Shown here piece after piece: positions 1 to 57,738 of a stretch of 57,738 nucleotides of DNA. Within the stretch, counting starts at the first letter, position 1. Every line of letters begins with the position of its first letter. The stretch covers positions 1-57,738 of the forward strand of contig JANOKZ010000090.1 of assembly GCA_031419515.1 (NCBI GenBank), written 5' to 3'. Source of the stretch: Hyphomicrobium sp. Lineage in GTDB: Bacteria; Pseudomonadota; Alphaproteobacteria; Rhizobiales; Hyphomicrobiaceae. The notes beneath the pieces were generated by a model. The model did no database searches. It was not told the origin of the DNA and saw only the letters and a list, made by a program, of their open reading frames with translations. A program made the translations under genes and the position numbers.

Positions 1-799
1 GCGCAGCCGTCTCGCCCAACGTATGGCACTGCGAGCAGCCGGCTTTTCCGCCGTAAAGCCCAAAACCGGTTTTGGCATCAAGTGATACGGCATCGTCGTT
101 GTGTGCGAAACGCCACCGGTCGAAGGGGCTATCGGCAGCCAGCAGCGAGCGCTCGTAGGCGGCCAGCGCTTGGCCGAGTGTTTCGATAGTGGGAGCGGAA
201 CGGAACACGGTTTCGAAGGCTTCGCGATATTCGGGAATCGCGGCAAGCCGATTCGTTAACTCGTCGAACGTTGTGTTCGCCATTTCGGCTTCATTGAATA
301 GCGGCGCGAGTATTTGCACTTCGAGCGTCGGCTCACCGCCGTCGTGGTGCAGCGGCGACGCAAAGGCGACATTGAGCAACGAGGGAATATCGCGGCGCAG
401 GCGATTATCTGTAACGCCGGGCCGCACCGGCGGCTTTGGATTCGTGAAGGCCTGCTTTGGATCGTGGCACGACGCGCACGAAATGGTGCCGTCTTTGGAT
501 AAGCGGGGATCGGAGAACAAATTGGCCCCAAGCGCAATCTTTTGAGCCAGTTCAGAATCTCCTCCCCCTTGCGGGGAGGGGTTGGGGGTGGGGGTAACGC
601 AGCACGCGGGCTTTTGATGATTGATGGCCGCCGGACGCAAAGTGGGGCTAGGCAAGAGCGGTTCGAATTTGCCCGGGTCGATTCCGCTCGTCCCTTCACC
701 CCACCCCCAACCCCTCCCCGTCGAGGGGAGGGGGGTCGCACCGCGCGCGCCTGCAAAGGCAATGCACACAAATGAAGCGAGAATGAAAAATAGGCGCAT
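1..799 (-). CDS. Di-haem cytochrome c peroxidase / MauG family protein (3' end outside window; absent from ORF track)
   Basis: Manual translation from ATG 799: signal peptide MRLFFILASFVCIAFAGARG, then KIALGANLFSDPRLSKDGTISCASCHDP, PSLLNVAF..HHDG, ALAAYERSL..DSPFDRW and a second haem motif GKAGCSQCH; open to base 1. Confidence 0.9.
   Translation of the reverse strand, partial: MRLFFILASFVCIAFAGARGATPLPSTGRGWGWGEGTSGIDPGKFEPLLPSPTLRPAAINHQKPACCVTPTPNPSPQGGGDSELAQKIALGANLFSDPRLSKDGTISCASCHDPKQAFTNPKPPVRPGVTDNRLRRDIPSLLNVAFASPLHHDGGEPTLEVQILAPLFNEAEMANTTFDELTNRLAAIPEYREAFETVFRSAPTIETLGQALAAYERSLLAADSPFDRWRFAHNDDAVSLDAKTGFGLYGGKAGCSQCHTLGETAA
561..734. repeat. GC-rich palindromic (REP/MITE-like) element inside the peroxidase CDS
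   Basis: Perfect 21-bp inverted repeat GGGGAGGGGTTGGGGGTGGGG (573-593) / CCCCACCCCCAACCCCTCCCC (699-719), each arm also forming a small terminal hairpin. Confidence 0.85.
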
Positions 800-812
800 G
801 TCTCGTCTCGCC

Positions 813-1805
813 TCACGTTTCGAGCTGTTTACCCATCCGCCCGGCGAGGTCCTGAATAAACTGCCAGGCGACGCGTCCCGAACGCGCGCCGCGCGTCATC
901 GACCATTCGAGTGCGTCGCGCTCAAGTTCGGCGCCGTTCACCTTGAGGCCGAAGTGATTGACGTACGCGCGCACCATGGCGAGGTAATCGTCCTGGCTGG
1001 CGTTGTGAAAGCCGAGCCAAAGTCCAAAGCGGTCCGAGAGCGAAACTTTTTCTTCGACGGCTTCCGCCGGGTTGATCGCGGTGGAGCGTTCGTTCTCCAT
1101 CATCTCGCGCGGCATCAGGTGGCGCCGGTTTGAAGTTGCATAGAAGAGTACGTTTTCGGGCCGCCCCTCAATGCCGCCTTCGAGTACGGCCTTTAACGAT
1201 TTGTAGCTCGTGTCGTCCTTGTCGAACGAGAGATCGTCGCAGAAAACGATGAAGCGGTGCGGGCTGGCTTTGAGATGCGCGAGGCATTGGGGGAGGGAGG
1301 AAATGTCCTCGCGGTGGATCTCGACGAGGATGAGTTGGCACCCCCCTCTCCCCATGTGCCCCACTTGCATGGGGAGAGGGCTAGGGTGAGGGGCAGCTGC
1401 TTGCACCGTTGTCTGTTGCTGCCCCTCACCCCAACCCTCTCCCCGTTCGCCCTGATGTGGTCGACGGGGAGAGGGGGATGCAGCCACTTCCGCGTGTGCC
1501 GCCTTGACGAGGCTCGATTTGCCCATGCCGCGCGCGCCCCAGAGCAGCGCGTTGTTGGCGGGGAGGCCCGCAGCGAACCGGCGGGTGTTTTCAAGCAGCG
1601 TCGCGGCCGTCCGGTCGATGCCTTTGAGGAGGCCGAGGGGCACACGGTTGACCTTGAGGACGGGGACGAATCGCCCACCGTCGGCCATCCAGACGAAGGC
1701 CTGGGCGGACTCAAAATCAGGCTTGGCCACAGCGGCCGGGCTGAGGCGTTCTAGCGCCGCGGCAATGCGCTCAAGTAAAGAGGCGTCGTCTTCTATGGCG
1801 GTCAT
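813..1805 (-). CDS. AAA+ ATPase, DUF815 family
   Basis: Walker A GARGMGKSS, FCDDLSF, LKAVLEGG, YATSNRRHL, SLSDRFGLWLGF, RSGRVAWQF; ATG 1805 preferred over ORF start 1910. Confidence 0.9.
   Translation of the reverse strand: MTAIEDDASLLERIAAALERLSPAAVAKPDFESAQAFVWMADGGRFVPVLKVNRVPLGLLKGIDRTAATLLENTRRFAAGLPANNALLWGARGMGKSSLVKAAHAEVAASPSPRRPHQGERGEGWGEGQQQTTVQAAAPHPSPLPMQVGHMGRGGCQLILVEIHREDISSLPQCLAHLKASPHRFIVFCDDLSFDKDDTSYKSLKAVLEGGIEGRPENVLFYATSNRRHLMPREMMENERSTAINPAEAVEEKVSLSDRFGLWLGFHNASQDDYLAMVRAYVNHFGLKVNGAELERDALEWSMTRGARSGRVAWQFIQDLAGRMGKQLET
1341..1477. repeat. GC-rich palindromic (REP/MITE-like) element inside the ATPase CDS
   Basis: Central inverted repeat 1371-1397 / 1418-1444 (25/27 match) flanked by hairpins CCCTCTCCCCATG..CATGGGGAGAGGG and CCCTCTCCCCGT..ACGGGGAGAGGG. 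Confidence 0.85.
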
Positions 1806-2034
1806 GAAGGTTTCCAAAGGGGGCTCTAAAGGCTTGTCTAATCGGGTCGCAGGCCGATGCCAACGGCCGATTGCCGCTGGATCGGCGGGCGAGGCCCTCT
1901 TATGTTGCAATCGGGGTGCCGGACACTATAGTCGCGCCGAATTCGGCTGTTGCCCCCCGGACCACTGGTTCCGGGTGAGCGCTGCTGTTTGGCATTCGCA
2001 ACTTTGGCATACCCTTTCAAGGACCTGACAACCC

Positions 2035-2361
2035 ATGTTCATCACCCCGGCTTTGGCCCAAACGGGCAACCCGGCTGCCGACATGAGCTTCCCGCTCATG
2101 ATGCTCCTGCTGCTTGGCATTTTCTACTTTCTCGTGCTGCGCCCGCAATCGAAGCGCGCCGAAGAGCAACGCGCGAGGCTGAACGCAGTGCGCCGGGGAG
2201 ACACGGTCGTAACGTCCGGCGGCATGGTCGGGCGCGTGACGAAAGTAACGGACACAAGCGACGAGATCGAAGTCGAACTCGCGGATAATCTCAAAGTGCG
2301 CGTCATCAAGAGCACATTGCTTGATGTGCGCGTCAAAGGCGAGCCGGTCAAAGACGCCTGA
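2035..2361 (+). CDS. yajC: Preprotein translocase subunit YajC
   Basis: FYFLVLRPQ, RRGDTVVTSGGMVGRV; directly upstream of secD. Confidence 0.96.
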   Translation: MFITPALAQTGNPAADMSFPLMMLLLLGIFYFLVLRPQSKRAEEQRARLNAVRRGDTVVTSGGMVGRVTKVTDTSDEIEVELADNLKVRVIKSTLLDVRVKGEPVKDA

Positions 2362-2445
2362 GGAACATACGGTTTCGGGCACACGAGCCCTGCTGCCGCA
2401 TCTCAAGAATTCCACGAACTCCGTTAGCCGAGAAGAAAACAAGAT

Positions 2446-4065
2446 ATGCTATATTTTTCGCGCTGGAAGATCATCGCCATCGTTGCGACCGTGCTTGCAG
2501 GCCTGATTTTTTCGCTTCCCAATTTTGTGTCCAAGGAAACGCTGGCTTCATGGCCGTCGTTCCTGCCGAAACAGCAACTGCCGCTCGGTCTCGATCTCAG
2601 AGGCGGCGCGCATCTTCTGCTGGCTATGGACCCGGAGGAGATTAAGAAAGACTGGCTGTCGAATTTGCGCGACGCGGCGCGGAAATCCTTGCGTGACGCC
2701 AAAGTCGGTTACTCTGGTCTTGGCGTGCAGGGCTCCGCTCTGCAGATCAAGCTTTCGAAGCCCGAGGATAAGGACACGGCGCTCAAGGAGCTGCGCAAAC
2801 TCGTCCAGCCGATCGGCAACGCCATTCTCGGGACCGGCTCTAACGACATTGACGTGACTGAAGGCACGGAAGCCGGGACGATCCTGATCAAGCCGACGGA
2901 CCAGGGTATTCGCGAACGAATTTCGCAGGCGTCTGCATCTTCGATTGAGACGATCAACCGCCGCGTCAATAATCTCGGCACGTCGGAATCGACCATCGTG
3001 CGCCAGGGATCGAATCGCATTCTGATCCAGTTCCCAGGCTTGCAGGATACCAAGGAACTGAAGCGCCTAATTGGCGAAACGGCGAAACTGACGTTTCATG
3101 AAGTTCACCCATCGGCGTCCGCTGAAGATGCGAAGCTGACTTCCGCTCCCGCCGGTTTCAAAGTGTTTCCAGGTGACGCGTCTGAAGGCGGCGATTTTCT
3201 GCTGCGCGATAGTCCTGTCGTGCAGGGTGAAGATCTTGCTGACGCGCAAGCTGGCTTCGACCAGCAAAATGGCCAGCCGGTCATCAACTTCCGCTTCAAC
3301 CAATCGGGCGCGCGCAAGTTCGGCGCGTTCACGAAGGAAAACGTCGGCCGCCCGTTCGCCATCGTACTCGACGGCAAGGTGCTCTCCGCTCCGGTTATCC
3401 GGGAAGCTATCCTCAGCGGCTCGGGCCAGATTTCGGGGAGTTATACGGTTGAGAGTGCCAGCACGCTGGCAGTGCAGCTGAAGTCCGGCGCGCTGCCAAC
3501 GAAGCTGACGATTGTTGAAGAACGAACGGTTGGTCCTTCGCTCGGCGCCGACAGTATCGATTCAGGACGCCGCGCCGGCATGATCGGTCTCGCGGCAACC
3601 GCTATCCTGACGACACTCGCGTATGGCACGTTCGGTATCTACGCTGTGATCGGTCTGCTTGTTCACGGTCTCCTCATTCTGGCATTGATGACGGCCATCG
3701 GCACGACGCTGACGCTGCCGGGTATAGCTGGCTTCGTGTTGACCATCGGCATGGCGGTTGACGCCAACGTTTTGATCTACGAGCGCATCCGCGAAGAGCT
3801 GCGCGCCGGCAAGGGCACGATAGCGGCGATAGATGCCGGCTTCACGCGCGCGTTCGTGACGATTGCCGACAGTCAGCTCACGACACTTGCTGCAGCGGTC
3901 ATCATGTTCTGGCTCGGGTCCGGTCCCATTCGCGGCTTTGCCGTGACCTTGTCGCTCGGCATTCTGACCTCGATCTTTGCGGCTGTGACAATAACCCGGC
4001 TGCTCGTGTCGCTCTGGCTCAAGAATGCCAAGGGCAATTCGAAAAACCTTGAAGTCCCCATCTAA
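2446..4065 (+). CDS. secD: Protein translocase subunit SecD
   Basis: LGLDLRGGAHLLL, FAIVLDGKVLSAPVI, ERTVGPSLG, TLTLPGIAG..GMAVDANVLIYERIREE. Confidence 0.97.
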   Translation: MLYFSRWKIIAIVATVLAGLIFSLPNFVSKETLASWPSFLPKQQLPLGLDLRGGAHLLLAMDPEEIKKDWLSNLRDAARKSLRDAKVGYSGLGVQGSALQIKLSKPEDKDTALKELRKLVQPIGNAILGTGSNDIDVTEGTEAGTILIKPTDQGIRERISQASASSIETINRRVNNLGTSESTIVRQGSNRILIQFPGLQDTKELKRLIGETAKLTFHEVHPSASAEDAKLTSAPAGFKVFPGDASEGGDFLLRDSPVVQGEDLADAQAGFDQQNGQPVINFRFNQSGARKFGAFTKENVGRPFAIVLDGKVLSAPVIREAILSGSGQISGSYTVESASTLAVQLKSGALPTKLTIVEERTVGPSLGADSIDSGRRAGMIGLAATAILTTLAYGTFGIYAVIGLLVHGLLILALMTAIGTTLTLPGIAGFVLTIGMAVDANVLIYERIREELRAGKGTIAAIDAGFTRAFVTIADSQLTTLAAAVIMFWLGSGPIRGFAVTLSLGILTSIFAAVTITRLLVSLWLKNAKGNSKNLEVPI

Positions 4066-4082
4066 GGCAGGCTGAAATCACC

Positions 4083-5039
4083 ATGTTTATTGTTCCCGAC
4101 TTCAAAGGCTTCGACTTTTTCCCGCACGGCACGCGCATAGACTTCATGCGCTTCAAGGGCGTTTGCTTTGCCTTGTCGCTCATCGCGATGGCGCTGTCGC
4201 TCGGTCTCTTCTTCTTCAAGGGCCTGAACTACGGAGTCGATTTCAAGGGTGGCTCTCTGATCGAAGTGCAATCGAAATCGGGCCCGGCCGATCTTGGTGC
4301 GATCCGTGAGAAACTTGGCGGACTTGGCCTCGGCGATGTGCAGATCCAAAGCTTTGGTGCGCCGGAAGACGTGCTAATCCGCGTCGAGGAACAGCCGGGC
4401 GGAGACGCGGCGCAACAAGTTGGCTTGAAGAAGGTGACGGATGCGCTTGGCGACGGTTACACGCAGCGGCGCGTCGAAGTCGTCGGCCCTGCCGTTTCGA
4501 GCGAATTGCGCCGAACCGGCATTATCGCGGTTATCGCCGCGATCATGGCCATTATCACGTACGTTTGGTTCCGGTTCGAATGGCAATTCGCCGTCGGCAC
4601 CGTCGTCGCGCTGGCGCACGACGTGCTCGTGACGGTTGGAATCTTCTCGCTCTTCAATATGGAGTTCGATCTCTCGATTGTTGCGGCCTTGCTGACCATT
4701 CTTGGCTATTCGGTCAACGATACGGTTGTCGTGTCGGACCGCATCCGGGAGAACTTGCGCAAGTTCAAGAAGATGGAAATCAATGATCTTCTTAATCTGT
4801 CGATCAACGAAACGCTGTCGCGGACGATCCTGACAGGCGTGACGACAATTGCGGTTTTGATTGCACTCTACATTTTTGGCGGCGAAGTCATCCGCAACTT
4901 CACGTTCGCCATGCTGTTTGGCGTCGTCATCGGCACCTATTCGTCGATCTTCATCGCAGCGCCCATCCTCGATTATCTCGGCATAAAGCGCGAGACGGTT
5001 GTGGGCGTCGAGAAGGACGGCAAGACGGCGAAGGTCTGA
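4083..5039 (+). CDS. secF: Protein translocase subunit SecF
   Basis: GLNYGVDFKGG, EVVGP, LTILGYSVNDTVVVSDRIREN, GTYSSIFIA. Confidence 0.97.
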   Translation: MFIVPDFKGFDFFPHGTRIDFMRFKGVCFALSLIAMALSLGLFFFKGLNYGVDFKGGSLIEVQSKSGPADLGAIREKLGGLGLGDVQIQSFGAPEDVLIRVEEQPGGDAAQQVGLKKVTDALGDGYTQRRVEVVGPAVSSELRRTGIIAVIAAIMAIITYVWFRFEWQFAVGTVVALAHDVLVTVGIFSLFNMEFDLSIVAALLTILGYSVNDTVVVSDRIRENLRKFKKMEINDLLNLSINETLSRTILTGVTTIAVLIALYIFGGEVIRNFTFAMLFGVVIGTYSSIFIAAPILDYLGIKRETVVGVEKDGKTAKV

Positions 5040-5059
5040 GGCCCTTTTGGGATCACGAG

Positions 5060-5437
5060 ATGACCGCGCCCGCTGCCCGCTACCCATATGAAGCGCCGGT
5101 CACCGCCTACGGCAATGGCGGGTTCCGATTCGCGGACATGAGCCACAAGGGCTCGATCCTGTGTTTGCCAACCGGCGTTTACGCGTGGGAACCTCAGTCC
5201 GCCGCGGAGCTGAAGGCCAGCCATTTTGCGCGCGTGCTGCAGGATCTGAAGCGGCCATGCGTGTTGTTGATTGGATCGGGCCCCACTCAGGTTTATCCCC
5301 CGGTCGATGTCATTGCGGCCTTCATTGAGACGCGCATAAATCTCGAAGTGATGTCGACAGGCGCGGCCGTGCGCACCTACAACATCATGCTCGGCGAAAA
5401 GCGCATCGTCGCGGCCGCGTTGATCGCGGTCGCTTAG
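5060..5437 (+). CDS. Mth938-like (DUF498, NDUFAF3-like) protein
   Basis: YGNGGFRF..H.GSIL, LLIGSG, EVMSTGAAVRTYNIMLGEKR; usual position after secF. Confidence 0.9.
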   Translation: MTAPAARYPYEAPVTAYGNGGFRFADMSHKGSILCLPTGVYAWEPQSAAELKASHFARVLQDLKRPCVLLIGSGPTQVYPPVDVIAAFIETRINLEVMSTGAAVRTYNIMLGEKRIVAAALIAVA

Positions 5438-5496
5438 AGGTTGCAGAATTAAGCGGCCCAATTTTTGCGGAGACTTTTTGCGGAGGGCAGCTGCGT

Positions 5497-6306
5497 GTGA
5501 TGCCGTCAAGCGCTGAAACCGGGATACCGGACATCGTGCGCGCCGCCGCTAAGTCAGGCGAAGCGGACCGCTATTTGGCGTCGCTACTGTCCCCGCGCAG
5601 AGTGCGGGGCGATTTGATTGCGCTTGCCGCCTACGTGGCTGAAATCCGCCGCATCGGAGACGAGGTTCGCGAGGCGCCGCTTGCGGAAATAAAATTGCAG
5701 TGGTGGCGCGACGCACTCGCGCGATCTGAGGCGGGCGAGAAATCAGGCAATCCTGTCGCCGATCAATTCGCGCTTGTTGTCTCGTCGCACAATCTGCCGC
5801 GCGCGAAACTGGAAGACTGGTTCGACGCGCGGGTACACACGTTTTATGCCGATCCGCCAGCGAGCGACGCGGCCTTGGCGCTTGAACTCAAATTGTTGGA
5901 CGGCATTCCGTTTGCTTTTGCGGCACGCATTCTTGGCAACGCTGATGCAGACGAAAATGACGGCGTGATTAGTGAAGCTGGCACTGCCTATGGCTTCGCG
6001 CGCCTCGGTCTCGACTATCCGCGAGCGCTGGCGCGGGGGCGCATGCCGCTGCCCCTTTCTACGGAGCCATCCAACGCGAAGGCCTATATTTTGCGCGAAG
6101 CGCGTGTGTGTTTGGCGCGTGTCAAGCCCGCATTCGCGCATGCAACGCACGCGCAAAAGCTGGCACTTCTGCCGCTTGCCCTGGTAGAGCCCTATTTGCA
6201 GGCTTTGGAGAGGGTTGATCACGATTTGACGCACGATCTTGGCGACGTGATGCCCTTGTCGCGCGTTTGGCGCATTTGGCGCGCGCGTGCGTCGGGCCGC
6301 ATCTGA
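5497..6306 (+). CDS. Squalene/phytoene synthase-like protein (NDUFAF6-like)
   Basis: DRYLASLL, LIALAAYVAEI, LAEIKLQWWRDAL, GNPVAD; lacks clear DDxxD motifs. Confidence 0.85.
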   Translation: MMPSSAETGIPDIVRAAAKSGEADRYLASLLSPRRVRGDLIALAAYVAEIRRIGDEVREAPLAEIKLQWWRDALARSEAGEKSGNPVADQFALVVSSHNLPRAKLEDWFDARVHTFYADPPASDAALALELKLLDGIPFAFAARILGNADADENDGVISEAGTAYGFARLGLDYPRALARGRMPLPLSTEPSNAKAYILREARVCLARVKPAFAHATHAQKLALLPLALVEPYLQALERVDHDLTHDLGDVMPLSRVWRIWRARASGRI

Positions 6307-6343
6307 AGGTCAGATCAAAAGAGATGACGCGGGGCAGAAGACA

Positions 6344-8575
6344 ATGATTGCACGGGTGCTCTCGGTTCGGTTCACAGCGGTCTTCATCGCGTTCTGCGCG
6401 ATCGCCGCCGGTACAGGCGCGCTGTCGCCGGCGCATGCGGGGCCGGTGATCAAGTGGCGCGTCGAAAATCCCTTCAGGCTTTTCACCGATTCCGCCGATA
6501 GCGAAGTGCACCGGGCAACCTACCGCGCGCTGACACCAGAACAGAAGTATACGCCGATCCTCTCGTCCGAACAGGCTTTGCAGCTCCGCCATAACGAAGG
6601 CTGGGCCGCAACGATGGTTGGCAAGATGTGCTGGAACGGTAACGAAAACCGCTACCGCTGCGCCGAATACACCGATTACATAAACCCAGACGGCCACGGC
6701 GTCGTCGCCGAAATCGCCGGACTCGATGAAGCAGCCGAGCTCACATGCCGGTGGCTGACGGCGCCGAAGGGCGGCAAGGAAACGCGCGGCAAGGTTATCG
6801 AACAGCCGTGCAGTGAACCGATTGCATTTGAAGTTGCCTACTCCGCAGGAATGGGCGTCAAAGTCGAAATCGGCGGGCGGGAAGTTCTGCAAGCCGATAT
6901 CAAAGTGCGCGACGTGTTGATCGTGGCGCTTGGCGACAGTTTTGGGTCGGGCGAAGGCAACCCGGATGTTCCGGTGCGCTTCTCGCGCGATCGCACGGCC
7001 GACTATGGCAAGGTGGGCGGAAAAGACGATCTGACCGGGTATCCCGCGCGCGTTGGCGATTGGCGCCAGATTGGCGATCCGGTCTTCATCAAGGAAAATG
7101 CGCGCTGGCACGATCAGGCGTGCCACAGGTCGCTCTATTCGCATCAGATGCGGGCAGCACTGCAACTGGCCATCGAAGATCCGCATCGCTCGGTGACCTT
7201 TGTGGGGCTCGCGTGCTCGGGCGCGGAAGTGACGTTTGGACTTTTTCTCAGATACAAAGGCAACGAGTGGGTGCCCAATCCGCCGCTGCTCTCGCAAGTT
7301 TCTGCAGCAGCCGAAGCGCAATGCGGGAACAAGCAGACGGAGGCACACGATCTTCCCGAAGCCTACCACATCAACGGCAAGATCCCTGAGCTTAAGGGCG
7401 GGCTTGTGCTGCGCAAGTGCCCGAAGGACTTCGCGCGTAAAATCGATCTCGTGTTCGTTTCGATTGGCGGCAACGACGTCGGCTTTTCGCGCCTCGTTGC
7501 CAATGCCGTGCTCGCCGATCAATCCAATTTGAAAAAGCTCGGCGGCTGGATCGGCGAAGTACACGGCCAGGCGCAAGCGTCGAGCCAGCTTGCACGGCTG
7601 GATTCTCGCTATAAATCCTTGAACCGGGCCTTGCACAGTTTGCTCTATATTCCGTGGGAGGAGAGCGATCGCATTTTGCTCACCGGCTATCCGGGCATGG
7701 CGCTGACGGGCGACGGCAGCGAAACCTGCAAGGATGGCCGGGCTGGACTTGAGGTCGTGCCGGATTTTAGGCTCAGCGAACAGAAGCTGCGGGAGGGCGC
7801 GTGGATTGCCGACAAGCTGCACCGCTTGATGCGCGAGAGCGCTTACACGTATGGCTGGACGTTTGTTGAAACGCACCGCCGCGCGTTTATAGATCGCGGC
7901 ATTTGTTCCGGCATCGTGGGCGATGGTAAGAATCTCGCCGAAGAGCTGCGCATGCCGCGCAAGTTGGACGGCAATTGGTATCCCTATAATCCGGCAGACT
8001 TTAATGCCTACGTGCCGCGCAAGCGCTGGTTCCGCACGCCGAACGACGCGTTCATGACCGGGAATTTTCACGTCGCGGCGTCGGTCCTGCAAAAAGTGAT
8101 GAAGCTCGAAACGTTTCAGTGGTTTCAGCTGTTGCTGGCGTCCACGTATTCAGGCGCGTTCCATCCGACGGCCGAAGGGCACGCGGCCATCGCGGATTCG
8201 GTTGCCGAGAAGGCGCGCGTGGTTTTGCAGAAGTATGGGCAGGGGCCAGATCCCGAACCGCAGACGGAGGATTACACGCCGCCCGCACCGCCGGCTGATG
8301 AGCCGGGCGTTGCCGTTCCGGAGTTGCAGTCTCCAGGTTTGCAGGCTGTGCCGCCGGGTGGCAGCGTGCCGGGCGGCGATGGTGCGCCGGGTACAGAGGC
8401 GCCTGATACTGTGCGCTCGTTGATCGACGCGGCGCCGGCGGCAAATGGTTCAAACGTGGCGGCCGAGCCGATCCCTGACGTGCCTGCCACGTCTCAGGGT
8501 ACGGCGGCCGAGAGGCCTGGCCCGTCGATTGGGGAACCCGATCCGGGTGCGGCGGCGGCCGGCAATGCGCAATAG
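6344..8575 (+). CDS. Secreted SGNH/GDSL-family hydrolase with Pro-rich C-terminal tail
   Basis: Signal peptide, ALGDSFGSGEG, CHRS, LACSGA, SIGGNDVGF, FHPTAEGH. Confidence 0.8.
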   Translation: MIARVLSVRFTAVFIAFCAIAAGTGALSPAHAGPVIKWRVENPFRLFTDSADSEVHRATYRALTPEQKYTPILSSEQALQLRHNEGWAATMVGKMCWNGNENRYRCAEYTDYINPDGHGVVAEIAGLDEAAELTCRWLTAPKGGKETRGKVIEQPCSEPIAFEVAYSAGMGVKVEIGGREVLQADIKVRDVLIVALGDSFGSGEGNPDVPVRFSRDRTADYGKVGGKDDLTGYPARVGDWRQIGDPVFIKENARWHDQACHRSLYSHQMRAALQLAIEDPHRSVTFVGLACSGAEVTFGLFLRYKGNEWVPNPPLLSQVSAAAEAQCGNKQTEAHDLPEAYHINGKIPELKGGLVLRKCPKDFARKIDLVFVSIGGNDVGFSRLVANAVLADQSNLKKLGGWIGEVHGQAQASSQLARLDSRYKSLNRALHSLLYIPWEESDRILLTGYPGMALTGDGSETCKDGRAGLEVVPDFRLSEQKLREGAWIADKLHRLMRESAYTYGWTFVETHRRAFIDRGICSGIVGDGKNLAEELRMPRKLDGNWYPYNPADFNAYVPRKRWFRTPNDAFMTGNFHVAASVLQKVMKLETFQWFQLLLASTYSGAFHPTAEGHAAIADSVAEKARVVLQKYGQGPDPEPQTEDYTPPAPPADEPGVAVPELQSPGLQAVPPGGSVPGGDGAPGTEAPDTVRSLIDAAPAANGSNVAAEPIPDVPATSQGTAAERPGPSIGEPDPGAAAAGNAQ

Positions 8576-8646
8576 GCAGCCCGCGTAGCCCGTACGAGAA
8601 AAACGAAGAAATGTAGCTCGCGTAGCCCGCAATAGAAACGCGGACT

Positions 8647-8869
8647 GTAAGGTGCATAAGCAGCGCGCATTTTTCCGGCGCTTCGGTTGCCCAATCTTGC
8701 CGAAGTCGAGCCTCCGGCTCGAGGCAACCGCGCGCTCGGCGTCATGCACCGCGCTGGCACCAAGATCTTGTGCCGGCGCTTCGTATCGACGACGGCGCAT
8801 GACGCTTCGCACGCAGCCGGAGGCGGCTCACACTAACAGAGCGCAACACGCGAAGCTTATGCGCCCTAC
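8647..8869. repeat. Inverted REP-like doublet (REPIN-like) between convergent genes
   Basis: GTAAGGTGCATAAGC (8647-8661) and GCTTATGCGCCCTAC (8855-8869) are 13/15 reverse complements with a GTAG-type end. Confidence 0.55.
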
Positions 8870-8875
8870 GGCATC

Positions 8876-10330
8876 TCACTCCGCAGCTAACGACTTCGCC
8901 TCTCCAAGCCACGTTGCGAGATCGGCGAGTGCGCGGCGCGACATGACCTGCTTTTTGGCGCGTCCCTTTTCTGGGCCTTTGAGTTTTTTGCCGTCGGCGT
9001 CGTGGGTCGGAGCGGCAGGAAGATCCGGCAGCAAGCCGTAGTTGATGTTCATGGGTTGGAAGGAGCGGGGCACATTCACCGCGCCTTCCGGCCGGCTCCC
9101 ATCCAGGGAGTCGGAAGGCGCAACTAAGATGTGCCCGCCGGTGATGTGATTGATGAGCGCGCCGAGTGCGGTGGTCGGCGGGGGCAGTGTGAGCGGGTGC
9201 CCAAGCGCTTCGGCGGCGGCGAATCGTCCGGCGAGAAGCCCGATGGCCGCGCTTTCGACGTAGCCTTCGACGCCGGTGATTTGGCCTGCGAAACGCAGGC
9301 GCGGCAACGTTTTAAGGCGTAGCGTCGTGTCGAGAAGCTTGGGCGAATTGAGATAGGTGTTGCGATGCAAGCCGCCGAGGCGCGCGAACTCGGCGTTCTC
9401 GAGACCCGGGATCAAGCGGAAGATGCGCACCTGTTCGGCGTGTTTTAATTTGGTCTGGAAGCCGACCATGTTCCAGAGCGTGCCGAGCGCGTTGTCCTGG
9501 CGCAGCTGCACGACGGCATAAGGCCAGCGGCCGGTGCGGGGATCATCCAGGCCGACGGGTTTCATGGGACCAAAGCGCAAGGTTTCCCGGCCGCGTTCGG
9601 CCATGACTTCAACGGGCAAGCAGCCGTCGAAATAGGGCGTATTAGATTCCCATTCCTTGAAGACGGTTTTGTCGCCGGCCAGCAGCGCATCGACGAAGGC
9701 TTCGTACTCGGGTTTGTTCATCGGGCAGTTGAGATAATCGGTACCTGTCCCGGCGGGGCCCATCTTGCCGTAGCGCGACATGAACCAAGCGATGTCGGTG
9801 TTGATAGAGTCGCGGTGGATGACGGGCGCGATGGCGTCGAAGAAGGCGAGCGAGCCTTCGCCGGTGAGCGTGGCGACGGCTTCCGACAGTGCGGGCGACG
9901 TCAGCGGGCCGGTGGCGATGATGGTGCTTGACCAATCGGGAGGCGGGAGACCGGCGACTTCGCTGCGCACTATTGTAATGAGAGGATTGGCTTCGAGACG
10001 TTGCGTGACTTCAGTGGCGAAGGCGTCGCGATCAACTGCGAGGGCGCCGCCGGCCGGCAGTTTGTGTTTGTCGCCAGCGCTCATGATGAGCGAGCCGCAA
10101 CGGCGCATTTCTTCGTGCAGCAGGCCGACGGCGTTATTCTCCCAATCGTCCGAGCGGAAGGAATTCGAACAGACGAGCTCGGCGCAGCTCGATGTCTTGT
10201 GCGCATCCGTCATGCGGGTGGGGCGCATTTCGTGGAGCACGACGGGAACGCCGCGAGCTGCGATCTGATGCGCGGCTTCGGAACCAGCAAGGCCAGCGCC
10301 GATGACGTGGATGGGATTGATTTTGGTCAT
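8876..10330 (-). CDS. trmFO: Folate/FAD-dependent tRNA (uracil-54) methyltransferase TrmFO
   Basis: [64 protein letters not shown]; true start ATG 10330. Confidence 0.96.
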
Positions 10331-10377
10331 GCGGGCGTTGTATCGCGTTGCGCGCGTCAAGAGCAACCCGCATTGAT

Positions 10378-11757
10378 TTAATGCCCGCCGCCTGCGAGGC
10401 CGCCGGTTGCAAAATCGAAGATCAGCTTGAGATTGAGGGCAATGATCAAGCCTGCGATCAGAACCGCGAAGGCTGTCAGCCAGCGCGGCGCGACGAGATC
10501 GCCGAGCTTCGAGCGCTGGGCTGTAAAGAGCACAAGCGGAACGACCGCGAACGGCAATTGCAGGCTCAGGATCACCTGGCTGAAGATGAGCAGTTTTCCG
10601 GTTTCTTGTTCGCCGGCCCAGATGGTGACGGCGGCGGCCGGAATAATCGCAATCATGCGCGTGACCAGCCGGCGCAGCCATGGGGGGAGGCGGATGTTGA
10701 TGAAGCCTTCCATGACGGCTTGGCCTGCGAGCGTCGCCGTCACTGTCGAATTCAATCCGCAGGCGAGAAGCGCGATGCCGAACAAGGTCGGCGCGATGGC
10801 GGAGCCAAGGAGCGGCGCCAGGAGATCGTTGGCGCGCGTTAAATCTGCGACATCGGAGTAGCCGGTGCGGTGAAAGGCGGCGGCGGCAAGAATGAGGATC
10901 GAGGCGTTGATCAGGAGCGCCAGCATAAGGGCGACGGTCGAGTCGATGGTCGCGAACTTCAGGGCCTCGCGTTTGGCCGTCTTCGTCACGCCGAAGTCGC
11001 GCGTGCCAACGATGGCCGAATGCAAATAGAGATTATGCGGCATGACCGTTGCGCCGATGATGCCAAGCGCAAGGTAGAGCATTTGCGGGTTGGTGACGAT
11101 GTCGGTCGTTGGCACGAAGCCGGCAAAGACCGCGTTCCATTCGGGATCGGCGAGTGCTATCTGGATCGCAAAGCAGACGGCGATGACGGCAAGGCCTGCA
11201 ATGATGAAAGCTTCAAGGTAGCGGAAGCCCAAGCGCTGCATGTAGAGGATGATGAACACGTCAAGCGCGGTGATAATAACGCCAAGTGCCATGGGAATGC
11301 CGAACAGCAGCTTCAAGCCGATGGCGGTGCCGATGACCTCCGCAACATCGGTTGCGACAATGGCAAGTTCGGCAAGCACCCAGAGCGGATAGGCGGCCCA
11401 TTTTGGAAATCCATCGCGGCAGGCTTGGGCGAGGTCGCGCCCCGAGCCGATTGCCAAGCGCGCGGCCAGCGATTGAAGGACGATCGCCATGATGTTCGAA
11501 AGCAGTGCGACGGCGAGCAGCGTGTAGCCGAACTGCGCGCCGCCCGCGAGCGACGTTGCCCAGTTTCCCGGATCCATGTAGCCAACAGCGACGAGGTAAC
11601 CCGGCCCCAAGAAACCCATAAGGCGGCGCCACGGCGGTCCCGTACGTTCAACGTGAACTGTCCGGTACATGTCGGTCAGGGGGGCGTCTCCGCGCTCGCG
11701 CAGCCAAGACGTTTTCGGAGCGGTTGCGGTTTCGGGCGCGGTGTCGAGCGGCGACAT
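10378..11757 (-). CDS. mntH: Nramp-family divalent metal (Mn2+) transporter MntH
   Basis: [45 protein letters not shown]. Confidence 0.95.
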
Positions 11758-11809
11758 TCAATCTCCAGCTTGCGGCAAAGGGGCGGCGTGGCGTCGTTTG
11801 GGCTTATTT

Positions 11810-11828
11810 GCAAATGACAATCATTCTT
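11810..11828. promoter_or_regulatory. Fur/Mur-family operator upstream of mntH
   Basis: GCAAATGACAATCATTCTT matches 14/19 of the Fur box GATAATGATAATCATTATC, about 50 bp upstream of the mntH start. Confidence 0.6.
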
Positions 11829-12055
11829 AACTGTAAAGCAATCGACGATTCTGCGCCAGAGAAAGTTGTTGTAGCTCGCGACGGCGCGGAAGTGTCTGTA
11901 AAACATCGGGGAAAACCGGTGGGCAATGCGGGGATGGCTGTTGTCGTTCTGCCTTAGTCAAGGCTTAGGCCGTGTCTATCGTCGGGACTATTGGCGGGCG
12001 TTTGCTCATCCTCTTTGCGTGTGGACGGCCGGTTCGAAGACGGGATGCAAGATCG

Positions 12056-13144
12056 ATGTGGAATTACCGGCGGCACGTTGAACGCGATCTCGAACGATGG
12101 ACAAATGCCGGCTGGGTCACGCCTAGCGGTGCCGCGAAAATCCGTGAAGACCTGGCGAAGGCGCCGGGGATTGGGCTCTCTGGTGTGCTCGGCATTCTGG
12201 CAAGCGTGCTGCTGGCGTTTGGTGTCTTTTCGTTTGTTGCCGCACATTGGGATGAGATGCCGCGTCTCTTGCGGCTTGCGCTGCTGATTGGATTGTTGTG
12301 GGCAGGATATGCCGCCGCTGGCGTCATGTACGCGCGGAACATGCGCGCTCTTGGCGATGCGGCGGTTCTGTTTGCGGTTTCGGTTTTCGGGGCCAGCATC
12401 ATGCTCATCAGCCAAATGTTTCATATCGACGGCAATCCGCCGGATGGTGTTTATGTGTGGTGGATCGGTGCGCTCGTCGCGGGCGCGCTGCTGAGGTCCA
12501 ATCCTGCTTTGGCGCTCGCCATGGTGTTGGTTTGCGTCTGGACGGCGATGGAAATGGGACAACGCCAAAGCGTTTATTGGCCGTTCCTCATCGGCTGGGC
12601 GGCGGTTTCGGCGGCATATCTGTGGCAGCGCTGGCGCCCGGGGGCACACCTTTCTGGGCTTGCGCTTTCGCTGTTTGTCATCAGTCTCGGCTACGCGCTG
12701 AATAAGGGGCATGAGCACCAGCTGGTTGTGGGATTTGGTCTCGCGGCGGCCGTTGCTGCGATTGCGGCAGAGCGGAGCGGCAAAGACTGGACCGGCTTGG
12801 CACCGGTCGCGCTCGGTTATGCGATTGCGACGGCGTTCGCCGGGCTCTTGGCCCTGCAATTCTACGAAAGTCCAAGCCGCGACACGCTCATGATGCTGGC
12901 GGCGGCGACGCTTGCGCTGCTGCTGGCTGCAATCTGGTACGGTCTCCGAACGGGCAATCGCGGATTGTTGTGGCTTGGCTATATAGGTTTTTCGATCGAG
13001 ACGCTCGCGATCTATCTCAATCTCGTGGGCACGATGCTCAGCACGTCGATGTTTTTCGTGACTGCAGGTTTGATCGTCGCAGTGCTGGCTATGATGGCGT
13101 TACGGTTGCACCGAAGCGGGCTGAATGCAGAGGTGACGCCATGA
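12056..13144 (+). CDS. DUF2157-type integral membrane protein
   Basis: RDLERW..GWV, FVAAHWDEMPR, FGASIMLISQMFHI; many TM helices; overlaps the GDYXXLXY gene. Confidence 0.8.
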   Translation: MWNYRRHVERDLERWTNAGWVTPSGAAKIREDLAKAPGIGLSGVLGILASVLLAFGVFSFVAAHWDEMPRLLRLALLIGLLWAGYAAAGVMYARNMRALGDAAVLFAVSVFGASIMLISQMFHIDGNPPDGVYVWWIGALVAGALLRSNPALALAMVLVCVWTAMEMGQRQSVYWPFLIGWAAVSAAYLWQRWRPGAHLSGLALSLFVISLGYALNKGHEHQLVVGFGLAAAVAAIAAERSGKDWTGLAPVALGYAIATAFAGLLALQFYESPSRDTLMMLAAATLALLLAAIWYGLRTGNRGLLWLGYIGFSIETLAIYLNLVGTMLSTSMFFVTAGLIVAVLAMMALRLHRSGLNAEVTP

Positions 13145-13755
13145 GCGTTGGAATGACCATTCCTAGGCGGACGATGTGGGCCCTGCTTGCGCTGGTCGCG
13201 CTTATGCAGTCGGCGGTGCTCGCCCACGTTGTCTATTCGCGCGACCAATTGTTGAAACATGGCCGGGAGATTGTCATGCAGGTCACACCAGTCGATCCGC
13301 GCGATATCTTCCGGGGCGACTACGTGATTTTGGGATTTCCCATGTCGAGGATCGAATACACCGGTGAAAAGTTCGGGGCGCTTTCAGAAGGTCTGGAACC
13401 CGGGGGTGAAATTTACGTGACGATGACGCCCGGCAGCGATAACGGATGGTCTGTTGCGAAGGTGTCGGCGAGCTATCTGCGGGGAAACGGGCCGAAGGAA
13501 AACGGCACGGGAGATGCCGTACTCAAGGGACGTGTCGAAAGGATCGATCGAAATGCGGGACCCGACAAGACTTGGGTCAGCGCGCGGTTCGGCATTGAGA
13601 GCTATTTCGTGCCGGAGGGCACTGGCAAAGTCCTTGAGCAGCAGGTCAGAGATCAAAAGATCCAGGCGATCTTGGCCATTGGACCGGATGGCACGGCTGC
13701 GACCAAGGGATTGATCGTTGGCGGCGAGCGCTACGTTGCCCCACCGTTGTTTTAG
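13141..13755 (+). CDS. GDYXXLXY domain protein
   Basis: PVDPRDIFRGDYVILGF, RFGIESYFVPEG; ATGA overlap with the upstream stop. Confidence 0.88.
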   Translation: MSVGMTIPRRTMWALLALVALMQSAVLAHVVYSRDQLLKHGREIVMQVTPVDPRDIFRGDYVILGFPMSRIEYTGEKFGALSEGLEPGGEIYVTMTPGSDNGWSVAKVSASYLRGNGPKENGTGDAVLKGRVERIDRNAGPDKTWVSARFGIESYFVPEGTGKVLEQQVRDQKIQAILAIGPDGTAATKGLIVGGERYVAPPLF

Positions 13756-13830
13756 GCTTCTTGCCAGCCCTAAGCTTTGCTATGAGGGCGCCGCTAAGTC
13801 TTTCATCGCGTCACTCAGGAGCCCGTCGTC

Positions 13831-14178
13831 ATGTCCATCACGCGTCACGAATCGACAGCCGTTTACTCCAAGGTCACAGAGGCCGGCGGCCTCGTCTTTA
13901 CAGCAGGCGTGATACCTACCGACCTGTCCAAGGATTGCGAGGCGCAGACGGCCGAAGTGCTGGCCGAGATCGACAGATTGCTGAAACTCTGCGGTACCGA
14001 CAAGTCGAAGGTGGTGCAGGCGACGGTTTGGCTCAACGACATTCGTCATCGTGATGCGATGAATAAATCATGGACGGCATGGCTCGGCGGCAAGGACGCC
14101 CCGGCGCGGGCATGTGTTGAAGCCAAATTGATCGACCCGCGCATGCTGGTTGAAATCTCGGTCGTGGCGGCGAAGTAG
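13831..14178 (+). CDS. RidA/YjgF family (YoaB-like) protein
   Basis: QTAEVLAEIDRLL, MNKSW..W, APARACVEAKL..LVEISVVAA. Confidence 0.9.
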   Translation: MSITRHESTAVYSKVTEAGGLVFTAGVIPTDLSKDCEAQTAEVLAEIDRLLKLCGTDKSKVVQATVWLNDIRHRDAMNKSWTAWLGGKDAPARACVEAKLIDPRMLVEISVVAAK

Positions 14179-14411
14179 GCCAATATTGCGCAACATTGGA
14201 CTCGGCGGCTCGCCGCGCAGGCACTGGCGCAGCGGGCCGGCTCGGCAACGGAGCTTCGCCTTGCGCAAGGCAATGTGTGACGCCTTTGCCGCGCCCCAAA
14301 AAATTTCGATTTCCGGCGCGCGAAATCCGGTCGAGTCGCCTTCCTGAAACCGTAAGACTCTGATCTGCAAATTGCCCGGTCATCATTTTCAGCCATTTTA
14401 GGATTGAGCCC

Positions 14412-14810
14412 ATGACTATATCTAAAATACCGATTTCGAAGACGATGATTGCCGTCGGCGCTCTTTGCGCGATATCCGTCGCGGCAAGCCCGGTGGACGC
14501 AGCCAAAAGAAAGCGCGCCGTGCGTGCAGCGCCAGCGTCATCAGTAGCGGCGATTATTGCCAATGCGCCTCATGCCTCGCGCCTCGAAGGCGGCCGGGTC
14601 TGTTACATCGATCACGCACACTATGGCTCGGGAAGCGGAAACAGCCGGCAGGCGGCAGAGCGTTCCGCAATCGGCTCTTGGGCGGGGTTCACGGACTTCG
14701 AATATGGCTCGGCCTGGGCGAACTACTCGAAAGCCGCAGGCAAGAGAATGTCGTGCTCGCAATCAGGCAGCGGCTGGGATTGCTCGCTCGAAGCGCGCCC
14801 CTGCCGCTAA
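14412..14810 (+). CDS. Secreted hypothetical protein with four Cys in the mature part
   Basis: Signal peptide; VCYIDHAHYGSG..FEYGSAW..MSC..WDC..ARPCR; followed by a terminator. Confidence 0.7.
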   Translation: MTISKIPISKTMIAVGALCAISVAASPVDAAKRKRAVRAAPASSVAAIIANAPHASRLEGGRVCYIDHAHYGSGSGNSRQAAERSAIGSWAGFTDFEYGSAWANYSKAAGKRMSCSQSGSGWDCSLEARPCR

Positions 14811-14836
14811 GTGGTCGAGCGTAAGGCCGAGATTGT

Positions 14837-14865
14837 AAGAGCCGGTCAATGTGGCCGGCTCTTTT
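14837..14865. terminator. Intrinsic terminator, probably bidirectional
   Basis: AAGAGCCGGTCA-ATG-TGGCCGGCTCTT then TT, between convergent genes. Confidence 0.75.
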
Positions 14866-14881
14866 GATTGAGCGGCGTAAC

Positions 14882-15748
14882 TTAGCGTCCCGTAAGCATG
14901 CGCCGGACAATGCGCATGACAAATCCCAAGAACCATTTCGACAAGAGCAAATTGACAATCCAGCTCAGAACGCCGCCGTTCTTGAAACCTAAGAGGTTGC
15001 CGAGGATCGAGCGGATGATGTCCTCAAGCGAGCCGCCGCTCGGACCCGGCACTTGCGTTCCGCCACGCCGAATAACGTCCGGCAACTGCGGAAATCGGCT
15101 CGGTGTTTCGTTGTTGATGCCCGGAATATCGTCACCCGGGATTGGAAGGGGGCTGCCGCTGCCGACCGTTGCACCTCCCATGCCGCCACCGGAGCCGCCC
15201 GATGCTTTGGGAAGATCAAGATCAAAATCGCCCGTCGCATTATCCGGGATGTTGAGCGGTGGTTCGCCAGGGAGGGGCAGCGGACGTCTGCCCGATACCG
15301 CAGCAAGTCCGCCAAAGCGCTCTGAGATCTGACCTTGCGCTTTGCTTTGTAAAACGCCGATCAACAGACTCGCCACCACGGGCAGCATTCTTTTTGCAAC
15401 GTCCTCATTGAGCCCTGTCCGCGCTGCGGCGTGCGCGGCGATGCCACGGCTCGCATGCTTGCTGCCATAGAGAACGTCAAGCACGGTATTGCCGGCGTTG
15501 GCAACTTGGGGCGACGCCAGCCCTTGCGGATCGCTAAGGGCGCGGCCAATGTTGGGCTTGCCAAGCAGATCGACGACGTCGGCGACGCCGCCGCGCGAAA
15601 GTGTATTGCGCTCAATCCGGTCAGTGAGCGCTTGAAACATCAATTCAATCGCGGGCGTTGCACGGTCCGGGTCAACGCCGAAAGCTGTTGCGAGGTTCTT
15701 GATGACTGCAGAGCTTGCGGGGTCGTTAAGAATGCGGTCGATCTGCAA
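14882..15748 (-). CDS. DUF937-like hypothetical protein
   Basis: LATAFGVD, GNTVLDVLYGSKHASRGIA..AAARTGL..KRMLPVVASL; Gly/Pro-rich C-half. Confidence 0.75.
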   Translation of the reverse strand: MQIDRILNDPASSAVIKNLATAFGVDPDRATPAIELMFQALTDRIERNTLSRGGVADVVDLLGKPNIGRALSDPQGLASPQVANAGNTVLDVLYGSKHASRGIAAHAAARTGLNEDVAKRMLPVVASLLIGVLQSKAQGQISERFGGLAAVSGRRPLPLPGEPPLNIPDNATGDFDLDLPKASGGSGGGMGGATVGSGSPLPIPGDDIPGINNETPSRFPQLPDVIRRGGTQVPGPSGGSLEDIIRSILGNLLGFKNGGVLSWIVNLLLSKWFLGFVMRIVRRMLTGR

Positions 15749-15986
15749 GACTATCTCCGGCGGCTCAAGTTATGACTCGTGTCTGTATAAGGTAATTTGT
15801 TGCTAAACTCTGCATCGTATTCAGCTCTCGTTCAGAAACACGAGCGACATTATCACTTTAGGTGGTCCCGGGGCATTTGCCCCTGAATCGATGCACCTGT
15901 TGGAGAGCGGCATACCATAGCCATTCGCCGCTCGTCACGCCGCCCCCTTCATGAGTGGAGAGGGGTGGATCTGAGAGGAGACGGCA

Positions 15987-16328
15987 ATGCGTAAAATTCT
16001 TCTTTCCATGTTGGTCCTGGCCGGTCTGGCGTTCGCTTCTGCGGTTCCAGCCTCGGCAAACGCAGCGGGTGCTCTTGTACAAAAACCCGCAGTGTACAAC
16101 GAATCGGGCGTTGTCAAAGTCGGCTGGCGGCATCACCGTCGCCACGGTGGATTTTCCATCGGCTATGGCTGGGGCTATCCGCGTTATTACGGATACCCGC
16201 GCTATAGCTACTACGATGATTACTCCTATTACCGGCCACGCCACTACTATCGGCCTAGCTACTCCTACTACGCGCCCAGGCATCACCGCCGGCACTGGCG
16301 CCACCGTCATCATCGCTACGATTGGTGA
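15987..16328 (+). CDS. Small secreted His/Arg/Tyr-rich low-complexity protein
   Basis: AGGAG RBS, signal peptide MRKILLSMLVLAGLAFASAVPASA, then RHHRRH..YYRPRHYY..HHRRHWRHRHH. Confidence 0.75.
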   Translation: MRKILLSMLVLAGLAFASAVPASANAAGALVQKPAVYNESGVVKVGWRHHRRHGGFSIGYGWGYPRYYGYPRYSYYDDYSYYRPRHYYRPSYSYYAPRHHRRHWRHRHHRYDW

Positions 16329-16407
16329 TGGCGCGGTTTGCGCTTTAAACGACTAGGACGTGGATGAACGGTCAGCTTGTCGCACCTCAGCGGCAGGTTT
16401 GACATGG

Positions 16408-16438
16408 CCCGGTGTGCTCTGAGCGCACCGGGTGTTTT
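16408..16438 (+). terminator. Intrinsic terminator
   Basis: CCCGGTGTGC..GCGCACCGGG stem followed by TGTTTT. Confidence 0.6.
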
Positions 16439-16611
16439 CGTTCTGCACTAAAAGACATCTGTGCCCATGTTGCAACGCGGGGTCAGTTTTGGCATGGTCC
16501 CCCGCGACTCTCGCCTTTTTGAACACAAAACGGCGGGCGGGACGGGGCGGTAGGGGAAGTTAGTCTGCCTGTCTGTATCCGGAAAACAATCGGGCCAAAA
16601 GGGACCTCGTA

Positions 16612-18765
16612 ATGACCAATATTCTTTGGGGGATTATCGCCTGCGGGGCGCTGTCCATCCTCTACGCATATGTAACGTCGAACGCTGTAATGAAGGCTGA
16701 TGCGGGCAATGCCCGAATGCAGGAAATCGCTGGAGCAATCCGCGAAGGCGCGCAGGCTTACCTCAATCGCCAGTACCGCACGATCGCCATGGTCGGCGCG
16801 GTCATCTTTCTGCTCGCCTGGGCACTTCTCGGACCGCTTCAAGCCGTTGGCTTTGCGATCGGCGCGGTTTTGTCTGGTCTCGCCGGGTACATCGGCATGA
16901 ACGTGTCGGTGCGTGCGAACGTGCGGACTGCTCAGGCTGCAACTGTCTCGCTGGCTAAGGGACTCGACATCGCATTCAAGGCAGGCGCCATCACCGGCAT
17001 GCTGGTCGCGGGTCTCGCGCTTCTCGGCGTCGCCGTTTATTACTTTGTTCTAACGGCGGGTCTTGGCCATGAATCGGGCAGCCGCACAGTTGTCGACGCG
17101 CTCGTATCGCTCGGCTTTGGCGCGTCTCTCATCTCGATCTTCGCCCGTCTCGGCGGTGGTATATTCACGAAAGGTGCGGACGTCGGCGCCGATCTCGTTG
17201 GTAAGGTCGAAGCTGGTATTCCGGAAGACGACCCGCGCAACCCGGCAACGATTGCTGACAACGTTGGCGACAACGTCGGCGATTGCGCCGGTATGGCGGC
17301 CGACTTGTTCGAAACCTACGCGGTGACGGTTGTTGCGACCATGGTTTTGGCGGCGATCTTCTTCGCAGGCGCTGCGAACCTCCCAGCTCTCATGGTTTAT
17401 CCGCTGGCGATCTGCGCGGCGTGTATCGTGACGTCGATCATCGGCACGTACTTCGTGAAGCTGGGCTCCAATGGCTCGATCATGGGCGCGCTTTATCGCG
17501 GCGTGATCGCGTCGGCCTTGCTTTCGATTGCCGGCCTCTATGCGGCGACCCAATACGTCATCGGCTTCGGTGAAGTCGGCAAAGTTGGCGACCTCGCGAT
17601 CACCGGTTGGAACCTGTTCCTGTCGGGTCTTGTTGGTCTAGCTCTGACGGGCTTGATCGTTTGGATCACCGAGTATTACACGGGTATCGGCTATCGCCCC
17701 GTGCGTTCGATCAGCCAGGCGTCGGTCACGGGGCATGGCACGAACGTTATTCAGGGTCTCGCTGTTTCGCTCGAAGCCTGTGCTCTGCCGACGCTCGCCA
17801 TCGTTGTGGGCATCTTGATGACCTACAATCTCGCCGGCCTCTTTGGCACTGCGATCGCAACGACCACCATGCTCGGTCTCGCCGGCATGATCGTTGCGCT
17901 CGACGCTTTCGGTCCCGTGACCGACAACGCCGGCGGCATCGCCGAAATGGCGGGCCTGCCCAAGGAAGTGCGCCGTTCGACCGACGCACTCGACGCGGTT
18001 GGCAACACCACGAAAGCTGTGACCAAGGGCTACGCTATCGGCTCGGCTGGTCTCGGCGCTCTCGTGCTGTTTGCAGCCTACAGCTCGGATCTCAATCACT
18101 TCATCACGGAAGCCAACAAGGCAGGTTCGACCACCTTCCAGTACTTCAAGGGCGTGACGGTCGATTTCTCGCTGGCTAACCCCTACGTCGTGGTTGGACT
18201 TCTGCTTGGCGGCTTGATCCCGTTCCTGTTCGGCGGCATGGCGATGACGGCTGTTGGCCGTGCAGCCGGTTCTGTCGTTGAAGAAGTTCGCCGTCAGTTC
18301 AAGACGAAGCCGGGCATCATGAAGGGCACGGAAAAGCCCGACTATGCGCGTGCCGTCGACTTGCTGACGCAGGCCGCCATCAAGGAAATGGTTGTGCCCT
18401 CGTTGCTCCCTGTATTATCGCCTATCGTGCTGTTCTTCGCTATCAGCGCGGTTGCAGGTAAAGGCGCTGCGTTCTCGGCGGTCGGCGCGATGCTGTTGGG
18501 TGTCATCGTCACCGGCATCTTCGTTGCCATCTCGATGACCTCGGGCGGCGGCGCCTGGGACAATGCCAAGAAGAGCTTCGAAGACGGCTTCGTTGATAAA
18601 GACGGCGTCAAGCACATGAAGGGTTCGGAAGCCCATAAGGCGTCCGTCACCGGCGACACCGTCGGCGACCCCTACAAGGATACAGCTGGCCCCGCCGTCA
18701 ACCCGGCGATCAAGATCACCAACATCGTCGCGTTGTTGATGCTGGCCGTTCTCGCGCGCTACTAA
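16612..18765 (+). CDS. hppA: Membrane-bound H+-translocating pyrophosphatase, K+-independent type
   Basis: [48 protein letters not shown]; Lys in [10 protein letters not shown] marks the K+-independent subfamily. Confidence 0.95.
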
Positions 18766-18790
18766 GCGCTGCGAACAATCTGAAACTGCG

Positions 18791-18828
18791 AAGGCCCCGG
18801 GGAGAAATCTCCGGGGCCTTTATGTTTT
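18791..18828 (+). terminator. hppA intrinsic terminator
   Basis: AAGGCCCCGG..CCGGGGCCTT stem then TATGTTTT. Confidence 0.85.
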
Positions 18829-19107
18829 GGGGGAACGGCGGCAGGAAATTATGGCCGCTCCGGAGTTGAAACCGGTACTGCCCGCCCGATTGATCCATCC
18901 GGCATTAAAGTCTGGGCAATACGTTTGAATTTCGAATTGACCAGTGCGCCGACGGTCGAATTTGGCCGCTCCGCCACTGCGTTCCACTCGATAAGCTGCA
19001 GTATGGCGTATTCAATATCCGCTAATTCCAGGAAATATATAAAACATAGTGCAATTAATTCACAAATTTTATCTACCGTGATGCAATAGATATTTGGAGT
19101 GCATCGC

Positions 19108-20010
19108 ATGTCCATGTTGACGGATTTCTTAGATTTTAAGTCGCAACGCCATAACGTTGACGGAAATGTGCTCGGCGCCAATGGCTCGCGATTAACAATC
19201 CGGAAAGAAGTACAACGCAGCTCGTTACTAGACGAGTTTTATGTCTCCGCCACGTTGACAGTGGCATTCTCCAGTATTGTCAGCGCAAAGGCGCGCGGCG
19301 TAGTGCTGAAAAATATCAGCCGGCCATTGGCTTATATCCCAGCTAAGCCTTTTATATTCCCTGCGGTTGCTGCTGGCTTAGCACCGGCGTTAGTCCGTTC
19401 AGGCCTAATCAGCGTCTTGCTAGACTATTATGCCCGCTTGGCATTCGCTAGTGCTTTATCGGACTCGCCAGCCTTGGGCTGGTCCAACGGGCAGACCCCG
19501 GAACATGGCGAACTCGTCCAACTCATGGATCTATGGCAGCGCGCCTGCGTGCTCGCTAATGTTGTTACTCATCAGCTGTACGACATTGAGAATATCGACG
19601 ACCCTGTCCGGAATCATAAGCTGATATCAACTCATCAACTGATCAAGGACGCGATAAGCGGTAAGTGTCCGTGCGTGCGCCGCGATGGCACGGTTTACGT
19701 GCCAGGGTTGCTCGATCAGCGCCGTGACGAACGGCACGCACTTGGCTGGACAGTTTGGCTCGACGCTGGCGGCACGCGCGAAAGAGCAACGTTGCAGGAT
19801 ATTTCGTCCGGCGGCATGGGTCTCACTGTCTGCCACGGGCACCCCATCGGAGCCGTTATCGCGGTGCAATTGTCGAATGCCCGCTGCCTCACCGGCATTG
19901 TGGTCTGGTCTCAAAAAGACCGGATCGGAGTTCGCTTGCTGCAGCCACTTTCTCCAACAGATCCACTGCTTTCGGGCGCCACCGAAGACAGGCAGCCTGC
20001 ACTAAACTGA
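19108..20010 (+). CDS. PilZ-domain protein (C-terminal PilZ, uncharacterised N-terminus)
   Basis: QRRDER (RxxxR) and DISSGG (DxSxxG) c-di-GMP motifs; GGAG upstream of ATG 19108. Confidence 0.8.
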   Translation: MSMLTDFLDFKSQRHNVDGNVLGANGSRLTIRKEVQRSSLLDEFYVSATLTVAFSSIVSAKARGVVLKNISRPLAYIPAKPFIFPAVAAGLAPALVRSGLISVLLDYYARLAFASALSDSPALGWSNGQTPEHGELVQLMDLWQRACVLANVVTHQLYDIENIDDPVRNHKLISTHQLIKDAISGKCPCVRRDGTVYVPGLLDQRRDERHALGWTVWLDAGGTRERATLQDISSGGMGLTVCHGHPIGAVIAVQLSNARCLTGIVVWSQKDRIGVRLLQPLSPTDPLLSGATEDRQPALN

Positions 20011-20034
20011 TATTCGGAAGGCGGGAAGGTCACC

Positions 20035-22758
20035 ATGTCCAACAAAATCGAAGCACTCGCCACCCTAGAGCGCGCCGTGCAGTGGCTCTTCTCGTTGGAA
20101 CGCCGCGCAGCAGTCCTGAATAGAATGCGCTCGGCGCTGAGCCGCGCAGCCCGAAAGATAAGCCAGCCCAGTGATGTCCGCTTTGTAGTTGTCACAGTCT
20201 TAGCTTACGGGGCAGCTATCGCCATTGGTACAGAAGTGACGCGGGAAGCCGGAAATGCGGCTGCGATCTGGCCAGCCAACGGCATCTTGTGCGCGGCGCT
20301 CCTGTCGATGCCCCGGCGTGGCACGAGGGGCGCGATGCTCGCACTTGGCGCCGTTATGAATTTTGCAGTCATGTACTTGATGGGTGATGTGCTCGCTGCT
20401 TGTGCGGCATTTGCAATTATAAATGCCTCTGAAGCCCTCTTGACGTGTCTTCTTATTCAACGGTTTTGTCCCGATGCGTTGAATTTCACTTATGGCCGCA
20501 GCTTGCTGCGATTTTGCCTTATCGCCGGATTTTTCGGACCTATATTGCCTTCGCTCGCTGGAGCAGCGGTGATTTATACGGCGTACGGAGCCGACTTTTT
20601 AACCGTCCTCAAAACCTGGTTTTTTGCCGACTCGCTCGGCCTTCTCATCGTGATCCCAGTATTGCTTCTGCTCGTTGACAAAGACGAGTGGGCACGGCAG
20701 ATGAGATCGCAAACTGAAATCGCAACTCTTTTCCTTACTCTTTCTGTCACAACCACGCTGGTTTTCTACCAGAATAGCCATCCGATCTTATTCCTCATCC
20801 CGGCGATCATTGTGAGGATCGCATTCCGTCTCGGTCCATCGTATGCGGCCGCGGCCGTTCTCGCGACCGGGTTCGTCGCGATCACATGCACCGTCGCGGG
20901 TTTTGGGCCTGCAACTCTCGGCCACGGTAATGTGATCTCGGAGCGGATATTGATTGTGCAGATATTCATTCTTGTGGCGTTTTACTCTGCGCTCCTGGCC
21001 GCCAACGCGTTCGCCGAGCAGAACCGCCTGCAGCAAGGTCTGGACATCCAGATCCGGTCAAGCAACGAATTGGCAAGGGAACTCAGCACGAGTAAAAAAC
21101 AGCTCGATATAGCCGTCAATAACATGTCCCAGGGGCTGTGCATGTACGATGCCCAGGGACGGGTGCTGATCCGCAATGATGCATTTGCGCTTGTCTATGG
21201 TCTCAGGCCCGATCAAGTGTTACCGGGCATGACCCTGAGACAAGTCGTCGAGCTTCGCATAGCAAACGGCATTTTCGCTGGGGAGAACCCGCAGCAATAT
21301 CTCGCCGAGCGGCTAACACCTGTCACGTCCGATAGTTGCAGCATACATCATCTGAACAATGGCCGCTCGATCGCGATTACGCAAAGGCCTCTACCTTGCG
21401 GCGGCTGGGTGACGACCCAAGAAGACATCACCGAGAGCCGCAGCTTTGAGAAGCGCCTGGCATTTCTGGCCCATCACGACGCATTGACCGGGCTGGCCAA
21501 CCGGACGCTGCTTCACGATCGTATTGAGCTTACCCTGACGCGAGTCCGGCGGGGTGAGGAGGCAGCGGTCTTGTTTCTCGACCTCGATCACTTCAAGAGC
21601 GTCAACGATACCTTTGGCCATGCCACAGGAGATGAGCTGTTGAAAATTGTCGCTGGCCGGCTGCGTGGCAGCTTGAGAGAGACAGACACGATCGCGCGGT
21701 TGGGCGGAGACGAATTTGCAATACTGCTGGTGGGAGCGAAACAGCCTGAAGGCGCCGGCGTCGTGGCGCGACGCATCGTCGAAATGATGAGTGCGCCGGT
21801 CGTTATCGACGGCAAACAGATCGGGATCGGGACCAGTATTGGCATAGCAACAGCCCCCCACGACGCGGAGACCACGTCTGATCTTCTGAAGTGCGCGGAT
21901 CTTGCATTGTACAAGGCCAAGGCCGAGGGCCGGGGAACGCATAGCTTTTTTGAAGCGGAGATGGATACAAGTATGCATGTGCGACTAAGACTCGAACAAG
22001 ACTTGCGAACAGCGGTCTCAGAAAATGGATTTACGCTACACTATCAGCCGCTGGTCAATCTCGAGACCAACGAGGTCAGCGGTTTCGAGGCGTTGATACG
22101 CTGGAACCACGAAGAGCGCGGTATGGTCTCGCCCGCTGAATTCATCCCCCTCGCCGAAGAGACCGGCCTCATTATTCCCATTGGGCAATGGGTCTTAAAG
22201 CAAGCGTGCACGGACGCGGCGGCGTGGGACAAACCACTAAACGTCGCGGTCAACTTGTCGCGAGCTCAGCTGATGAGTCCGGACATCGTCGGGAACGTAG
22301 CTGCAGTCTTGGAAGAAACCGGGCTATCCCCTGGAAGGCTGCAATTGGAGATCACTGAAACGGCCGTGATGAAGAACGCGGATTTGGCGCTGAATGTGCT
22401 CGATGGCATGCGTTCGATCGGGGTCGAAATCGCGATGGACGACTTCGGCACCGGACATTCCTCGTTGGGTTGTTTGCGGAGATTCCCTTTCAACAAAATC
22501 AAAATCGATCGATCGTTCATTAACGATCTCACAACAAGCCTCGAAGCGAGATCGATATTGAGAACGATCATTGCTCTCGCGAAGGTTTTAGGGATGTCGA
22601 CAACTGCGGAAGGCATTGAAACCGCAGAGCAGCTCGACATCGTCCGCGCAGAGGGTTGCGGCGAAATGCAAGGGTACCTTTTCAGTAAGCCGAAGCCAAT
22701 TGCAGAACTTTCCCGTTTCACTCGGTCAAACGACTACGAAGAATGCCAGGCGGCATAA
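20035..22758 (+). CDS. MASE1-PAS-GGDEF-EAL diguanylate cyclase/phosphodiesterase
   Basis: AIWPANG (MASE1-like TM region), NNMSQGLCMYD (PAS), HDALTGLANR, RETD I-site + RLGGDEF, FEALIRW, DDFGTG. Confidence 0.92.
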   Translation: MSNKIEALATLERAVQWLFSLERRAAVLNRMRSALSRAARKISQPSDVRFVVVTVLAYGAAIAIGTEVTREAGNAAAIWPANGILCAALLSMPRRGTRGAMLALGAVMNFAVMYLMGDVLAACAAFAIINASEALLTCLLIQRFCPDALNFTYGRSLLRFCLIAGFFGPILPSLAGAAVIYTAYGADFLTVLKTWFFADSLGLLIVIPVLLLLVDKDEWARQMRSQTEIATLFLTLSVTTTLVFYQNSHPILFLIPAIIVRIAFRLGPSYAAAAVLATGFVAITCTVAGFGPATLGHGNVISERILIVQIFILVAFYSALLAANAFAEQNRLQQGLDIQIRSSNELARELSTSKKQLDIAVNNMSQGLCMYDAQGRVLIRNDAFALVYGLRPDQVLPGMTLRQVVELRIANGIFAGENPQQYLAERLTPVTSDSCSIHHLNNGRSIAITQRPLPCGGWVTTQEDITESRSFEKRLAFLAHHDALTGLANRTLLHDRIELTLTRVRRGEEAAVLFLDLDHFKSVNDTFGHATGDELLKIVAGRLRGSLRETDTIARLGGDEFAILLVGAKQPEGAGVVARRIVEMMSAPVVIDGKQIGIGTSIGIATAPHDAETTSDLLKCADLALYKAKAEGRGTHSFFEAEMDTSMHVRLRLEQDLRTAVSENGFTLHYQPLVNLETNEVSGFEALIRWNHEERGMVSPAEFIPLAEETGLIIPIGQWVLKQACTDAAAWDKPLNVAVNLSRAQLMSPDIVGNVAAVLEETGLSPGRLQLEITETAVMKNADLALNVLDGMRSIGVEIAMDDFGTGHSSLGCLRRFPFNKIKIDRSFINDLTTSLEARSILRTIIALAKVLGMSTTAEGIETAEQLDIVRAEGCGEMQGYLFSKPKPIAELSRFTRSNDYEECQAA

Positions 22759-22964
22759 CCGAAGATCGTACCTTAGCAACGTACTTGTTAGCACTGAGAA
22801 CCACTGATTGGTTGTTCGGGAACACGCTTGTCTGTTGTTTTATCTCAATGGACCGGCACGTCTTGGCAGGGCCACCCGCGTAGGACTATTAGCAGGGGAT
22901 CTTTCGGCAATACAGCGATCTCCGGGGCCTTTATGTTTGGGGGCAACTCAAGTAAGCCCGCCAC

Positions 22965-23267
22965 ATGGGATACTGGCTCTACATCGTCGCCTGTTCGGAC
23001 GGCTCACTCTATACGGGCATCGCAACGGACGTCGCGCGCCGGGTGGCTGAGCATAACGGTCTTGGAAAGAACGGCGAACCGGCGGGCGGCAAAAGCAAGG
23101 GTGCGCGCTACACCTCGGCGCGGCGGCCTGTCCGCCTTGTCTATGAAGCAATGTTTGAGACCCGGTCGGACGCGTCACGCGAAGAATTTCGCATCAAACA
23201 ACTGACGCGCGCCGGGAAGGACTTACTGATAGCGGCTGCTGCTAAACAAATCGCGAAAAAGCGATGA
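22965..23267 (+). CDS. GIY-YIG nuclease family protein (UPF0213/YhbQ-like)
   Basis: LYIVACSDGSLYTGIATDVARRVAEHN, GARYT..RRPVRLVY, E..IKQL. Confidence 0.9.
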   Translation: MGYWLYIVACSDGSLYTGIATDVARRVAEHNGLGKNGEPAGGKSKGARYTSARRPVRLVYEAMFETRSDASREEFRIKQLTRAGKDLLIAAAAKQIAKKR

Positions 23268-24451
23268 CGGGGCGGGAAGAAGAATTCGACGCCATTGTGT
23301 TAGGCGCGGGTGCGGCAGGATTGATGTGTGCGCTGACGGCCGGCAAGAGAGGCCGCCGTGTGCTGCTGTTGGAGCAGACCGATAAGGCTGGTGCGAAGAT
23401 TCTGATTTCCGGCGGCGGGCGCTGCAACTTCACCAATCTTGAGACGTCGCCGAAGCGCTTCATTTCTGAAAATCCGCATTTCTGTACCTCGGCGTTGAGC
23501 CGCTACACGCAGAAAGACTTCATCGCTCTCGTTGAGCGGCATGGCATCGCCTATCACGAGAAGACATTGGGGCAGTTGTTTTGCGATGGCTCGGCGCGGC
23601 AAATCGTGGCGATGCTGTTGAAGGAGTGCGCGGAAGCCGGAGTTGACGTCAGAACCGGGCATACGGTTTCGAGCGTGACGCGCGGCGATGAGTTTCGTGT
23701 TGAGACAGGGGCGGGGACGTTTATAGCACCAGCCCTTGTCCTGGCGACGGGCGGGCTATCCATTCCGAAAATGGGTGCGACCGGCTTCAGCTACGAACTC
23801 GCGCAACAGTTCGGCTTACGCGTTACAGAGCGCCTTCCCGGTCTCGTTCCCCTCAAGCTTGAACCCGGCACGGATGGGTTTGATGCGGCGCTGGCTGGCG
23901 TTTCGCTTGACGCGATCGTAACGCTCGGAAAACGCAGCTTTCGCGAGGCCGTGCTGTGCACGCATCGCGGTCTCTCGGGTCCGGCGATCTTGCAGATTTC
24001 CTCGTATTGGCGGGCGGGTGATACGATTGCATTGGATCTATTGCCCGGCGTGCAGGCGTCCGCGATTCTTGTCGAGCGCAAGCGGGTGCGCGCGAAATCT
24101 GCGGCGCAGTCGGTGCTTGCGGAGCTCTTGCCCGCGCGGCTGGCGCAATCCTTAAGCGCGGCTCACCTGCCGGCGGGCGAGATGGCCAACATTGCGGACC
24201 GCACGCTTGTCAAGTTTGGCGAGCGTCTTAAGCGCTGGGAGTTTCGCCCATCGGGAACGGAAGGTTATGCCAAGGCAGAAGTAACCGTTGGCGGCATCGA
24301 TACGCGCGATCTCTCGTCAAAGACGATGGAAGCGCGCGATTGTGCGGGGCTCTACGCTATTGGGGAAGCCGTCGACGTCACGGGGTGGCTTGGCGGCTAT
24401 AACTTTCAATGGGCCTGGTCGAGCGGCTGGTCGGCGGGGCAAGCGATTTAG
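23264..24451 (+). CDS. NAD(P)/FAD-dependent oxidoreductase, HI0933/BaiN (YhiN-like) family
   Basis: LGAGAAGL, KILISGGGRCNFTN, ATGGLSIPKMG, THRGLSGPAILQIS, GGYNFQWAWSSG. Confidence 0.92.
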   Translation: MTGREEEFDAIVLGAGAAGLMCALTAGKRGRRVLLLEQTDKAGAKILISGGGRCNFTNLETSPKRFISENPHFCTSALSRYTQKDFIALVERHGIAYHEKTLGQLFCDGSARQIVAMLLKECAEAGVDVRTGHTVSSVTRGDEFRVETGAGTFIAPALVLATGGLSIPKMGATGFSYELAQQFGLRVTERLPGLVPLKLEPGTDGFDAALAGVSLDAIVTLGKRSFREAVLCTHRGLSGPAILQISSYWRAGDTIALDLLPGVQASAILVERKRVRAKSAAQSVLAELLPARLAQSLSAAHLPAGEMANIADRTLVKFGERLKRWEFRPSGTEGYAKAEVTVGGIDTRDLSSKTMEARDCAGLYAIGEAVDVTGWLGGYNFQWAWSSGWSAGQAI

Positions 24452-24936
24452 TATCCGTCGCCGCCGAAGGTCTTCTTGCCGAGATTGCGGAACATTGAAT
24501 TCAAGATGCCTTCGTCTTTGGCGCCGGGGGCAGGTGTCGAACGCGAAATAAAGTCAAACACCTTGCCGTCTTTCAAGCCGTAGTTTGCAACCTGATCGAC
24601 GGTGCCACCTTCGTTGAAATAGACAGCGACCACCTTGCGGTCCTTCTCCTTGGGCAGCATGAACGACGACTGCCCCATGGTGCTTGAGATGTAATAGAAT
24701 GCATTGCCGCTGCCGACGACAGCGGTTGTTGCGGGCGAGCCGAGCGTAGTGCGCACCTGCTCCTGGCTCATGCCGGGTTGGATGGCTTGCAAATCCGTCT
24801 CGTGAAACTGATGTCCGTGTTTGGTGATTGTCTCGCTGCACCCCGTGAGGGCAAGCGCTAAACCGAGCGCAAGGGCGCCGAGCAGGGGACGGGCCTGCGG
24901 GAGTGGCAAAACGTATCGGCGCGTTGGGTCTGTCAT
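24448..24936 (-). CDS. bamE: Outer membrane protein assembly factor BamE (lipoprotein)
   Basis: Lipobox LTGC, IQPGMSQEQVRTTLGSP, FYYIS; usual synteny with Cbp3/DUF177/plsX. Confidence 0.88.
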   Translation of the reverse strand: MTDPTRRYVLPLPQARPLLGALALGLALALTGCSETITKHGHQFHETDLQAIQPGMSQEQVRTTLGSPATTAVVGSGNAFYYISSTMGQSSFMLPKEKDRKVVAVYFNEGGTVDQVANYGLKDGKVFDFISRSTPAPGAKDEGILNSMFRNLGKKTFGGDGY

Positions 24937-25113
24937 AGGGTAAGAATCGTTTCTCTCCGGGCGCATAAGCGGATTAAGCTAGCCTCTGGCAACTTGCAAA
25001 GCAGGCTAGGGCGGTTCTGGGCGCTCTGTGCTAGGTCATCCCCAGTATTTTGGCCCAGAATTTTGGACCATCCATCTGGGTTTTGCCGGCTATTGTACAA
25101 GGAATATTCCCCG

Positions 25114-25677
25114 ATGTTGCAGTGGCTGAGATCCCGGTCCCATATCCGTCGCAAAGCAGGTGAAATTTATGGCGCTGTCGTGGCCGCAGCCCGGCAACCC
25201 GCCTTCTACCGGCAATACCGTGTCCCGGACACCCTAGAAGGGCGGTTTGAGATGGTTGCGCTCGTGCTGTTTTTGGTCCTGGAACGTGTAAAGCGGGTGG
25301 CGCCGGACGGAGAAGCGCTGACGCAGGGGGCTATCGAAGCCTTTGTGACCGACATGGATGACTGCATGCGCGAGATGGGTGTGGGCGACCTGACGGTTTC
25401 CAAAAAGGTCAAATGGGCCGCGGCCGCGTTCTATGAGCGCGCCGGCAATTACCGCGAGCATCTCGGAAGCGGGGATGTGACGGATGTTTCGACCAACGGT
25501 TTGGCGGCAGACTTGGCGCGATTTGTGTTTGCTGGACAGCCGGGCGGTCATGTCGAGGGCTTGGCCCGATACGTTCAGGGCGTTTCAGTACAGTTTGCGC
25601 GGGTGCGTGACGGAGAATTGGATGGCGGTGGGCTCGATAAAATTTTGTTGGAGCAGGAAGAGAAGCAAGCGATATGA
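25114..25677 (+). CDS. Ubiquinol-cytochrome c chaperone (Cbp3/UQCC1 family)
   Basis: ARQPAFY..VPDTLEGRFEM, DMDDCMREMGVGDLTVSKK, AFYER. Confidence 0.9.
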   Translation: MLQWLRSRSHIRRKAGEIYGAVVAAARQPAFYRQYRVPDTLEGRFEMVALVLFLVLERVKRVAPDGEALTQGAIEAFVTDMDDCMREMGVGDLTVSKKVKWAAAAFYERAGNYREHLGSGDVTDVSTNGLAADLARFVFAGQPGGHVEGLARYVQGVSVQFARVRDGELDGGGLDKILLEQEEKQAI

Positions 25678-26192
25678 CGCCACTTTCTAGTTGGACAGAC
25701 GCAACAACGGATATTCCAGATCGCGGGCTGTCGCGCGAGCGCGCAGCGTCAGAATCGGAGCGCGGCGAAATCGCGAGTGCCCTGCAATTGCTTGCTGTCG
25801 AAAAACTCGTCGCGGACTACCGCATCAGCAGTATCTCGGGTGGTGCATGGCGGCTTGCCGGAGAGTTATCAGCCGATGTTGTGCAGCCTTGCATCGTCTC
25901 GCTGGAGCCGGTTCCCGCGCACCTGGAGGAAAAATTCGACGTCGAATTCTGGCAGGATGCGCGCGCGGACGAATCGGGAGGCGATTTGAGCGTGCTCCAG
26001 GGCCCTGACATCGAACCCCTCAAGGGCAGCGAAATTGCCGTTGGCCGCATCGTCTTTGAGACGCTTGCCGCCGCGCTCGACCCCTATCCACGTAAGTCTG
26101 ACGCAGCTTTCAACTGGACGGAGCCGGCCGAGCAGGACGCAAAAAAAACGAGTCCATTCGCCGTGTTGGCGAAGCTGAAGGGTAAGGAATGA
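25674..26192 (+). CDS. DUF177 (YceD) family protein
   Basis: ADVVQPCIVSLEPV, ALDPYPRK, SPFAVLAKLK; upstream of plsX. Confidence 0.9.
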   Translation: MTPLSSWTDATTDIPDRGLSRERAASESERGEIASALQLLAVEKLVADYRISSISGGAWRLAGELSADVVQPCIVSLEPVPAHLEEKFDVEFWQDARADESGGDLSVLQGPDIEPLKGSEIAVGRIVFETLAAALDPYPRKSDAAFNWTEPAEQDAKKTSPFAVLAKLKGKE

Positions 26193-26367
26193 TGGCGTCG
26201 TGCGGCAACCGGCCGTAGAGGGGCGAATTCGGGTTGTCTCGCAACGCAAAACGGCTATGGTCCACCCGTTTTGGGCCCCCGTTTTCTGGGGGGTCCCGGC
26301 GGGGAATAAAAAGTGTGCCGCAAAATCGCGGCGAAACCTTTAGGTCATCAAGGGCCAGCACAGACAT

Positions 26368-27438
26368 ATGGCGAGCCCCAAGACGATAGCACTCGATGCC
26401 ATGGGCGGAGATCACGGGCCAGAGGTAGTCGTGCCGGGCGCCGCCCTGTCGCTTGAGCGCCACCCGAGTTTGAGTTTCATTTTTTATGGCGACGAGGCGC
26501 GCATCCAGGCAGCACTTGTCCCGCATGCAAAACTGCAAGCCAAGTCCCGTGTCGTGCACACGTCTCATGTCATCGCCATGGATGAAAAACCGAGCCAGGC
26601 ACTGCGGCGCGGCAAGGGCTCAAGCATGTGGCTTGCGCTTGAAGCGGTCAAGTCGGGGGAGGCGCACGCCGCCGTATCCGCTGGCAACACAGGCGCCTTG
26701 ATGGCGATGGCAAAAGTCATCCTGCGCACAATATCGGGCATCGATCGCCCGGCACTCGCTGCTCTTTGGCCAACCGTGCGCTCGGAGTGCATCGTGCTGG
26801 ATGTGGGCGCCAACATCGGTGCGACGGCGCGGAAATTATCGGAATTCGCACTCATGGGCGCGGCCATGGCCCGGGCTATATTCCATATCGAGCGGCCAAC
26901 CGTCGGGCTGCTCAACGTCGGCGTTGAAGATATCAAGGGTGTTGAAGAAGTGCGCGACGCGCACGCGTGGCTCAAGGGCACAGCCGACTTGCCGATCGAC
27001 TACAAGGGATTTGTCGAAGGCGATCAGATTGGTCATGGCGCCGTCGATGTTGTCGTTGTCGAGGGCTTTGCCGGAAATATCGCCTTGAAGACGGCCGAGG
27101 GGACCGCGCGCCAAATTGGCGTGTACTTGAAGGGGGCGATGACGAGTTCGCTTGTCACCAAACTCGGGGCATTGCTGGCGCGCGGCGGTTTCAGGGTCTT
27201 GAAGGCCAAAATGGATCCGCGCCGCTTGAACGGCGGAACGTTCCTCGGCCTCAAAGGCATTGCGGTGAAAAGCCATGGCGGCACAGACGCATTTGGCTTT
27301 GCGAGTGCCGTCGATCTCGCTTACGAGATGGCCGATTCCGGGCTGATCGCGCGGCTCACAGCGGACCTCGACGCATTTCATCATAAGCTTGAAGTGACCG
27401 GAAACGATGCACTCCGCGCTGTGAGCGCAACGGGCTGA
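26368..27438 (+). CDS. plsX: Phosphate acyltransferase PlsX
   Basis: [42 protein letters not shown]. Confidence 0.97.
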
Positions 27439-27457
27439 AGGCAGGAAAGGACGTAGC

Positions 27458-28435
27458 GTGGCAGTCATTCGATCGGTCATTCGTGGCGTCGGGGCCCATT
27501 TGCCCAAGCGCATTATGACGAACGACGACGTCTCAAAAATCGTCGATACGACGGATGAATGGATTCGCGATCGCACAGGTATACGCCAGCGCCACATTGC
27601 AGGCGATGACGAATTGACCAGCGATCTTGGCGCAGCGGCCGCGAAGCAGGCGCTTGTGCGCGCCGGCATCGATCCCGTTGATATTGACCTCATCGTTTGC
27701 GCGACGGCGACGCCGGACCGGACATTTCCGGCAACGGCCGTGCGCATTCAGCAAATGCTTGGTGTGACGAAAGGCGCAGCCTTCGACATACAAGCGGTTT
27801 GCTCAGGGTTTGTGTTTGCAATGACGGTCGCCGATAATTTCTTGAAGACCGGTCAGTTCCGGCGCGCCATTGTCATCGGTGCCGAGACGTTCTCCCGCAT
27901 CCTCGATTGGACGGACCGGGGCACATGCGTGCTGTTTGGAGATGGAGCAGGCGCTGTTGTGCTTGAGGCGCAACCGCAGCACAACGGGCGGGAAGATCGC
28001 GGCATCCTTTCAACCCGCATCCGGTCTGATGGACGTTTCGAAGACCTCCTCTATGTCGATGGCGGGCCAGGATCAACAAAGACAGTCGGGCAATTGCGCA
28101 TGAACGGACGCGAAGTGTTCCGCCATGCCGTGCAGAAAATCTCGGGCGTGATCGAAGAAACGCTCGTTGCGACCGGCTATGCGGCCGACGAAATCGATCT
28201 CTATGTGCCTCATCAGGCGAACCAGCGCATACTTGACGGCATTGCCAAGAAGCTGGGTGTTGATCCGGCGAAGATCGTCATGACGCTGGATAAGCACGGC
28301 AACACGTCGGCGGCTTCCATTCCGCTGGCGCTCAACCAGGCCTTCGAAGATCACAGAATCAAAGAGGGGAGCCTGGTTCTGATGGAAGCCATGGGGGGTG
28401 GCTTCACTTGGGGGGCGGTACTGGTGCGCTGGTAG
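27458..28435 (+). CDS. fabH: Beta-ketoacyl-ACP synthase III
   Basis: [47 protein letters not shown]. Confidence 0.97.
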
Positions 28436-28656
28436 TTCTGAGCTTGGAAGGGCGGCCGACCTGCCGCGCATCTGTTCAATTACCGCTGAGAATGCGCTTA
28501 TCAGTCAAAAAATGATGTTCTGCGCACTGCCGCATTAAAATTCTCAGAAATTTCAGGTGCTTGTTCGCTCTTGGCGTTGACCGCGGCAATTTAGCCCGCT
28601 AGCATCCCCGAAAAACATTGCGGCGATTTTGGGAGAGAATTCATGGGAGGCCAGAC

Positions 28657-28965
28657 ATGGGGGGCAAGACATTAACGCGCGCCGACCTCGCGGAAGCGGT
28701 GGTTGAAAAGGTCGGGTTGCCGCGCAACGAGAGTCAGGATCTGGTCGAACGGGTCCTAGAAGAGATTTCAGGCAGCCTAGCGCTCGGAGATTCGGTCAAA
28801 CTGTCGTCGTTTGGCTCGTTCGGAATCCGGCAAAAAGGCCAGCGCATTGGGCGCAATCCGAAAACCGGAAAAGAAGTGCCCATCACACCACGCCGCGTCC
28901 TTGTGTTCCGGCCTTCGAACATCATGAAAGACCGGATCAACCAAGGCCAAGGCAAGCGCCGCTGA
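28657..28965 (+). CDS. ihfA: Integration host factor subunit alpha
   Basis: [36 protein letters not shown]; GGGAGG RBS before ATG 28657. Confidence 0.96.
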
Positions 28966-29202
28966 TAGTGCGCACTGGTCCGCAAGATCGTTCGCGGCTT
29001 TTGATGGTACGTGGGACGCGCACGCGCGATTTTAGTATAGGTTATGTCATGCCATCTGGTGTGTAGGATGCGCAGCATCTGACTTGGGTGTTTGGAGAAG
29101 TGTTCGTAGTACGACGTCCATTTTAGAGACATTGAGACGTGCGTGCCTCCACGCTTGAGAGGCAATTGATGGCCTCAAATCAAAGAGGGCGAGGTCTTTG
29201 CA

Positions 29203-29778
29203 ATGAATAAGTCAGCCGATGCATTCCGCACCATAGGCGAGGTGGCGGATGAGCTTGATGTTCCCAAGCACGTTTTGCGCTTTTGGGAGGGGAAATTTCC
29301 GCAAATAAAGCCGATGAAGCGCGGCGGCGGGCGGCGTTATTACCGCCCAGAAGATATGGAACTCCTGCGCGGTATCCGCCACCTTCTGCATGCCGAAGGC
29401 TACACGATCAAAGGCGTGCAAAAGATACTGCGTGAACAGGGCATCGATCAGGTTAAAGCGATTTCGCATGCGGCCATCGAAGCGGCCGCTGTGCGGGGGT
29501 CAAATAAGAAAGGCAGCCGACAGAAGGTTGCAGCCGTCCAGGCGCCAGTTCAAATCGATCGTGCCGCTGATGAGTCCCTGGGGCAAGCAAAGTCCGCAGC
29601 CGTGAAAGTGCGCGAGGGTGCACAGGTCGTGAAGCCTTCGGCGCCCGAAGCGGCAAAGTCCGGCGTGTTGAAATCGGTGATCCGCGAACTTGAGGCGTGC
29701 CGGGCGCTCTTGAAAGGCGAAAACGCGCCTCGCGCCGCAGAACCTGCGAAACAAGCGCGGGCTGGCGGGCGATCGTGA
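29203..29778 (+). CDS. MerR-family transcriptional regulator
   Basis: [41 protein letters not shown]; conserved position after ihfA. Confidence 0.92.
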
Positions 29779-30554
29779 AGGCCGGACCGGTGTCACTGAC
29801 ACACGCTATGGCAGGCCGCGCATGCGACGTGTGGTTTGCAGAACTAGGCCGCCACCTCGATGCCATCGAGTATGAGGAGCGCCACTGCCCGAGATTATCT
29901 CCTGACGAAATTGTCCGTGCCGAACGGATCGGCGACCCGGATCAGCGCCGTCTGTGGCGTGCCTCGCACATTGCACTGCGTGACATTCTCGAGCGCAGCT
30001 GTGGACCAGCCGTTCGCCGCGTGCCGTTTGTTTCTAAAGTAGGCGGCCGGCCAGAGCTTGCGCCAGAGCTTGCGCCCGAAATTGCGCCTGGACTCGCTCG
30101 AGAGCTTAGTGCCGGAGTGGAGGCTGCGGCGCTATCCTTCAGCTTGTCGCATACAGCGGACGTGGCTTTGATTGGCATCTCACGCGCGGGGCCGATCGGC
30201 GTCGATATTGAAGCCATCCACGCGCGTGCTTTTGCCGAACAGCGGCGTCAAAGAATCGAAGCGATTGCTCTCGATATCGCTGGCGGCCGCGCCTTGCCGG
30301 AAGATAGCGACCGGCGCTTCTTGCAGGCTTGGACGCGTGTCGAAGCCCTCTCAAAAGCCGATGGCCGGGGGGTTTTGCACACACTCAGTTCAGCGGGTGG
30401 GACGGTACAGGACGGCACGGGCAGGTCTGTTCGTTCGGTTGAAGTGCGCGACTTGGAGGTTGGCGCCGGGTTTTGTGCCAGCGTTGCAGGGCGCGGATTA
30501 CCGGACGTGCTGGCCGTAAAGACCTACGTTCCAGGTAGAATTCAGCCATTGTGA
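29775..30554 (+). CDS. Sfp-type 4'-phosphopantetheinyl transferase
   Basis: [38 protein letters not shown]; GTGA overlap with the merR stop. Confidence 0.85.
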
Positions 30555-30622
30555 GCGCTTGATGTTACGCAAGCGTGATGGCCGTTGACCTACAGGCCCG
30601 GGGCAGGCACAACAGGGCGCAT

Positions 30623-30699
30623 CGGAGCGTAGCGCAGTCTGGTAGCGCACTTGCCTGGGGGGCAAGGGGTCGCAGGTTCAAATCCTGTCGCTCCGACCA
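30623..30699 (+). tRNA. tRNA-Pro (anticodon GGG)
   Basis: CGGAGCG/CGCTCCG acceptor stem, anticodon arm CTTGC-CTGGGGG-GCAAG, GGTTCAAATCC T-loop, encoded CCA. Confidence 0.97.
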
Positions 30700-30947
30700 A
30701 TTTTTTCAGAGACTTATACCAGTGTGTCTCGCGAGGGTTTTTCCTCCGAACTTGCAGCAAACATCGTAACTCTACAATTTTCACCGGATTGTGCTCCGGC
30801 TTGGTTCTTCCTTGATTTCGGGGCTGAGCGGATTCCGTCGTCTCGTTGGCTCGGCTGTGAAAAAAAAGTAGGACCGTCTTGAGTCGGCAGCCAATGCGAC
30901 TTGGTGGCAATCAACCTGGTGCAGGCGACAACAAATGCGGCCGCGAC

Positions 30948-31601
30948 TTATAGCGGCCGAAACCGCATCTGATGTCCTACAAGTGCGGACAGTACATTCT
31001 GAGCGTGCACATTCGGCGGCACGGCGCCACTTCCATCCAGGCGAAGGTCTGGATGAAGCGGCGTTTCATAGGGTGAGGATATCCCGGTGAACTCGGCAAT
31101 CTCTCCCGCGCGCGCCCGTGCGTAAAGCCCCTTACAGTCGCGGGCCTCGCACACAGCTAAGGGCGTATCGACAAAGACGTTCATGAATTGGCCGCCTGCA
31201 AATAGGGCGCGTACCGCCTGGCGTTCCGCCTCGAATGGCGAGATACAGGCGACGATTGCGACAAGCCCGCCATCCACAATGAGCCGCGCCAGCTCTGCGA
31301 TGCGGCGCATGTTCTCAACGCGATCAGCGGCGCTGAAGCCGAGATCGCTGCACAAGCCGCGCCGCACCAAATCGCCGTCAATCACGAACGGAGGTGCGCC
31401 ACGCTCGTTCAGTTCAAGCTCAAGAGCACGCGCAATTGTGGTTTTGCCGGAACCAGACAGGCCTGTGAACCAAACGCAGCTTGGATGAAATTTGGCTCCT
31501 GTCAACAGCATCGAAGGCGTGCAAACGCCATCGGCAGGGGCTGCGGTTTCACTCACCCTGCCTTCGGCATTTCGCGCGTACTGCGTCACCTTCAACACCA
31601 T
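30948..31601 (-). CDS. cysC: Adenylyl-sulfate kinase
   Basis: VWFTGLSGSGKTT, DGDLVRRGLCSDLGFS..DRVENMRR, RDCKGLY..AR.GEI.EFTGISSPYE. Confidence 0.93.
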   Translation of the reverse strand: MVLKVTQYARNAEGRVSETAAPADGVCTPSMLLTGAKFHPSCVWFTGLSGSGKTTIARALELELNERGAPPFVIDGDLVRRGLCSDLGFSAADRVENMRRIAELARLIVDGGLVAIVACISPFEAERQAVRALFAGGQFMNVFVDTPLAVCEARDCKGLYARARAGEIAEFTGISSPYETPLHPDLRLDGSGAVPPNVHAQNVLSALVGHQMRFRPL

Positions 31602-31623
31602 ACCAGTTTCCCAGGTTTTAGCC

Positions 31624-31872
31624 TTAGTACGGTACGGTCGGTTTGGCCGTGCCGCTGTGTGGCTCAGTCTTGTCGCCGAAGCGGGCGTCGTACTGCAATC
31701 GCACTACCATGCCATCGGTGCCGATCATATCCAAGCCCGCTGCCAAGTCGGCGACGACTTTGTCAACCGATGTGGTGATCGAAAGCAGTGCCATTCCCGC
31801 CGGCGCACCAGCAAACGACGCGGTTGTTATGAACTGATCGTTGTCGAGCCAGGTGGCGCCGCCGCGACGCCA
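31624..31872 (-). pseudogene. Remnant of an autotransporter beta-barrel C-terminus
   Basis: TASFAGAPAG..DKVVADLAAGLD..RLQYDARFG..HSGTAK..Y-stop looks like the last barrel strands with a terminal aromatic residue; no upstream domain or good start. Confidence 0.6.
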
Positions 31873-31976
31873 GGCTAACGTCGTTAACTCAAAATGCCTT
31901 AGGCGCACCCAATAGCCCACTTTCGCCAGCCTTTAGTCGGTAGGCAGGCAGCCGCCGCCGCATTATTTTCAGAAGA

Positions 31977-32549
31977 ATGAGAATACTCGGTTCATGCGCT
32001 GCGGCGCTCGTTTGGCTTTGGCTCTCTAGTTGCCCGACGTTTGCCGAACACCCCGGCCGCGCACAGGGCGTGACTCTCGATCCCCTGTTTGCATTGCAAT
32101 CGCACCAAGGCGCGCGGTTCACGCCCGATGATATCAAGGGGCGGCCGTTTATTGTCGTTTTCGGGTTTACACATTGCCCGAATGTGTGCCCGACCACACT
32201 TGTGGAAATGGGGCACCTGCTCCAGGCCTTGAAGGAGGGTGGCGACAAAATCAGTGTCGTGTTTGTGACGGTAGATCCCGAGCGCGACACCGTGGACGCA
32301 CTGAAGAATTATCTCTCGTCCTTCGATCCTCGCATCGTTGGGCTGACGGGATCGGTCATAGACGTGACGGCGGCGACGGCGGCGTTCAACGCGTTTTTCG
32401 AGAAGGTTGCCTCGGGCGGCGATTACACGATCGATCATACCTTGAAGGTGTTCTTCATGGACAAATACGGCCTGCTTGCCAAGGCGCAACCATCAGGCGC
32501 GAGCTTAAAGGACAATCTTGAGCTCGCGCGCAAGCTCCTCAACCAGTGA
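31977..32549 (+). CDS. SCO1/SenC copper chaperone
   Basis: Signal/anchor, FGFTHCPNVCP (CxxxC), VTVDPERDT, YTIDHT. Confidence 0.93.
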   Translation: MRILGSCAAALVWLWLSSCPTFAEHPGRAQGVTLDPLFALQSHQGARFTPDDIKGRPFIVVFGFTHCPNVCPTTLVEMGHLLQALKEGGDKISVVFVTVDPERDTVDALKNYLSSFDPRIVGLTGSVIDVTAATAAFNAFFEKVASGGDYTIDHTLKVFFMDKYGLLAKAQPSGASLKDNLELARKLLNQ

Positions 32550-33489
32550 GGCCGCTGCAGGCCGGCGGCTCTGCCAGCTTGCGGATGTCGACGGGAAAAA
32601 TTTCGCCGCGCTTCCAGGTTCGGAACGTGTAATCCAATGTGCGTCCTGTGCTCAAATCAACGATAGCTTCGCGCACATAACGGCCGCCGTTCTGCGTTTC
32701 GGCGGCAGATGTCAGAATGAAAGTCTGGCGCGGCGAGGTGCCGGCGAAATCTGGTGGCAGCCTGCCGGGGGAGGTACTTGGGGTTGGTCCGGCAGGCGAG
32801 ACAATAAGATGCCCGGTTTGCAGAATTGTGATGAGGCCAGGCGAGGCGGCCGCAGGATCGATGCCGGACATGCCGGAATGAACAGTCACATGCGGCAGCA
32901 GCGACTTGACGCGTTCTATGGTGAAACCGAACACGTGCTCAAGTTCTTCGATCGTGTCGAACGGCGCATTCTTTGGCGAAACTTTTAAGCCGTTCGCGGC
33001 GTAGCCGGCTTCTTCTGCGCCGCCGGGCAGAGGATCGCTATCCCGGTCGCGGAAATCGATGACCGCCGCCGCAGTTGCTGCTGCGTCCGCAGCGCTTGCG
33101 CCAAGCCCGGCGATGAGGGCGGCCAGCATCGCGTGGTTTGCTGCATTGAGATCGACGCGCCCCGACGCATCCTGGATCCGGATTGTAATCGTCTCGCCCG
33201 GGCCAGCCCGGCACGATCGGGGATCTGAGTTCCTGACGACGGCCGCAAATGCCGTCCTGCCACCGGCAGCTTGGATCAGATCGAGCACGGCCAAATGGAC
33301 GCCCGCATCTGCAAGAGCTTCGGCGCGGGCGCTATTCCGCACGTTAACTGCAATCCCAGTGTGGGTTCCGGCCGAATGCAGGAAGCCCGTGAGAATGAGT
33401 GTCAACAAAGCAATTACCCACAGCACGACGATCATGGTGAAGCCGCGGTCGGCTGTATTCACATCGCGTAACATGGGACGTCGGCTCAC
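32539..33489 (-). CDS. gspK: T2SS minor pseudopilin GspK
   Basis: RG/FTMIVVLW prepilin-like site lacking E5, ARAEALADAGV, DASGRVDLN, IDFRDRD, PKNAPFDTIEEL. Confidence 0.9.
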   Translation of the reverse strand: MSRRPMLRDVNTADRGFTMIVVLWVIALLTLILTGFLHSAGTHTGIAVNVRNSARAEALADAGVHLAVLDLIQAAGGRTAFAAVVRNSDPRSCRAGPGETITIRIQDASGRVDLNAANHAMLAALIAGLGASAADAAATAAAVIDFRDRDSDPLPGGAEEAGYAANGLKVSPKNAPFDTIEELEHVFGFTIERVKSLLPHVTVHSGMSGIDPAAASPGLITILQTGHLIVSPAGPTPSTSPGRLPPDFAGTSPRQTFILTSAAETQNGGRYVREAIVDLSTGRTLDYTFRTWKRGEIFPVDIRKLAEPPACSGLTG

Positions 33490-33528
33490 AAAAACTTAAA
33501 ATACTTTAGCGTGCCCAATCCCCAGAGC

Positions 33529-35958
33529 CTACCTGACCAGTGCGCGATCGATATTCTCGCGCTTATCGGGGGGCGTCTGGCGCTGCGGCCGGGTCGTGAA
33601 GTTCATCCTATCCCGGAATTCCGTTGCGATCGCACGCATTTGATTGGGATCCTTTATGATCTGCGGCGTGATAGCGATCAGCAGCTCGGTGCGGGCGATC
33701 GTATTGTCTTTGTTCTTGAAAAGGTTGCCAAGCACCGGGATGTCGCCAACGATGGGCACTTGTTGCTTCGTGACGGTGGTCTTGTCCTGCATCATGCCGG
33801 CCAGAATGATGCTTTCGCCATTGCCGACCGCGACGGTCGTCTTAATGCGCCGCTGCGTGATGGTTGGTGCGTCGATCCCTGAAGATTGTGTCTGAACGGC
33901 TTCGCTGACCTCCTGTTCGATATCGAGTAGGATGCGGTCATTGTCGCCGATGCGCGGCGTGATACTGAGAATGACGCCCGTGTTGCGGAACGAGATGGCA
34001 TTGACGATCGGTGCAGCCGGGGCAATGACGCTTACTGCCTGCTGCGTCACGATCGGGACTTCGGCGCCAATCTGCAGAACGGCTTTCTTGTTATCCATGA
34101 CGGTCATCGACGGCGACGAAACGATATTGACGTCGGTGATAGCTGAGAGCGCGTTCAAGGCGACCTGAACGTTAGGGGTATTCAGGAAGTAGGAAAATCC
34201 GGTCAAGGCGGGCGCGACTGCGCCGATGAGGCTATCGGTCAGTTTGAATTGATTGTTACCGTGTTTGAAAAACCACCTCAGGCCGAACTTAAGATTGTCG
34301 TTCAAGGTGACTTCGGCGATCGTCGCTTCCAGCAACACTTGGTTCGGCGCCACATCGACGCGCGATAGGATTTGCTTGATGCGTTTATACTCGCTCGATG
34401 TTGCCGTGATAATCAACGCATTGTTCGGTTCGTCCGCTACGATTTGGATGCCGCTTGTGCGATCGTCTGGCGACGTTTGAATTGAAGCGGTCTCGGTGCC
34501 GCTTGCAGCGGGGGCGGCGACCGCTCCGTCCGGACCCGAGGCAGTACTTGGCGGGCGGGTCGTATTCGGCGGCCGCACCTCTGTTGCGAAAGTCGGCAAG
34601 GGCTGGGGTTCGCCAAGCAAGCCTACGGTTGAACCGCCCGATGCCGAGGGTGCCCGCCCGGGCTGCAGTTCTGCCGGTTGCGACAGCGTTGCAAATGGGT
34701 CCGCGCCGAGCGGCTGTGCCAAGGGTTGCTGAGCCCGTGCTTGACCTTGAGACACATAAACCTTTTGCAGTATCTCGGCGAGTTCGGCCGCAGGGCGGTT
34801 CTGCACGTGATAGACGTGGACTTGTGCTTCGGCGGCTGCTCCGACGAGATCGATGCGTTTGATCCAGCCGGCCGCCTTGTTGAGGTATTCGGGCCGCGAC
34901 GAGATGACGATAATCGACTTCAGCCGCTTGTTTGGTACAAAGCGGACGATGCCTTTTGTAGGGCTTTCGCGGTCGTTCGCGAAGATGGTGTCGAGTTCTT
35001 GGGCGATGGCATCGGGATCGGACGTTTCGATGGGGTGGATAGCAACCGACATGCCGCGCATCCAGTCGACATCGAAAACCGACACGGTCTCGCGCATGGA
35101 GGCGAGTTCGGACGGCGACCCGGAAAGCATCAACAGGTTGCGTGCAGCATCGACGCGCGCGATTGCCACCTGTGGGGCAACTGACTTCAGAATGCGCTCC
35201 ATCTCGGCGGCGGCCACATAGCGCAACGACACCGCTTCGGTGGCAAGGCCGGCGCGCGTCGGCGGCGTTCCGCTGGTGATGAGAGTTGACGCAGCAGCCT
35301 CGTTCGACGGCACGATTTTGTAGAGGCCGTTATCGACCACGAGGGCGGCACCCTCCGAGCGCAAGAGCGACTCGAATATTCCGAGCAGCGCGTCCTTAGA
35401 GACGGGCTGGGCGGTATTCATCGTGACCTTGGCCTGAACTTTCTCGCTAACTATGTAGTTGACCTTGAGGATATCGCCGAGAATGGCTTTCGCGGCTTCA
35501 GCGGCTGTCGCGCCTGCGAGATTAAGCGTGACGCCCGTTGTTGTTTCGCTTGCGACTGCGTTCACGGGGCTTTGCGTTTGCGCCGGATTTAGGCCTGACG
35601 CATCCGCTTCTCCCGTGAAGACGCCGGAACCCTTGTAAACGCGGGCTTCGGCATTCGCGGTGCCGGCTGGATCAGACAAGAGGACGCCAGGGCGATGGCC
35701 CGCCGCTCCGATCGGGCTTCCTGGAGAAGCGGATCCGATGGGTTTTGGTAAAGACAATTGTTCTGACGCAAGAGAGCAAGCGCCAACGGCGGCGGTGCTG
35801 AGAACAATCAGCAATGTCCGGCCTCGACTTAGAACTGCGCTTGCTGCCCAACTGTAACGCAAAAAGCGTATCCTCTGAAAAAATATGGTGAACGTACACA
35901 CGAACTCCAGAGCTCTTTGCGCGTGCACGACAAGTCTTAGAGCACATTCTGGCACCAA
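33529..35958 (-). CDS. gspD: T2SS secretin GspD (start uncertain; probable lipobox)
   Basis: N domains, ADEPNNALII, QVLLEATIAEV, QIGAEVP, TGVILSITPRI, VPIVGDIPVLGNLFK, TELLIAITP. Confidence 0.93.
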   Translation of the reverse strand: MVPECALRLVVHAQRALEFVCTFTIFFQRIRFLRYSWAASAVLSRGRTLLIVLSTAAVGACSLASEQLSLPKPIGSASPGSPIGAAGHRPGVLLSDPAGTANAEARVYKGSGVFTGEADASGLNPAQTQSPVNAVASETTTGVTLNLAGATAAEAAKAILGDILKVNYIVSEKVQAKVTMNTAQPVSKDALLGIFESLLRSEGAALVVDNGLYKIVPSNEAAASTLITSGTPPTRAGLATEAVSLRYVAAAEMERILKSVAPQVAIARVDAARNLLMLSGSPSELASMRETVSVFDVDWMRGMSVAIHPIETSDPDAIAQELDTIFANDRESPTKGIVRFVPNKRLKSIIVISSRPEYLNKAAGWIKRIDLVGAAAEAQVHVYHVQNRPAAELAEILQKVYVSQGQARAQQPLAQPLGADPFATLSQPAELQPGRAPSASGGSTVGLLGEPQPLPTFATEVRPPNTTRPPSTASGPDGAVAAPAASGTETASIQTSPDDRTSGIQIVADEPNNALIITATSSEYKRIKQILSRVDVAPNQVLLEATIAEVTLNDNLKFGLRWFFKHGNNQFKLTDSLIGAVAPALTGFSYFLNTPNVQVALNALSAITDVNIVSSPSMTVMDNKKAVLQIGAEVPIVTQQAVSVIAPAAPIVNAISFRNTGVILSITPRIGDNDRILLDIEQEVSEAVQTQSSGIDAPTITQRRIKTTVAVGNGESIILAGMMQDKTTVTKQQVPIVGDIPVLGNLFKNKDNTIARTELLIAITPQIIKDPNQMRAIATEFRDRMNFTTRPQRQTPPDKRENIDRALVR

Positions 35959-36142
35959 GACGCCCGATTTCCCACAGTCTTAGACCAGCGGCGATAATTC
36001 GGGCCGGGCTGTGGCTTCACGGTCAACTGCACCGTGCCGGAAAGACAGGCGCCGCTGCGAATCGGTTTGCATAAAATTTGGTCAAGTCAGGCTCGCATCA
36101 GACCAAAGTTAGGGCTAGAGGCCGGACCATCGGGCATTCTCT

Positions 36143-36188
36143 AGATACTTAAGGGCGCGACCGAGAGATACTTAAGGGCGCGACCGAG
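36143..36188. repeat. Perfect 23-bp tandem duplication
   Basis: AGATACTTAAGGGCGCGACCGAG at 36143-36165 and 36166-36188, in the divergent gspD/MCO intergenic region. Confidence 0.95.
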
Positions 36189-36386
36189 GTCCCTTTTCTA
36201 AAAAGCTGGCAAAGCGCAATATGCAAACAGCCCTCCGGGAGGCGATCCGAAGAAACGCGGTTCGGTCATTCGGGGGCAACACGCCAAACTATTTTTTTGG
36301 TTGCGCACAGTTTTTTGAAGCATCTGGGTGCCGGCATCTACCGTAGCCAGAGTCTTGTTCCCGACCTTAGACAAGGCAACATTACA

Positions 36387-37763
36387 ATGAAACGACGCGA
36401 TCTTCTCAAATACACGGGCTTCGGCGCCCTTGTGGCGGCCGTGAACACCTATCCCATCCGAGCAATTGCGGACACTGTCTGTGGTCCATGTTCGGGCAGT
36501 GACGGGGGCATTGCCGATGTTGAAATCCATCTCGCCATCATGCGCCAGAGCGTCGAGATGGTGGACGGCAAAAAACTCTGGATGCTCGGGTACAAAGACC
36601 TGGGTGGGGGGCTATGCACTACTTTTCCGGGCGATCCCAACAGCACCTGTTCAGGCGCGCGTATTCCGGGCCCTGTCTTGCGCGTGAAGCATAATCAGCG
36701 CGTCAAGATCACGATCGACAACCTCCGGGCCGAACCGCACGGTTTCGAAGTTACGGGATTTCCGGACTCAAAAATCGAGATTGCTGCGAATAGCTGCTGC
36801 TCCGTTACGTTTGCCGCCAGCCAGACGGGCACGTTTATCTATCATGACAATCTTGGCGGATCGCCGCTGTACCGTTTACTTGGATTGCACGGCGCCTTCA
36901 TCGTGCAGCCGGATTACGCCGCGCTCGCGCCAGGCGCGCTTATCACCCCTTACGCAAGTTCGCAGTTGACGCCGCAGGTTCAATCGATCTTCGAGGCACT
37001 TGGCGATGTGACTAAGGTCAACGGACGGTTCCCTGGCGGTAGATGGGCTCCGGCGGAGATCGGCCAGGCCTTCTCGGCGCAAGAAAAGATCTGGATGCAG
37101 ACCCAGGTCGATCCGCGCTTCAACGCGCTCCTTGAGGGGAACGATAGCGATCCCATCCGGTCCAATCCATCTTTGACGAGTTCGATTTGGGACACCTGGA
37201 CACCGCGCTATTTCACCATCAACGGGCGCAGCGGCTTCGACCTTTCCAAGCACGAGGATGTCGTCGCCAAGAATTTCATCGGCGAGCCGACGTTGATCCG
37301 CAGCTTGAATGCAGGCCTGGCGCATCATTCCAATCATATTCACGGCAACCATGTATTCGAACTGGCGGAATCTGTGCCGGTCCTCGATGCGTCCGGCCGG
37401 AATGCGAACACCGGCGCCATGATTGTCCTCGACAATGTGCCGGAGCGGGATGTTTGGCCCATGTGGCCGATGCAGCGCTGCGACATGCTGCTTCCTTTCG
37501 AGATGCCGCCCGACATTCCCTACAACCAGTTCGAAGCGATGGTTGCGCGCAATATCAATATTGACACGCAGCCGGCGCCGCTCGTGACGACTTTTGAGCC
37601 GTTCCCGCTGCGCTACGTGATGCACTGCCATTGCGAAATGTCGCAAACGGCGTCAGGCGGCAACTATCCGCAAGGTCTCGTGACGCACTGGGAATTATTG
37701 GGCGGTCTAGGCGGGCGGGCGCAGCTCGCTGCAAATGGCGGGTCTAGCGGTAGCGGCGGATAA
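36387..37763 (+). CDS. Tat-exported two-domain multicopper-oxidase-like protein A (intact ligand motifs only in domain 2)
   Basis: MKRRDLLK twin-arginine signal; IPGPVLRV, YFTINGRS; HHSNHIHGNH and YVMHCHCEMSQ in domain 2; domain 1 motifs degenerate (PHGFEVT, YHDN). Confidence 0.85.
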   Translation: MKRRDLLKYTGFGALVAAVNTYPIRAIADTVCGPCSGSDGGIADVEIHLAIMRQSVEMVDGKKLWMLGYKDLGGGLCTTFPGDPNSTCSGARIPGPVLRVKHNQRVKITIDNLRAEPHGFEVTGFPDSKIEIAANSCCSVTFAASQTGTFIYHDNLGGSPLYRLLGLHGAFIVQPDYAALAPGALITPYASSQLTPQVQSIFEALGDVTKVNGRFPGGRWAPAEIGQAFSAQEKIWMQTQVDPRFNALLEGNDSDPIRSNPSLTSSIWDTWTPRYFTINGRSGFDLSKHEDVVAKNFIGEPTLIRSLNAGLAHHSNHIHGNHVFELAESVPVLDASGRNANTGAMIVLDNVPERDVWPMWPMQRCDMLLPFEMPPDIPYNQFEAMVARNINIDTQPAPLVTTFEPFPLRYVMHCHCEMSQTASGGNYPQGLVTHWELLGGLGGRAQLAANGGSSGSGG

Positions 37764-37832
37764 AATACGCAGTGCGGAATGAGCGGATGTATAGATTTGT
37801 GACTGGCGATTTTTCAAGGGCGTATCGCCCGC

Positions 37833-39023
37833 ATGGTGATGGCAATGGCATTTCTTAACGCACCCCGGATTTCCGTCCCTTCTTTTGTCGAGCCTGTTCT
37901 CGGCCCGAAAACAACGGCGTCCCCGGGCCCAGGATTCGATAACTCCGGCCCGGTCGATTTCTCCGAAACCGGGGTCAGCGGCGACAATTTCGATACGTTC
38001 GGTTGCAAGGTCTTCAATCCGCTGACGGCGAAAACACCGGACTGGCAGTCGGCGAACGCTTATTTTGAACGCAAGTCGTTCAACGACGGTACACTCGTCA
38101 TGTCGGATGGCGTCAACATCGTCCACTGGGGTTTCGAAGACCGCCTTAGGCTCAAGGGTAAGAAATTTTTCCCCTCGCCGCTCATTCGCGTGCAAGAGGG
38201 CGACATGGTCCATGTCAAACTCGAAGCGCGTAACAATACGCACACCATCCATCACCACGGTATCGAACCCACAACCATGAACGACGGCGTTGGTCACGTC
38301 TCGTTCGAAACGTCGGGTGCTTACGTCTATCAATGGCAGCCCAAGCATGCCGGGACATGGTTCTATCATTGCCACAAGAACACGGTGCTTCACTTCGAGA
38401 TGGGGCTTTATGGTCTCCTGATCGTCGATCCCAAGCCCGATCAGTATGGCCGCGTCAACGCTTACACCGGCGGACCTTTCTACACGCCATCGCGCGAGCG
38501 TTTCTGGGTTTTCGACGACATTGATCCGCGCTGGCACACGCTGGATGACAATGCCGGATTGTGCGGCGATGATGCCGGACTGAATGTGTTCCAACCGAAG
38601 TATTTCTTCGTGAACGGCATCGAAAACACGAAGTGCAAGGCCCACACGGGCGTGCGCATCCAGGCTTACCCTGGCGAAAAAGTTTTGATCCGCATGTTGA
38701 ACGCCTCATATTCGATCGTGAAGGTGACAATCGAGCAGCTTCGAGGCGACATAATCTCTATCGATGGCCATGCTCTTAACACCAGCGAAAGGCCATGGAC
38801 GAGTTGGATTCCGGTCGCGGCCGGCGAGCCGATGTTCTTCCCTACCGCAACCAGACAGGACTTACTGATCGATCTCGACCCTACGAAAAACAGCTTTGTT
38901 CGCGGACGGGAATACAAGGTCGTCTTCGAATTCCAGGATTGGATTAAGCGTACTATTCATAACGCCAATGCGCCCAAGCCAGTGAACGTTGGCCGCGCCG
39001 AAACGGTTATCAAAATCCTCTGA
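37833..39023 (+). CDS. Two-domain multicopper-oxidase-like protein B (ligands only in domain 1; no signal peptide)
   Basis: FPSPLIRVQEGD, HTIHHHG, GTWFYHCHKNTVLHFEMGLYG; domain 2 (YFFVNG, IRMLNAS) has no HxH/HCH motifs. Confidence 0.87.
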   Translation: MVMAMAFLNAPRISVPSFVEPVLGPKTTASPGPGFDNSGPVDFSETGVSGDNFDTFGCKVFNPLTAKTPDWQSANAYFERKSFNDGTLVMSDGVNIVHWGFEDRLRLKGKKFFPSPLIRVQEGDMVHVKLEARNNTHTIHHHGIEPTTMNDGVGHVSFETSGAYVYQWQPKHAGTWFYHCHKNTVLHFEMGLYGLLIVDPKPDQYGRVNAYTGGPFYTPSRERFWVFDDIDPRWHTLDDNAGLCGDDAGLNVFQPKYFFVNGIENTKCKAHTGVRIQAYPGEKVLIRMLNASYSIVKVTIEQLRGDIISIDGHALNTSERPWTSWIPVAAGEPMFFPTATRQDLLIDLDPTKNSFVRGREYKVVFEFQDWIKRTIHNANAPKPVNVGRAETVIKIL

Positions 39024-39042
39024 GATCAAGGAAGCGGGCGTT

Positions 39043-39732
39043 ATGGCTTGGAAAGTTCTTGTGTTGGCAGCGGTGGCAATGCTGGTGACGGCGGCGCCTG
39101 CGTATACCCACAGCAAGGGCAAAGGCGTCGTCGTTGAAGAAGAACACACGGTAAAGCCATTCAAGGACGACGGTTATGCGATAAAGCCGCCCGAGCCGCA
39201 GTCGCTTGGCGGGGATTTTGAGATCGAAGATACCGACGGCAATACAGTCACCAGCGAGACGCTAAAAGGCAAGTGGACCCTCATCTACTTCGGCTATCCC
39301 AGTTGCCGCGAGGCCTGCCCCACGGCGCTGGAAAATATGACCCAGGCACTCATTCAAATGGGCAGCGAGGCGGAGGCGGTGCAGCCCTTCTTTGTCGATT
39401 TTTCGATGGAACGGCCGGACCCTAAGGGCGTTGCGCAATTCGTTTCCAATTTTCACCCCAAGCTCAAGGGGCTCGTTGGCTCACGCGCCCAGATTTTCAC
39501 ACTGCTCCGTTTGTATAAGGTCCGGCGCGACTACGGCAACGAGTTCTACAGCACGAAGGAAACGGGGCCGCGCATCGACCACACGACATATTTTTATCTT
39601 GTCGATCCAAGCGGCGTGACGCGAACTTATTTTTATCACACGCTGACGCCTGAGAAAATGGCAGCCGCCATTCGCGAACAGATGGCGCGTCCCCAAAAAG
39701 ACGCTGGGGCCCCTCCACCTGCCGTCAAATGA
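39043..39732 (+). CDS. SCO1/SenC copper chaperone
   Basis: Signal peptide, LGGDF, YFGYPSCREACP (CxxxC), IDHTTYFYLVDP. Confidence 0.92.
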   Translation: MAWKVLVLAAVAMLVTAAPAYTHSKGKGVVVEEEHTVKPFKDDGYAIKPPEPQSLGGDFEIEDTDGNTVTSETLKGKWTLIYFGYPSCREACPTALENMTQALIQMGSEAEAVQPFFVDFSMERPDPKGVAQFVSNFHPKLKGLVGSRAQIFTLLRLYKVRRDYGNEFYSTKETGPRIDHTTYFYLVDPSGVTRTYFYHTLTPEKMAAAIREQMARPQKDAGAPPPAVK

Positions 39733-40305
39733 TCAAGGCGCGGTTGTTTCAGCTTGACTTGCGGCCACGGGGTAAAGATCGAGCGTGATGGTTGAAGCGT
39801 CCGACGAGAGCGTGACGGTATTGGGCGCTATTTCCGATATGCGCCAGCCGTCAATTTCGTCTCCGATTTGAAGCCAGGATGCGGACGGCGACTGTGCCGA
39901 TTTCACGAGCGCACGACCCCGGCCATCGCCATCGCGCATGACGCCGACGAGTTTCAGTCCCTGCGGAGGCTTGATCGGCGGCGCGTCCGGCGGGGCTTCG
40001 ACGGCCTCTTCGATGACTGGCGGCGGCAGCGTCACTTCAGCAAAGAAAGGCTTGCGGCCGGCCCGGAATATTGGCCGCGCCAGTGTCTCAGTGTAGATTT
40101 TTGCGCGCGCTGGCCCTTGAGCGGAGCGTGGAACTTCGCTGCTCGTTCCCAAAACTGAAGGTGCGGTTTGTTCAAGTGCGATGGGTCGGATGTCATTTGG
40201 CGTAATCCAGATCTGCCAATTCAATAAGGCGAGCGCTGTGATCCCGCCGAGAAGACCGAGATTGCGCAGTATGCGCCATGTGCGGGAGGATTGTTGAGTG
40301 GCCAT
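39733..40305 (-). CDS. T2SS GspC/XpsN-like protein (TM + HR-like domain, no PDZ)
   Basis: Single TM, TLARPIF..RKP, Pro-rich linker, LKLVGVM..ALV..GDEIDGWRISEI; follows gspM. Confidence 0.7.
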   Translation of the reverse strand: MATQQSSRTWRILRNLGLLGGITALALLNWQIWITPNDIRPIALEQTAPSVLGTSSEVPRSAQGPARAKIYTETLARPIFRAGRKPFFAEVTLPPPVIEEAVEAPPDAPPIKPPQGLKLVGVMRDGDGRGRALVKSAQSPSASWLQIGDEIDGWRISEIAPNTVTLSSDASTITLDLYPVAASQAETTAP

Positions 40306-40310
40306 TGGCG

Positions 40311-40877
40311 CTATCCCTTCACAGACCCGGTTGCACCGAACACGTCGATATTGACGTCCAGCGGCGCCTCTGTTTTTGGATCTGTAGCGCCCGCGGCGAC
40401 GATACGAAGGGATTCTATTGTGAGGATCGCTTCGCTGTCTTCAATGGCGAGAAGTATTTTCTGAAGTTGTTCGAGTGTAGCTTGAAATTGCGCCTGGACT
40501 CCAATAAAGCGCACGCCTTCAGCGTCGCGCGCCGGCAAGGCTCTCGTACTCTTCAAACGCAAGCCAAGTATTGCCACGATTTTTGTAAGTGTGGTTTGGA
40601 GTTCCGCAGTGCGCAACGGATCGCTATCGCCCTTGAGCGTCAGCTTCCCGATATCGAGGGATTTGGATTTCTGTTCAAGCGTGGAGGCTTCACCTGCGAG
40701 GGTTTCGGCCGACAAGAGGCGGCCGAGGACTTCGCGCTGCTCGAGAATCTGGGCATTTTGACCGGCAATTGTCGTTGTCACGGGGGTCCACACGAAACTC
40801 CAAAAGCCCACGATCGCGGCGGCGAGCAGAGAGAGTGCGGCAAGCTGCCGGACCGGTTCTGAAATGCGCTCTATCAT
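40311..40877 (-). CDS. gspM: T2SS protein GspM
   Basis: N-terminal TM, coiled coil, AELQ..L, LQKILLAIE..LTIESL; follows gspL. Confidence 0.82.
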   Translation of the reverse strand: MIERISEPVRQLAALSLLAAAIVGFWSFVWTPVTTTIAGQNAQILEQREVLGRLLSAETLAGEASTLEQKSKSLDIGKLTLKGDSDPLRTAELQTTLTKIVAILGLRLKSTRALPARDAEGVRFIGVQAQFQATLEQLQKILLAIEDSEAILTIESLRIVAAGATDPKTEAPLDVNIDVFGATGSVKG

Positions 40878-42016
40878 TGCGCGGGCTCCGTTTTTGGTGT
40901 GACGGTTCGCGCTGTCGCGGGGAGACGGGTTTCAATTCGAAATTGCTCTTTGTTGGCGTTGGTATCGAAAAGGACGGGCGCTGCCATTGCGGCGCCTTCG
41001 AACAATTCCGATTTCTCGATCAAAGGAACAAGCGCTGCCGCCGACTGGGATAAGCCCGTGATGGAGATCTTGCCTGCGTCGATCCGGAAATCTGTCACAT
41101 ATGTCGTGTCGGGCAGCAAGCGCGTCAGTTCTTCGAGGATTTCCGGTACCGGAATGCGGCGCTCTTTGAGATTATGCAGGGCAGCTGCGCCCTTGAAGAC
41201 AGCCTCGGCCTGGTCGGCAGATTTCCTTAAGGACTGCGCCCGCGTTTTGGCTTCAGTCACCTTGACCTCAAGCGCCGCAAGCGCATTGTTGCCGCGCTGG
41301 ATTACCAATCCGGCCGCCGACCCCGCGAGCACCAGTGCCGTCAGCGCCATGATCTTTGCAAGCGTTTGCGGCCGGCGCTGCGTCGCACTTGCTGCTTGTG
41401 GCTTTGTGAGGAAATCGATGGGCAGCGGCGCCTTCCCGCCTTCGTCCCAGCAATCGGCAAACGCGACTTTGATACCTTGGGCGTGCAGCAGTTGTCTCGC
41501 TTCGTCGATGCGCTCCCGTTTGACGATGAACTGGCGCACCGCAATCTTGCCTTTGGGCGTACGCGGCACTCCTCGGTCTTCGTAGCAGGCTGTGTAGATA
41601 TCTTTGTGCTTGAAGGGCGTCGCGCGTTCAAGATCGAGTTCGAGGATGCGAGCTGCGTCGGCGCGTGCGGTATCTGGGAGTTCGACGCGCCGCTCGAAGC
41701 AAGCCGGTTTGGCGATGCGCAGTCCCAATGGAATGGCCCGGCGATGCGACGTTAAGCGTCGAATGAATTTAAGTGTTGCCGCGCCAGGTTCGGCGGTTGG
41801 CGACTCTGGTCCAATAGGCTTCAGACTTTGGTCTGTTTCATCAAGCCAGCGCACGCCGCTGTCGCCAATGGCCGCGATGATGCGGCGCTTGGGGTGAACG
41901 AATCCGGCGCGCGGAGGGCGCATGAAAATGCCGCGAAGTTCACGGCCCCACCAGGCGAAAAAGCCGGGTCTCTGGCCTTGTGCCGGGATATCTTGAGTTG
42001 CGATCAAAGTCTGCAT
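40874..42016 (-). CDS. gspL: T2SS protein GspL (PilN-like C-terminus)
   Basis: FFAWWGREL, LDLERATPF, TM, LEELTRLLPDTTY, AAALVPLIEKS. Confidence 0.85.
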   Translation of the reverse strand: MQTLIATQDIPAQGQRPGFFAWWGRELRGIFMRPPRAGFVHPKRRIIAAIGDSGVRWLDETDQSLKPIGPESPTAEPGAATLKFIRRLTSHRRAIPLGLRIAKPACFERRVELPDTARADAARILELDLERATPFKHKDIYTACYEDRGVPRTPKGKIAVRQFIVKRERIDEARQLLHAQGIKVAFADCWDEGGKAPLPIDFLTKPQAASATQRRPQTLAKIMALTALVLAGSAAGLVIQRGNNALAALEVKVTEAKTRAQSLRKSADQAEAVFKGAAALHNLKERRIPVPEILEELTRLLPDTTYVTDFRIDAGKISITGLSQSAAALVPLIEKSELFEGAAMAAPVLFDTNANKEQFRIETRLPATARTVTPKTEPAQ

Positions 42017-42155
42017 GTCAGGTGGGCTGGCTCGTTAACGTCAATACGCGGCTTGTTCAGTCGGGCCCGCGAACGGTCATATGATCATAGCGCAAATTCC
42101 GGCATTTCGATAACATGTCATTGCGGTCTCATGAGTTTTAGTTAGCGGGTTGCAG

Positions 42156-43910
42156 ATGTCGAATTCAGGTGCGGCGAAACCGGCGGAGCGCGCCGATCTG
42201 AGAAGCGATGATTTCGTGCGCCGGTTCTCAAGCCTTCTTGTCGATCAAGGCGCCATAGATGAACTCGCAGCACGCCGTGCCGAGCGGGCGCAAAAGCAAT
42301 CGGGCGAACGCTACGATTTCGTTCTCACGCGCTTGGGTCTCGTCTCAGAATCGGAGCTCATACGTTACCTCGCCCAGTATTTCGATCTTCCGCTCGCGAG
42401 CATGGAGAGCTTCCCGCAAGTGCCCTTGTTCGCAGGGCAGGTCGATGCCGCGTTTTTGAAGAGCAACGCGCTGCTTCCGGTTTTCGCAGGGCCCGACGGC
42501 GTAACGGTCGCCATTGCAGATCTTATGGCAAGCGACGCCGTCGCAGCCTTTGCCTATTTGATAGGCCAACCGGCAAACATACAACTCGCAGCCCGCAAGG
42601 ATATCGAGCGAGCAATAAGCCGGCTCTATGAGGAACCCGCAGTCACACCGGAAGCGGACGCGGCTAGCATTGGGCAAGACGCCGCGCATGACGAAGACGT
42701 CCGCCAGCTTGCCGATCTCGGCAGCGAGGCTCCAGTTATTCGTCTGGTTAACGAGCTGATAACGCGTGCCGCAGAGATGCAAGCATCCGACATACATTTC
42801 GAGCCGCGCGAAGATAGTCTCGTGGTGCGGTTTCGCATCGACGGCGTGTTGCAGACAGTCGAGCAATTGCCGCCTGGGCTGCGGCCGGCGGTGACGTCGC
42901 GTGTCAAGATAATGGCGCGGCTCAACATTGCGGAACAGCGCCTGCCGCAAGACGGACGCATCAAGACAACGGTGCGCGGACGCGAACTCGATCTGCGTGT
43001 TTCGACGATGCCGACGCTGCGGGGCGAAAGTGTTGTCCTGCGTCTCCTCGACCGATCGAGCGCTGCGCTCGATTTCGAGGCGCTTGGCTTCGATCCGACC
43101 GCACGAAAGAGCCTGGATGCACTGCTCAAAGAGCCGAACGGCATTATCCTCGTCACCGGGCCGACAGGCAGCGGCAAGACAACGACACTCTATGCGGCGC
43201 TTGAAAAGCTGAATGACCCCGGCCGCAAGATTTTCACAGTCGAGGACCCGATCGAGTATCAGATGGCGGGCATCAACCAGATACAAGTTCAGCCCAAGAT
43301 CGGACTGACGTTTGCCTCGGCGTTGCGGTCAATACTGCGCCAAGATCCTGACGTTATTCTGGTCGGCGAAATGCGCGATCTTGAAACGGCTGAAGTTGCA
43401 ATCCAGGCTTCGCTGACCGGCCATCTCGTCTTATCGACGGTTCATACAAACAGCGCCGCGGCAACGATCACGAGGCTCATAGATATGGGCGTTGAAGAAT
43501 ATCTTCTGGCCTCGAGTCTCAAGGGTATTCTGGCGCAACGGCTTGTGCGGCGCGTTTGTGGAGCTTGTGCGTCGCCAGTTGATGCAGGGTCTGTTGCCGC
43601 TGACCGGGTACGCGAGTTGGCAAAGGGATTGCCCCGGCTCTCAGGGCTGGCCGATGCCTCTCATATGCGAACGGCGGGCGGCTGCAACGTTTGCCGCAAC
43701 ACCGGCTATGCGGGCCGCACGACAATCAGCGAATTGATAGTCGTCAACGAGGACATCCGCCGCGCTATTCTTGGCCGGGCAAGCGAGGCCGCGCTCAACG
43801 AAGCGGCAGCCGCGCAGGGTATGACGGGGATGTTCGAGAACGGTCTTACGAAAGTGCTTGCGGGATTGACGACACTGGATGACGTGATGCGAGCGGTCAG
43901 GATCGAATAA
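42156..43910 (+). CDS. gspE: T2SS ATPase GspE
   Basis: ASDIHFEP, RLPQDGR, GPTGSGKTT, TVEDPIEY, LRQDPDVILVGEMRD, CGAC..CNVC Zn motif. Confidence 0.96.
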   Translation: MSNSGAAKPAERADLRSDDFVRRFSSLLVDQGAIDELAARRAERAQKQSGERYDFVLTRLGLVSESELIRYLAQYFDLPLASMESFPQVPLFAGQVDAAFLKSNALLPVFAGPDGVTVAIADLMASDAVAAFAYLIGQPANIQLAARKDIERAISRLYEEPAVTPEADAASIGQDAAHDEDVRQLADLGSEAPVIRLVNELITRAAEMQASDIHFEPREDSLVVRFRIDGVLQTVEQLPPGLRPAVTSRVKIMARLNIAEQRLPQDGRIKTTVRGRELDLRVSTMPTLRGESVVLRLLDRSSAALDFEALGFDPTARKSLDALLKEPNGIILVTGPTGSGKTTTLYAALEKLNDPGRKIFTVEDPIEYQMAGINQIQVQPKIGLTFASALRSILRQDPDVILVGEMRDLETAEVAIQASLTGHLVLSTVHTNSAAATITRLIDMGVEEYLLASSLKGILAQRLVRRVCGACASPVDAGSVAADRVRELAKGLPRLSGLADASHMRTAGGCNVCRNTGYAGRTTISELIVVNEDIRRAILGRASEAALNEAAAAQGMTGMFENGLTKVLAGLTTLDDVMRAVRIE

Positions 43911-45136
43911 TGCCGCGCTTCGCCTACAAGGCCTATGATCAATCCGGCACGCTTTTAACGGGGGCCCTTGAAGTGGCGACTCGCGAGGCCGCCCTGCAGG
44001 CTTTATCGGCACGCGGTCAGTTGGCCGTTGAGGTGACGGAGACGGCAGAAGCTGCGCCTCAGCCATGGTTGCAGCGCGAAGTCTTCGCGCCAAGAGCGTT
44101 AACCGGCGAAGATCGTCTGACGTTCACGCGCGAACTCGCGACCCTTGTTAAGGCCGACTTGCCGCTCGACGAGGCGCTCGGTGTTGTCGTTATAATGCCG
44201 GGACTAAGCGCTCGCGCCCGCGCTCTTGCGAACCGGATTCTGGATCGGGTGCGGGAAGGACAGTCACTGTCGCTGGCACTGGCAAGTCAGGGTGAAGCAT
44301 TTCCCGAATTTTATTGGCGGCTTGTGCGCGCGGGCGAAACCGGCGGCTCACTCGGCCAGGTCATGGGCGAACTCAGCACACTCCTTGAGCGCGCTTCAGA
44401 CACGCGCAGCCGGGTGGCGTCTGCCATGCTCTACCCGTTGCTGCTGATGGCTGCAGCTTTTGCCGCCGTTCTGGTCATTATGCTGGTTCTGTTGCCAGCT
44501 GTGATGCCGCTATTTGCCGAGGCGGGTGTCGAGCCGCCAATTGTTTTGCGCTTCATGTCGTCGATGCAGGCGTTGGCAACGGCGCATTGGCACGTGACGG
44601 CACTGGTTCTCGGTGCTCTTGTTTTAGCGGCCATGGTGCTGCGCCATGACGCCGGATTTCAGGCCGCGCGCGATAGACTGGCACTCCGTCTACCGGTTAT
44701 TGGGCGCTTGACCTCGCTGCGCGAGACGGGGCGTTTTTGCCGGACAATGTCTGCATTACTGAAGAACGGTGTGCCGCTCTTGGACGCGTTGCGAAGTACG
44801 GCTGGAGTTCTGACCAACGGGGTCTATTCCGAAGCAACCGGCACGCTCGCCGGAGCTGTGGCGGAAGGCGCGACGCTGTCGCAACAGATGCAGGCGTCAA
44901 AGCTTTACTCCGAACTCTCGGTGCGCTTGGCGGCTGTCGGCGAAAAGACAGGTCAGCTCGATGACATGCTGGCGCGCGCCGCTGCGATCCACGAGGCGAT
45001 GTTGGAGCGGGACGTCGATCGCCTGACGCGGCTCATTGGGCCGGTTCTGACACTCTTCGTCGGGCTATTCACTGGCGGCCTCATACTGTCTGTGATGCAG
45101 GCGATCCTCAGTATCAACGATTTGGCGCTCCGATGA
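43910..45136 (+). CDS. gspF: T2SS inner membrane platform GspF
   Basis: FTRELATL, VRAGETGGSL, AMLYP, VGEKTGQLDDML. Confidence 0.94.
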   Translation: MPRFAYKAYDQSGTLLTGALEVATREAALQALSARGQLAVEVTETAEAAPQPWLQREVFAPRALTGEDRLTFTRELATLVKADLPLDEALGVVVIMPGLSARARALANRILDRVREGQSLSLALASQGEAFPEFYWRLVRAGETGGSLGQVMGELSTLLERASDTRSRVASAMLYPLLLMAAAFAAVLVIMLVLLPAVMPLFAEAGVEPPIVLRFMSSMQALATAHWHVTALVLGALVLAAMVLRHDAGFQAARDRLALRLPVIGRLTSLRETGRFCRTMSALLKNGVPLLDALRSTAGVLTNGVYSEATGTLAGAVAEGATLSQQMQASKLYSELSVRLAAVGEKTGQLDDMLARAAAIHEAMLERDVDRLTRLIGPVLTLFVGLFTGGLILSVMQAILSINDLALR

Positions 45137-45606
45137 CGACGCTGCGGCCATTACCGGTGCGGTCCGGAGACGATGGGTTTTCGCTTCTCGAACTCGTCAT
45201 CGTGCTGGCGATGGTGGCGGGGATCACGGCTCTGTCCCTTCCAAACCTTTGGAGGAGACCGGTCGATGTAGCTTTGCGCGCGACCGCGCTCGATATGGCG
45301 GCGATGATGCGGGCGACACGCGCCGATGCTGTCCGCCGTAACAGCGAGCGCGCATTCTTAATCGATCCGGCGCAACGGACTTATTGGTCGGACGCCAATC
45401 CCGCGCCGAGGCCGATACCTGCCTCTCTTGGTATCGATGCGGACTTTTCAGCGCGAGCACGCGTGCAGACTACATCCGGCCGATATGCTTTCTTTGCAGA
45501 CGGCACGGCAAGTGGCGGCGCAATTGTTCTGCGCGAAGGCACTACAACCGCAACGATTGCGATCAATGGACTGACAGGCAACGCCGAGGTGCAATGGTCA
45601 CGCTAG
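45133..45606 (+). CDS. gspH: T2SS minor pseudopilin GspH
   Basis: G/FSLLELVIVL, FFADGTASGG, GLTG. Confidence 0.87.
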   Translation: MTTLRPLPVRSGDDGFSLLELVIVLAMVAGITALSLPNLWRRPVDVALRATALDMAAMMRATRADAVRRNSERAFLIDPAQRTYWSDANPAPRPIPASLGIDADFSARARVQTTSGRYAFFADGTASGGAIVLREGTTTATIAINGLTGNAEVQWSR

Positions 45607-46019
45607 ATGCGAGCGCCGGACGTGACAGCGGCTTCACACTGATCGAAGTGCTGGTGAGCTTCGCCATTCTCGTTGCGGCGGTCAGCATTCTCCAAAACGG
45701 GTTCGGCGGCGGATGGCGCGGCATACGTGCCGCGGAAATGGAGACGGAAGCACTCGAGATCGCCAAAGCGAAACTCGCAGCAGTCGGCATCGAGTCGACG
45801 TTGGAACCCGGCGTTGCGGAGGGCGATGCCGGCGGCGGCTACGCTTGGACGTCAACGATCGTGCCCCATGGGGCAGCGGCGTCTGATGACGCAAACAAAA
45901 TGCCGCGCGGGTACTGGACGACAGTGCAGGTCCGCTGGAACGACGGACGCGCACGCGGTGCGCGCGAAATCAGCCTGACGACGCTCAAAATCCGGCGGCC
46001 CGTGAGGGTAGACCCATGA
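45594..46019 (+). CDS. gspI: T2SS minor pseudopilin GspI
   Basis: G/FTLIEVLVSFAIL, YAW, VQVRW..LTTLK; start ATG 45594. Confidence 0.85.
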   Translation: MVTLDASAGRDSGFTLIEVLVSFAILVAAVSILQNGFGGGWRGIRAAEMETEALEIAKAKLAAVGIESTLEPGVAEGDAGGGYAWTSTIVPHGAAASDDANKMPRGYWTTVQVRWNDGRARGAREISLTTLKIRRPVRVDP

Positions 46020-46657
46020 TGCCGCAATCGCGCCGGAAAAATTGTGACGACGGCTTCACGCTCATCGAAACGCTCGTGTCGATCATGTTGCTGGCGCTGG
46101 TCGTGGCCTTCCTCCCAGGGTTGCTGCAACTTGGAACGCGCGCGATCGAGTCCCGCATGCGGCTCGACACGATCTCAGCGGCGGGGCCTGCGCGCCAGTT
46201 CATCGCACAACAACTTGCAAGCGCGACAGCTGTGCTGCAACGGGGCCCGGACGGCCGTCTGCATCTGGCCTTTACCGGCGCGAGGGACGCATTGGCTTTC
46301 GTCGCGCCCGCGTCTCTCGGGGCACAACAAACAGGCGTGCAGGATTACAGTATCGCTCTTGATGCTAGCGGTGCCGGTGCCGGAAATCCTGGGCGCTCGC
46401 TCTCAATTTCTATGCGCCCATACTTACTCCAAGGGGGCACGCCGGCAACAAACTTTGTTCTAATGCGTGATGTCACGACACTATCCTTCCGCTATTTCGG
46501 ACGGCGCAGCGGCGAGGAAAGTGCCCGCTGGCATGACGAATGGATCGGTGAGCGCGCGCTGCCGCACTTGGTCGAGATGCGGAATGGATTTGTCAACGCT
46601 CAGCCCGCAGCCGAGCGGCCGCTTGTTGTCGTGCTCAGGCTCGCGAATGGAAATTAG
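46016..46657 (+). CDS. gspJ: T2SS minor pseudopilin GspJ
   Basis: G/FTLIETLVS, LSFRYFG..WHDEW..LPHLV. Confidence 0.87.
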   Translation: MMPQSRRKNCDDGFTLIETLVSIMLLALVVAFLPGLLQLGTRAIESRMRLDTISAAGPARQFIAQQLASATAVLQRGPDGRLHLAFTGARDALAFVAPASLGAQQTGVQDYSIALDASGAGAGNPGRSLSISMRPYLLQGGTPATNFVLMRDVTTLSFRYFGRRSGEESARWHDEWIGERALPHLVEMRNGFVNAQPAAERPLVVVLRLANGN

Positions 46658-46675
46658 GCCCACGCTAGAAGATTT

Positions 46676-47146
46676 TTACCAGCTCACAAGGTCCTGGTCT
46701 TCGCCGGTGCCGCTTGGCGCGTTGTCCTGGCCATATGAGAAAATTTCATAAGGCGCGTGCTGTCCGGGCGAGCGGTAATTGTATGGACGTCCCCAGGGGT
46801 CAACGAGGCCGTTGGCATTTTTCAGATAGGGTCCGCGCCAGCGTGTGGCGCCTTGAGGGGCGGACATCAGTGCGCCGAGACCGGCCTCGGTGCTAGGGGC
46901 GGCCCCCATATCGAGGGCGTAGAGTTCAATTGCTGTTGAAATCGAAGAAATTTGCGCCTTGGCCGATACGGTCCGTCCCTTGCCCAAGTAGCGGAGCACG
47001 TTCGGTCCAACGACGGCGGCTAATAGTGCGAGGATGCCGAGCACCACCAGCAATTCGAGCAAGGTGAAGCCCGCAGCCGAATTGGCATGGACTCTAGATG
47101 GCACGCGCGCGGGCTGGCGGATGATACCGGGGAATCGAGCCTGCAT
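46676..47146 (-). CDS. gspG: T2SS major pseudopilin GspG
   Basis: G/FTLLELLVVL, AIELYALD.G..PSTEAGL.AL, WRGPYL..DPWGRPYNYRSPG. Confidence 0.95.
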   Translation of the reverse strand: MQARFPGIIRQPARVPSRVHANSAAGFTLLELLVVLGILALLAAVVGPNVLRYLGKGRTVSAKAQISSISTAIELYALDMGAAPSTEAGLGALMSAPQGATRWRGPYLKNANGLVDPWGRPYNYRSPGQHAPYEIFSYGQDNAPSGTGEDQDLVSW

Positions 47147-47251
47147 GAACCGCGCAATCCTGTGTGAAAAATGAGCCGCTTGATACTCTGCCCCGGCGTG
47201 CGGTTTGCAGCAAGTGTTGCGACATGCCAGCGTTAGCGCAGTGACGATTGA

Positions 47252-47797
47252 CTAGGCGGTGCCGATCCAGGCCATCCAAAAGCCAAACGCCAGAAACGGT
47301 CCGAAGGCTATGCGCGTCTCGCGGGTAAGCGCCCCACCACGAAGGGCGGCAACGGCGACTGCTGCTAGGGCCGACGCCGTGGCCCAGAGTAAGACCTGGC
47401 TGAGGGGCTCGGCACCGAGCCAACTGCCAGCGGCTGCAAAGAGTTTGGCGTCGCCAAGTCCAAGTCCCTGGCGGCCGCGCAGGCGCCGGTAGATCGCGTC
47501 AATTCCAGCGATCAGGATAAACGCGCCGGCTCCGGCGAAGCCGCGCTCTGCGAATGAAATACCGTCTCCGAGTATCCACGGCAGCGCAAGCCCGCTGGCG
47601 GCCAAGGGCAATGTGAGACTGTCGGGCAACCTCAAAGTGGCGAGGTCGATTGCGCTGAGGAAGGCGAGCGTTAATGCGAGGATCGCCGAGCACGCGAGCC
47701 AAACGCCAACGCGGCCTGACACAGCCGAAGTCGACGCAGCGATGAGAGAGTAAAGAAGCAGGAAAGCGGCTACAGGAAGGGCGGACGGTTTCACCAT
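47252..47797 (-). CDS. gspO: Prepilin peptidase (A24), short form
   Basis: IDLATLRLPD, GLGLGDAKLFAAAGSWLG, IAFGPFL; no N-terminal CxxC methylase domain. Confidence 0.85.
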   Translation of the reverse strand: MVKPSALPVAAFLLLYSLIAASTSAVSGRVGVWLACSAILALTLAFLSAIDLATLRLPDSLTLPLAASGLALPWILGDGISFAERGFAGAGAFILIAGIDAIYRRLRGRQGLGLGDAKLFAAAGSWLGAEPLSQVLLWATASALAAVAVAALRGGALTRETRIAFGPFLAFGFWMAWIGTA

Positions 47798-48126
47798 GGG
47801 CTCCGGTCGCGCGTCGCGCGCCTGACCCGGCTATAGGGCCGCCGGTAAGCGGTGCTGCGGCCCTCGTCCAACACGTAATCGTCGATCCATGCGCCCTGAG
47901 GAACAGCGATCTCCTCGCGCTTTTGACAGTAGCGTCGGCCATTGACCTCCCAATAACAATAGTGTCCGCAGAACTGGCGGCCCCGCTCCCAATAGCAGCC
48001 AACGGCCTCGCCGGGCTTCACATTGTAAAATGGCATGGCGCGCACGGGACGCGGTTGGTCGGAAGCCACCGCCGACTGTGCGCCGAGCGCTACGAAAAAC
48101 GCCATAAGTCCTGCAAATCTTCGCAT
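47791..48126 (-). CDS. Small secreted Cys/aromatic-rich hypothetical protein
   Basis: Signal peptide MRRFAGLMAFFVALGAQSAVA; GCYWERGRQFCGHYCYWEVNGRRYCQ; stop overlaps the gspO start. Confidence 0.65.
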   Translation of the reverse strand: MRRFAGLMAFFVALGAQSAVASDQPRPVRAMPFYNVKPGEAVGCYWERGRQFCGHYCYWEVNGRRYCQKREEIAVPQGAWIDDYVLDEGRSTAYRRPYSRVRRATRDRSPW

Positions 48127-48534
48127 GTCATTAGTTTCCTTGGCGTTTCGAGATCGACTCGCACGGTAATCATAATGCTGCCAGGGCGAAGCACAAAAAG
48201 CAAAATTTGAGGCAGTCGGCCGGTCTGAACCGGAGCTGAATTGAACGGCTGTCCGGGTGGGCACGCCGGACACCCGAGGGTCGAGATTCAGACCTTGGTC
48301 TGATGTCACTCAGACTTAAAGTTATCTCTAACTAGGTGCGAAAGTGTCTTGTTTTCGTTTGACCGTAAGATAACGATAGGGGGTGCCGAACACAGGTCTG
48401 CGTATTCATATTTAGTGCAGTGTCTCGTTCGCTGAATTGGTAGACCAGACTTTTCAAGCGTCTCATCTAGCGTCTCAGGGCGTTACCGTGAATAATTGTT
48501 TCAGTCATATGTTTGGATATGCCGCGCCGGGTTT

Positions 48535-48550
48535 GGGCGCGAAGATTGCG
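48535..48550 (+). promoter_or_regulatory. Candidate sigma-54 (-24/-12) promoter
   Basis: GGGCGCGAAGATTGCG: GG-N10-GC with CG and TTGC consensus positions, about 60 bp before ATG 48612. Confidence 0.4.
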
Positions 48551-48611
48551 CTGTATTGCACGCTTGCGCCGTTGATTGCTAACCCATGCTTTGCTGGTGG
48601 GGGTCGATTGC

Positions 48612-51600
48612 ATGGCAAATGATTTCACAGGTCCCGGCGATTTCACCGGCAGCGGCATCGATGCGCCCGGTTCATTGGCCCCCGGTTCAACGGCTAATGA
48701 TCAATTCGAAAAGACGGCGGCGTGGATCGCACCTGATGTGAATGCGCCGCCAGGATGCGGACGCATCATGTTGACTCGTCCAGGTGGTGCGGCAGACGAA
48801 CCCGATCCGGTCGTGGCCGTCCCTGCAGGATTTTCGTTCCTCAAGAAAATGTTTGGCGTTTTGGCGCCCGATAGTCCGAATGTCGCGGGAAACATTGCGA
48901 TCAAATCCAAATCCGCCGCCAACGATAATGTCGTTTGGGTCGGCGTTGAAGACGAAGCAGGTGACGGCGGCATCTATGGCAGTGACGTCGATGCGGCAAC
49001 GCTCGCAGACGGTAGTTCAGTCGTAGCCTGGATCGGCCCGGACAGAGTGGTCCACGCGAAATATTACCCGGCGGAAGGCGATGGAAACGGCGCCAGCGCT
49101 GAAGAAGCAGCGGCACGCGCGGAGTACGTCGGCCAACTTAATGAACTGCTTTCCGATCTTGGTGGTGCCGGTCAACGCGCCGGAAACGCGGATGGCCGCG
49201 TTAAAGTCACGTCTTACGGTCAAGGTGGCGTGGCGGCGCTTTGGATCGCCGATTTCGGTTTTACGGCGGCCCTTATGGGCAAACTCTACATGCTGCAGCA
49301 GGACCCTGCTGAAGACAGCACGACGGGATCGCCGGCGGCGCAGACGGCATTGTGGACAGTCAAGGACATAGCGCCAGTCGCGGTGCCAAAATTTGCATCG
49401 AATATCTCAATCGATGTTTCAAACGACGGTCAAATCTCGGTCAGTTACCAGTCGGAACCTGGCGACGGCGGATTGAAGCTGGCCGTCTCGGTTGATAGTG
49501 GTGCCGCGAGCGAAGACGAATTGAGGGGTTCAGACGAAGGCGACTTGCTCGCGCCTGACGCCGAATCTTCGGATCTGCAAGTGCCGCACGGAAGTTCGGT
49601 ACCAGTTAAAGTCGGCAACGCGGACACCTTTCAGACTAATGAGGCGGAAGCTGCGGCCGCGGACGGCGAGATCGATGCGCCAGCCGATCAAGGTCCGGCA
49701 CGAGACGACGATTCGAACGGCGGTTCTTTCGGTTCAATTGTACCAGACGTCACATCGGACGTTGAGTTGATTGGCACGCCGGTCACGATTGCCGGTGGCG
49801 AAGGCGACACGGTTGCTCAGAAAAAGCCACAGGTCGTTGCCCAGGGCGATAAGATCGCCGTCCTGCACGTCAGTGACGGAGAAAAGCCGGGCACGTCCAT
49901 CATCCAGGTCGATCTGATCGATGCAAATGGAAATCCAGTCATTGGCTCCGACGGTGCGCCTGCGTCCGTGGTCGTTGCGTCCGATGCGATTGTTGAAATT
50001 CCCGACAAGCCGTTTCTGGAATTAGGCCCGTCGATATCGTTCGCCGGGGACAAGGTTGTTGTCGCGTACGTATCGAATTCGGGTGATGCAGAACATACTC
50101 AATACCAGATCAATCTTCAATTGATTGACGATGACGGCAAGCTAGCGTCCGACGCACCAACCGTGGTGGCGTTGGCGTCCGATTCTGAGACAACCTATTC
50201 GGATTTCGATACTGCCGGGTTAACCACTCACCACACCACTCACCACCATGAGAACGGTGACGGGAGCGAATATCCGGACGGCGGCGGTTCGGAACAAGTT
50301 GGTTCGGACGATGACGCCGGCTCAAGCGTAACAGAACCGATCCATAGCGAGCCGCTGGACACACAAGGTGCTCAAGTTGCCGTAGTCTGGGTCGAGAATG
50401 CCAATGAGAGCGGCTACGGCAGCATCATGGGCCAGCTTTTCGCCATCGTGGATCGGGAAAGCGATGGCCAGGACGGCAGTGAAAGCGGCGATAACAGCGG
50501 TCGCGGAAATGCCGGAGATTACGGGCAAGTTCTCGTAGCGCTAGGGCTCGACGGTTCCGCCGGTTCGAGCGGCGGCGACGGCGATGCCGCCTTCCAATTG
50601 CCGTCCGAAACCGCACAGGAAGTCATCGGCCGCGCACCGCAAGTTTCAGGATGCGGTGATGACGGCATCGCAGTGGTCTGGGTGCAGGAATCGAACCCCG
50701 GAAGTGGCATTGAAGTCGTCGCTGGTACCGTTCTGCAAACGAGCGGCGGCATTTCGTTGCTGGCCATTAATCTCACGGGCTTGATCAGCAATGGCATCCT
50801 GCGAGGGACCGAGCCATCACTGCTTTCCAACGACAACGGTGATATCGTTATTGGCTGGGTGCAGAGTAGCAGTAGCGGCTTGTACGAAGCAGCCGTTGCG
50901 GTTTATCGCGCGATAGAGACCGGCGGATGGTCGGTGCCGGACGTGGCGATCGTGCTGCGAACGTTCGATTCAGAACCAAGAAACCTGGATTTTGGTCTTC
51001 AGGGTGGCGACGATCCAACGATACTTCTGAGCTGGAGCAGCAGCGGTTCGCGGGTGAGCGGCGCCCGCTTTGATCTCGACGGGATCCAGGAAGGCAGTGT
51101 CTTCCGCATTCGCGGCGATGACAATGACAATGCCGCTGAAGGTGATGTGAGTGTCGCCGGGCTTTCTGACGGCCATATCGTTGTCGTCTACACCCAGGCC
51201 GATGGCGCCGACACTGATATTGGCGCGATGATTGTGCAAACCGCACCAAGTAGCGCCAGCGACGGCAGCGGTGATGGCGGCAACAGCGGTCTTGGCACCG
51301 GTTCGGGCGATCTGAATTCCGATGGCGGCCCCTCGCAGATCGCAATCGTTGTCACAACCCCCACCGCCGACAACACTGATGCCGGGACAATGACGAACCT
51401 CGTCGTCGTCGATTTGGAAAGCGATTTGATCTGGGTGTTCGACGCCGGTCAATTCGAAACCTCCGGGGCAACCAGCAGCACGAGTGGGTCCAGCAGCAAC
51501 AGCGGGTCCGGTTCGGAGAATTCTGGGTCCGGCAGCGGCGGCGATGGCGGTAGTCTTAACTACGCGGTCAACAATGACTCTGCATTTGACATTAGCGGAA

Positions 51601-51857
51601 GCGGTTCAGCGGGTAGCGGCTCATCGGGCAGTGGGAGCGGCAAAGTTGAAGGCGATAACCTTGCGTTTGCCGTTGGCTACGGCAACGACGCCGCCGACTA
51701 CTACGAAGATGAACACGTGTTCGACGTTACTGCGCCGATAGCAGACATGTTCGACGCGCTTCAGTTCGCGAATGCGCTGCACGACAATGGCAACGGGGAA
51801 GTCCTTGTCTTCGAGGCGTCCAACCTTGTCGTAATCCGCGACTTCGAAACACTTTAA
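48612..51857 (+). CDS. Large acidic Gly/Ser/Asp-rich protein, probable T1SS substrate
   Basis: No N-terminal signal; recurrent L.DG..VV.W-type beta repeats; Gly/Ser tracts; C-terminal DNLAFAVGYGND; directly upstream of the ABC/MFP pair. Confidence 0.75.
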   Translation: MANDFTGPGDFTGSGIDAPGSLAPGSTANDQFEKTAAWIAPDVNAPPGCGRIMLTRPGGAADEPDPVVAVPAGFSFLKKMFGVLAPDSPNVAGNIAIKSKSAANDNVVWVGVEDEAGDGGIYGSDVDAATLADGSSVVAWIGPDRVVHAKYYPAEGDGNGASAEEAAARAEYVGQLNELLSDLGGAGQRAGNADGRVKVTSYGQGGVAALWIADFGFTAALMGKLYMLQQDPAEDSTTGSPAAQTALWTVKDIAPVAVPKFASNISIDVSNDGQISVSYQSEPGDGGLKLAVSVDSGAASEDELRGSDEGDLLAPDAESSDLQVPHGSSVPVKVGNADTFQTNEAEAAAADGEIDAPADQGPARDDDSNGGSFGSIVPDVTSDVELIGTPVTIAGGEGDTVAQKKPQVVAQGDKIAVLHVSDGEKPGTSIIQVDLIDANGNPVIGSDGAPASVVVASDAIVEIPDKPFLELGPSISFAGDKVVVAYVSNSGDAEHTQYQINLQLIDDDGKLASDAPTVVALASDSETTYSDFDTAGLTTHHTTHHHENGDGSEYPDGGGSEQVGSDDDAGSSVTEPIHSEPLDTQGAQVAVVWVENANESGYGSIMGQLFAIVDRESDGQDGSESGDNSGRGNAGDYGQVLVALGLDGSAGSSGGDGDAAFQLPSETAQEVIGRAPQVSGCGDDGIAVVWVQESNPGSGIEVVAGTVLQTSGGISLLAINLTGLISNGILRGTEPSLLSNDNGDIVIGWVQSSSSGLYEAAVAVYRAIETGGWSVPDVAIVLRTFDSEPRNLDFGLQGGDDPTILLSWSSSGSRVSGARFDLDGIQEGSVFRIRGDDNDNAAEGDVSVAGLSDGHIVVVYTQADGADTDIGAMIVQTAPSSASDGSGDGGNSGLGTGSGDLNSDGGPSQIAIVVTTPTADNTDAGTMTNLVVVDLESDLIWVFDAGQFETSGATSSTSGSSSNSGSGSENSGSGSGGDGGSLNYAVNNDSAFDISGSGSAGSGSSGSGSGKVEGDNLAFAVGYGNDAADYYEDEHVFDVTAPIADMFDALQFANALHDNGNGEVLVFEASNLVVIRDFETL

Positions 51858-52017
51858 TCATCACGGGGCGTTCTGAAATGAGACGGCATGAAAAATGCAA
51901 ATCGGACCAGAAACAAGCGTTAACATTAAGGGCGCCTCCGGATGCTTTGACCGGAAGCGTTTGAGTGAGACGAGGCCATTTCGAGTATGAGTTTGTTTTA
52001 GTTATAAGGCGGGCGTT

Positions 52018-53751
52018 ATGGCGGTAAAAGGCAAAATTGGGGAAGTCAGAGCGGCGATGGGATCGCTCGGTCCCCTGGTTCCCACGGTAGCGTTGATCTC
52101 CTGCGTTGTGAACGTCCTGGCACTTACGGGCTCATTCTACATGCTCCAGGTCTATGACCGGGTGCTCTCGAGCCGCAGCATCCCAACACTCGTCGCGCTC
52201 TCGGCACTGGCCATCGGGCTCTATATTTTTCAAGGCGCTCTTGAGGTTATTCGCGGGCAGGTTTTCGTCCGGCTCGCAAGCCGCGTTGACCGGCAATTGT
52301 CGGCGAAAGCCCATGACGCGATCCTGCGCCTGCCGCTCTACGGCGGGTCGCGCTCCGAAGCACTTCAACCGATGCGCGACGTTGATACTGTCAGGTCATT
52401 CATGGCTGGAGCCGGACCGGTTGCGCTCTTCGATGTGCCTTGGATGCCGCTCTATATCGGATTCGTGTTCCTGCTTCATCCGGTTCTGGGAGTTGTCACG
52501 TGCGCCGGCGCCCTCGTCATGTTTGCACTGACAATGATCAGCGAACGCATGGTCAAGCAGCCGGCTGCCGACGCGACGACGGCTTCGTCCGAGCGGCTCG
52601 GCCTTGCGCAATCCTGCGAGCGTAACGCCGAAGTCGTGCGAGCTATGGGTTTTGGCGGCCCACTGCAGCGCCGCTATCTGGCCGCGAACGAACGCCACCT
52701 CGCGGCGAATGAAAGATTGAGCGACGTCGGTGGCGGGTTATCGGTTGTTTCCAAAGTATTTCGGATGCTCCTGCAATCGGCACTTCTTGGAATTGGCGCT
52801 TATTACACCATTCAAGGCGATATGTCGGCTGGCGCCATCATTGCGGTCTCGATTGCCGCTTCGCGCGCGCTGGCGCCCATAGAGACCGCGATTGCGAACT
52901 GGAAAGGCTTCGTCGCGTCGCGGCAGGCCGCCGAGCGCTTGAACAAGGTATTCTCTGCGCTTCCCGCCGAACAGGTTCCGCTGGATTTGCCGAAGCCCCA
53001 CAAATCTCTCAATCTCGAAGGTTTAGCGGTTCTTATTCCGGGCAGTCAGCGCTTCGTATTGAATTCAATCTCGTTGGAAGTGGCGGCCGGCCAGGCGCTC
53101 GCCATCATAGGGCCGAGTGCCGCAGGCAAGTCGTCCTTGGCTCGGGCAATGGCCGGAATTTGGCCCGTGGCGCGCGGTGCTATTCGCCTCGATGGCGCGA
53201 GCCTTGATCGCTGGTCCAACGCCAGCCTCGGCTTGCACCTCGGTTATATGCCTCAGGAAGTCGATCTTTTCGAAGGTACGATCACCGAGAATATCTCGCG
53301 TTTCGAAGACAATGCAGACAGTGCAGCTATTCTAGAAGCGGCACGCGCTGCGGATGTCCACGAGATGATTTTGAGACTGCCGAATGGTTATGAGACGCGC
53401 ATCGGTGACCGCGGGACGTCGCTTTCGGCCGGACAGCGTCAGCGGATCGGTCTTGCGCGTGCGATGTATCGCAACCCATTCCTTGTTATTCTCGACGAGC
53501 CTAACTCCAATCTCGACGCCGACGGCGATGCTGCCCTCATGAAGGCTATTCATTCGGTCAAGCAGCGCGGAGGCATCGCCATCGTCGTGTCGCACAGACC
53601 GACGGTTCTCCAGGCGGTGGATCTCGTAGCAGTGGTCGGCAATGGACAATTGACGGCATTCGGTCCGCGCGATGAGATTATTCGCAAAGCCACGAAGCAG
53701 GCGTCGAATGTGCAACCCATCAGCAATCAGGGCGGCGGCAAGCTCGCGTGA
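52018..53751 (+). CDS. Type I secretion ABC permease/ATPase (PrtD family)
   Basis: YMLQVYDRVL, FDVPWMP, GPSAAGKSS, LSAGQRQR, LDEPNSNLD; no C39 domain. Confidence 0.94.
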   Translation: MAVKGKIGEVRAAMGSLGPLVPTVALISCVVNVLALTGSFYMLQVYDRVLSSRSIPTLVALSALAIGLYIFQGALEVIRGQVFVRLASRVDRQLSAKAHDAILRLPLYGGSRSEALQPMRDVDTVRSFMAGAGPVALFDVPWMPLYIGFVFLLHPVLGVVTCAGALVMFALTMISERMVKQPAADATTASSERLGLAQSCERNAEVVRAMGFGGPLQRRYLAANERHLAANERLSDVGGGLSVVSKVFRMLLQSALLGIGAYYTIQGDMSAGAIIAVSIAASRALAPIETAIANWKGFVASRQAAERLNKVFSALPAEQVPLDLPKPHKSLNLEGLAVLIPGSQRFVLNSISLEVAAGQALAIIGPSAAGKSSLARAMAGIWPVARGAIRLDGASLDRWSNASLGLHLGYMPQEVDLFEGTITENISRFEDNADSAAILEAARAADVHEMILRLPNGYETRIGDRGTSLSAGQRQRIGLARAMYRNPFLVILDEPNSNLDADGDAALMKAIHSVKQRGGIAIVVSHRPTVLQAVDLVAVVGNGQLTAFGPRDEIIRKATKQASNVQPISNQGGGKLA

Positions 53752-53823
53752 CGGCTAAAGCCGCCGCACCCCGGGCAACATGGGTTGGGGCGTTAAGAGC
53801 AGGTTCTATTTTCTAGGAACGAG

Positions 53824-55125
53824 ATGAAGGCCGAGGCACCCAAACTGGAATCCCAAATGCGGCGCCGGCTGCTGATAGGTCTCGTACTTACAGTGCTGCT
53901 GGTTGGCGGCTTGGGCGGCTGGGGCGCGGTCGCATCGATCTCAAGTGCTGTCATCGCGCCGGGTCTTATTGTTGTCGATGGACATGGCAAGAAAGTTCAG
54001 CATCCAACGGGCGGCGTCATAGGCGAGATCTTGGTCAAAGGCGGTTCCAAGGTCGAAGCAGGGGACATCGTTATCCGGCTCGACCCCACGCAGACCCGCG
54101 CAGCACTTGGCGTCGTTACGTCGCAACAAGTCCAGCTTGAGGGCCGCAGAGCCCGTCTTGCGGCCGAGCGCGATCAAGCCACGAATGTAACATTTCCGAA
54201 GGGGTTTATCGAAAGCGCACCGGACGCGGCAGAAATTGCCGGGAGCGAACAGCGTCTCTATGCCGCCCGGCTATCCGCAAAAGGCGGCCAGAAAGCGCAG
54301 TTAAGCGAGCGCATTGGGCAATTCCGCAAGGAAATCGAAGGGCTACAGTCGCAGCTCGTGGCCAAGGAGACAGAGGTTAAGCTCGTCACCGAAGAGTACG
54401 AGCGCGTCAACGATATGTACAAAAAGCAGCTTACACCGATTACACGGGTATTGACCGCTGAGCGCGACGTCACGCGGCTCCAGGGTGAGCAGGGTGCATT
54501 GGTTTCAAACATCGCAAGGGCCAAGGGCCAAATTAGCGAAACCGAAGTCCAGATCATTTCGCTCGATCAGACAATGCAGTCGGAATCCATGAAGGAATTG
54601 CGCGAAGTCGAGGCGCGGCTTGCAGAGTTGGCAGAACGCCGCAACGCCGCCCAAGATCAGCTTGATCGCATCGATATTAAGGCGCCGCGTTCGGGCGTGG
54701 TGCATGAGCTTCAGGTTCACACTGTCGGCGGCGTCATTCAGCCGGCCGAAACGCTGATGACCATCATCCCAAGCGACGACAAACTCGCGGTCGAAGTCCG
54801 CATTGCGCCAACCGACATCGATCAGGTGACGATCGGCCAGAAGGCCACGCTCAGGTTTTCAGCATTCAACCAGCGTACGACGCCGGAATTCATAGGCGAA
54901 ATACAGCAAATTGCCGGCGACCTCACGAAAGAGCCACAAACAGGCGTGTCCTATTATGTCGCCCGGATTGCCATTTCAGAGGAGCACCAGGATGACGTGC
55001 GCGCTTTGAAACTCGTGCCCGGTATGCCGGTCGAGACGTTCGTGGAAACGGGCAGCCGGACGGCAATTTCGTATCTCTTCAAGCCGTTCAGCGACCAGAT
55101 TTCGCGGGCCTTCCGCGAGGAATGA
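53824..55125 (+). CDS. Type I secretion membrane fusion protein (HlyD/PrtE family)
   Basis: KVQHPTGGVI, IKAPRSGVV..VHTVGGVI, FSAFNQRTTP, LVPGMPVE..YLFKP. Confidence 0.94.
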   Translation: MKAEAPKLESQMRRRLLIGLVLTVLLVGGLGGWGAVASISSAVIAPGLIVVDGHGKKVQHPTGGVIGEILVKGGSKVEAGDIVIRLDPTQTRAALGVVTSQQVQLEGRRARLAAERDQATNVTFPKGFIESAPDAAEIAGSEQRLYAARLSAKGGQKAQLSERIGQFRKEIEGLQSQLVAKETEVKLVTEEYERVNDMYKKQLTPITRVLTAERDVTRLQGEQGALVSNIARAKGQISETEVQIISLDQTMQSESMKELREVEARLAELAERRNAAQDQLDRIDIKAPRSGVVHELQVHTVGGVIQPAETLMTIIPSDDKLAVEVRIAPTDIDQVTIGQKATLRFSAFNQRTTPEFIGEIQQIAGDLTKEPQTGVSYYVARIAISEEHQDDVRALKLVPGMPVETFVETGSRTAISYLFKPFSDQISRAFREE

Positions 55126-55156
55126 GTGACCGGAATTTCCGGGGGATACCATCACA

Positions 55157-55172
55157 CGGCAAAACTTATGCA
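55157..55172 (+). promoter_or_regulatory. Candidate sigma-54 (-24/-12) promoter
   Basis: CGGCAAAACTTATGCA: GG-N10-GC, in an AT-rich intergenic region before the third MCO-like gene. Confidence 0.35.
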
Positions 55173-55319
55173 GGCCTCCGGAATTGCCTGCTTGCAACAG
55201 AAAATATTTTCTCGGCAACGTGCTTAAAATCAGCCTTGAATTGAATTGAATTGCCGAATTCCAACGGTTATGATTGGTCATTAATTTTTAACTTAATGAC
55301 TTTGTTGCGGGCTAAAGTA

Positions 55320-56453
55320 ATGGCGTATTCAGCTGTAATGCCGGCAGTTGACGAAGCAGCTCTTGTCGCGGCATCCGCCCGGCCGGGCGCGGAAAATAAA
55401 AGCACTGCCTCTCCAGCAGGTCCCACCCACAATGGGCGCGAAGAAAAGTGCCCATTGCAGGCTCCCGAGAAGTATTTCGAGCGCCGCATGTTTACCGACG
55501 GCGTCATGACGATGCCAGATGGAGCCGTTGTTGCCTACTGGGGCTTCGAAGATCCTGTGGCCGCGCCTGGTCAGAAAACATTTCCCTCTCCTGTCATCCG
55601 CTTGCGTGAGGGAGAAGTCGCCCACGTCAAATTGGAGACGCTCTGTGATGCAGCTCCGGTAGCGCCCAACGCGCGAACTGGACCACACAACGGCGGATTG
55701 GGACGCGGTTGGGGTTCGCAGTCCGCTGGCGCCGTGGCCGTGCAAAAGCGTGAAAGCTATATCTACCAGTGGCAACCCAAACAGGCCGGCACTTGGCTTT
55801 ATCAAAGTCACTTCAGTTCGGCCCGGCACTTCGAAATGGGGCTCTTCGGTTTGTTGATCGTCGATCCCGAACCCGAGGCCGATGGTTTGCCGCGCGCCTA
55901 CCGGGGCGGGCCGGCCTATAACGTCGAACGCTGCTGGATCCTCGACGACATCGATCCGGACTGGCACGCAGGTGCAGAGCTGGTATCCGGCGGGTCCGGC
56001 TCCGAGCGCGAGCGGCCATTCGTTCCCAAATATTTTCTTATCAACGGCGTGCCAAATACAGAGGCCATGCACGATGAACGCGTGGCGATCAACGCCAAGG
56101 CCGGCGACAAGGTTCTCATCCGGCTGCTCAATGCCAGCTTTTCGCTGGTGCGTGTGAAAATCGAAGGGCTGCAAGGTCAGATTATTTCAGTCGATGGCAA
56201 AGCACTGGCCAGTGCCGAGCACCCCTGGACCAAATGGAGCCCTGTGAAGCCCGCTCACCCCGTCTACCTGGCGACGGGTGCGCGCAACGATATCCTCATC
56301 GATCTCGATCCGGAAAAGAGCGGCATTGTTGCCCGGGGCGATTATCTCGTCACATTCGAGTTTCTGGACTGGGAAAAGCGAGTGATACGCAACGCCGAGG
56401 CAACGAGCCATGTTCACGTTGGGCGGGCGGTCACAAGGATTCGCGTGACTTGA
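55320..56453 (+). CDS. Multicopper-oxidase-like paralog of protein B with degenerate copper ligands
   Basis: Colinear with 37833-39023 (YFER, WGFED, FPSP.IR, YQWQPK.AGTW, HFEMGL, DDIDP.WH, IDLDP, FEF.DW, VGRA) but HTIHHH is lost and YHCH reads YQSH. Confidence 0.85.
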   Translation: MAYSAVMPAVDEAALVAASARPGAENKSTASPAGPTHNGREEKCPLQAPEKYFERRMFTDGVMTMPDGAVVAYWGFEDPVAAPGQKTFPSPVIRLREGEVAHVKLETLCDAAPVAPNARTGPHNGGLGRGWGSQSAGAVAVQKRESYIYQWQPKQAGTWLYQSHFSSARHFEMGLFGLLIVDPEPEADGLPRAYRGGPAYNVERCWILDDIDPDWHAGAELVSGGSGSERERPFVPKYFLINGVPNTEAMHDERVAINAKAGDKVLIRLLNASFSLVRVKIEGLQGQIISVDGKALASAEHPWTKWSPVKPAHPVYLATGARNDILIDLDPEKSGIVARGDYLVTFEFLDWEKRVIRNAEATSHVHVGRAVTRIRVT

Positions 56454-56530
56454 GTGATTGGCAATGGTCTGCTTTGCATGAGCGCGCTTTCCCTGCTTTG
56501 CGCTCGCGAGCGGAGCCATCGGTCCGTTCC

Positions 56531-57738
56531 ATGGTAAGCGAATTTTCAGGGGCGATGTTGCGCTGGTGGCGGGCACTGGGGCTGGCATCGCAATTTGCTC
56601 TTGCCGCGGCACTCGTCATCGGCACGGGTATGGCCATTCTTGGATCCTGGGTTGCGGGGCGCATCGAGAAGGGCGTGGTCGAACACGCGGCCACCATCGC
56701 CACTCTGCACCTTGATAGTTTCGTCGAGCCGCATCTGCAGTCACTCGTGCACGGTGACCAGCTCAGCGACGAAGCGGAGCGGCGCCTCTCTGGCTTGGCA
56801 CTTCGCGGCAACAATGGGCATTCGATCCTCGCCATCACCATTTGGGGTGCTGATGGTGCGGTCATTTTCTCGACCATTCCTCGGCTTGAGGGGCAGCGCC
56901 GGCTGATGCCAGCGAAAGTTTCAAAGGCTTGGCTGGGCAGGATCGAAGACAAGTTCGAGATGATAGTCCCAGAAGGCGGCGTGGGAGGAGCGGCGGCTGA
57001 GCCGGTCTTGAAGATTTTTGCGCCTATGCATCACACCGGCACGGCACGCATTATCGCAGTTGCGGAGGTGCACGAATCCGCCGGGCAATTGCATAAGGAT
57101 ATTACCCGTGCCCGATGGCAGACGGGTGGCATTCTGGCTTTGCTGTCGCTCGCAATGCTGACGTCGCTGTCGGGCATTGTGAGGCGGGGCGGGCAGACAA
57201 TCTCTGTGCAGCAGAAAGTCTTGAGCGAGCGCGTCGGTGAGCTGTCTTCGGCATTGGCCCAAAACGAAGAATTGCAGTTGCGTGTTGTGGAGGCCAACCG
57301 CCGTTCAACCGACACCAACGACCGGTTCTTGCGGCGCATCGGTGCTGAATTGCATGATGGACCTGTTCAGCTCATTGCTCTCGCATTGCTCCGCCTCGAG
57401 GGATTGAAGCCAACGGGTAACGCGGCCACGGCTGGGGCGAACAGCTTTGAGGAATTTGCGGCAGTCGAAACAGCCTTGCGTGATGCTTTAAAAGAAATCA
57501 GGGGCATGTCGTCGGGGTTGTCGTTGCCAAAAATGGAGGGCTCGACAATGACTCAAGTTATCGAGTATGCGGTGCGAAATCATGAGCGGCGGACTCGCAG
57601 CCGCGTCGCACTTGAACTTGGGCCGGATATGCCAAAGGGCGTGCCCAAGCTCCTGTTGACCTGCCTCTACCGGGCCGTTCAGGAGGGGCTGAACAACGCC
57701 TTCCGGCACGCTGGCGGCAAGGACCAGTCGGTTCGGAT
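56531..57738 (+). CDS. Sensor histidine kinase, HisKA_3 (NarX/UhpB-like); truncated by window end, absent from ORF track
   Basis: Manual translation: two TM segments, H-box FLRRIGAELHDGPVQL, N-box LYRAVQEGLNNAFRHAGG. Confidence 0.88.
   Translation, partial: MVSEFSGAMLRWWRALGLASQFALAAALVIGTGMAILGSWVAGRIEKGVVEHAATIATLHLDSFVEPHLQSLVHGDQLSDEAERRLSGLALRGNNGHSILAITIWGADGAVIFSTIPRLEGQRRLMPAKVSKAWLGRIEDKFEMIVPEGGVGGAAAEPVLKIFAPMHHTGTARIIAVAEVHESAGQLHKDITRARWQTGGILALLSLAMLTSLSGIVRRGGQTISVQQKVLSERVGELSSALAQNEELQLRVVEANRRSTDTNDRFLRRIGAELHDGPVQLIALALLRLEGLKPTGNAATAGANSFEEFAAVETALRDALKEIRGMSSGLSLPKMEGSTMTQVIEYAVRNHERRTRSRVALELGPDMPKGVPKLLLTCLYRAVQEGLNNAFRHAGGKDQSVR

Follow-up and report, generated by a model that had tools for sequence, protein, structure and literature searches.

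How can a multicopper oxidase (MCO) be assembled when its copper ligands are divided between two adjacent genes, A and B, and only A encodes an export signal? The question is raised by the window analyzed here, a stretch of 57,738 nucleotides from Hyphomicrobium sp. To our knowledge, the MCOs described so far form their trinuclear (T2/T3) cluster from one gene product, either within one chain or between identical chains. The layout of a split A-B oxidase was not found in the literature searched, most subscription journals lying outside the search. Based on the complementary histidine halves and the presence of a signal on A only, the two proteins are likely to be a single co-exported two-subunit oxidase. 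Specifically, we propose as the probable reading that A and B, two-domain copper proteins and paralogues of each other, each carry part of the ligand set of a single MCO and likely assemble as an obligate heteromer. B is predicted to pass through Tat by means of the signal of A, and the complex is likely loaded with copper by SCO and secreted by the flanking type II system (T2SS) for an extracellular substrate, plausibly Mn(II). The parts of the pair are as follows.

36387..37763, + strand: gene of subunit A, 458 aa, with two cupredoxin domains and a Tat signal; its model matches 3g5w (Z 27.6, rmsd 2.1, 264 residues aligned)
36387..36470, + strand: twin-arginine signal peptide of A (K-R-R-D-L-L-K, hydrophobic core, AIA), read from the sequence, with RR in homologues and TatC in the genome
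36735..36851, + strand: domain 1 of A with decayed copper motifs (PHGFEVT, YHDN), read from the sequence; HxH in 0/74 loci
37326..37343, + strand: A motif H314-x-x-H317-x-H319, with H317 and H319 invariant in 121/121 A sequences
37623..37676, + strand: A motif H413-C/D-H415, then the signature E-M-S-Q-T-A-x-G-G-N-Y-P-Q-G, from which the second T1 histidine is absent
37833..39023, + strand: gene of subunit B, 396 aa, with two cupredoxin domains and no signal peptide; ligands in domain 1 only
38241..38258, + strand: B motif H137 (T1)-T-I-H140-H-H142, from the sequence and the homologue alignment
38367..38402, + strand: B motif H179-C180-H181...H187..M190 (T1 Cys, His and Met plus two T3 His), from the sequence and 74 loci

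The ligands were counted in 74 genome loci, each containing a single A and a single B, both intact, and in protein sets of 121 A sequences and 105 ligand-intact B homologues. Domain 2 of A supplies four histidines of the T2/T3 cluster (H317, H319, H413, and H415) and domain 1 of B the other four (H140, H142, H179, and H181), so that the eight are complete only across A plus B. All four A histidines are present in 74/74 loci and all four B histidines in 73/74, the sole exception being cut by a contig end. HxH occurs in domain 1 of A at 0/74 loci; domain 2 of the B described here has none, and across the loci that domain shows one at 2/74, off-motif. The original prediction had read domain 1 of A as PHGFEVT and YHDN, and had placed intact motifs of B in domain 1 (38241, 38367) with an empty domain 2; both readings are confirmed and the asymmetry is conserved across the loci. 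It had also called the motifs of A domain 2 intact, which holds for HSNHIH (37326), HCH (37623), and the four cluster histidines, but not for the second T1 histidine, which is missing in 121/121 sequences. As the T1 cysteine position is moreover Asp in 42/121, A has no blue (T1) site, and H314 is a vestigial T1 position. B is the holder of the only complete blue site of the pair (H137, C180, H187, and M190), whose H-C-H is kept in 73/74 loci with Met (59), Leu (10), or Tyr (4) as the axial ligand. An assembly artefact was considered for the split and is ruled out by the identical split in 74 loci.

In the mechanism that we propose, the substrate would reduce the T1 copper in domain 1 of B, and the electrons would pass via the H179-C180-H181 bridge to the T2/T3 cluster held by the four B and four A histidines, where O2 would be reduced to water. 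If true, a heteromer with the T1 site on one chain and half of the cluster on the other would be a new architecture, in which the T1 site and the cluster halves could be mutated separately. An enzyme of the A-B type would also escape any annotation that demands four motifs per gene.

The linkage of the two genes, which the original prediction expected to be strict, is so among homologues. A and B are adjacent with A first in 77/77 testable A loci and 66/66 testable B loci (143 in total), and the copies from delta-proteobacteria follow the same order (6/6). Brocadia carries the pair too, and the B family is found in 0/400 other genomes of a random phylum sample, so its distribution is patchy. 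Unpaired B relatives do exist, but those lacking A no longer have the copper ligands. A scan for promoters and terminators at the locus gave results at chance level. The genes around the pair form a secretion island.

31977..32549, + strand: second SCO1/SenC chaperone (PF02630, E 4e-44)
32539..35958, - strand: gspK and the secretin gene gspD, both divergent from A
39043..39732, + strand: SCO1/SenC copper chaperone, third gene of the A-B operon (PF02630, E 2.5e-31)
39733..47797, both strands: remaining type II secretion genes (gspC/N-like, M, L, E, F, H, I, J, G, prepilin peptidase)
48576..55125, + strand: 1093-aa acidic protein with no Pfam hit, followed by PrtD and PrtE of type I secretion
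55320..56453, + strand: B', a ligand-less paralogue of B (47% identical), outside the A-B enzyme
56558..57738, + strand: histidine kinase, running past the window end

Contig C371 overlaps the window end by 62 nt and adds two response regulators. A MopA-like heme peroxidase begins there too, with only its N-terminal 280 aa assembled; a PF03098 profile search of the same genome gave no match, the controls being likewise unmatched. At the 61 loci whose flanks extend to 8 kb or more, SCO is close to the pair in 53, T2SS genes in 33, and MopA-domain genes in 13 (counting the peroxidase part). This context suggests that SCO would load the copper and that the flanking type II system would secrete the complex. 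In related bacteria, this secretion gene cluster includes an ordinary one-piece oxidase instead, mostly in the A-B slot. A dedicated type II secretin of the window type is present in 16/64 genus genomes. A-B accompanies it in 4 of these and a complete one-chain, three-domain Tat MCO in the other 12; this MCO in 7 of these 12 lies at the identical divergent position. The two kinds coexist in 3/15 other genomes of the family, and the one-chain query has no match in Erythrobacter SD-21.

What, then, would such a secreted enzyme oxidize? Manganese oxidase loci of Pseudomonas consist of an MCO, SCO, a dedicated T2SS, and MopA (PMC13689576), and the A-B locus here has SCO, a dedicated T2SS, and a MopA-type peroxidase, although the set is incomplete at many other loci. 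Both the Pseudomonas putida system (McoA/MnxG, SCO, Xcm T2SS, and MopA) and the Erythrobacter SD-21 MopA resemble the A-B island in the kinds of neighbors (SCO, T2SS, two-component system, peroxidase, and T1SS). The Pseudomonas Mn oxidases are single chains, unlike A-B, and the likeness to MnxG is a fold match at 13% identity. In Erythrobacter SD-21 the A-B pair lies 2.1 kb before the characterized mopA, and this position beside a proven Mn-oxidizing MopA makes Mn a plausible substrate. MopA-like genes are found in 14/15 other family genomes with A versus 69/285 without it, counts that overstate the co-occurrence because the genomes are related. We therefore regard Mn(II) as a putative substrate, with a probability somewhat below even. 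At nearly even probability, conditional on the heteromer, the same complex instead works outside the cell as a laccase-like or other metal oxidase (acting on phenolics, Fe(II), Cu(I), or iodide) and the MopA-type peroxidase is a mere fellow passenger. The frequency of MopA-like genes in the family regardless of A (83/300), the many A-B loci that have none, and the carbohydrate-binding modules present on some B chains all fit such a substrate, as does the slot-sharing one-chain oxidase, whose nearest solved structures are bilirubin oxidase and CotA; three 100% complete genus genomes have the secretin and this oxidase and no MopA match. Against it stand the enrichment of MopA-like genes with A, the pair preceding mopA in SD-21, and the MCO-SCO-T2SS-peroxidase-T1SS set, which matches that of Pseudomonas Mn oxidation. 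Behind the slot-sharing one-chain oxidase comes an SCO-cytochrome c fusion, which resembles PP3183 beside mcoA.

The question has been raised whether Mn oxidation in alphaproteobacteria with MopA also involves a second enzyme, one containing copper (bioRxiv 10.1101/2022.11.10.515945), and SD-21, as a cultured strain with the pair beside mopA, allows it to be tested directly. We tentatively suggest, with less confidence than in Mn(II) as the substrate itself, that A-B represents a new class of Mn oxidase, secreted and with its O2-reducing cluster between two gene products. In Erythrobacter SD-21 and Hyphomicrobium-like bacteria it could supply the MCO partner missing for MopA, and it could be a living intermediate, re-fused several times, between homotrimeric two-domain and fused multi-domain oxidases.

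A shared cluster would call for an interface between domain 2 of A and domain 1 of B, and this is where the predicted 1:1 complex places it. The A-B prediction scores 0.93 against 0.52 for the best control, passing a mark reached by 116/157 solved complexes and 2/215 mismatched pairs, with at least 86% of contacts in agreement between runs and a partner pLDDT of at least 92. Five of the eight cluster histidines are in the predicted interface, A H413, B H179, and B H181 being outside the named list. The best sequence and fold matches of both A and B are 3g5w (Nitrosomonas europaea blue copper oxidase), 2zwn (a metagenomic laccase), and 3gdc, which we take to be “type C” two-domain MCOs. These have in common with A-B a T1 site in domain 1 and, as predicted for A-B, a cluster between domains 1 and 2 of different chains, but in the 3g5w type one gene has all ligands and the homotrimer three clusters, whereas in A-B the ligands are on two genes, with one putative cluster per A-B; identity is about 20-26% in the aligned parts. 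The pass of the complex prediction may stem from resemblance to the solved homotrimeric two-domain oxidases. PDB 9cck, considered as a solved heteromer, is one Nitrosopumilus protein in two lengths.

The 1:1 unit amounts to two thirds of the usual trimer ring, and domain 1 of A is nearly free of contacts in the model. With the homotrimeric nature of the nearest solved relatives and a ligand-less copy of B in the same island, this could mean that three chains (A2B, AB2, or A-B-B') close up into a ring in which a single interface holds a cluster and the other two are empty, an arrangement that would be the six-domain MnxG/Fox1 layout in split form instead of a 1:1 dimer. We consider such a ring unlikely: four-domain A-B fusions, which cannot by themselves give 2:1, are common (69/84 longer B relatives), and of the 13/64 genus genomes that carry B', 9 lack A, while outside the genus no B' was found next to an A-B pair. 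B' as an obligatory third subunit is therefore unsupported. The model of a natural A-B fusion (pLDDT 91.5) superposes on ceruloplasmin residues 1-697 (Z 24.0, rmsd 3.9, 511 aligned), which puts the A/B junction at a trimer-type interface; its B half matches the two-domain oxidases (Z 24.6, rmsd 2.5, 261 aligned), and Mnx 9bxa is its second Foldseek match (TM 0.56, 13% identity). The heteromeric Mnx differs from A-B in using accessory MnxE/F and no shared cluster.

Export of the proposed A-B heteromer would depend on A. By inspection and pattern, the N-terminus of A is MKRRDLLK, as the original prediction had it, followed by a hydrophobic stretch and an AIA-D cleavage-like site; RR lies within the first 45 residues of 111/121 A homologues, most exceptions lacking the N-terminus. 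B begins with neither RR nor a hydrophobic stretch, and a hidden upstream signal is ruled out by the in-frame stop 12 codons before its start, in agreement with the claim that B is signal-less. That each pair has only one Tat signal stands as a general rule, with the exception of 8/105 ligand-intact B homologues that have an RR signal of their own; a further 32 have RR-less relics and 65 none. The hitch-hiking of signal-less partners via Tat is established for the NiFe hydrogenase HybOC and for PaoABC (PMC4273604), which, like A-B, are encoded as a signal-bearing subunit and a signal-less partner in one operon. They are not copper oxidases. In the proposed A-B enzyme, by contrast, the two subunits are paralogues of each other, and SCO would insert the cofactor once they have been exported. 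Nevertheless, A and B might bind, with B leaving by another route (the type I system or a cryptic signal) to meet A outside, or the complex might stay in the cytoplasm in some lineages. The type I system in the island would fit, as would the B homologues that retain RR and the 30/69 fusions without RR in their first 40 residues (start codons as called). We judge these routes quite improbable given the Tat precedents, since type I genes are close to only 2/61 loci, RTX repeats are absent from B, and the graded loss of RR in B fits relaxed selection under co-export.

Still less probable is a pair that reduces no O2 and serves as a copper nitrite reductase (CuNiR)-like, electron-transfer, or copper-holding complex. 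CuNiR folds do rank just under the two-domain oxidases, and the Brocadia and delta-proteobacterial copies come from organisms that live without O2. However, all eight cluster histidines, which CuNiR lacks, are retained, the TIGR02376 scores of 18.4 and 49.9 bits fall below the cut-off of 296.3, and the slot is common to a complete one-chain oxidase. The anammox MCO-HAO (preprint) was considered as the same system and is different, having a complete small-laccase domain.

It is highly improbable that A and B, although paralogous (profile probability 99.4%), are two independent or decaying products of a tandem duplication, considering their invariant complementary histidines, strict linkage across phyla, and repeated fusion, and the loss of ligands in the unpaired B'. 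The prediction that the two sets are complementary, with a cluster needing B domain 1 and A domain 2, is thus supported by asymmetry, linkage, predicted interface, and fusions. A route of duplication and site loss has been proposed for six-domain oxidases (PMC3600357), and the split pairs with their repeated fusions show such a route. In the six-domain MnxG-type enzymes and algal Fox1, the cluster lies between domains 2 and 3 (PMC3600357), the same order as in the A-B fusions. A-B has four domains on two genes with T1 in the third (B domain 1), whereas bacterial six-domain oxidases have T1 in domain 2. In a quick tree the fusions fall in four separate places among the split pairs, and 64/69 have the motif order with the cluster between domains 2 and 3 by a strict pattern.

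The A-B pair is real and conserved, and it most likely constitutes an obligate two-subunit multicopper oxidase. On re-reading the sequence, the positions of both open reading frames, their copper motifs and the lone twin-arginine signal agreed with the original prediction:

36387-37763, + strand: A, 458 aa, with a Tat signal
37833-39023, + strand: B, 396 aa, signal-less
39043-39732, + strand: SCO copper chaperone gene, directly 3' of B
55320-56453, + strand: B', a ligand-less paralogue of B

A and B are paralogues by profile comparison (99.4%, E 4.9e-22), and the closest named relatives of A (77-88% identity) are found in Hyphomicrobium bins. Across the A of the window and the best 120 of its 577 homologues (n=121), H317, H319, H413, and H415 are invariant, the second T1 position after H415 is never histidine (121/121), and the T1 cysteine position is Asp in 42; judged by its residues, A has no functional T1 site. 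The T1 site and the His-Cys-His bridge are both located in B. Among 122 B-family sequences (B, B', and the best 120 of 1458), 105 retain the T1 His-Cys-His together with the full set of four cluster histidines, the remainder being the 16 of the ligand-less B' group and one single substitution. The conserved ligand asymmetry that had been predicted was also evident locus by locus: in the 74 of 80 genome loci where A and B are each present as a single intact gene (six were left out for contig ends or frameshifts), the A set is complete in 74/74 and the B set in 73/74, with HxH in domain 1 of A at 0/74 and in domain 2 of B at 2/74, both away from the motif positions. The T2/T3 cluster of multicopper oxidases requires eight histidines. 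Given the ligand sets and this established chemistry, a homo-oligomer of either A or B would be unable to form the cluster, while domain 2 of A together with domain 1 of B would be able to do so. The axial T1 position 190 of B homologues is Tyr in 9/105 proteins and Leu in 10/74 loci, and such unusual substitutions would shift the T1 potential.

The strict linkage of A and B was confirmed in both directions, in scans biased toward close relatives and conserved motifs: B lies directly downstream of A in 77 of the best 80 of 147 genome loci, the other three stopping at a contig edge, and A lies upstream of B in 66 of the best 80 of 365 metagenome loci, the other 14 starting no more than about 310 bases from the match. 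A also precedes the B gene in 6/6 of the delta-proteobacterial sample. The 301 Hyphomicrobiaceae genomes contain A in 16, the B family in 19, and both in 15; in the one A-only genome and in three of the four B-only genomes the gene lies at a contig end, and the fourth B-only genome has B'. This protein is 47% identical to B, lacks H137, H140, H142, H179 and, in the window copy, C180, and forms a single clade derived in the tree from family B genes. It occurs in 13/64 Hyphomicrobium genomes, always in the order prtE-B'-histidine kinase. Unpaired homologues, which would speak against an obligate pair, do therefore occur but only without copper ligands, since B' lacks them and A is absent from 9 of the 13 B' genomes. 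Conserved, signal-less, and without copper ligands, B' is possibly a regulator or type I cargo. The pair is also present in Candidatus Brocadia (anammox; loci L072 and L074) and in delta-proteobacteria, hosts in which O2 reduction is a less evident function; locus L205 has two tandem A-B copies.

Natural A-B fusions (707-1109 aa) make up 69 of 84 longer B relatives and are hosted by actinobacteria, Calditrichaeota, delta- and apparently alphaproteobacteria. By a strict pattern 64/69 have the A-then-B order with all four motifs, and in 4/69 the single missing residue is the A half's vestigial histidine at the T1 position, the motif check covering 68/69. In a quick unrooted tree of 71 rows, which included 22 of the 69 fusions, the fusions are scattered over four positions among the split pairs, suggesting that fusion happened repeatedly. 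The predicted fold of one fusion, P0245 (pLDDT 91.5, pTM 0.92), is similar to those of factor V, MnxG, and ceruloplasmin (TM about 0.55). Its superposition on residues 1-697 of ceruloplasmin gives Z 24.0 and rmsd 3.9 over 511 aligned residues, so that in this model the fusion would match four of the six ring domains of ceruloplasmin. The best structural matches of each chain by itself were 3g5w and 2zwn. Two-domain oxidases are divided into types A, B, and C. For the window's own chains (A residues 40-445, B residues 20-396) the predicted complex scored 0.93, the best of three controls reaching 0.52; the score mark is reached by 116/157 solved complexes and 2/215 mismatched pairs, counts that are only rough for the alignments used here. 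Runs agreed in at least 86% of contacts with partner pLDDT of at least 92, although the high score may stem from likeness to solved homotrimers. Of the eight histidines expected to meet at the A/B interface, A H317, H319, and H415 and B H140 and H142 do lie in the predicted interface, but A H413 and B H179 and H181 do not appear among its named residues; domain 1 of A is almost contact-free. Beyond the canonical motifs, A H118, H168, H314, H322, E417, and H434 and B H155 are nearly invariant, and A H314, H322, E417, and H434 with B H155 belong to the predicted interface and might create an additional site there for a metal or substrate.

RR is found in 111/121 A homologues, the misses mostly lacking the N-terminus, and the source genome encodes TatC. 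The expectation of only one Tat signal per pair held for the window and for the 65/105 intact B sequences without any signal, but not for the 8/105 that carry RR; a simple pattern found an RR-less signal-like relic in 32/105. If B no longer needed a signal of its own, such a distribution would be expected, and we infer from these sequences that B may hitch-hike on the Tat signal of A. Counting against co-export, 30/69 fusions have no RR within the first 40 residues. Fifteen long B relatives (P0314-P0328) carry C-terminal extras, with no signal seen by inspection; these were carbohydrate-binding or Ig-like in 4 of 5 scanned. The extras include four CBM35 modules and Ig-like or carboxypeptidase-regulatory repeats.

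A type II secretion cluster surrounds the A-B-SCO operon, which runs divergently from gspD. Of the 61 genome loci offering 8 kb or more of flank, 53 contain SCO, 33 type II secretion genes, and 13 a MopA peroxidase domain. A secretin of the window type (54-100% identity) is found in 16/64 Hyphomicrobium genomes. A-B is present in four of these, and each of the remaining 12 encodes in one gene a complete three-domain oxidase with a Tat signal and all four motifs. There is zero overlap between the two in the genus, and neither is in the other 48 genomes. In 7/12 the one-chain oxidase is divergent from gspD, exactly the arrangement of A. Beyond the genus, 3/15 A-B genomes also carry it, elsewhere in the genome, and a Fuscovulum plasmid carries an equivalent of this island containing the one-chain enzyme (type II secretion, oxidase, SCO, response regulator, peroxidase, type I secretion). 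The version in genome G653 may be McoA-like:

L193:2773-5163 (G653:C15:40772-43159): three-domain Tat oxidase, about 790 aa, bilirubin oxidase/CotA-like with inserts

An SCO-cytochrome c fusion gene follows this oxidase, which swaps with A-B in the island.

The island reaches beyond the window, as contig C371 overlaps the window end by 62 nt exactly and continues with two response regulators and then a peroxidase:

G000:C371:2203-3047: MopA-like heme peroxidase, N-terminus

In Erythrobacter SD-21, A-B-SCO lies 2.1 kb upstream of the genome's only MopA-type peroxidase gene, the start of which matches a published mopA cloning primer. MopA-like genes occur in 14/15 other family genomes with A vs 69/285 without, these related genomes not being independent; within the genus a match is present in 2/3 other A-B and 7/12 one-chain-oxidase genomes. 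Mn oxidation in Pseudomonas involves multicopper oxidases with SCO genes, a dedicated type II secretion system, and MopA (PMC13689576); an oxidase, SCO, type II secretion, and a MopA-type peroxidase are common to that system and some A-B islands. Based on locus context and this parallel, A-B is very likely a working exported oxidase, with Mn(II) a fair but unproven candidate substrate. No description of the A-B layout was found in the literature searched, a coverage that mostly excludes subscription journals; the sources drawn on were PMC3600357, PMC13689576, PMC6247904, 10.1101/2022.11.10.515945, PMC8218464, 10.64898/2026.07.28.741245, PMC11708043, PMC2375017, and PMC4273604.

Four further features accompany the island:

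29697-31601: left island edge, with phosphopantetheinyl transferase, a tRNA-like stretch, and adenylylsulfate kinase
36140-36188: 22-nt direct repeat-like duplication in the gspD-A intergenic region, tagatacttaagggcgcgaccgag twice, seen by eye
47791-48309, - strand: small, seemingly secreted ORF rich in Cys and aromatic residues, no Pfam match, adjoining prepilin peptidase
48576-51857, + strand: very acidic Gly/Ser-rich protein, 1093 aa, without Pfam match, directly before prtD/prtE

The acidic protein, likely type I cargo, has a 31% homologue at the equivalent position in G653, where a homologue of the small ORF adjoins gspD. The duplication upstream of A is possibly a regulator site.
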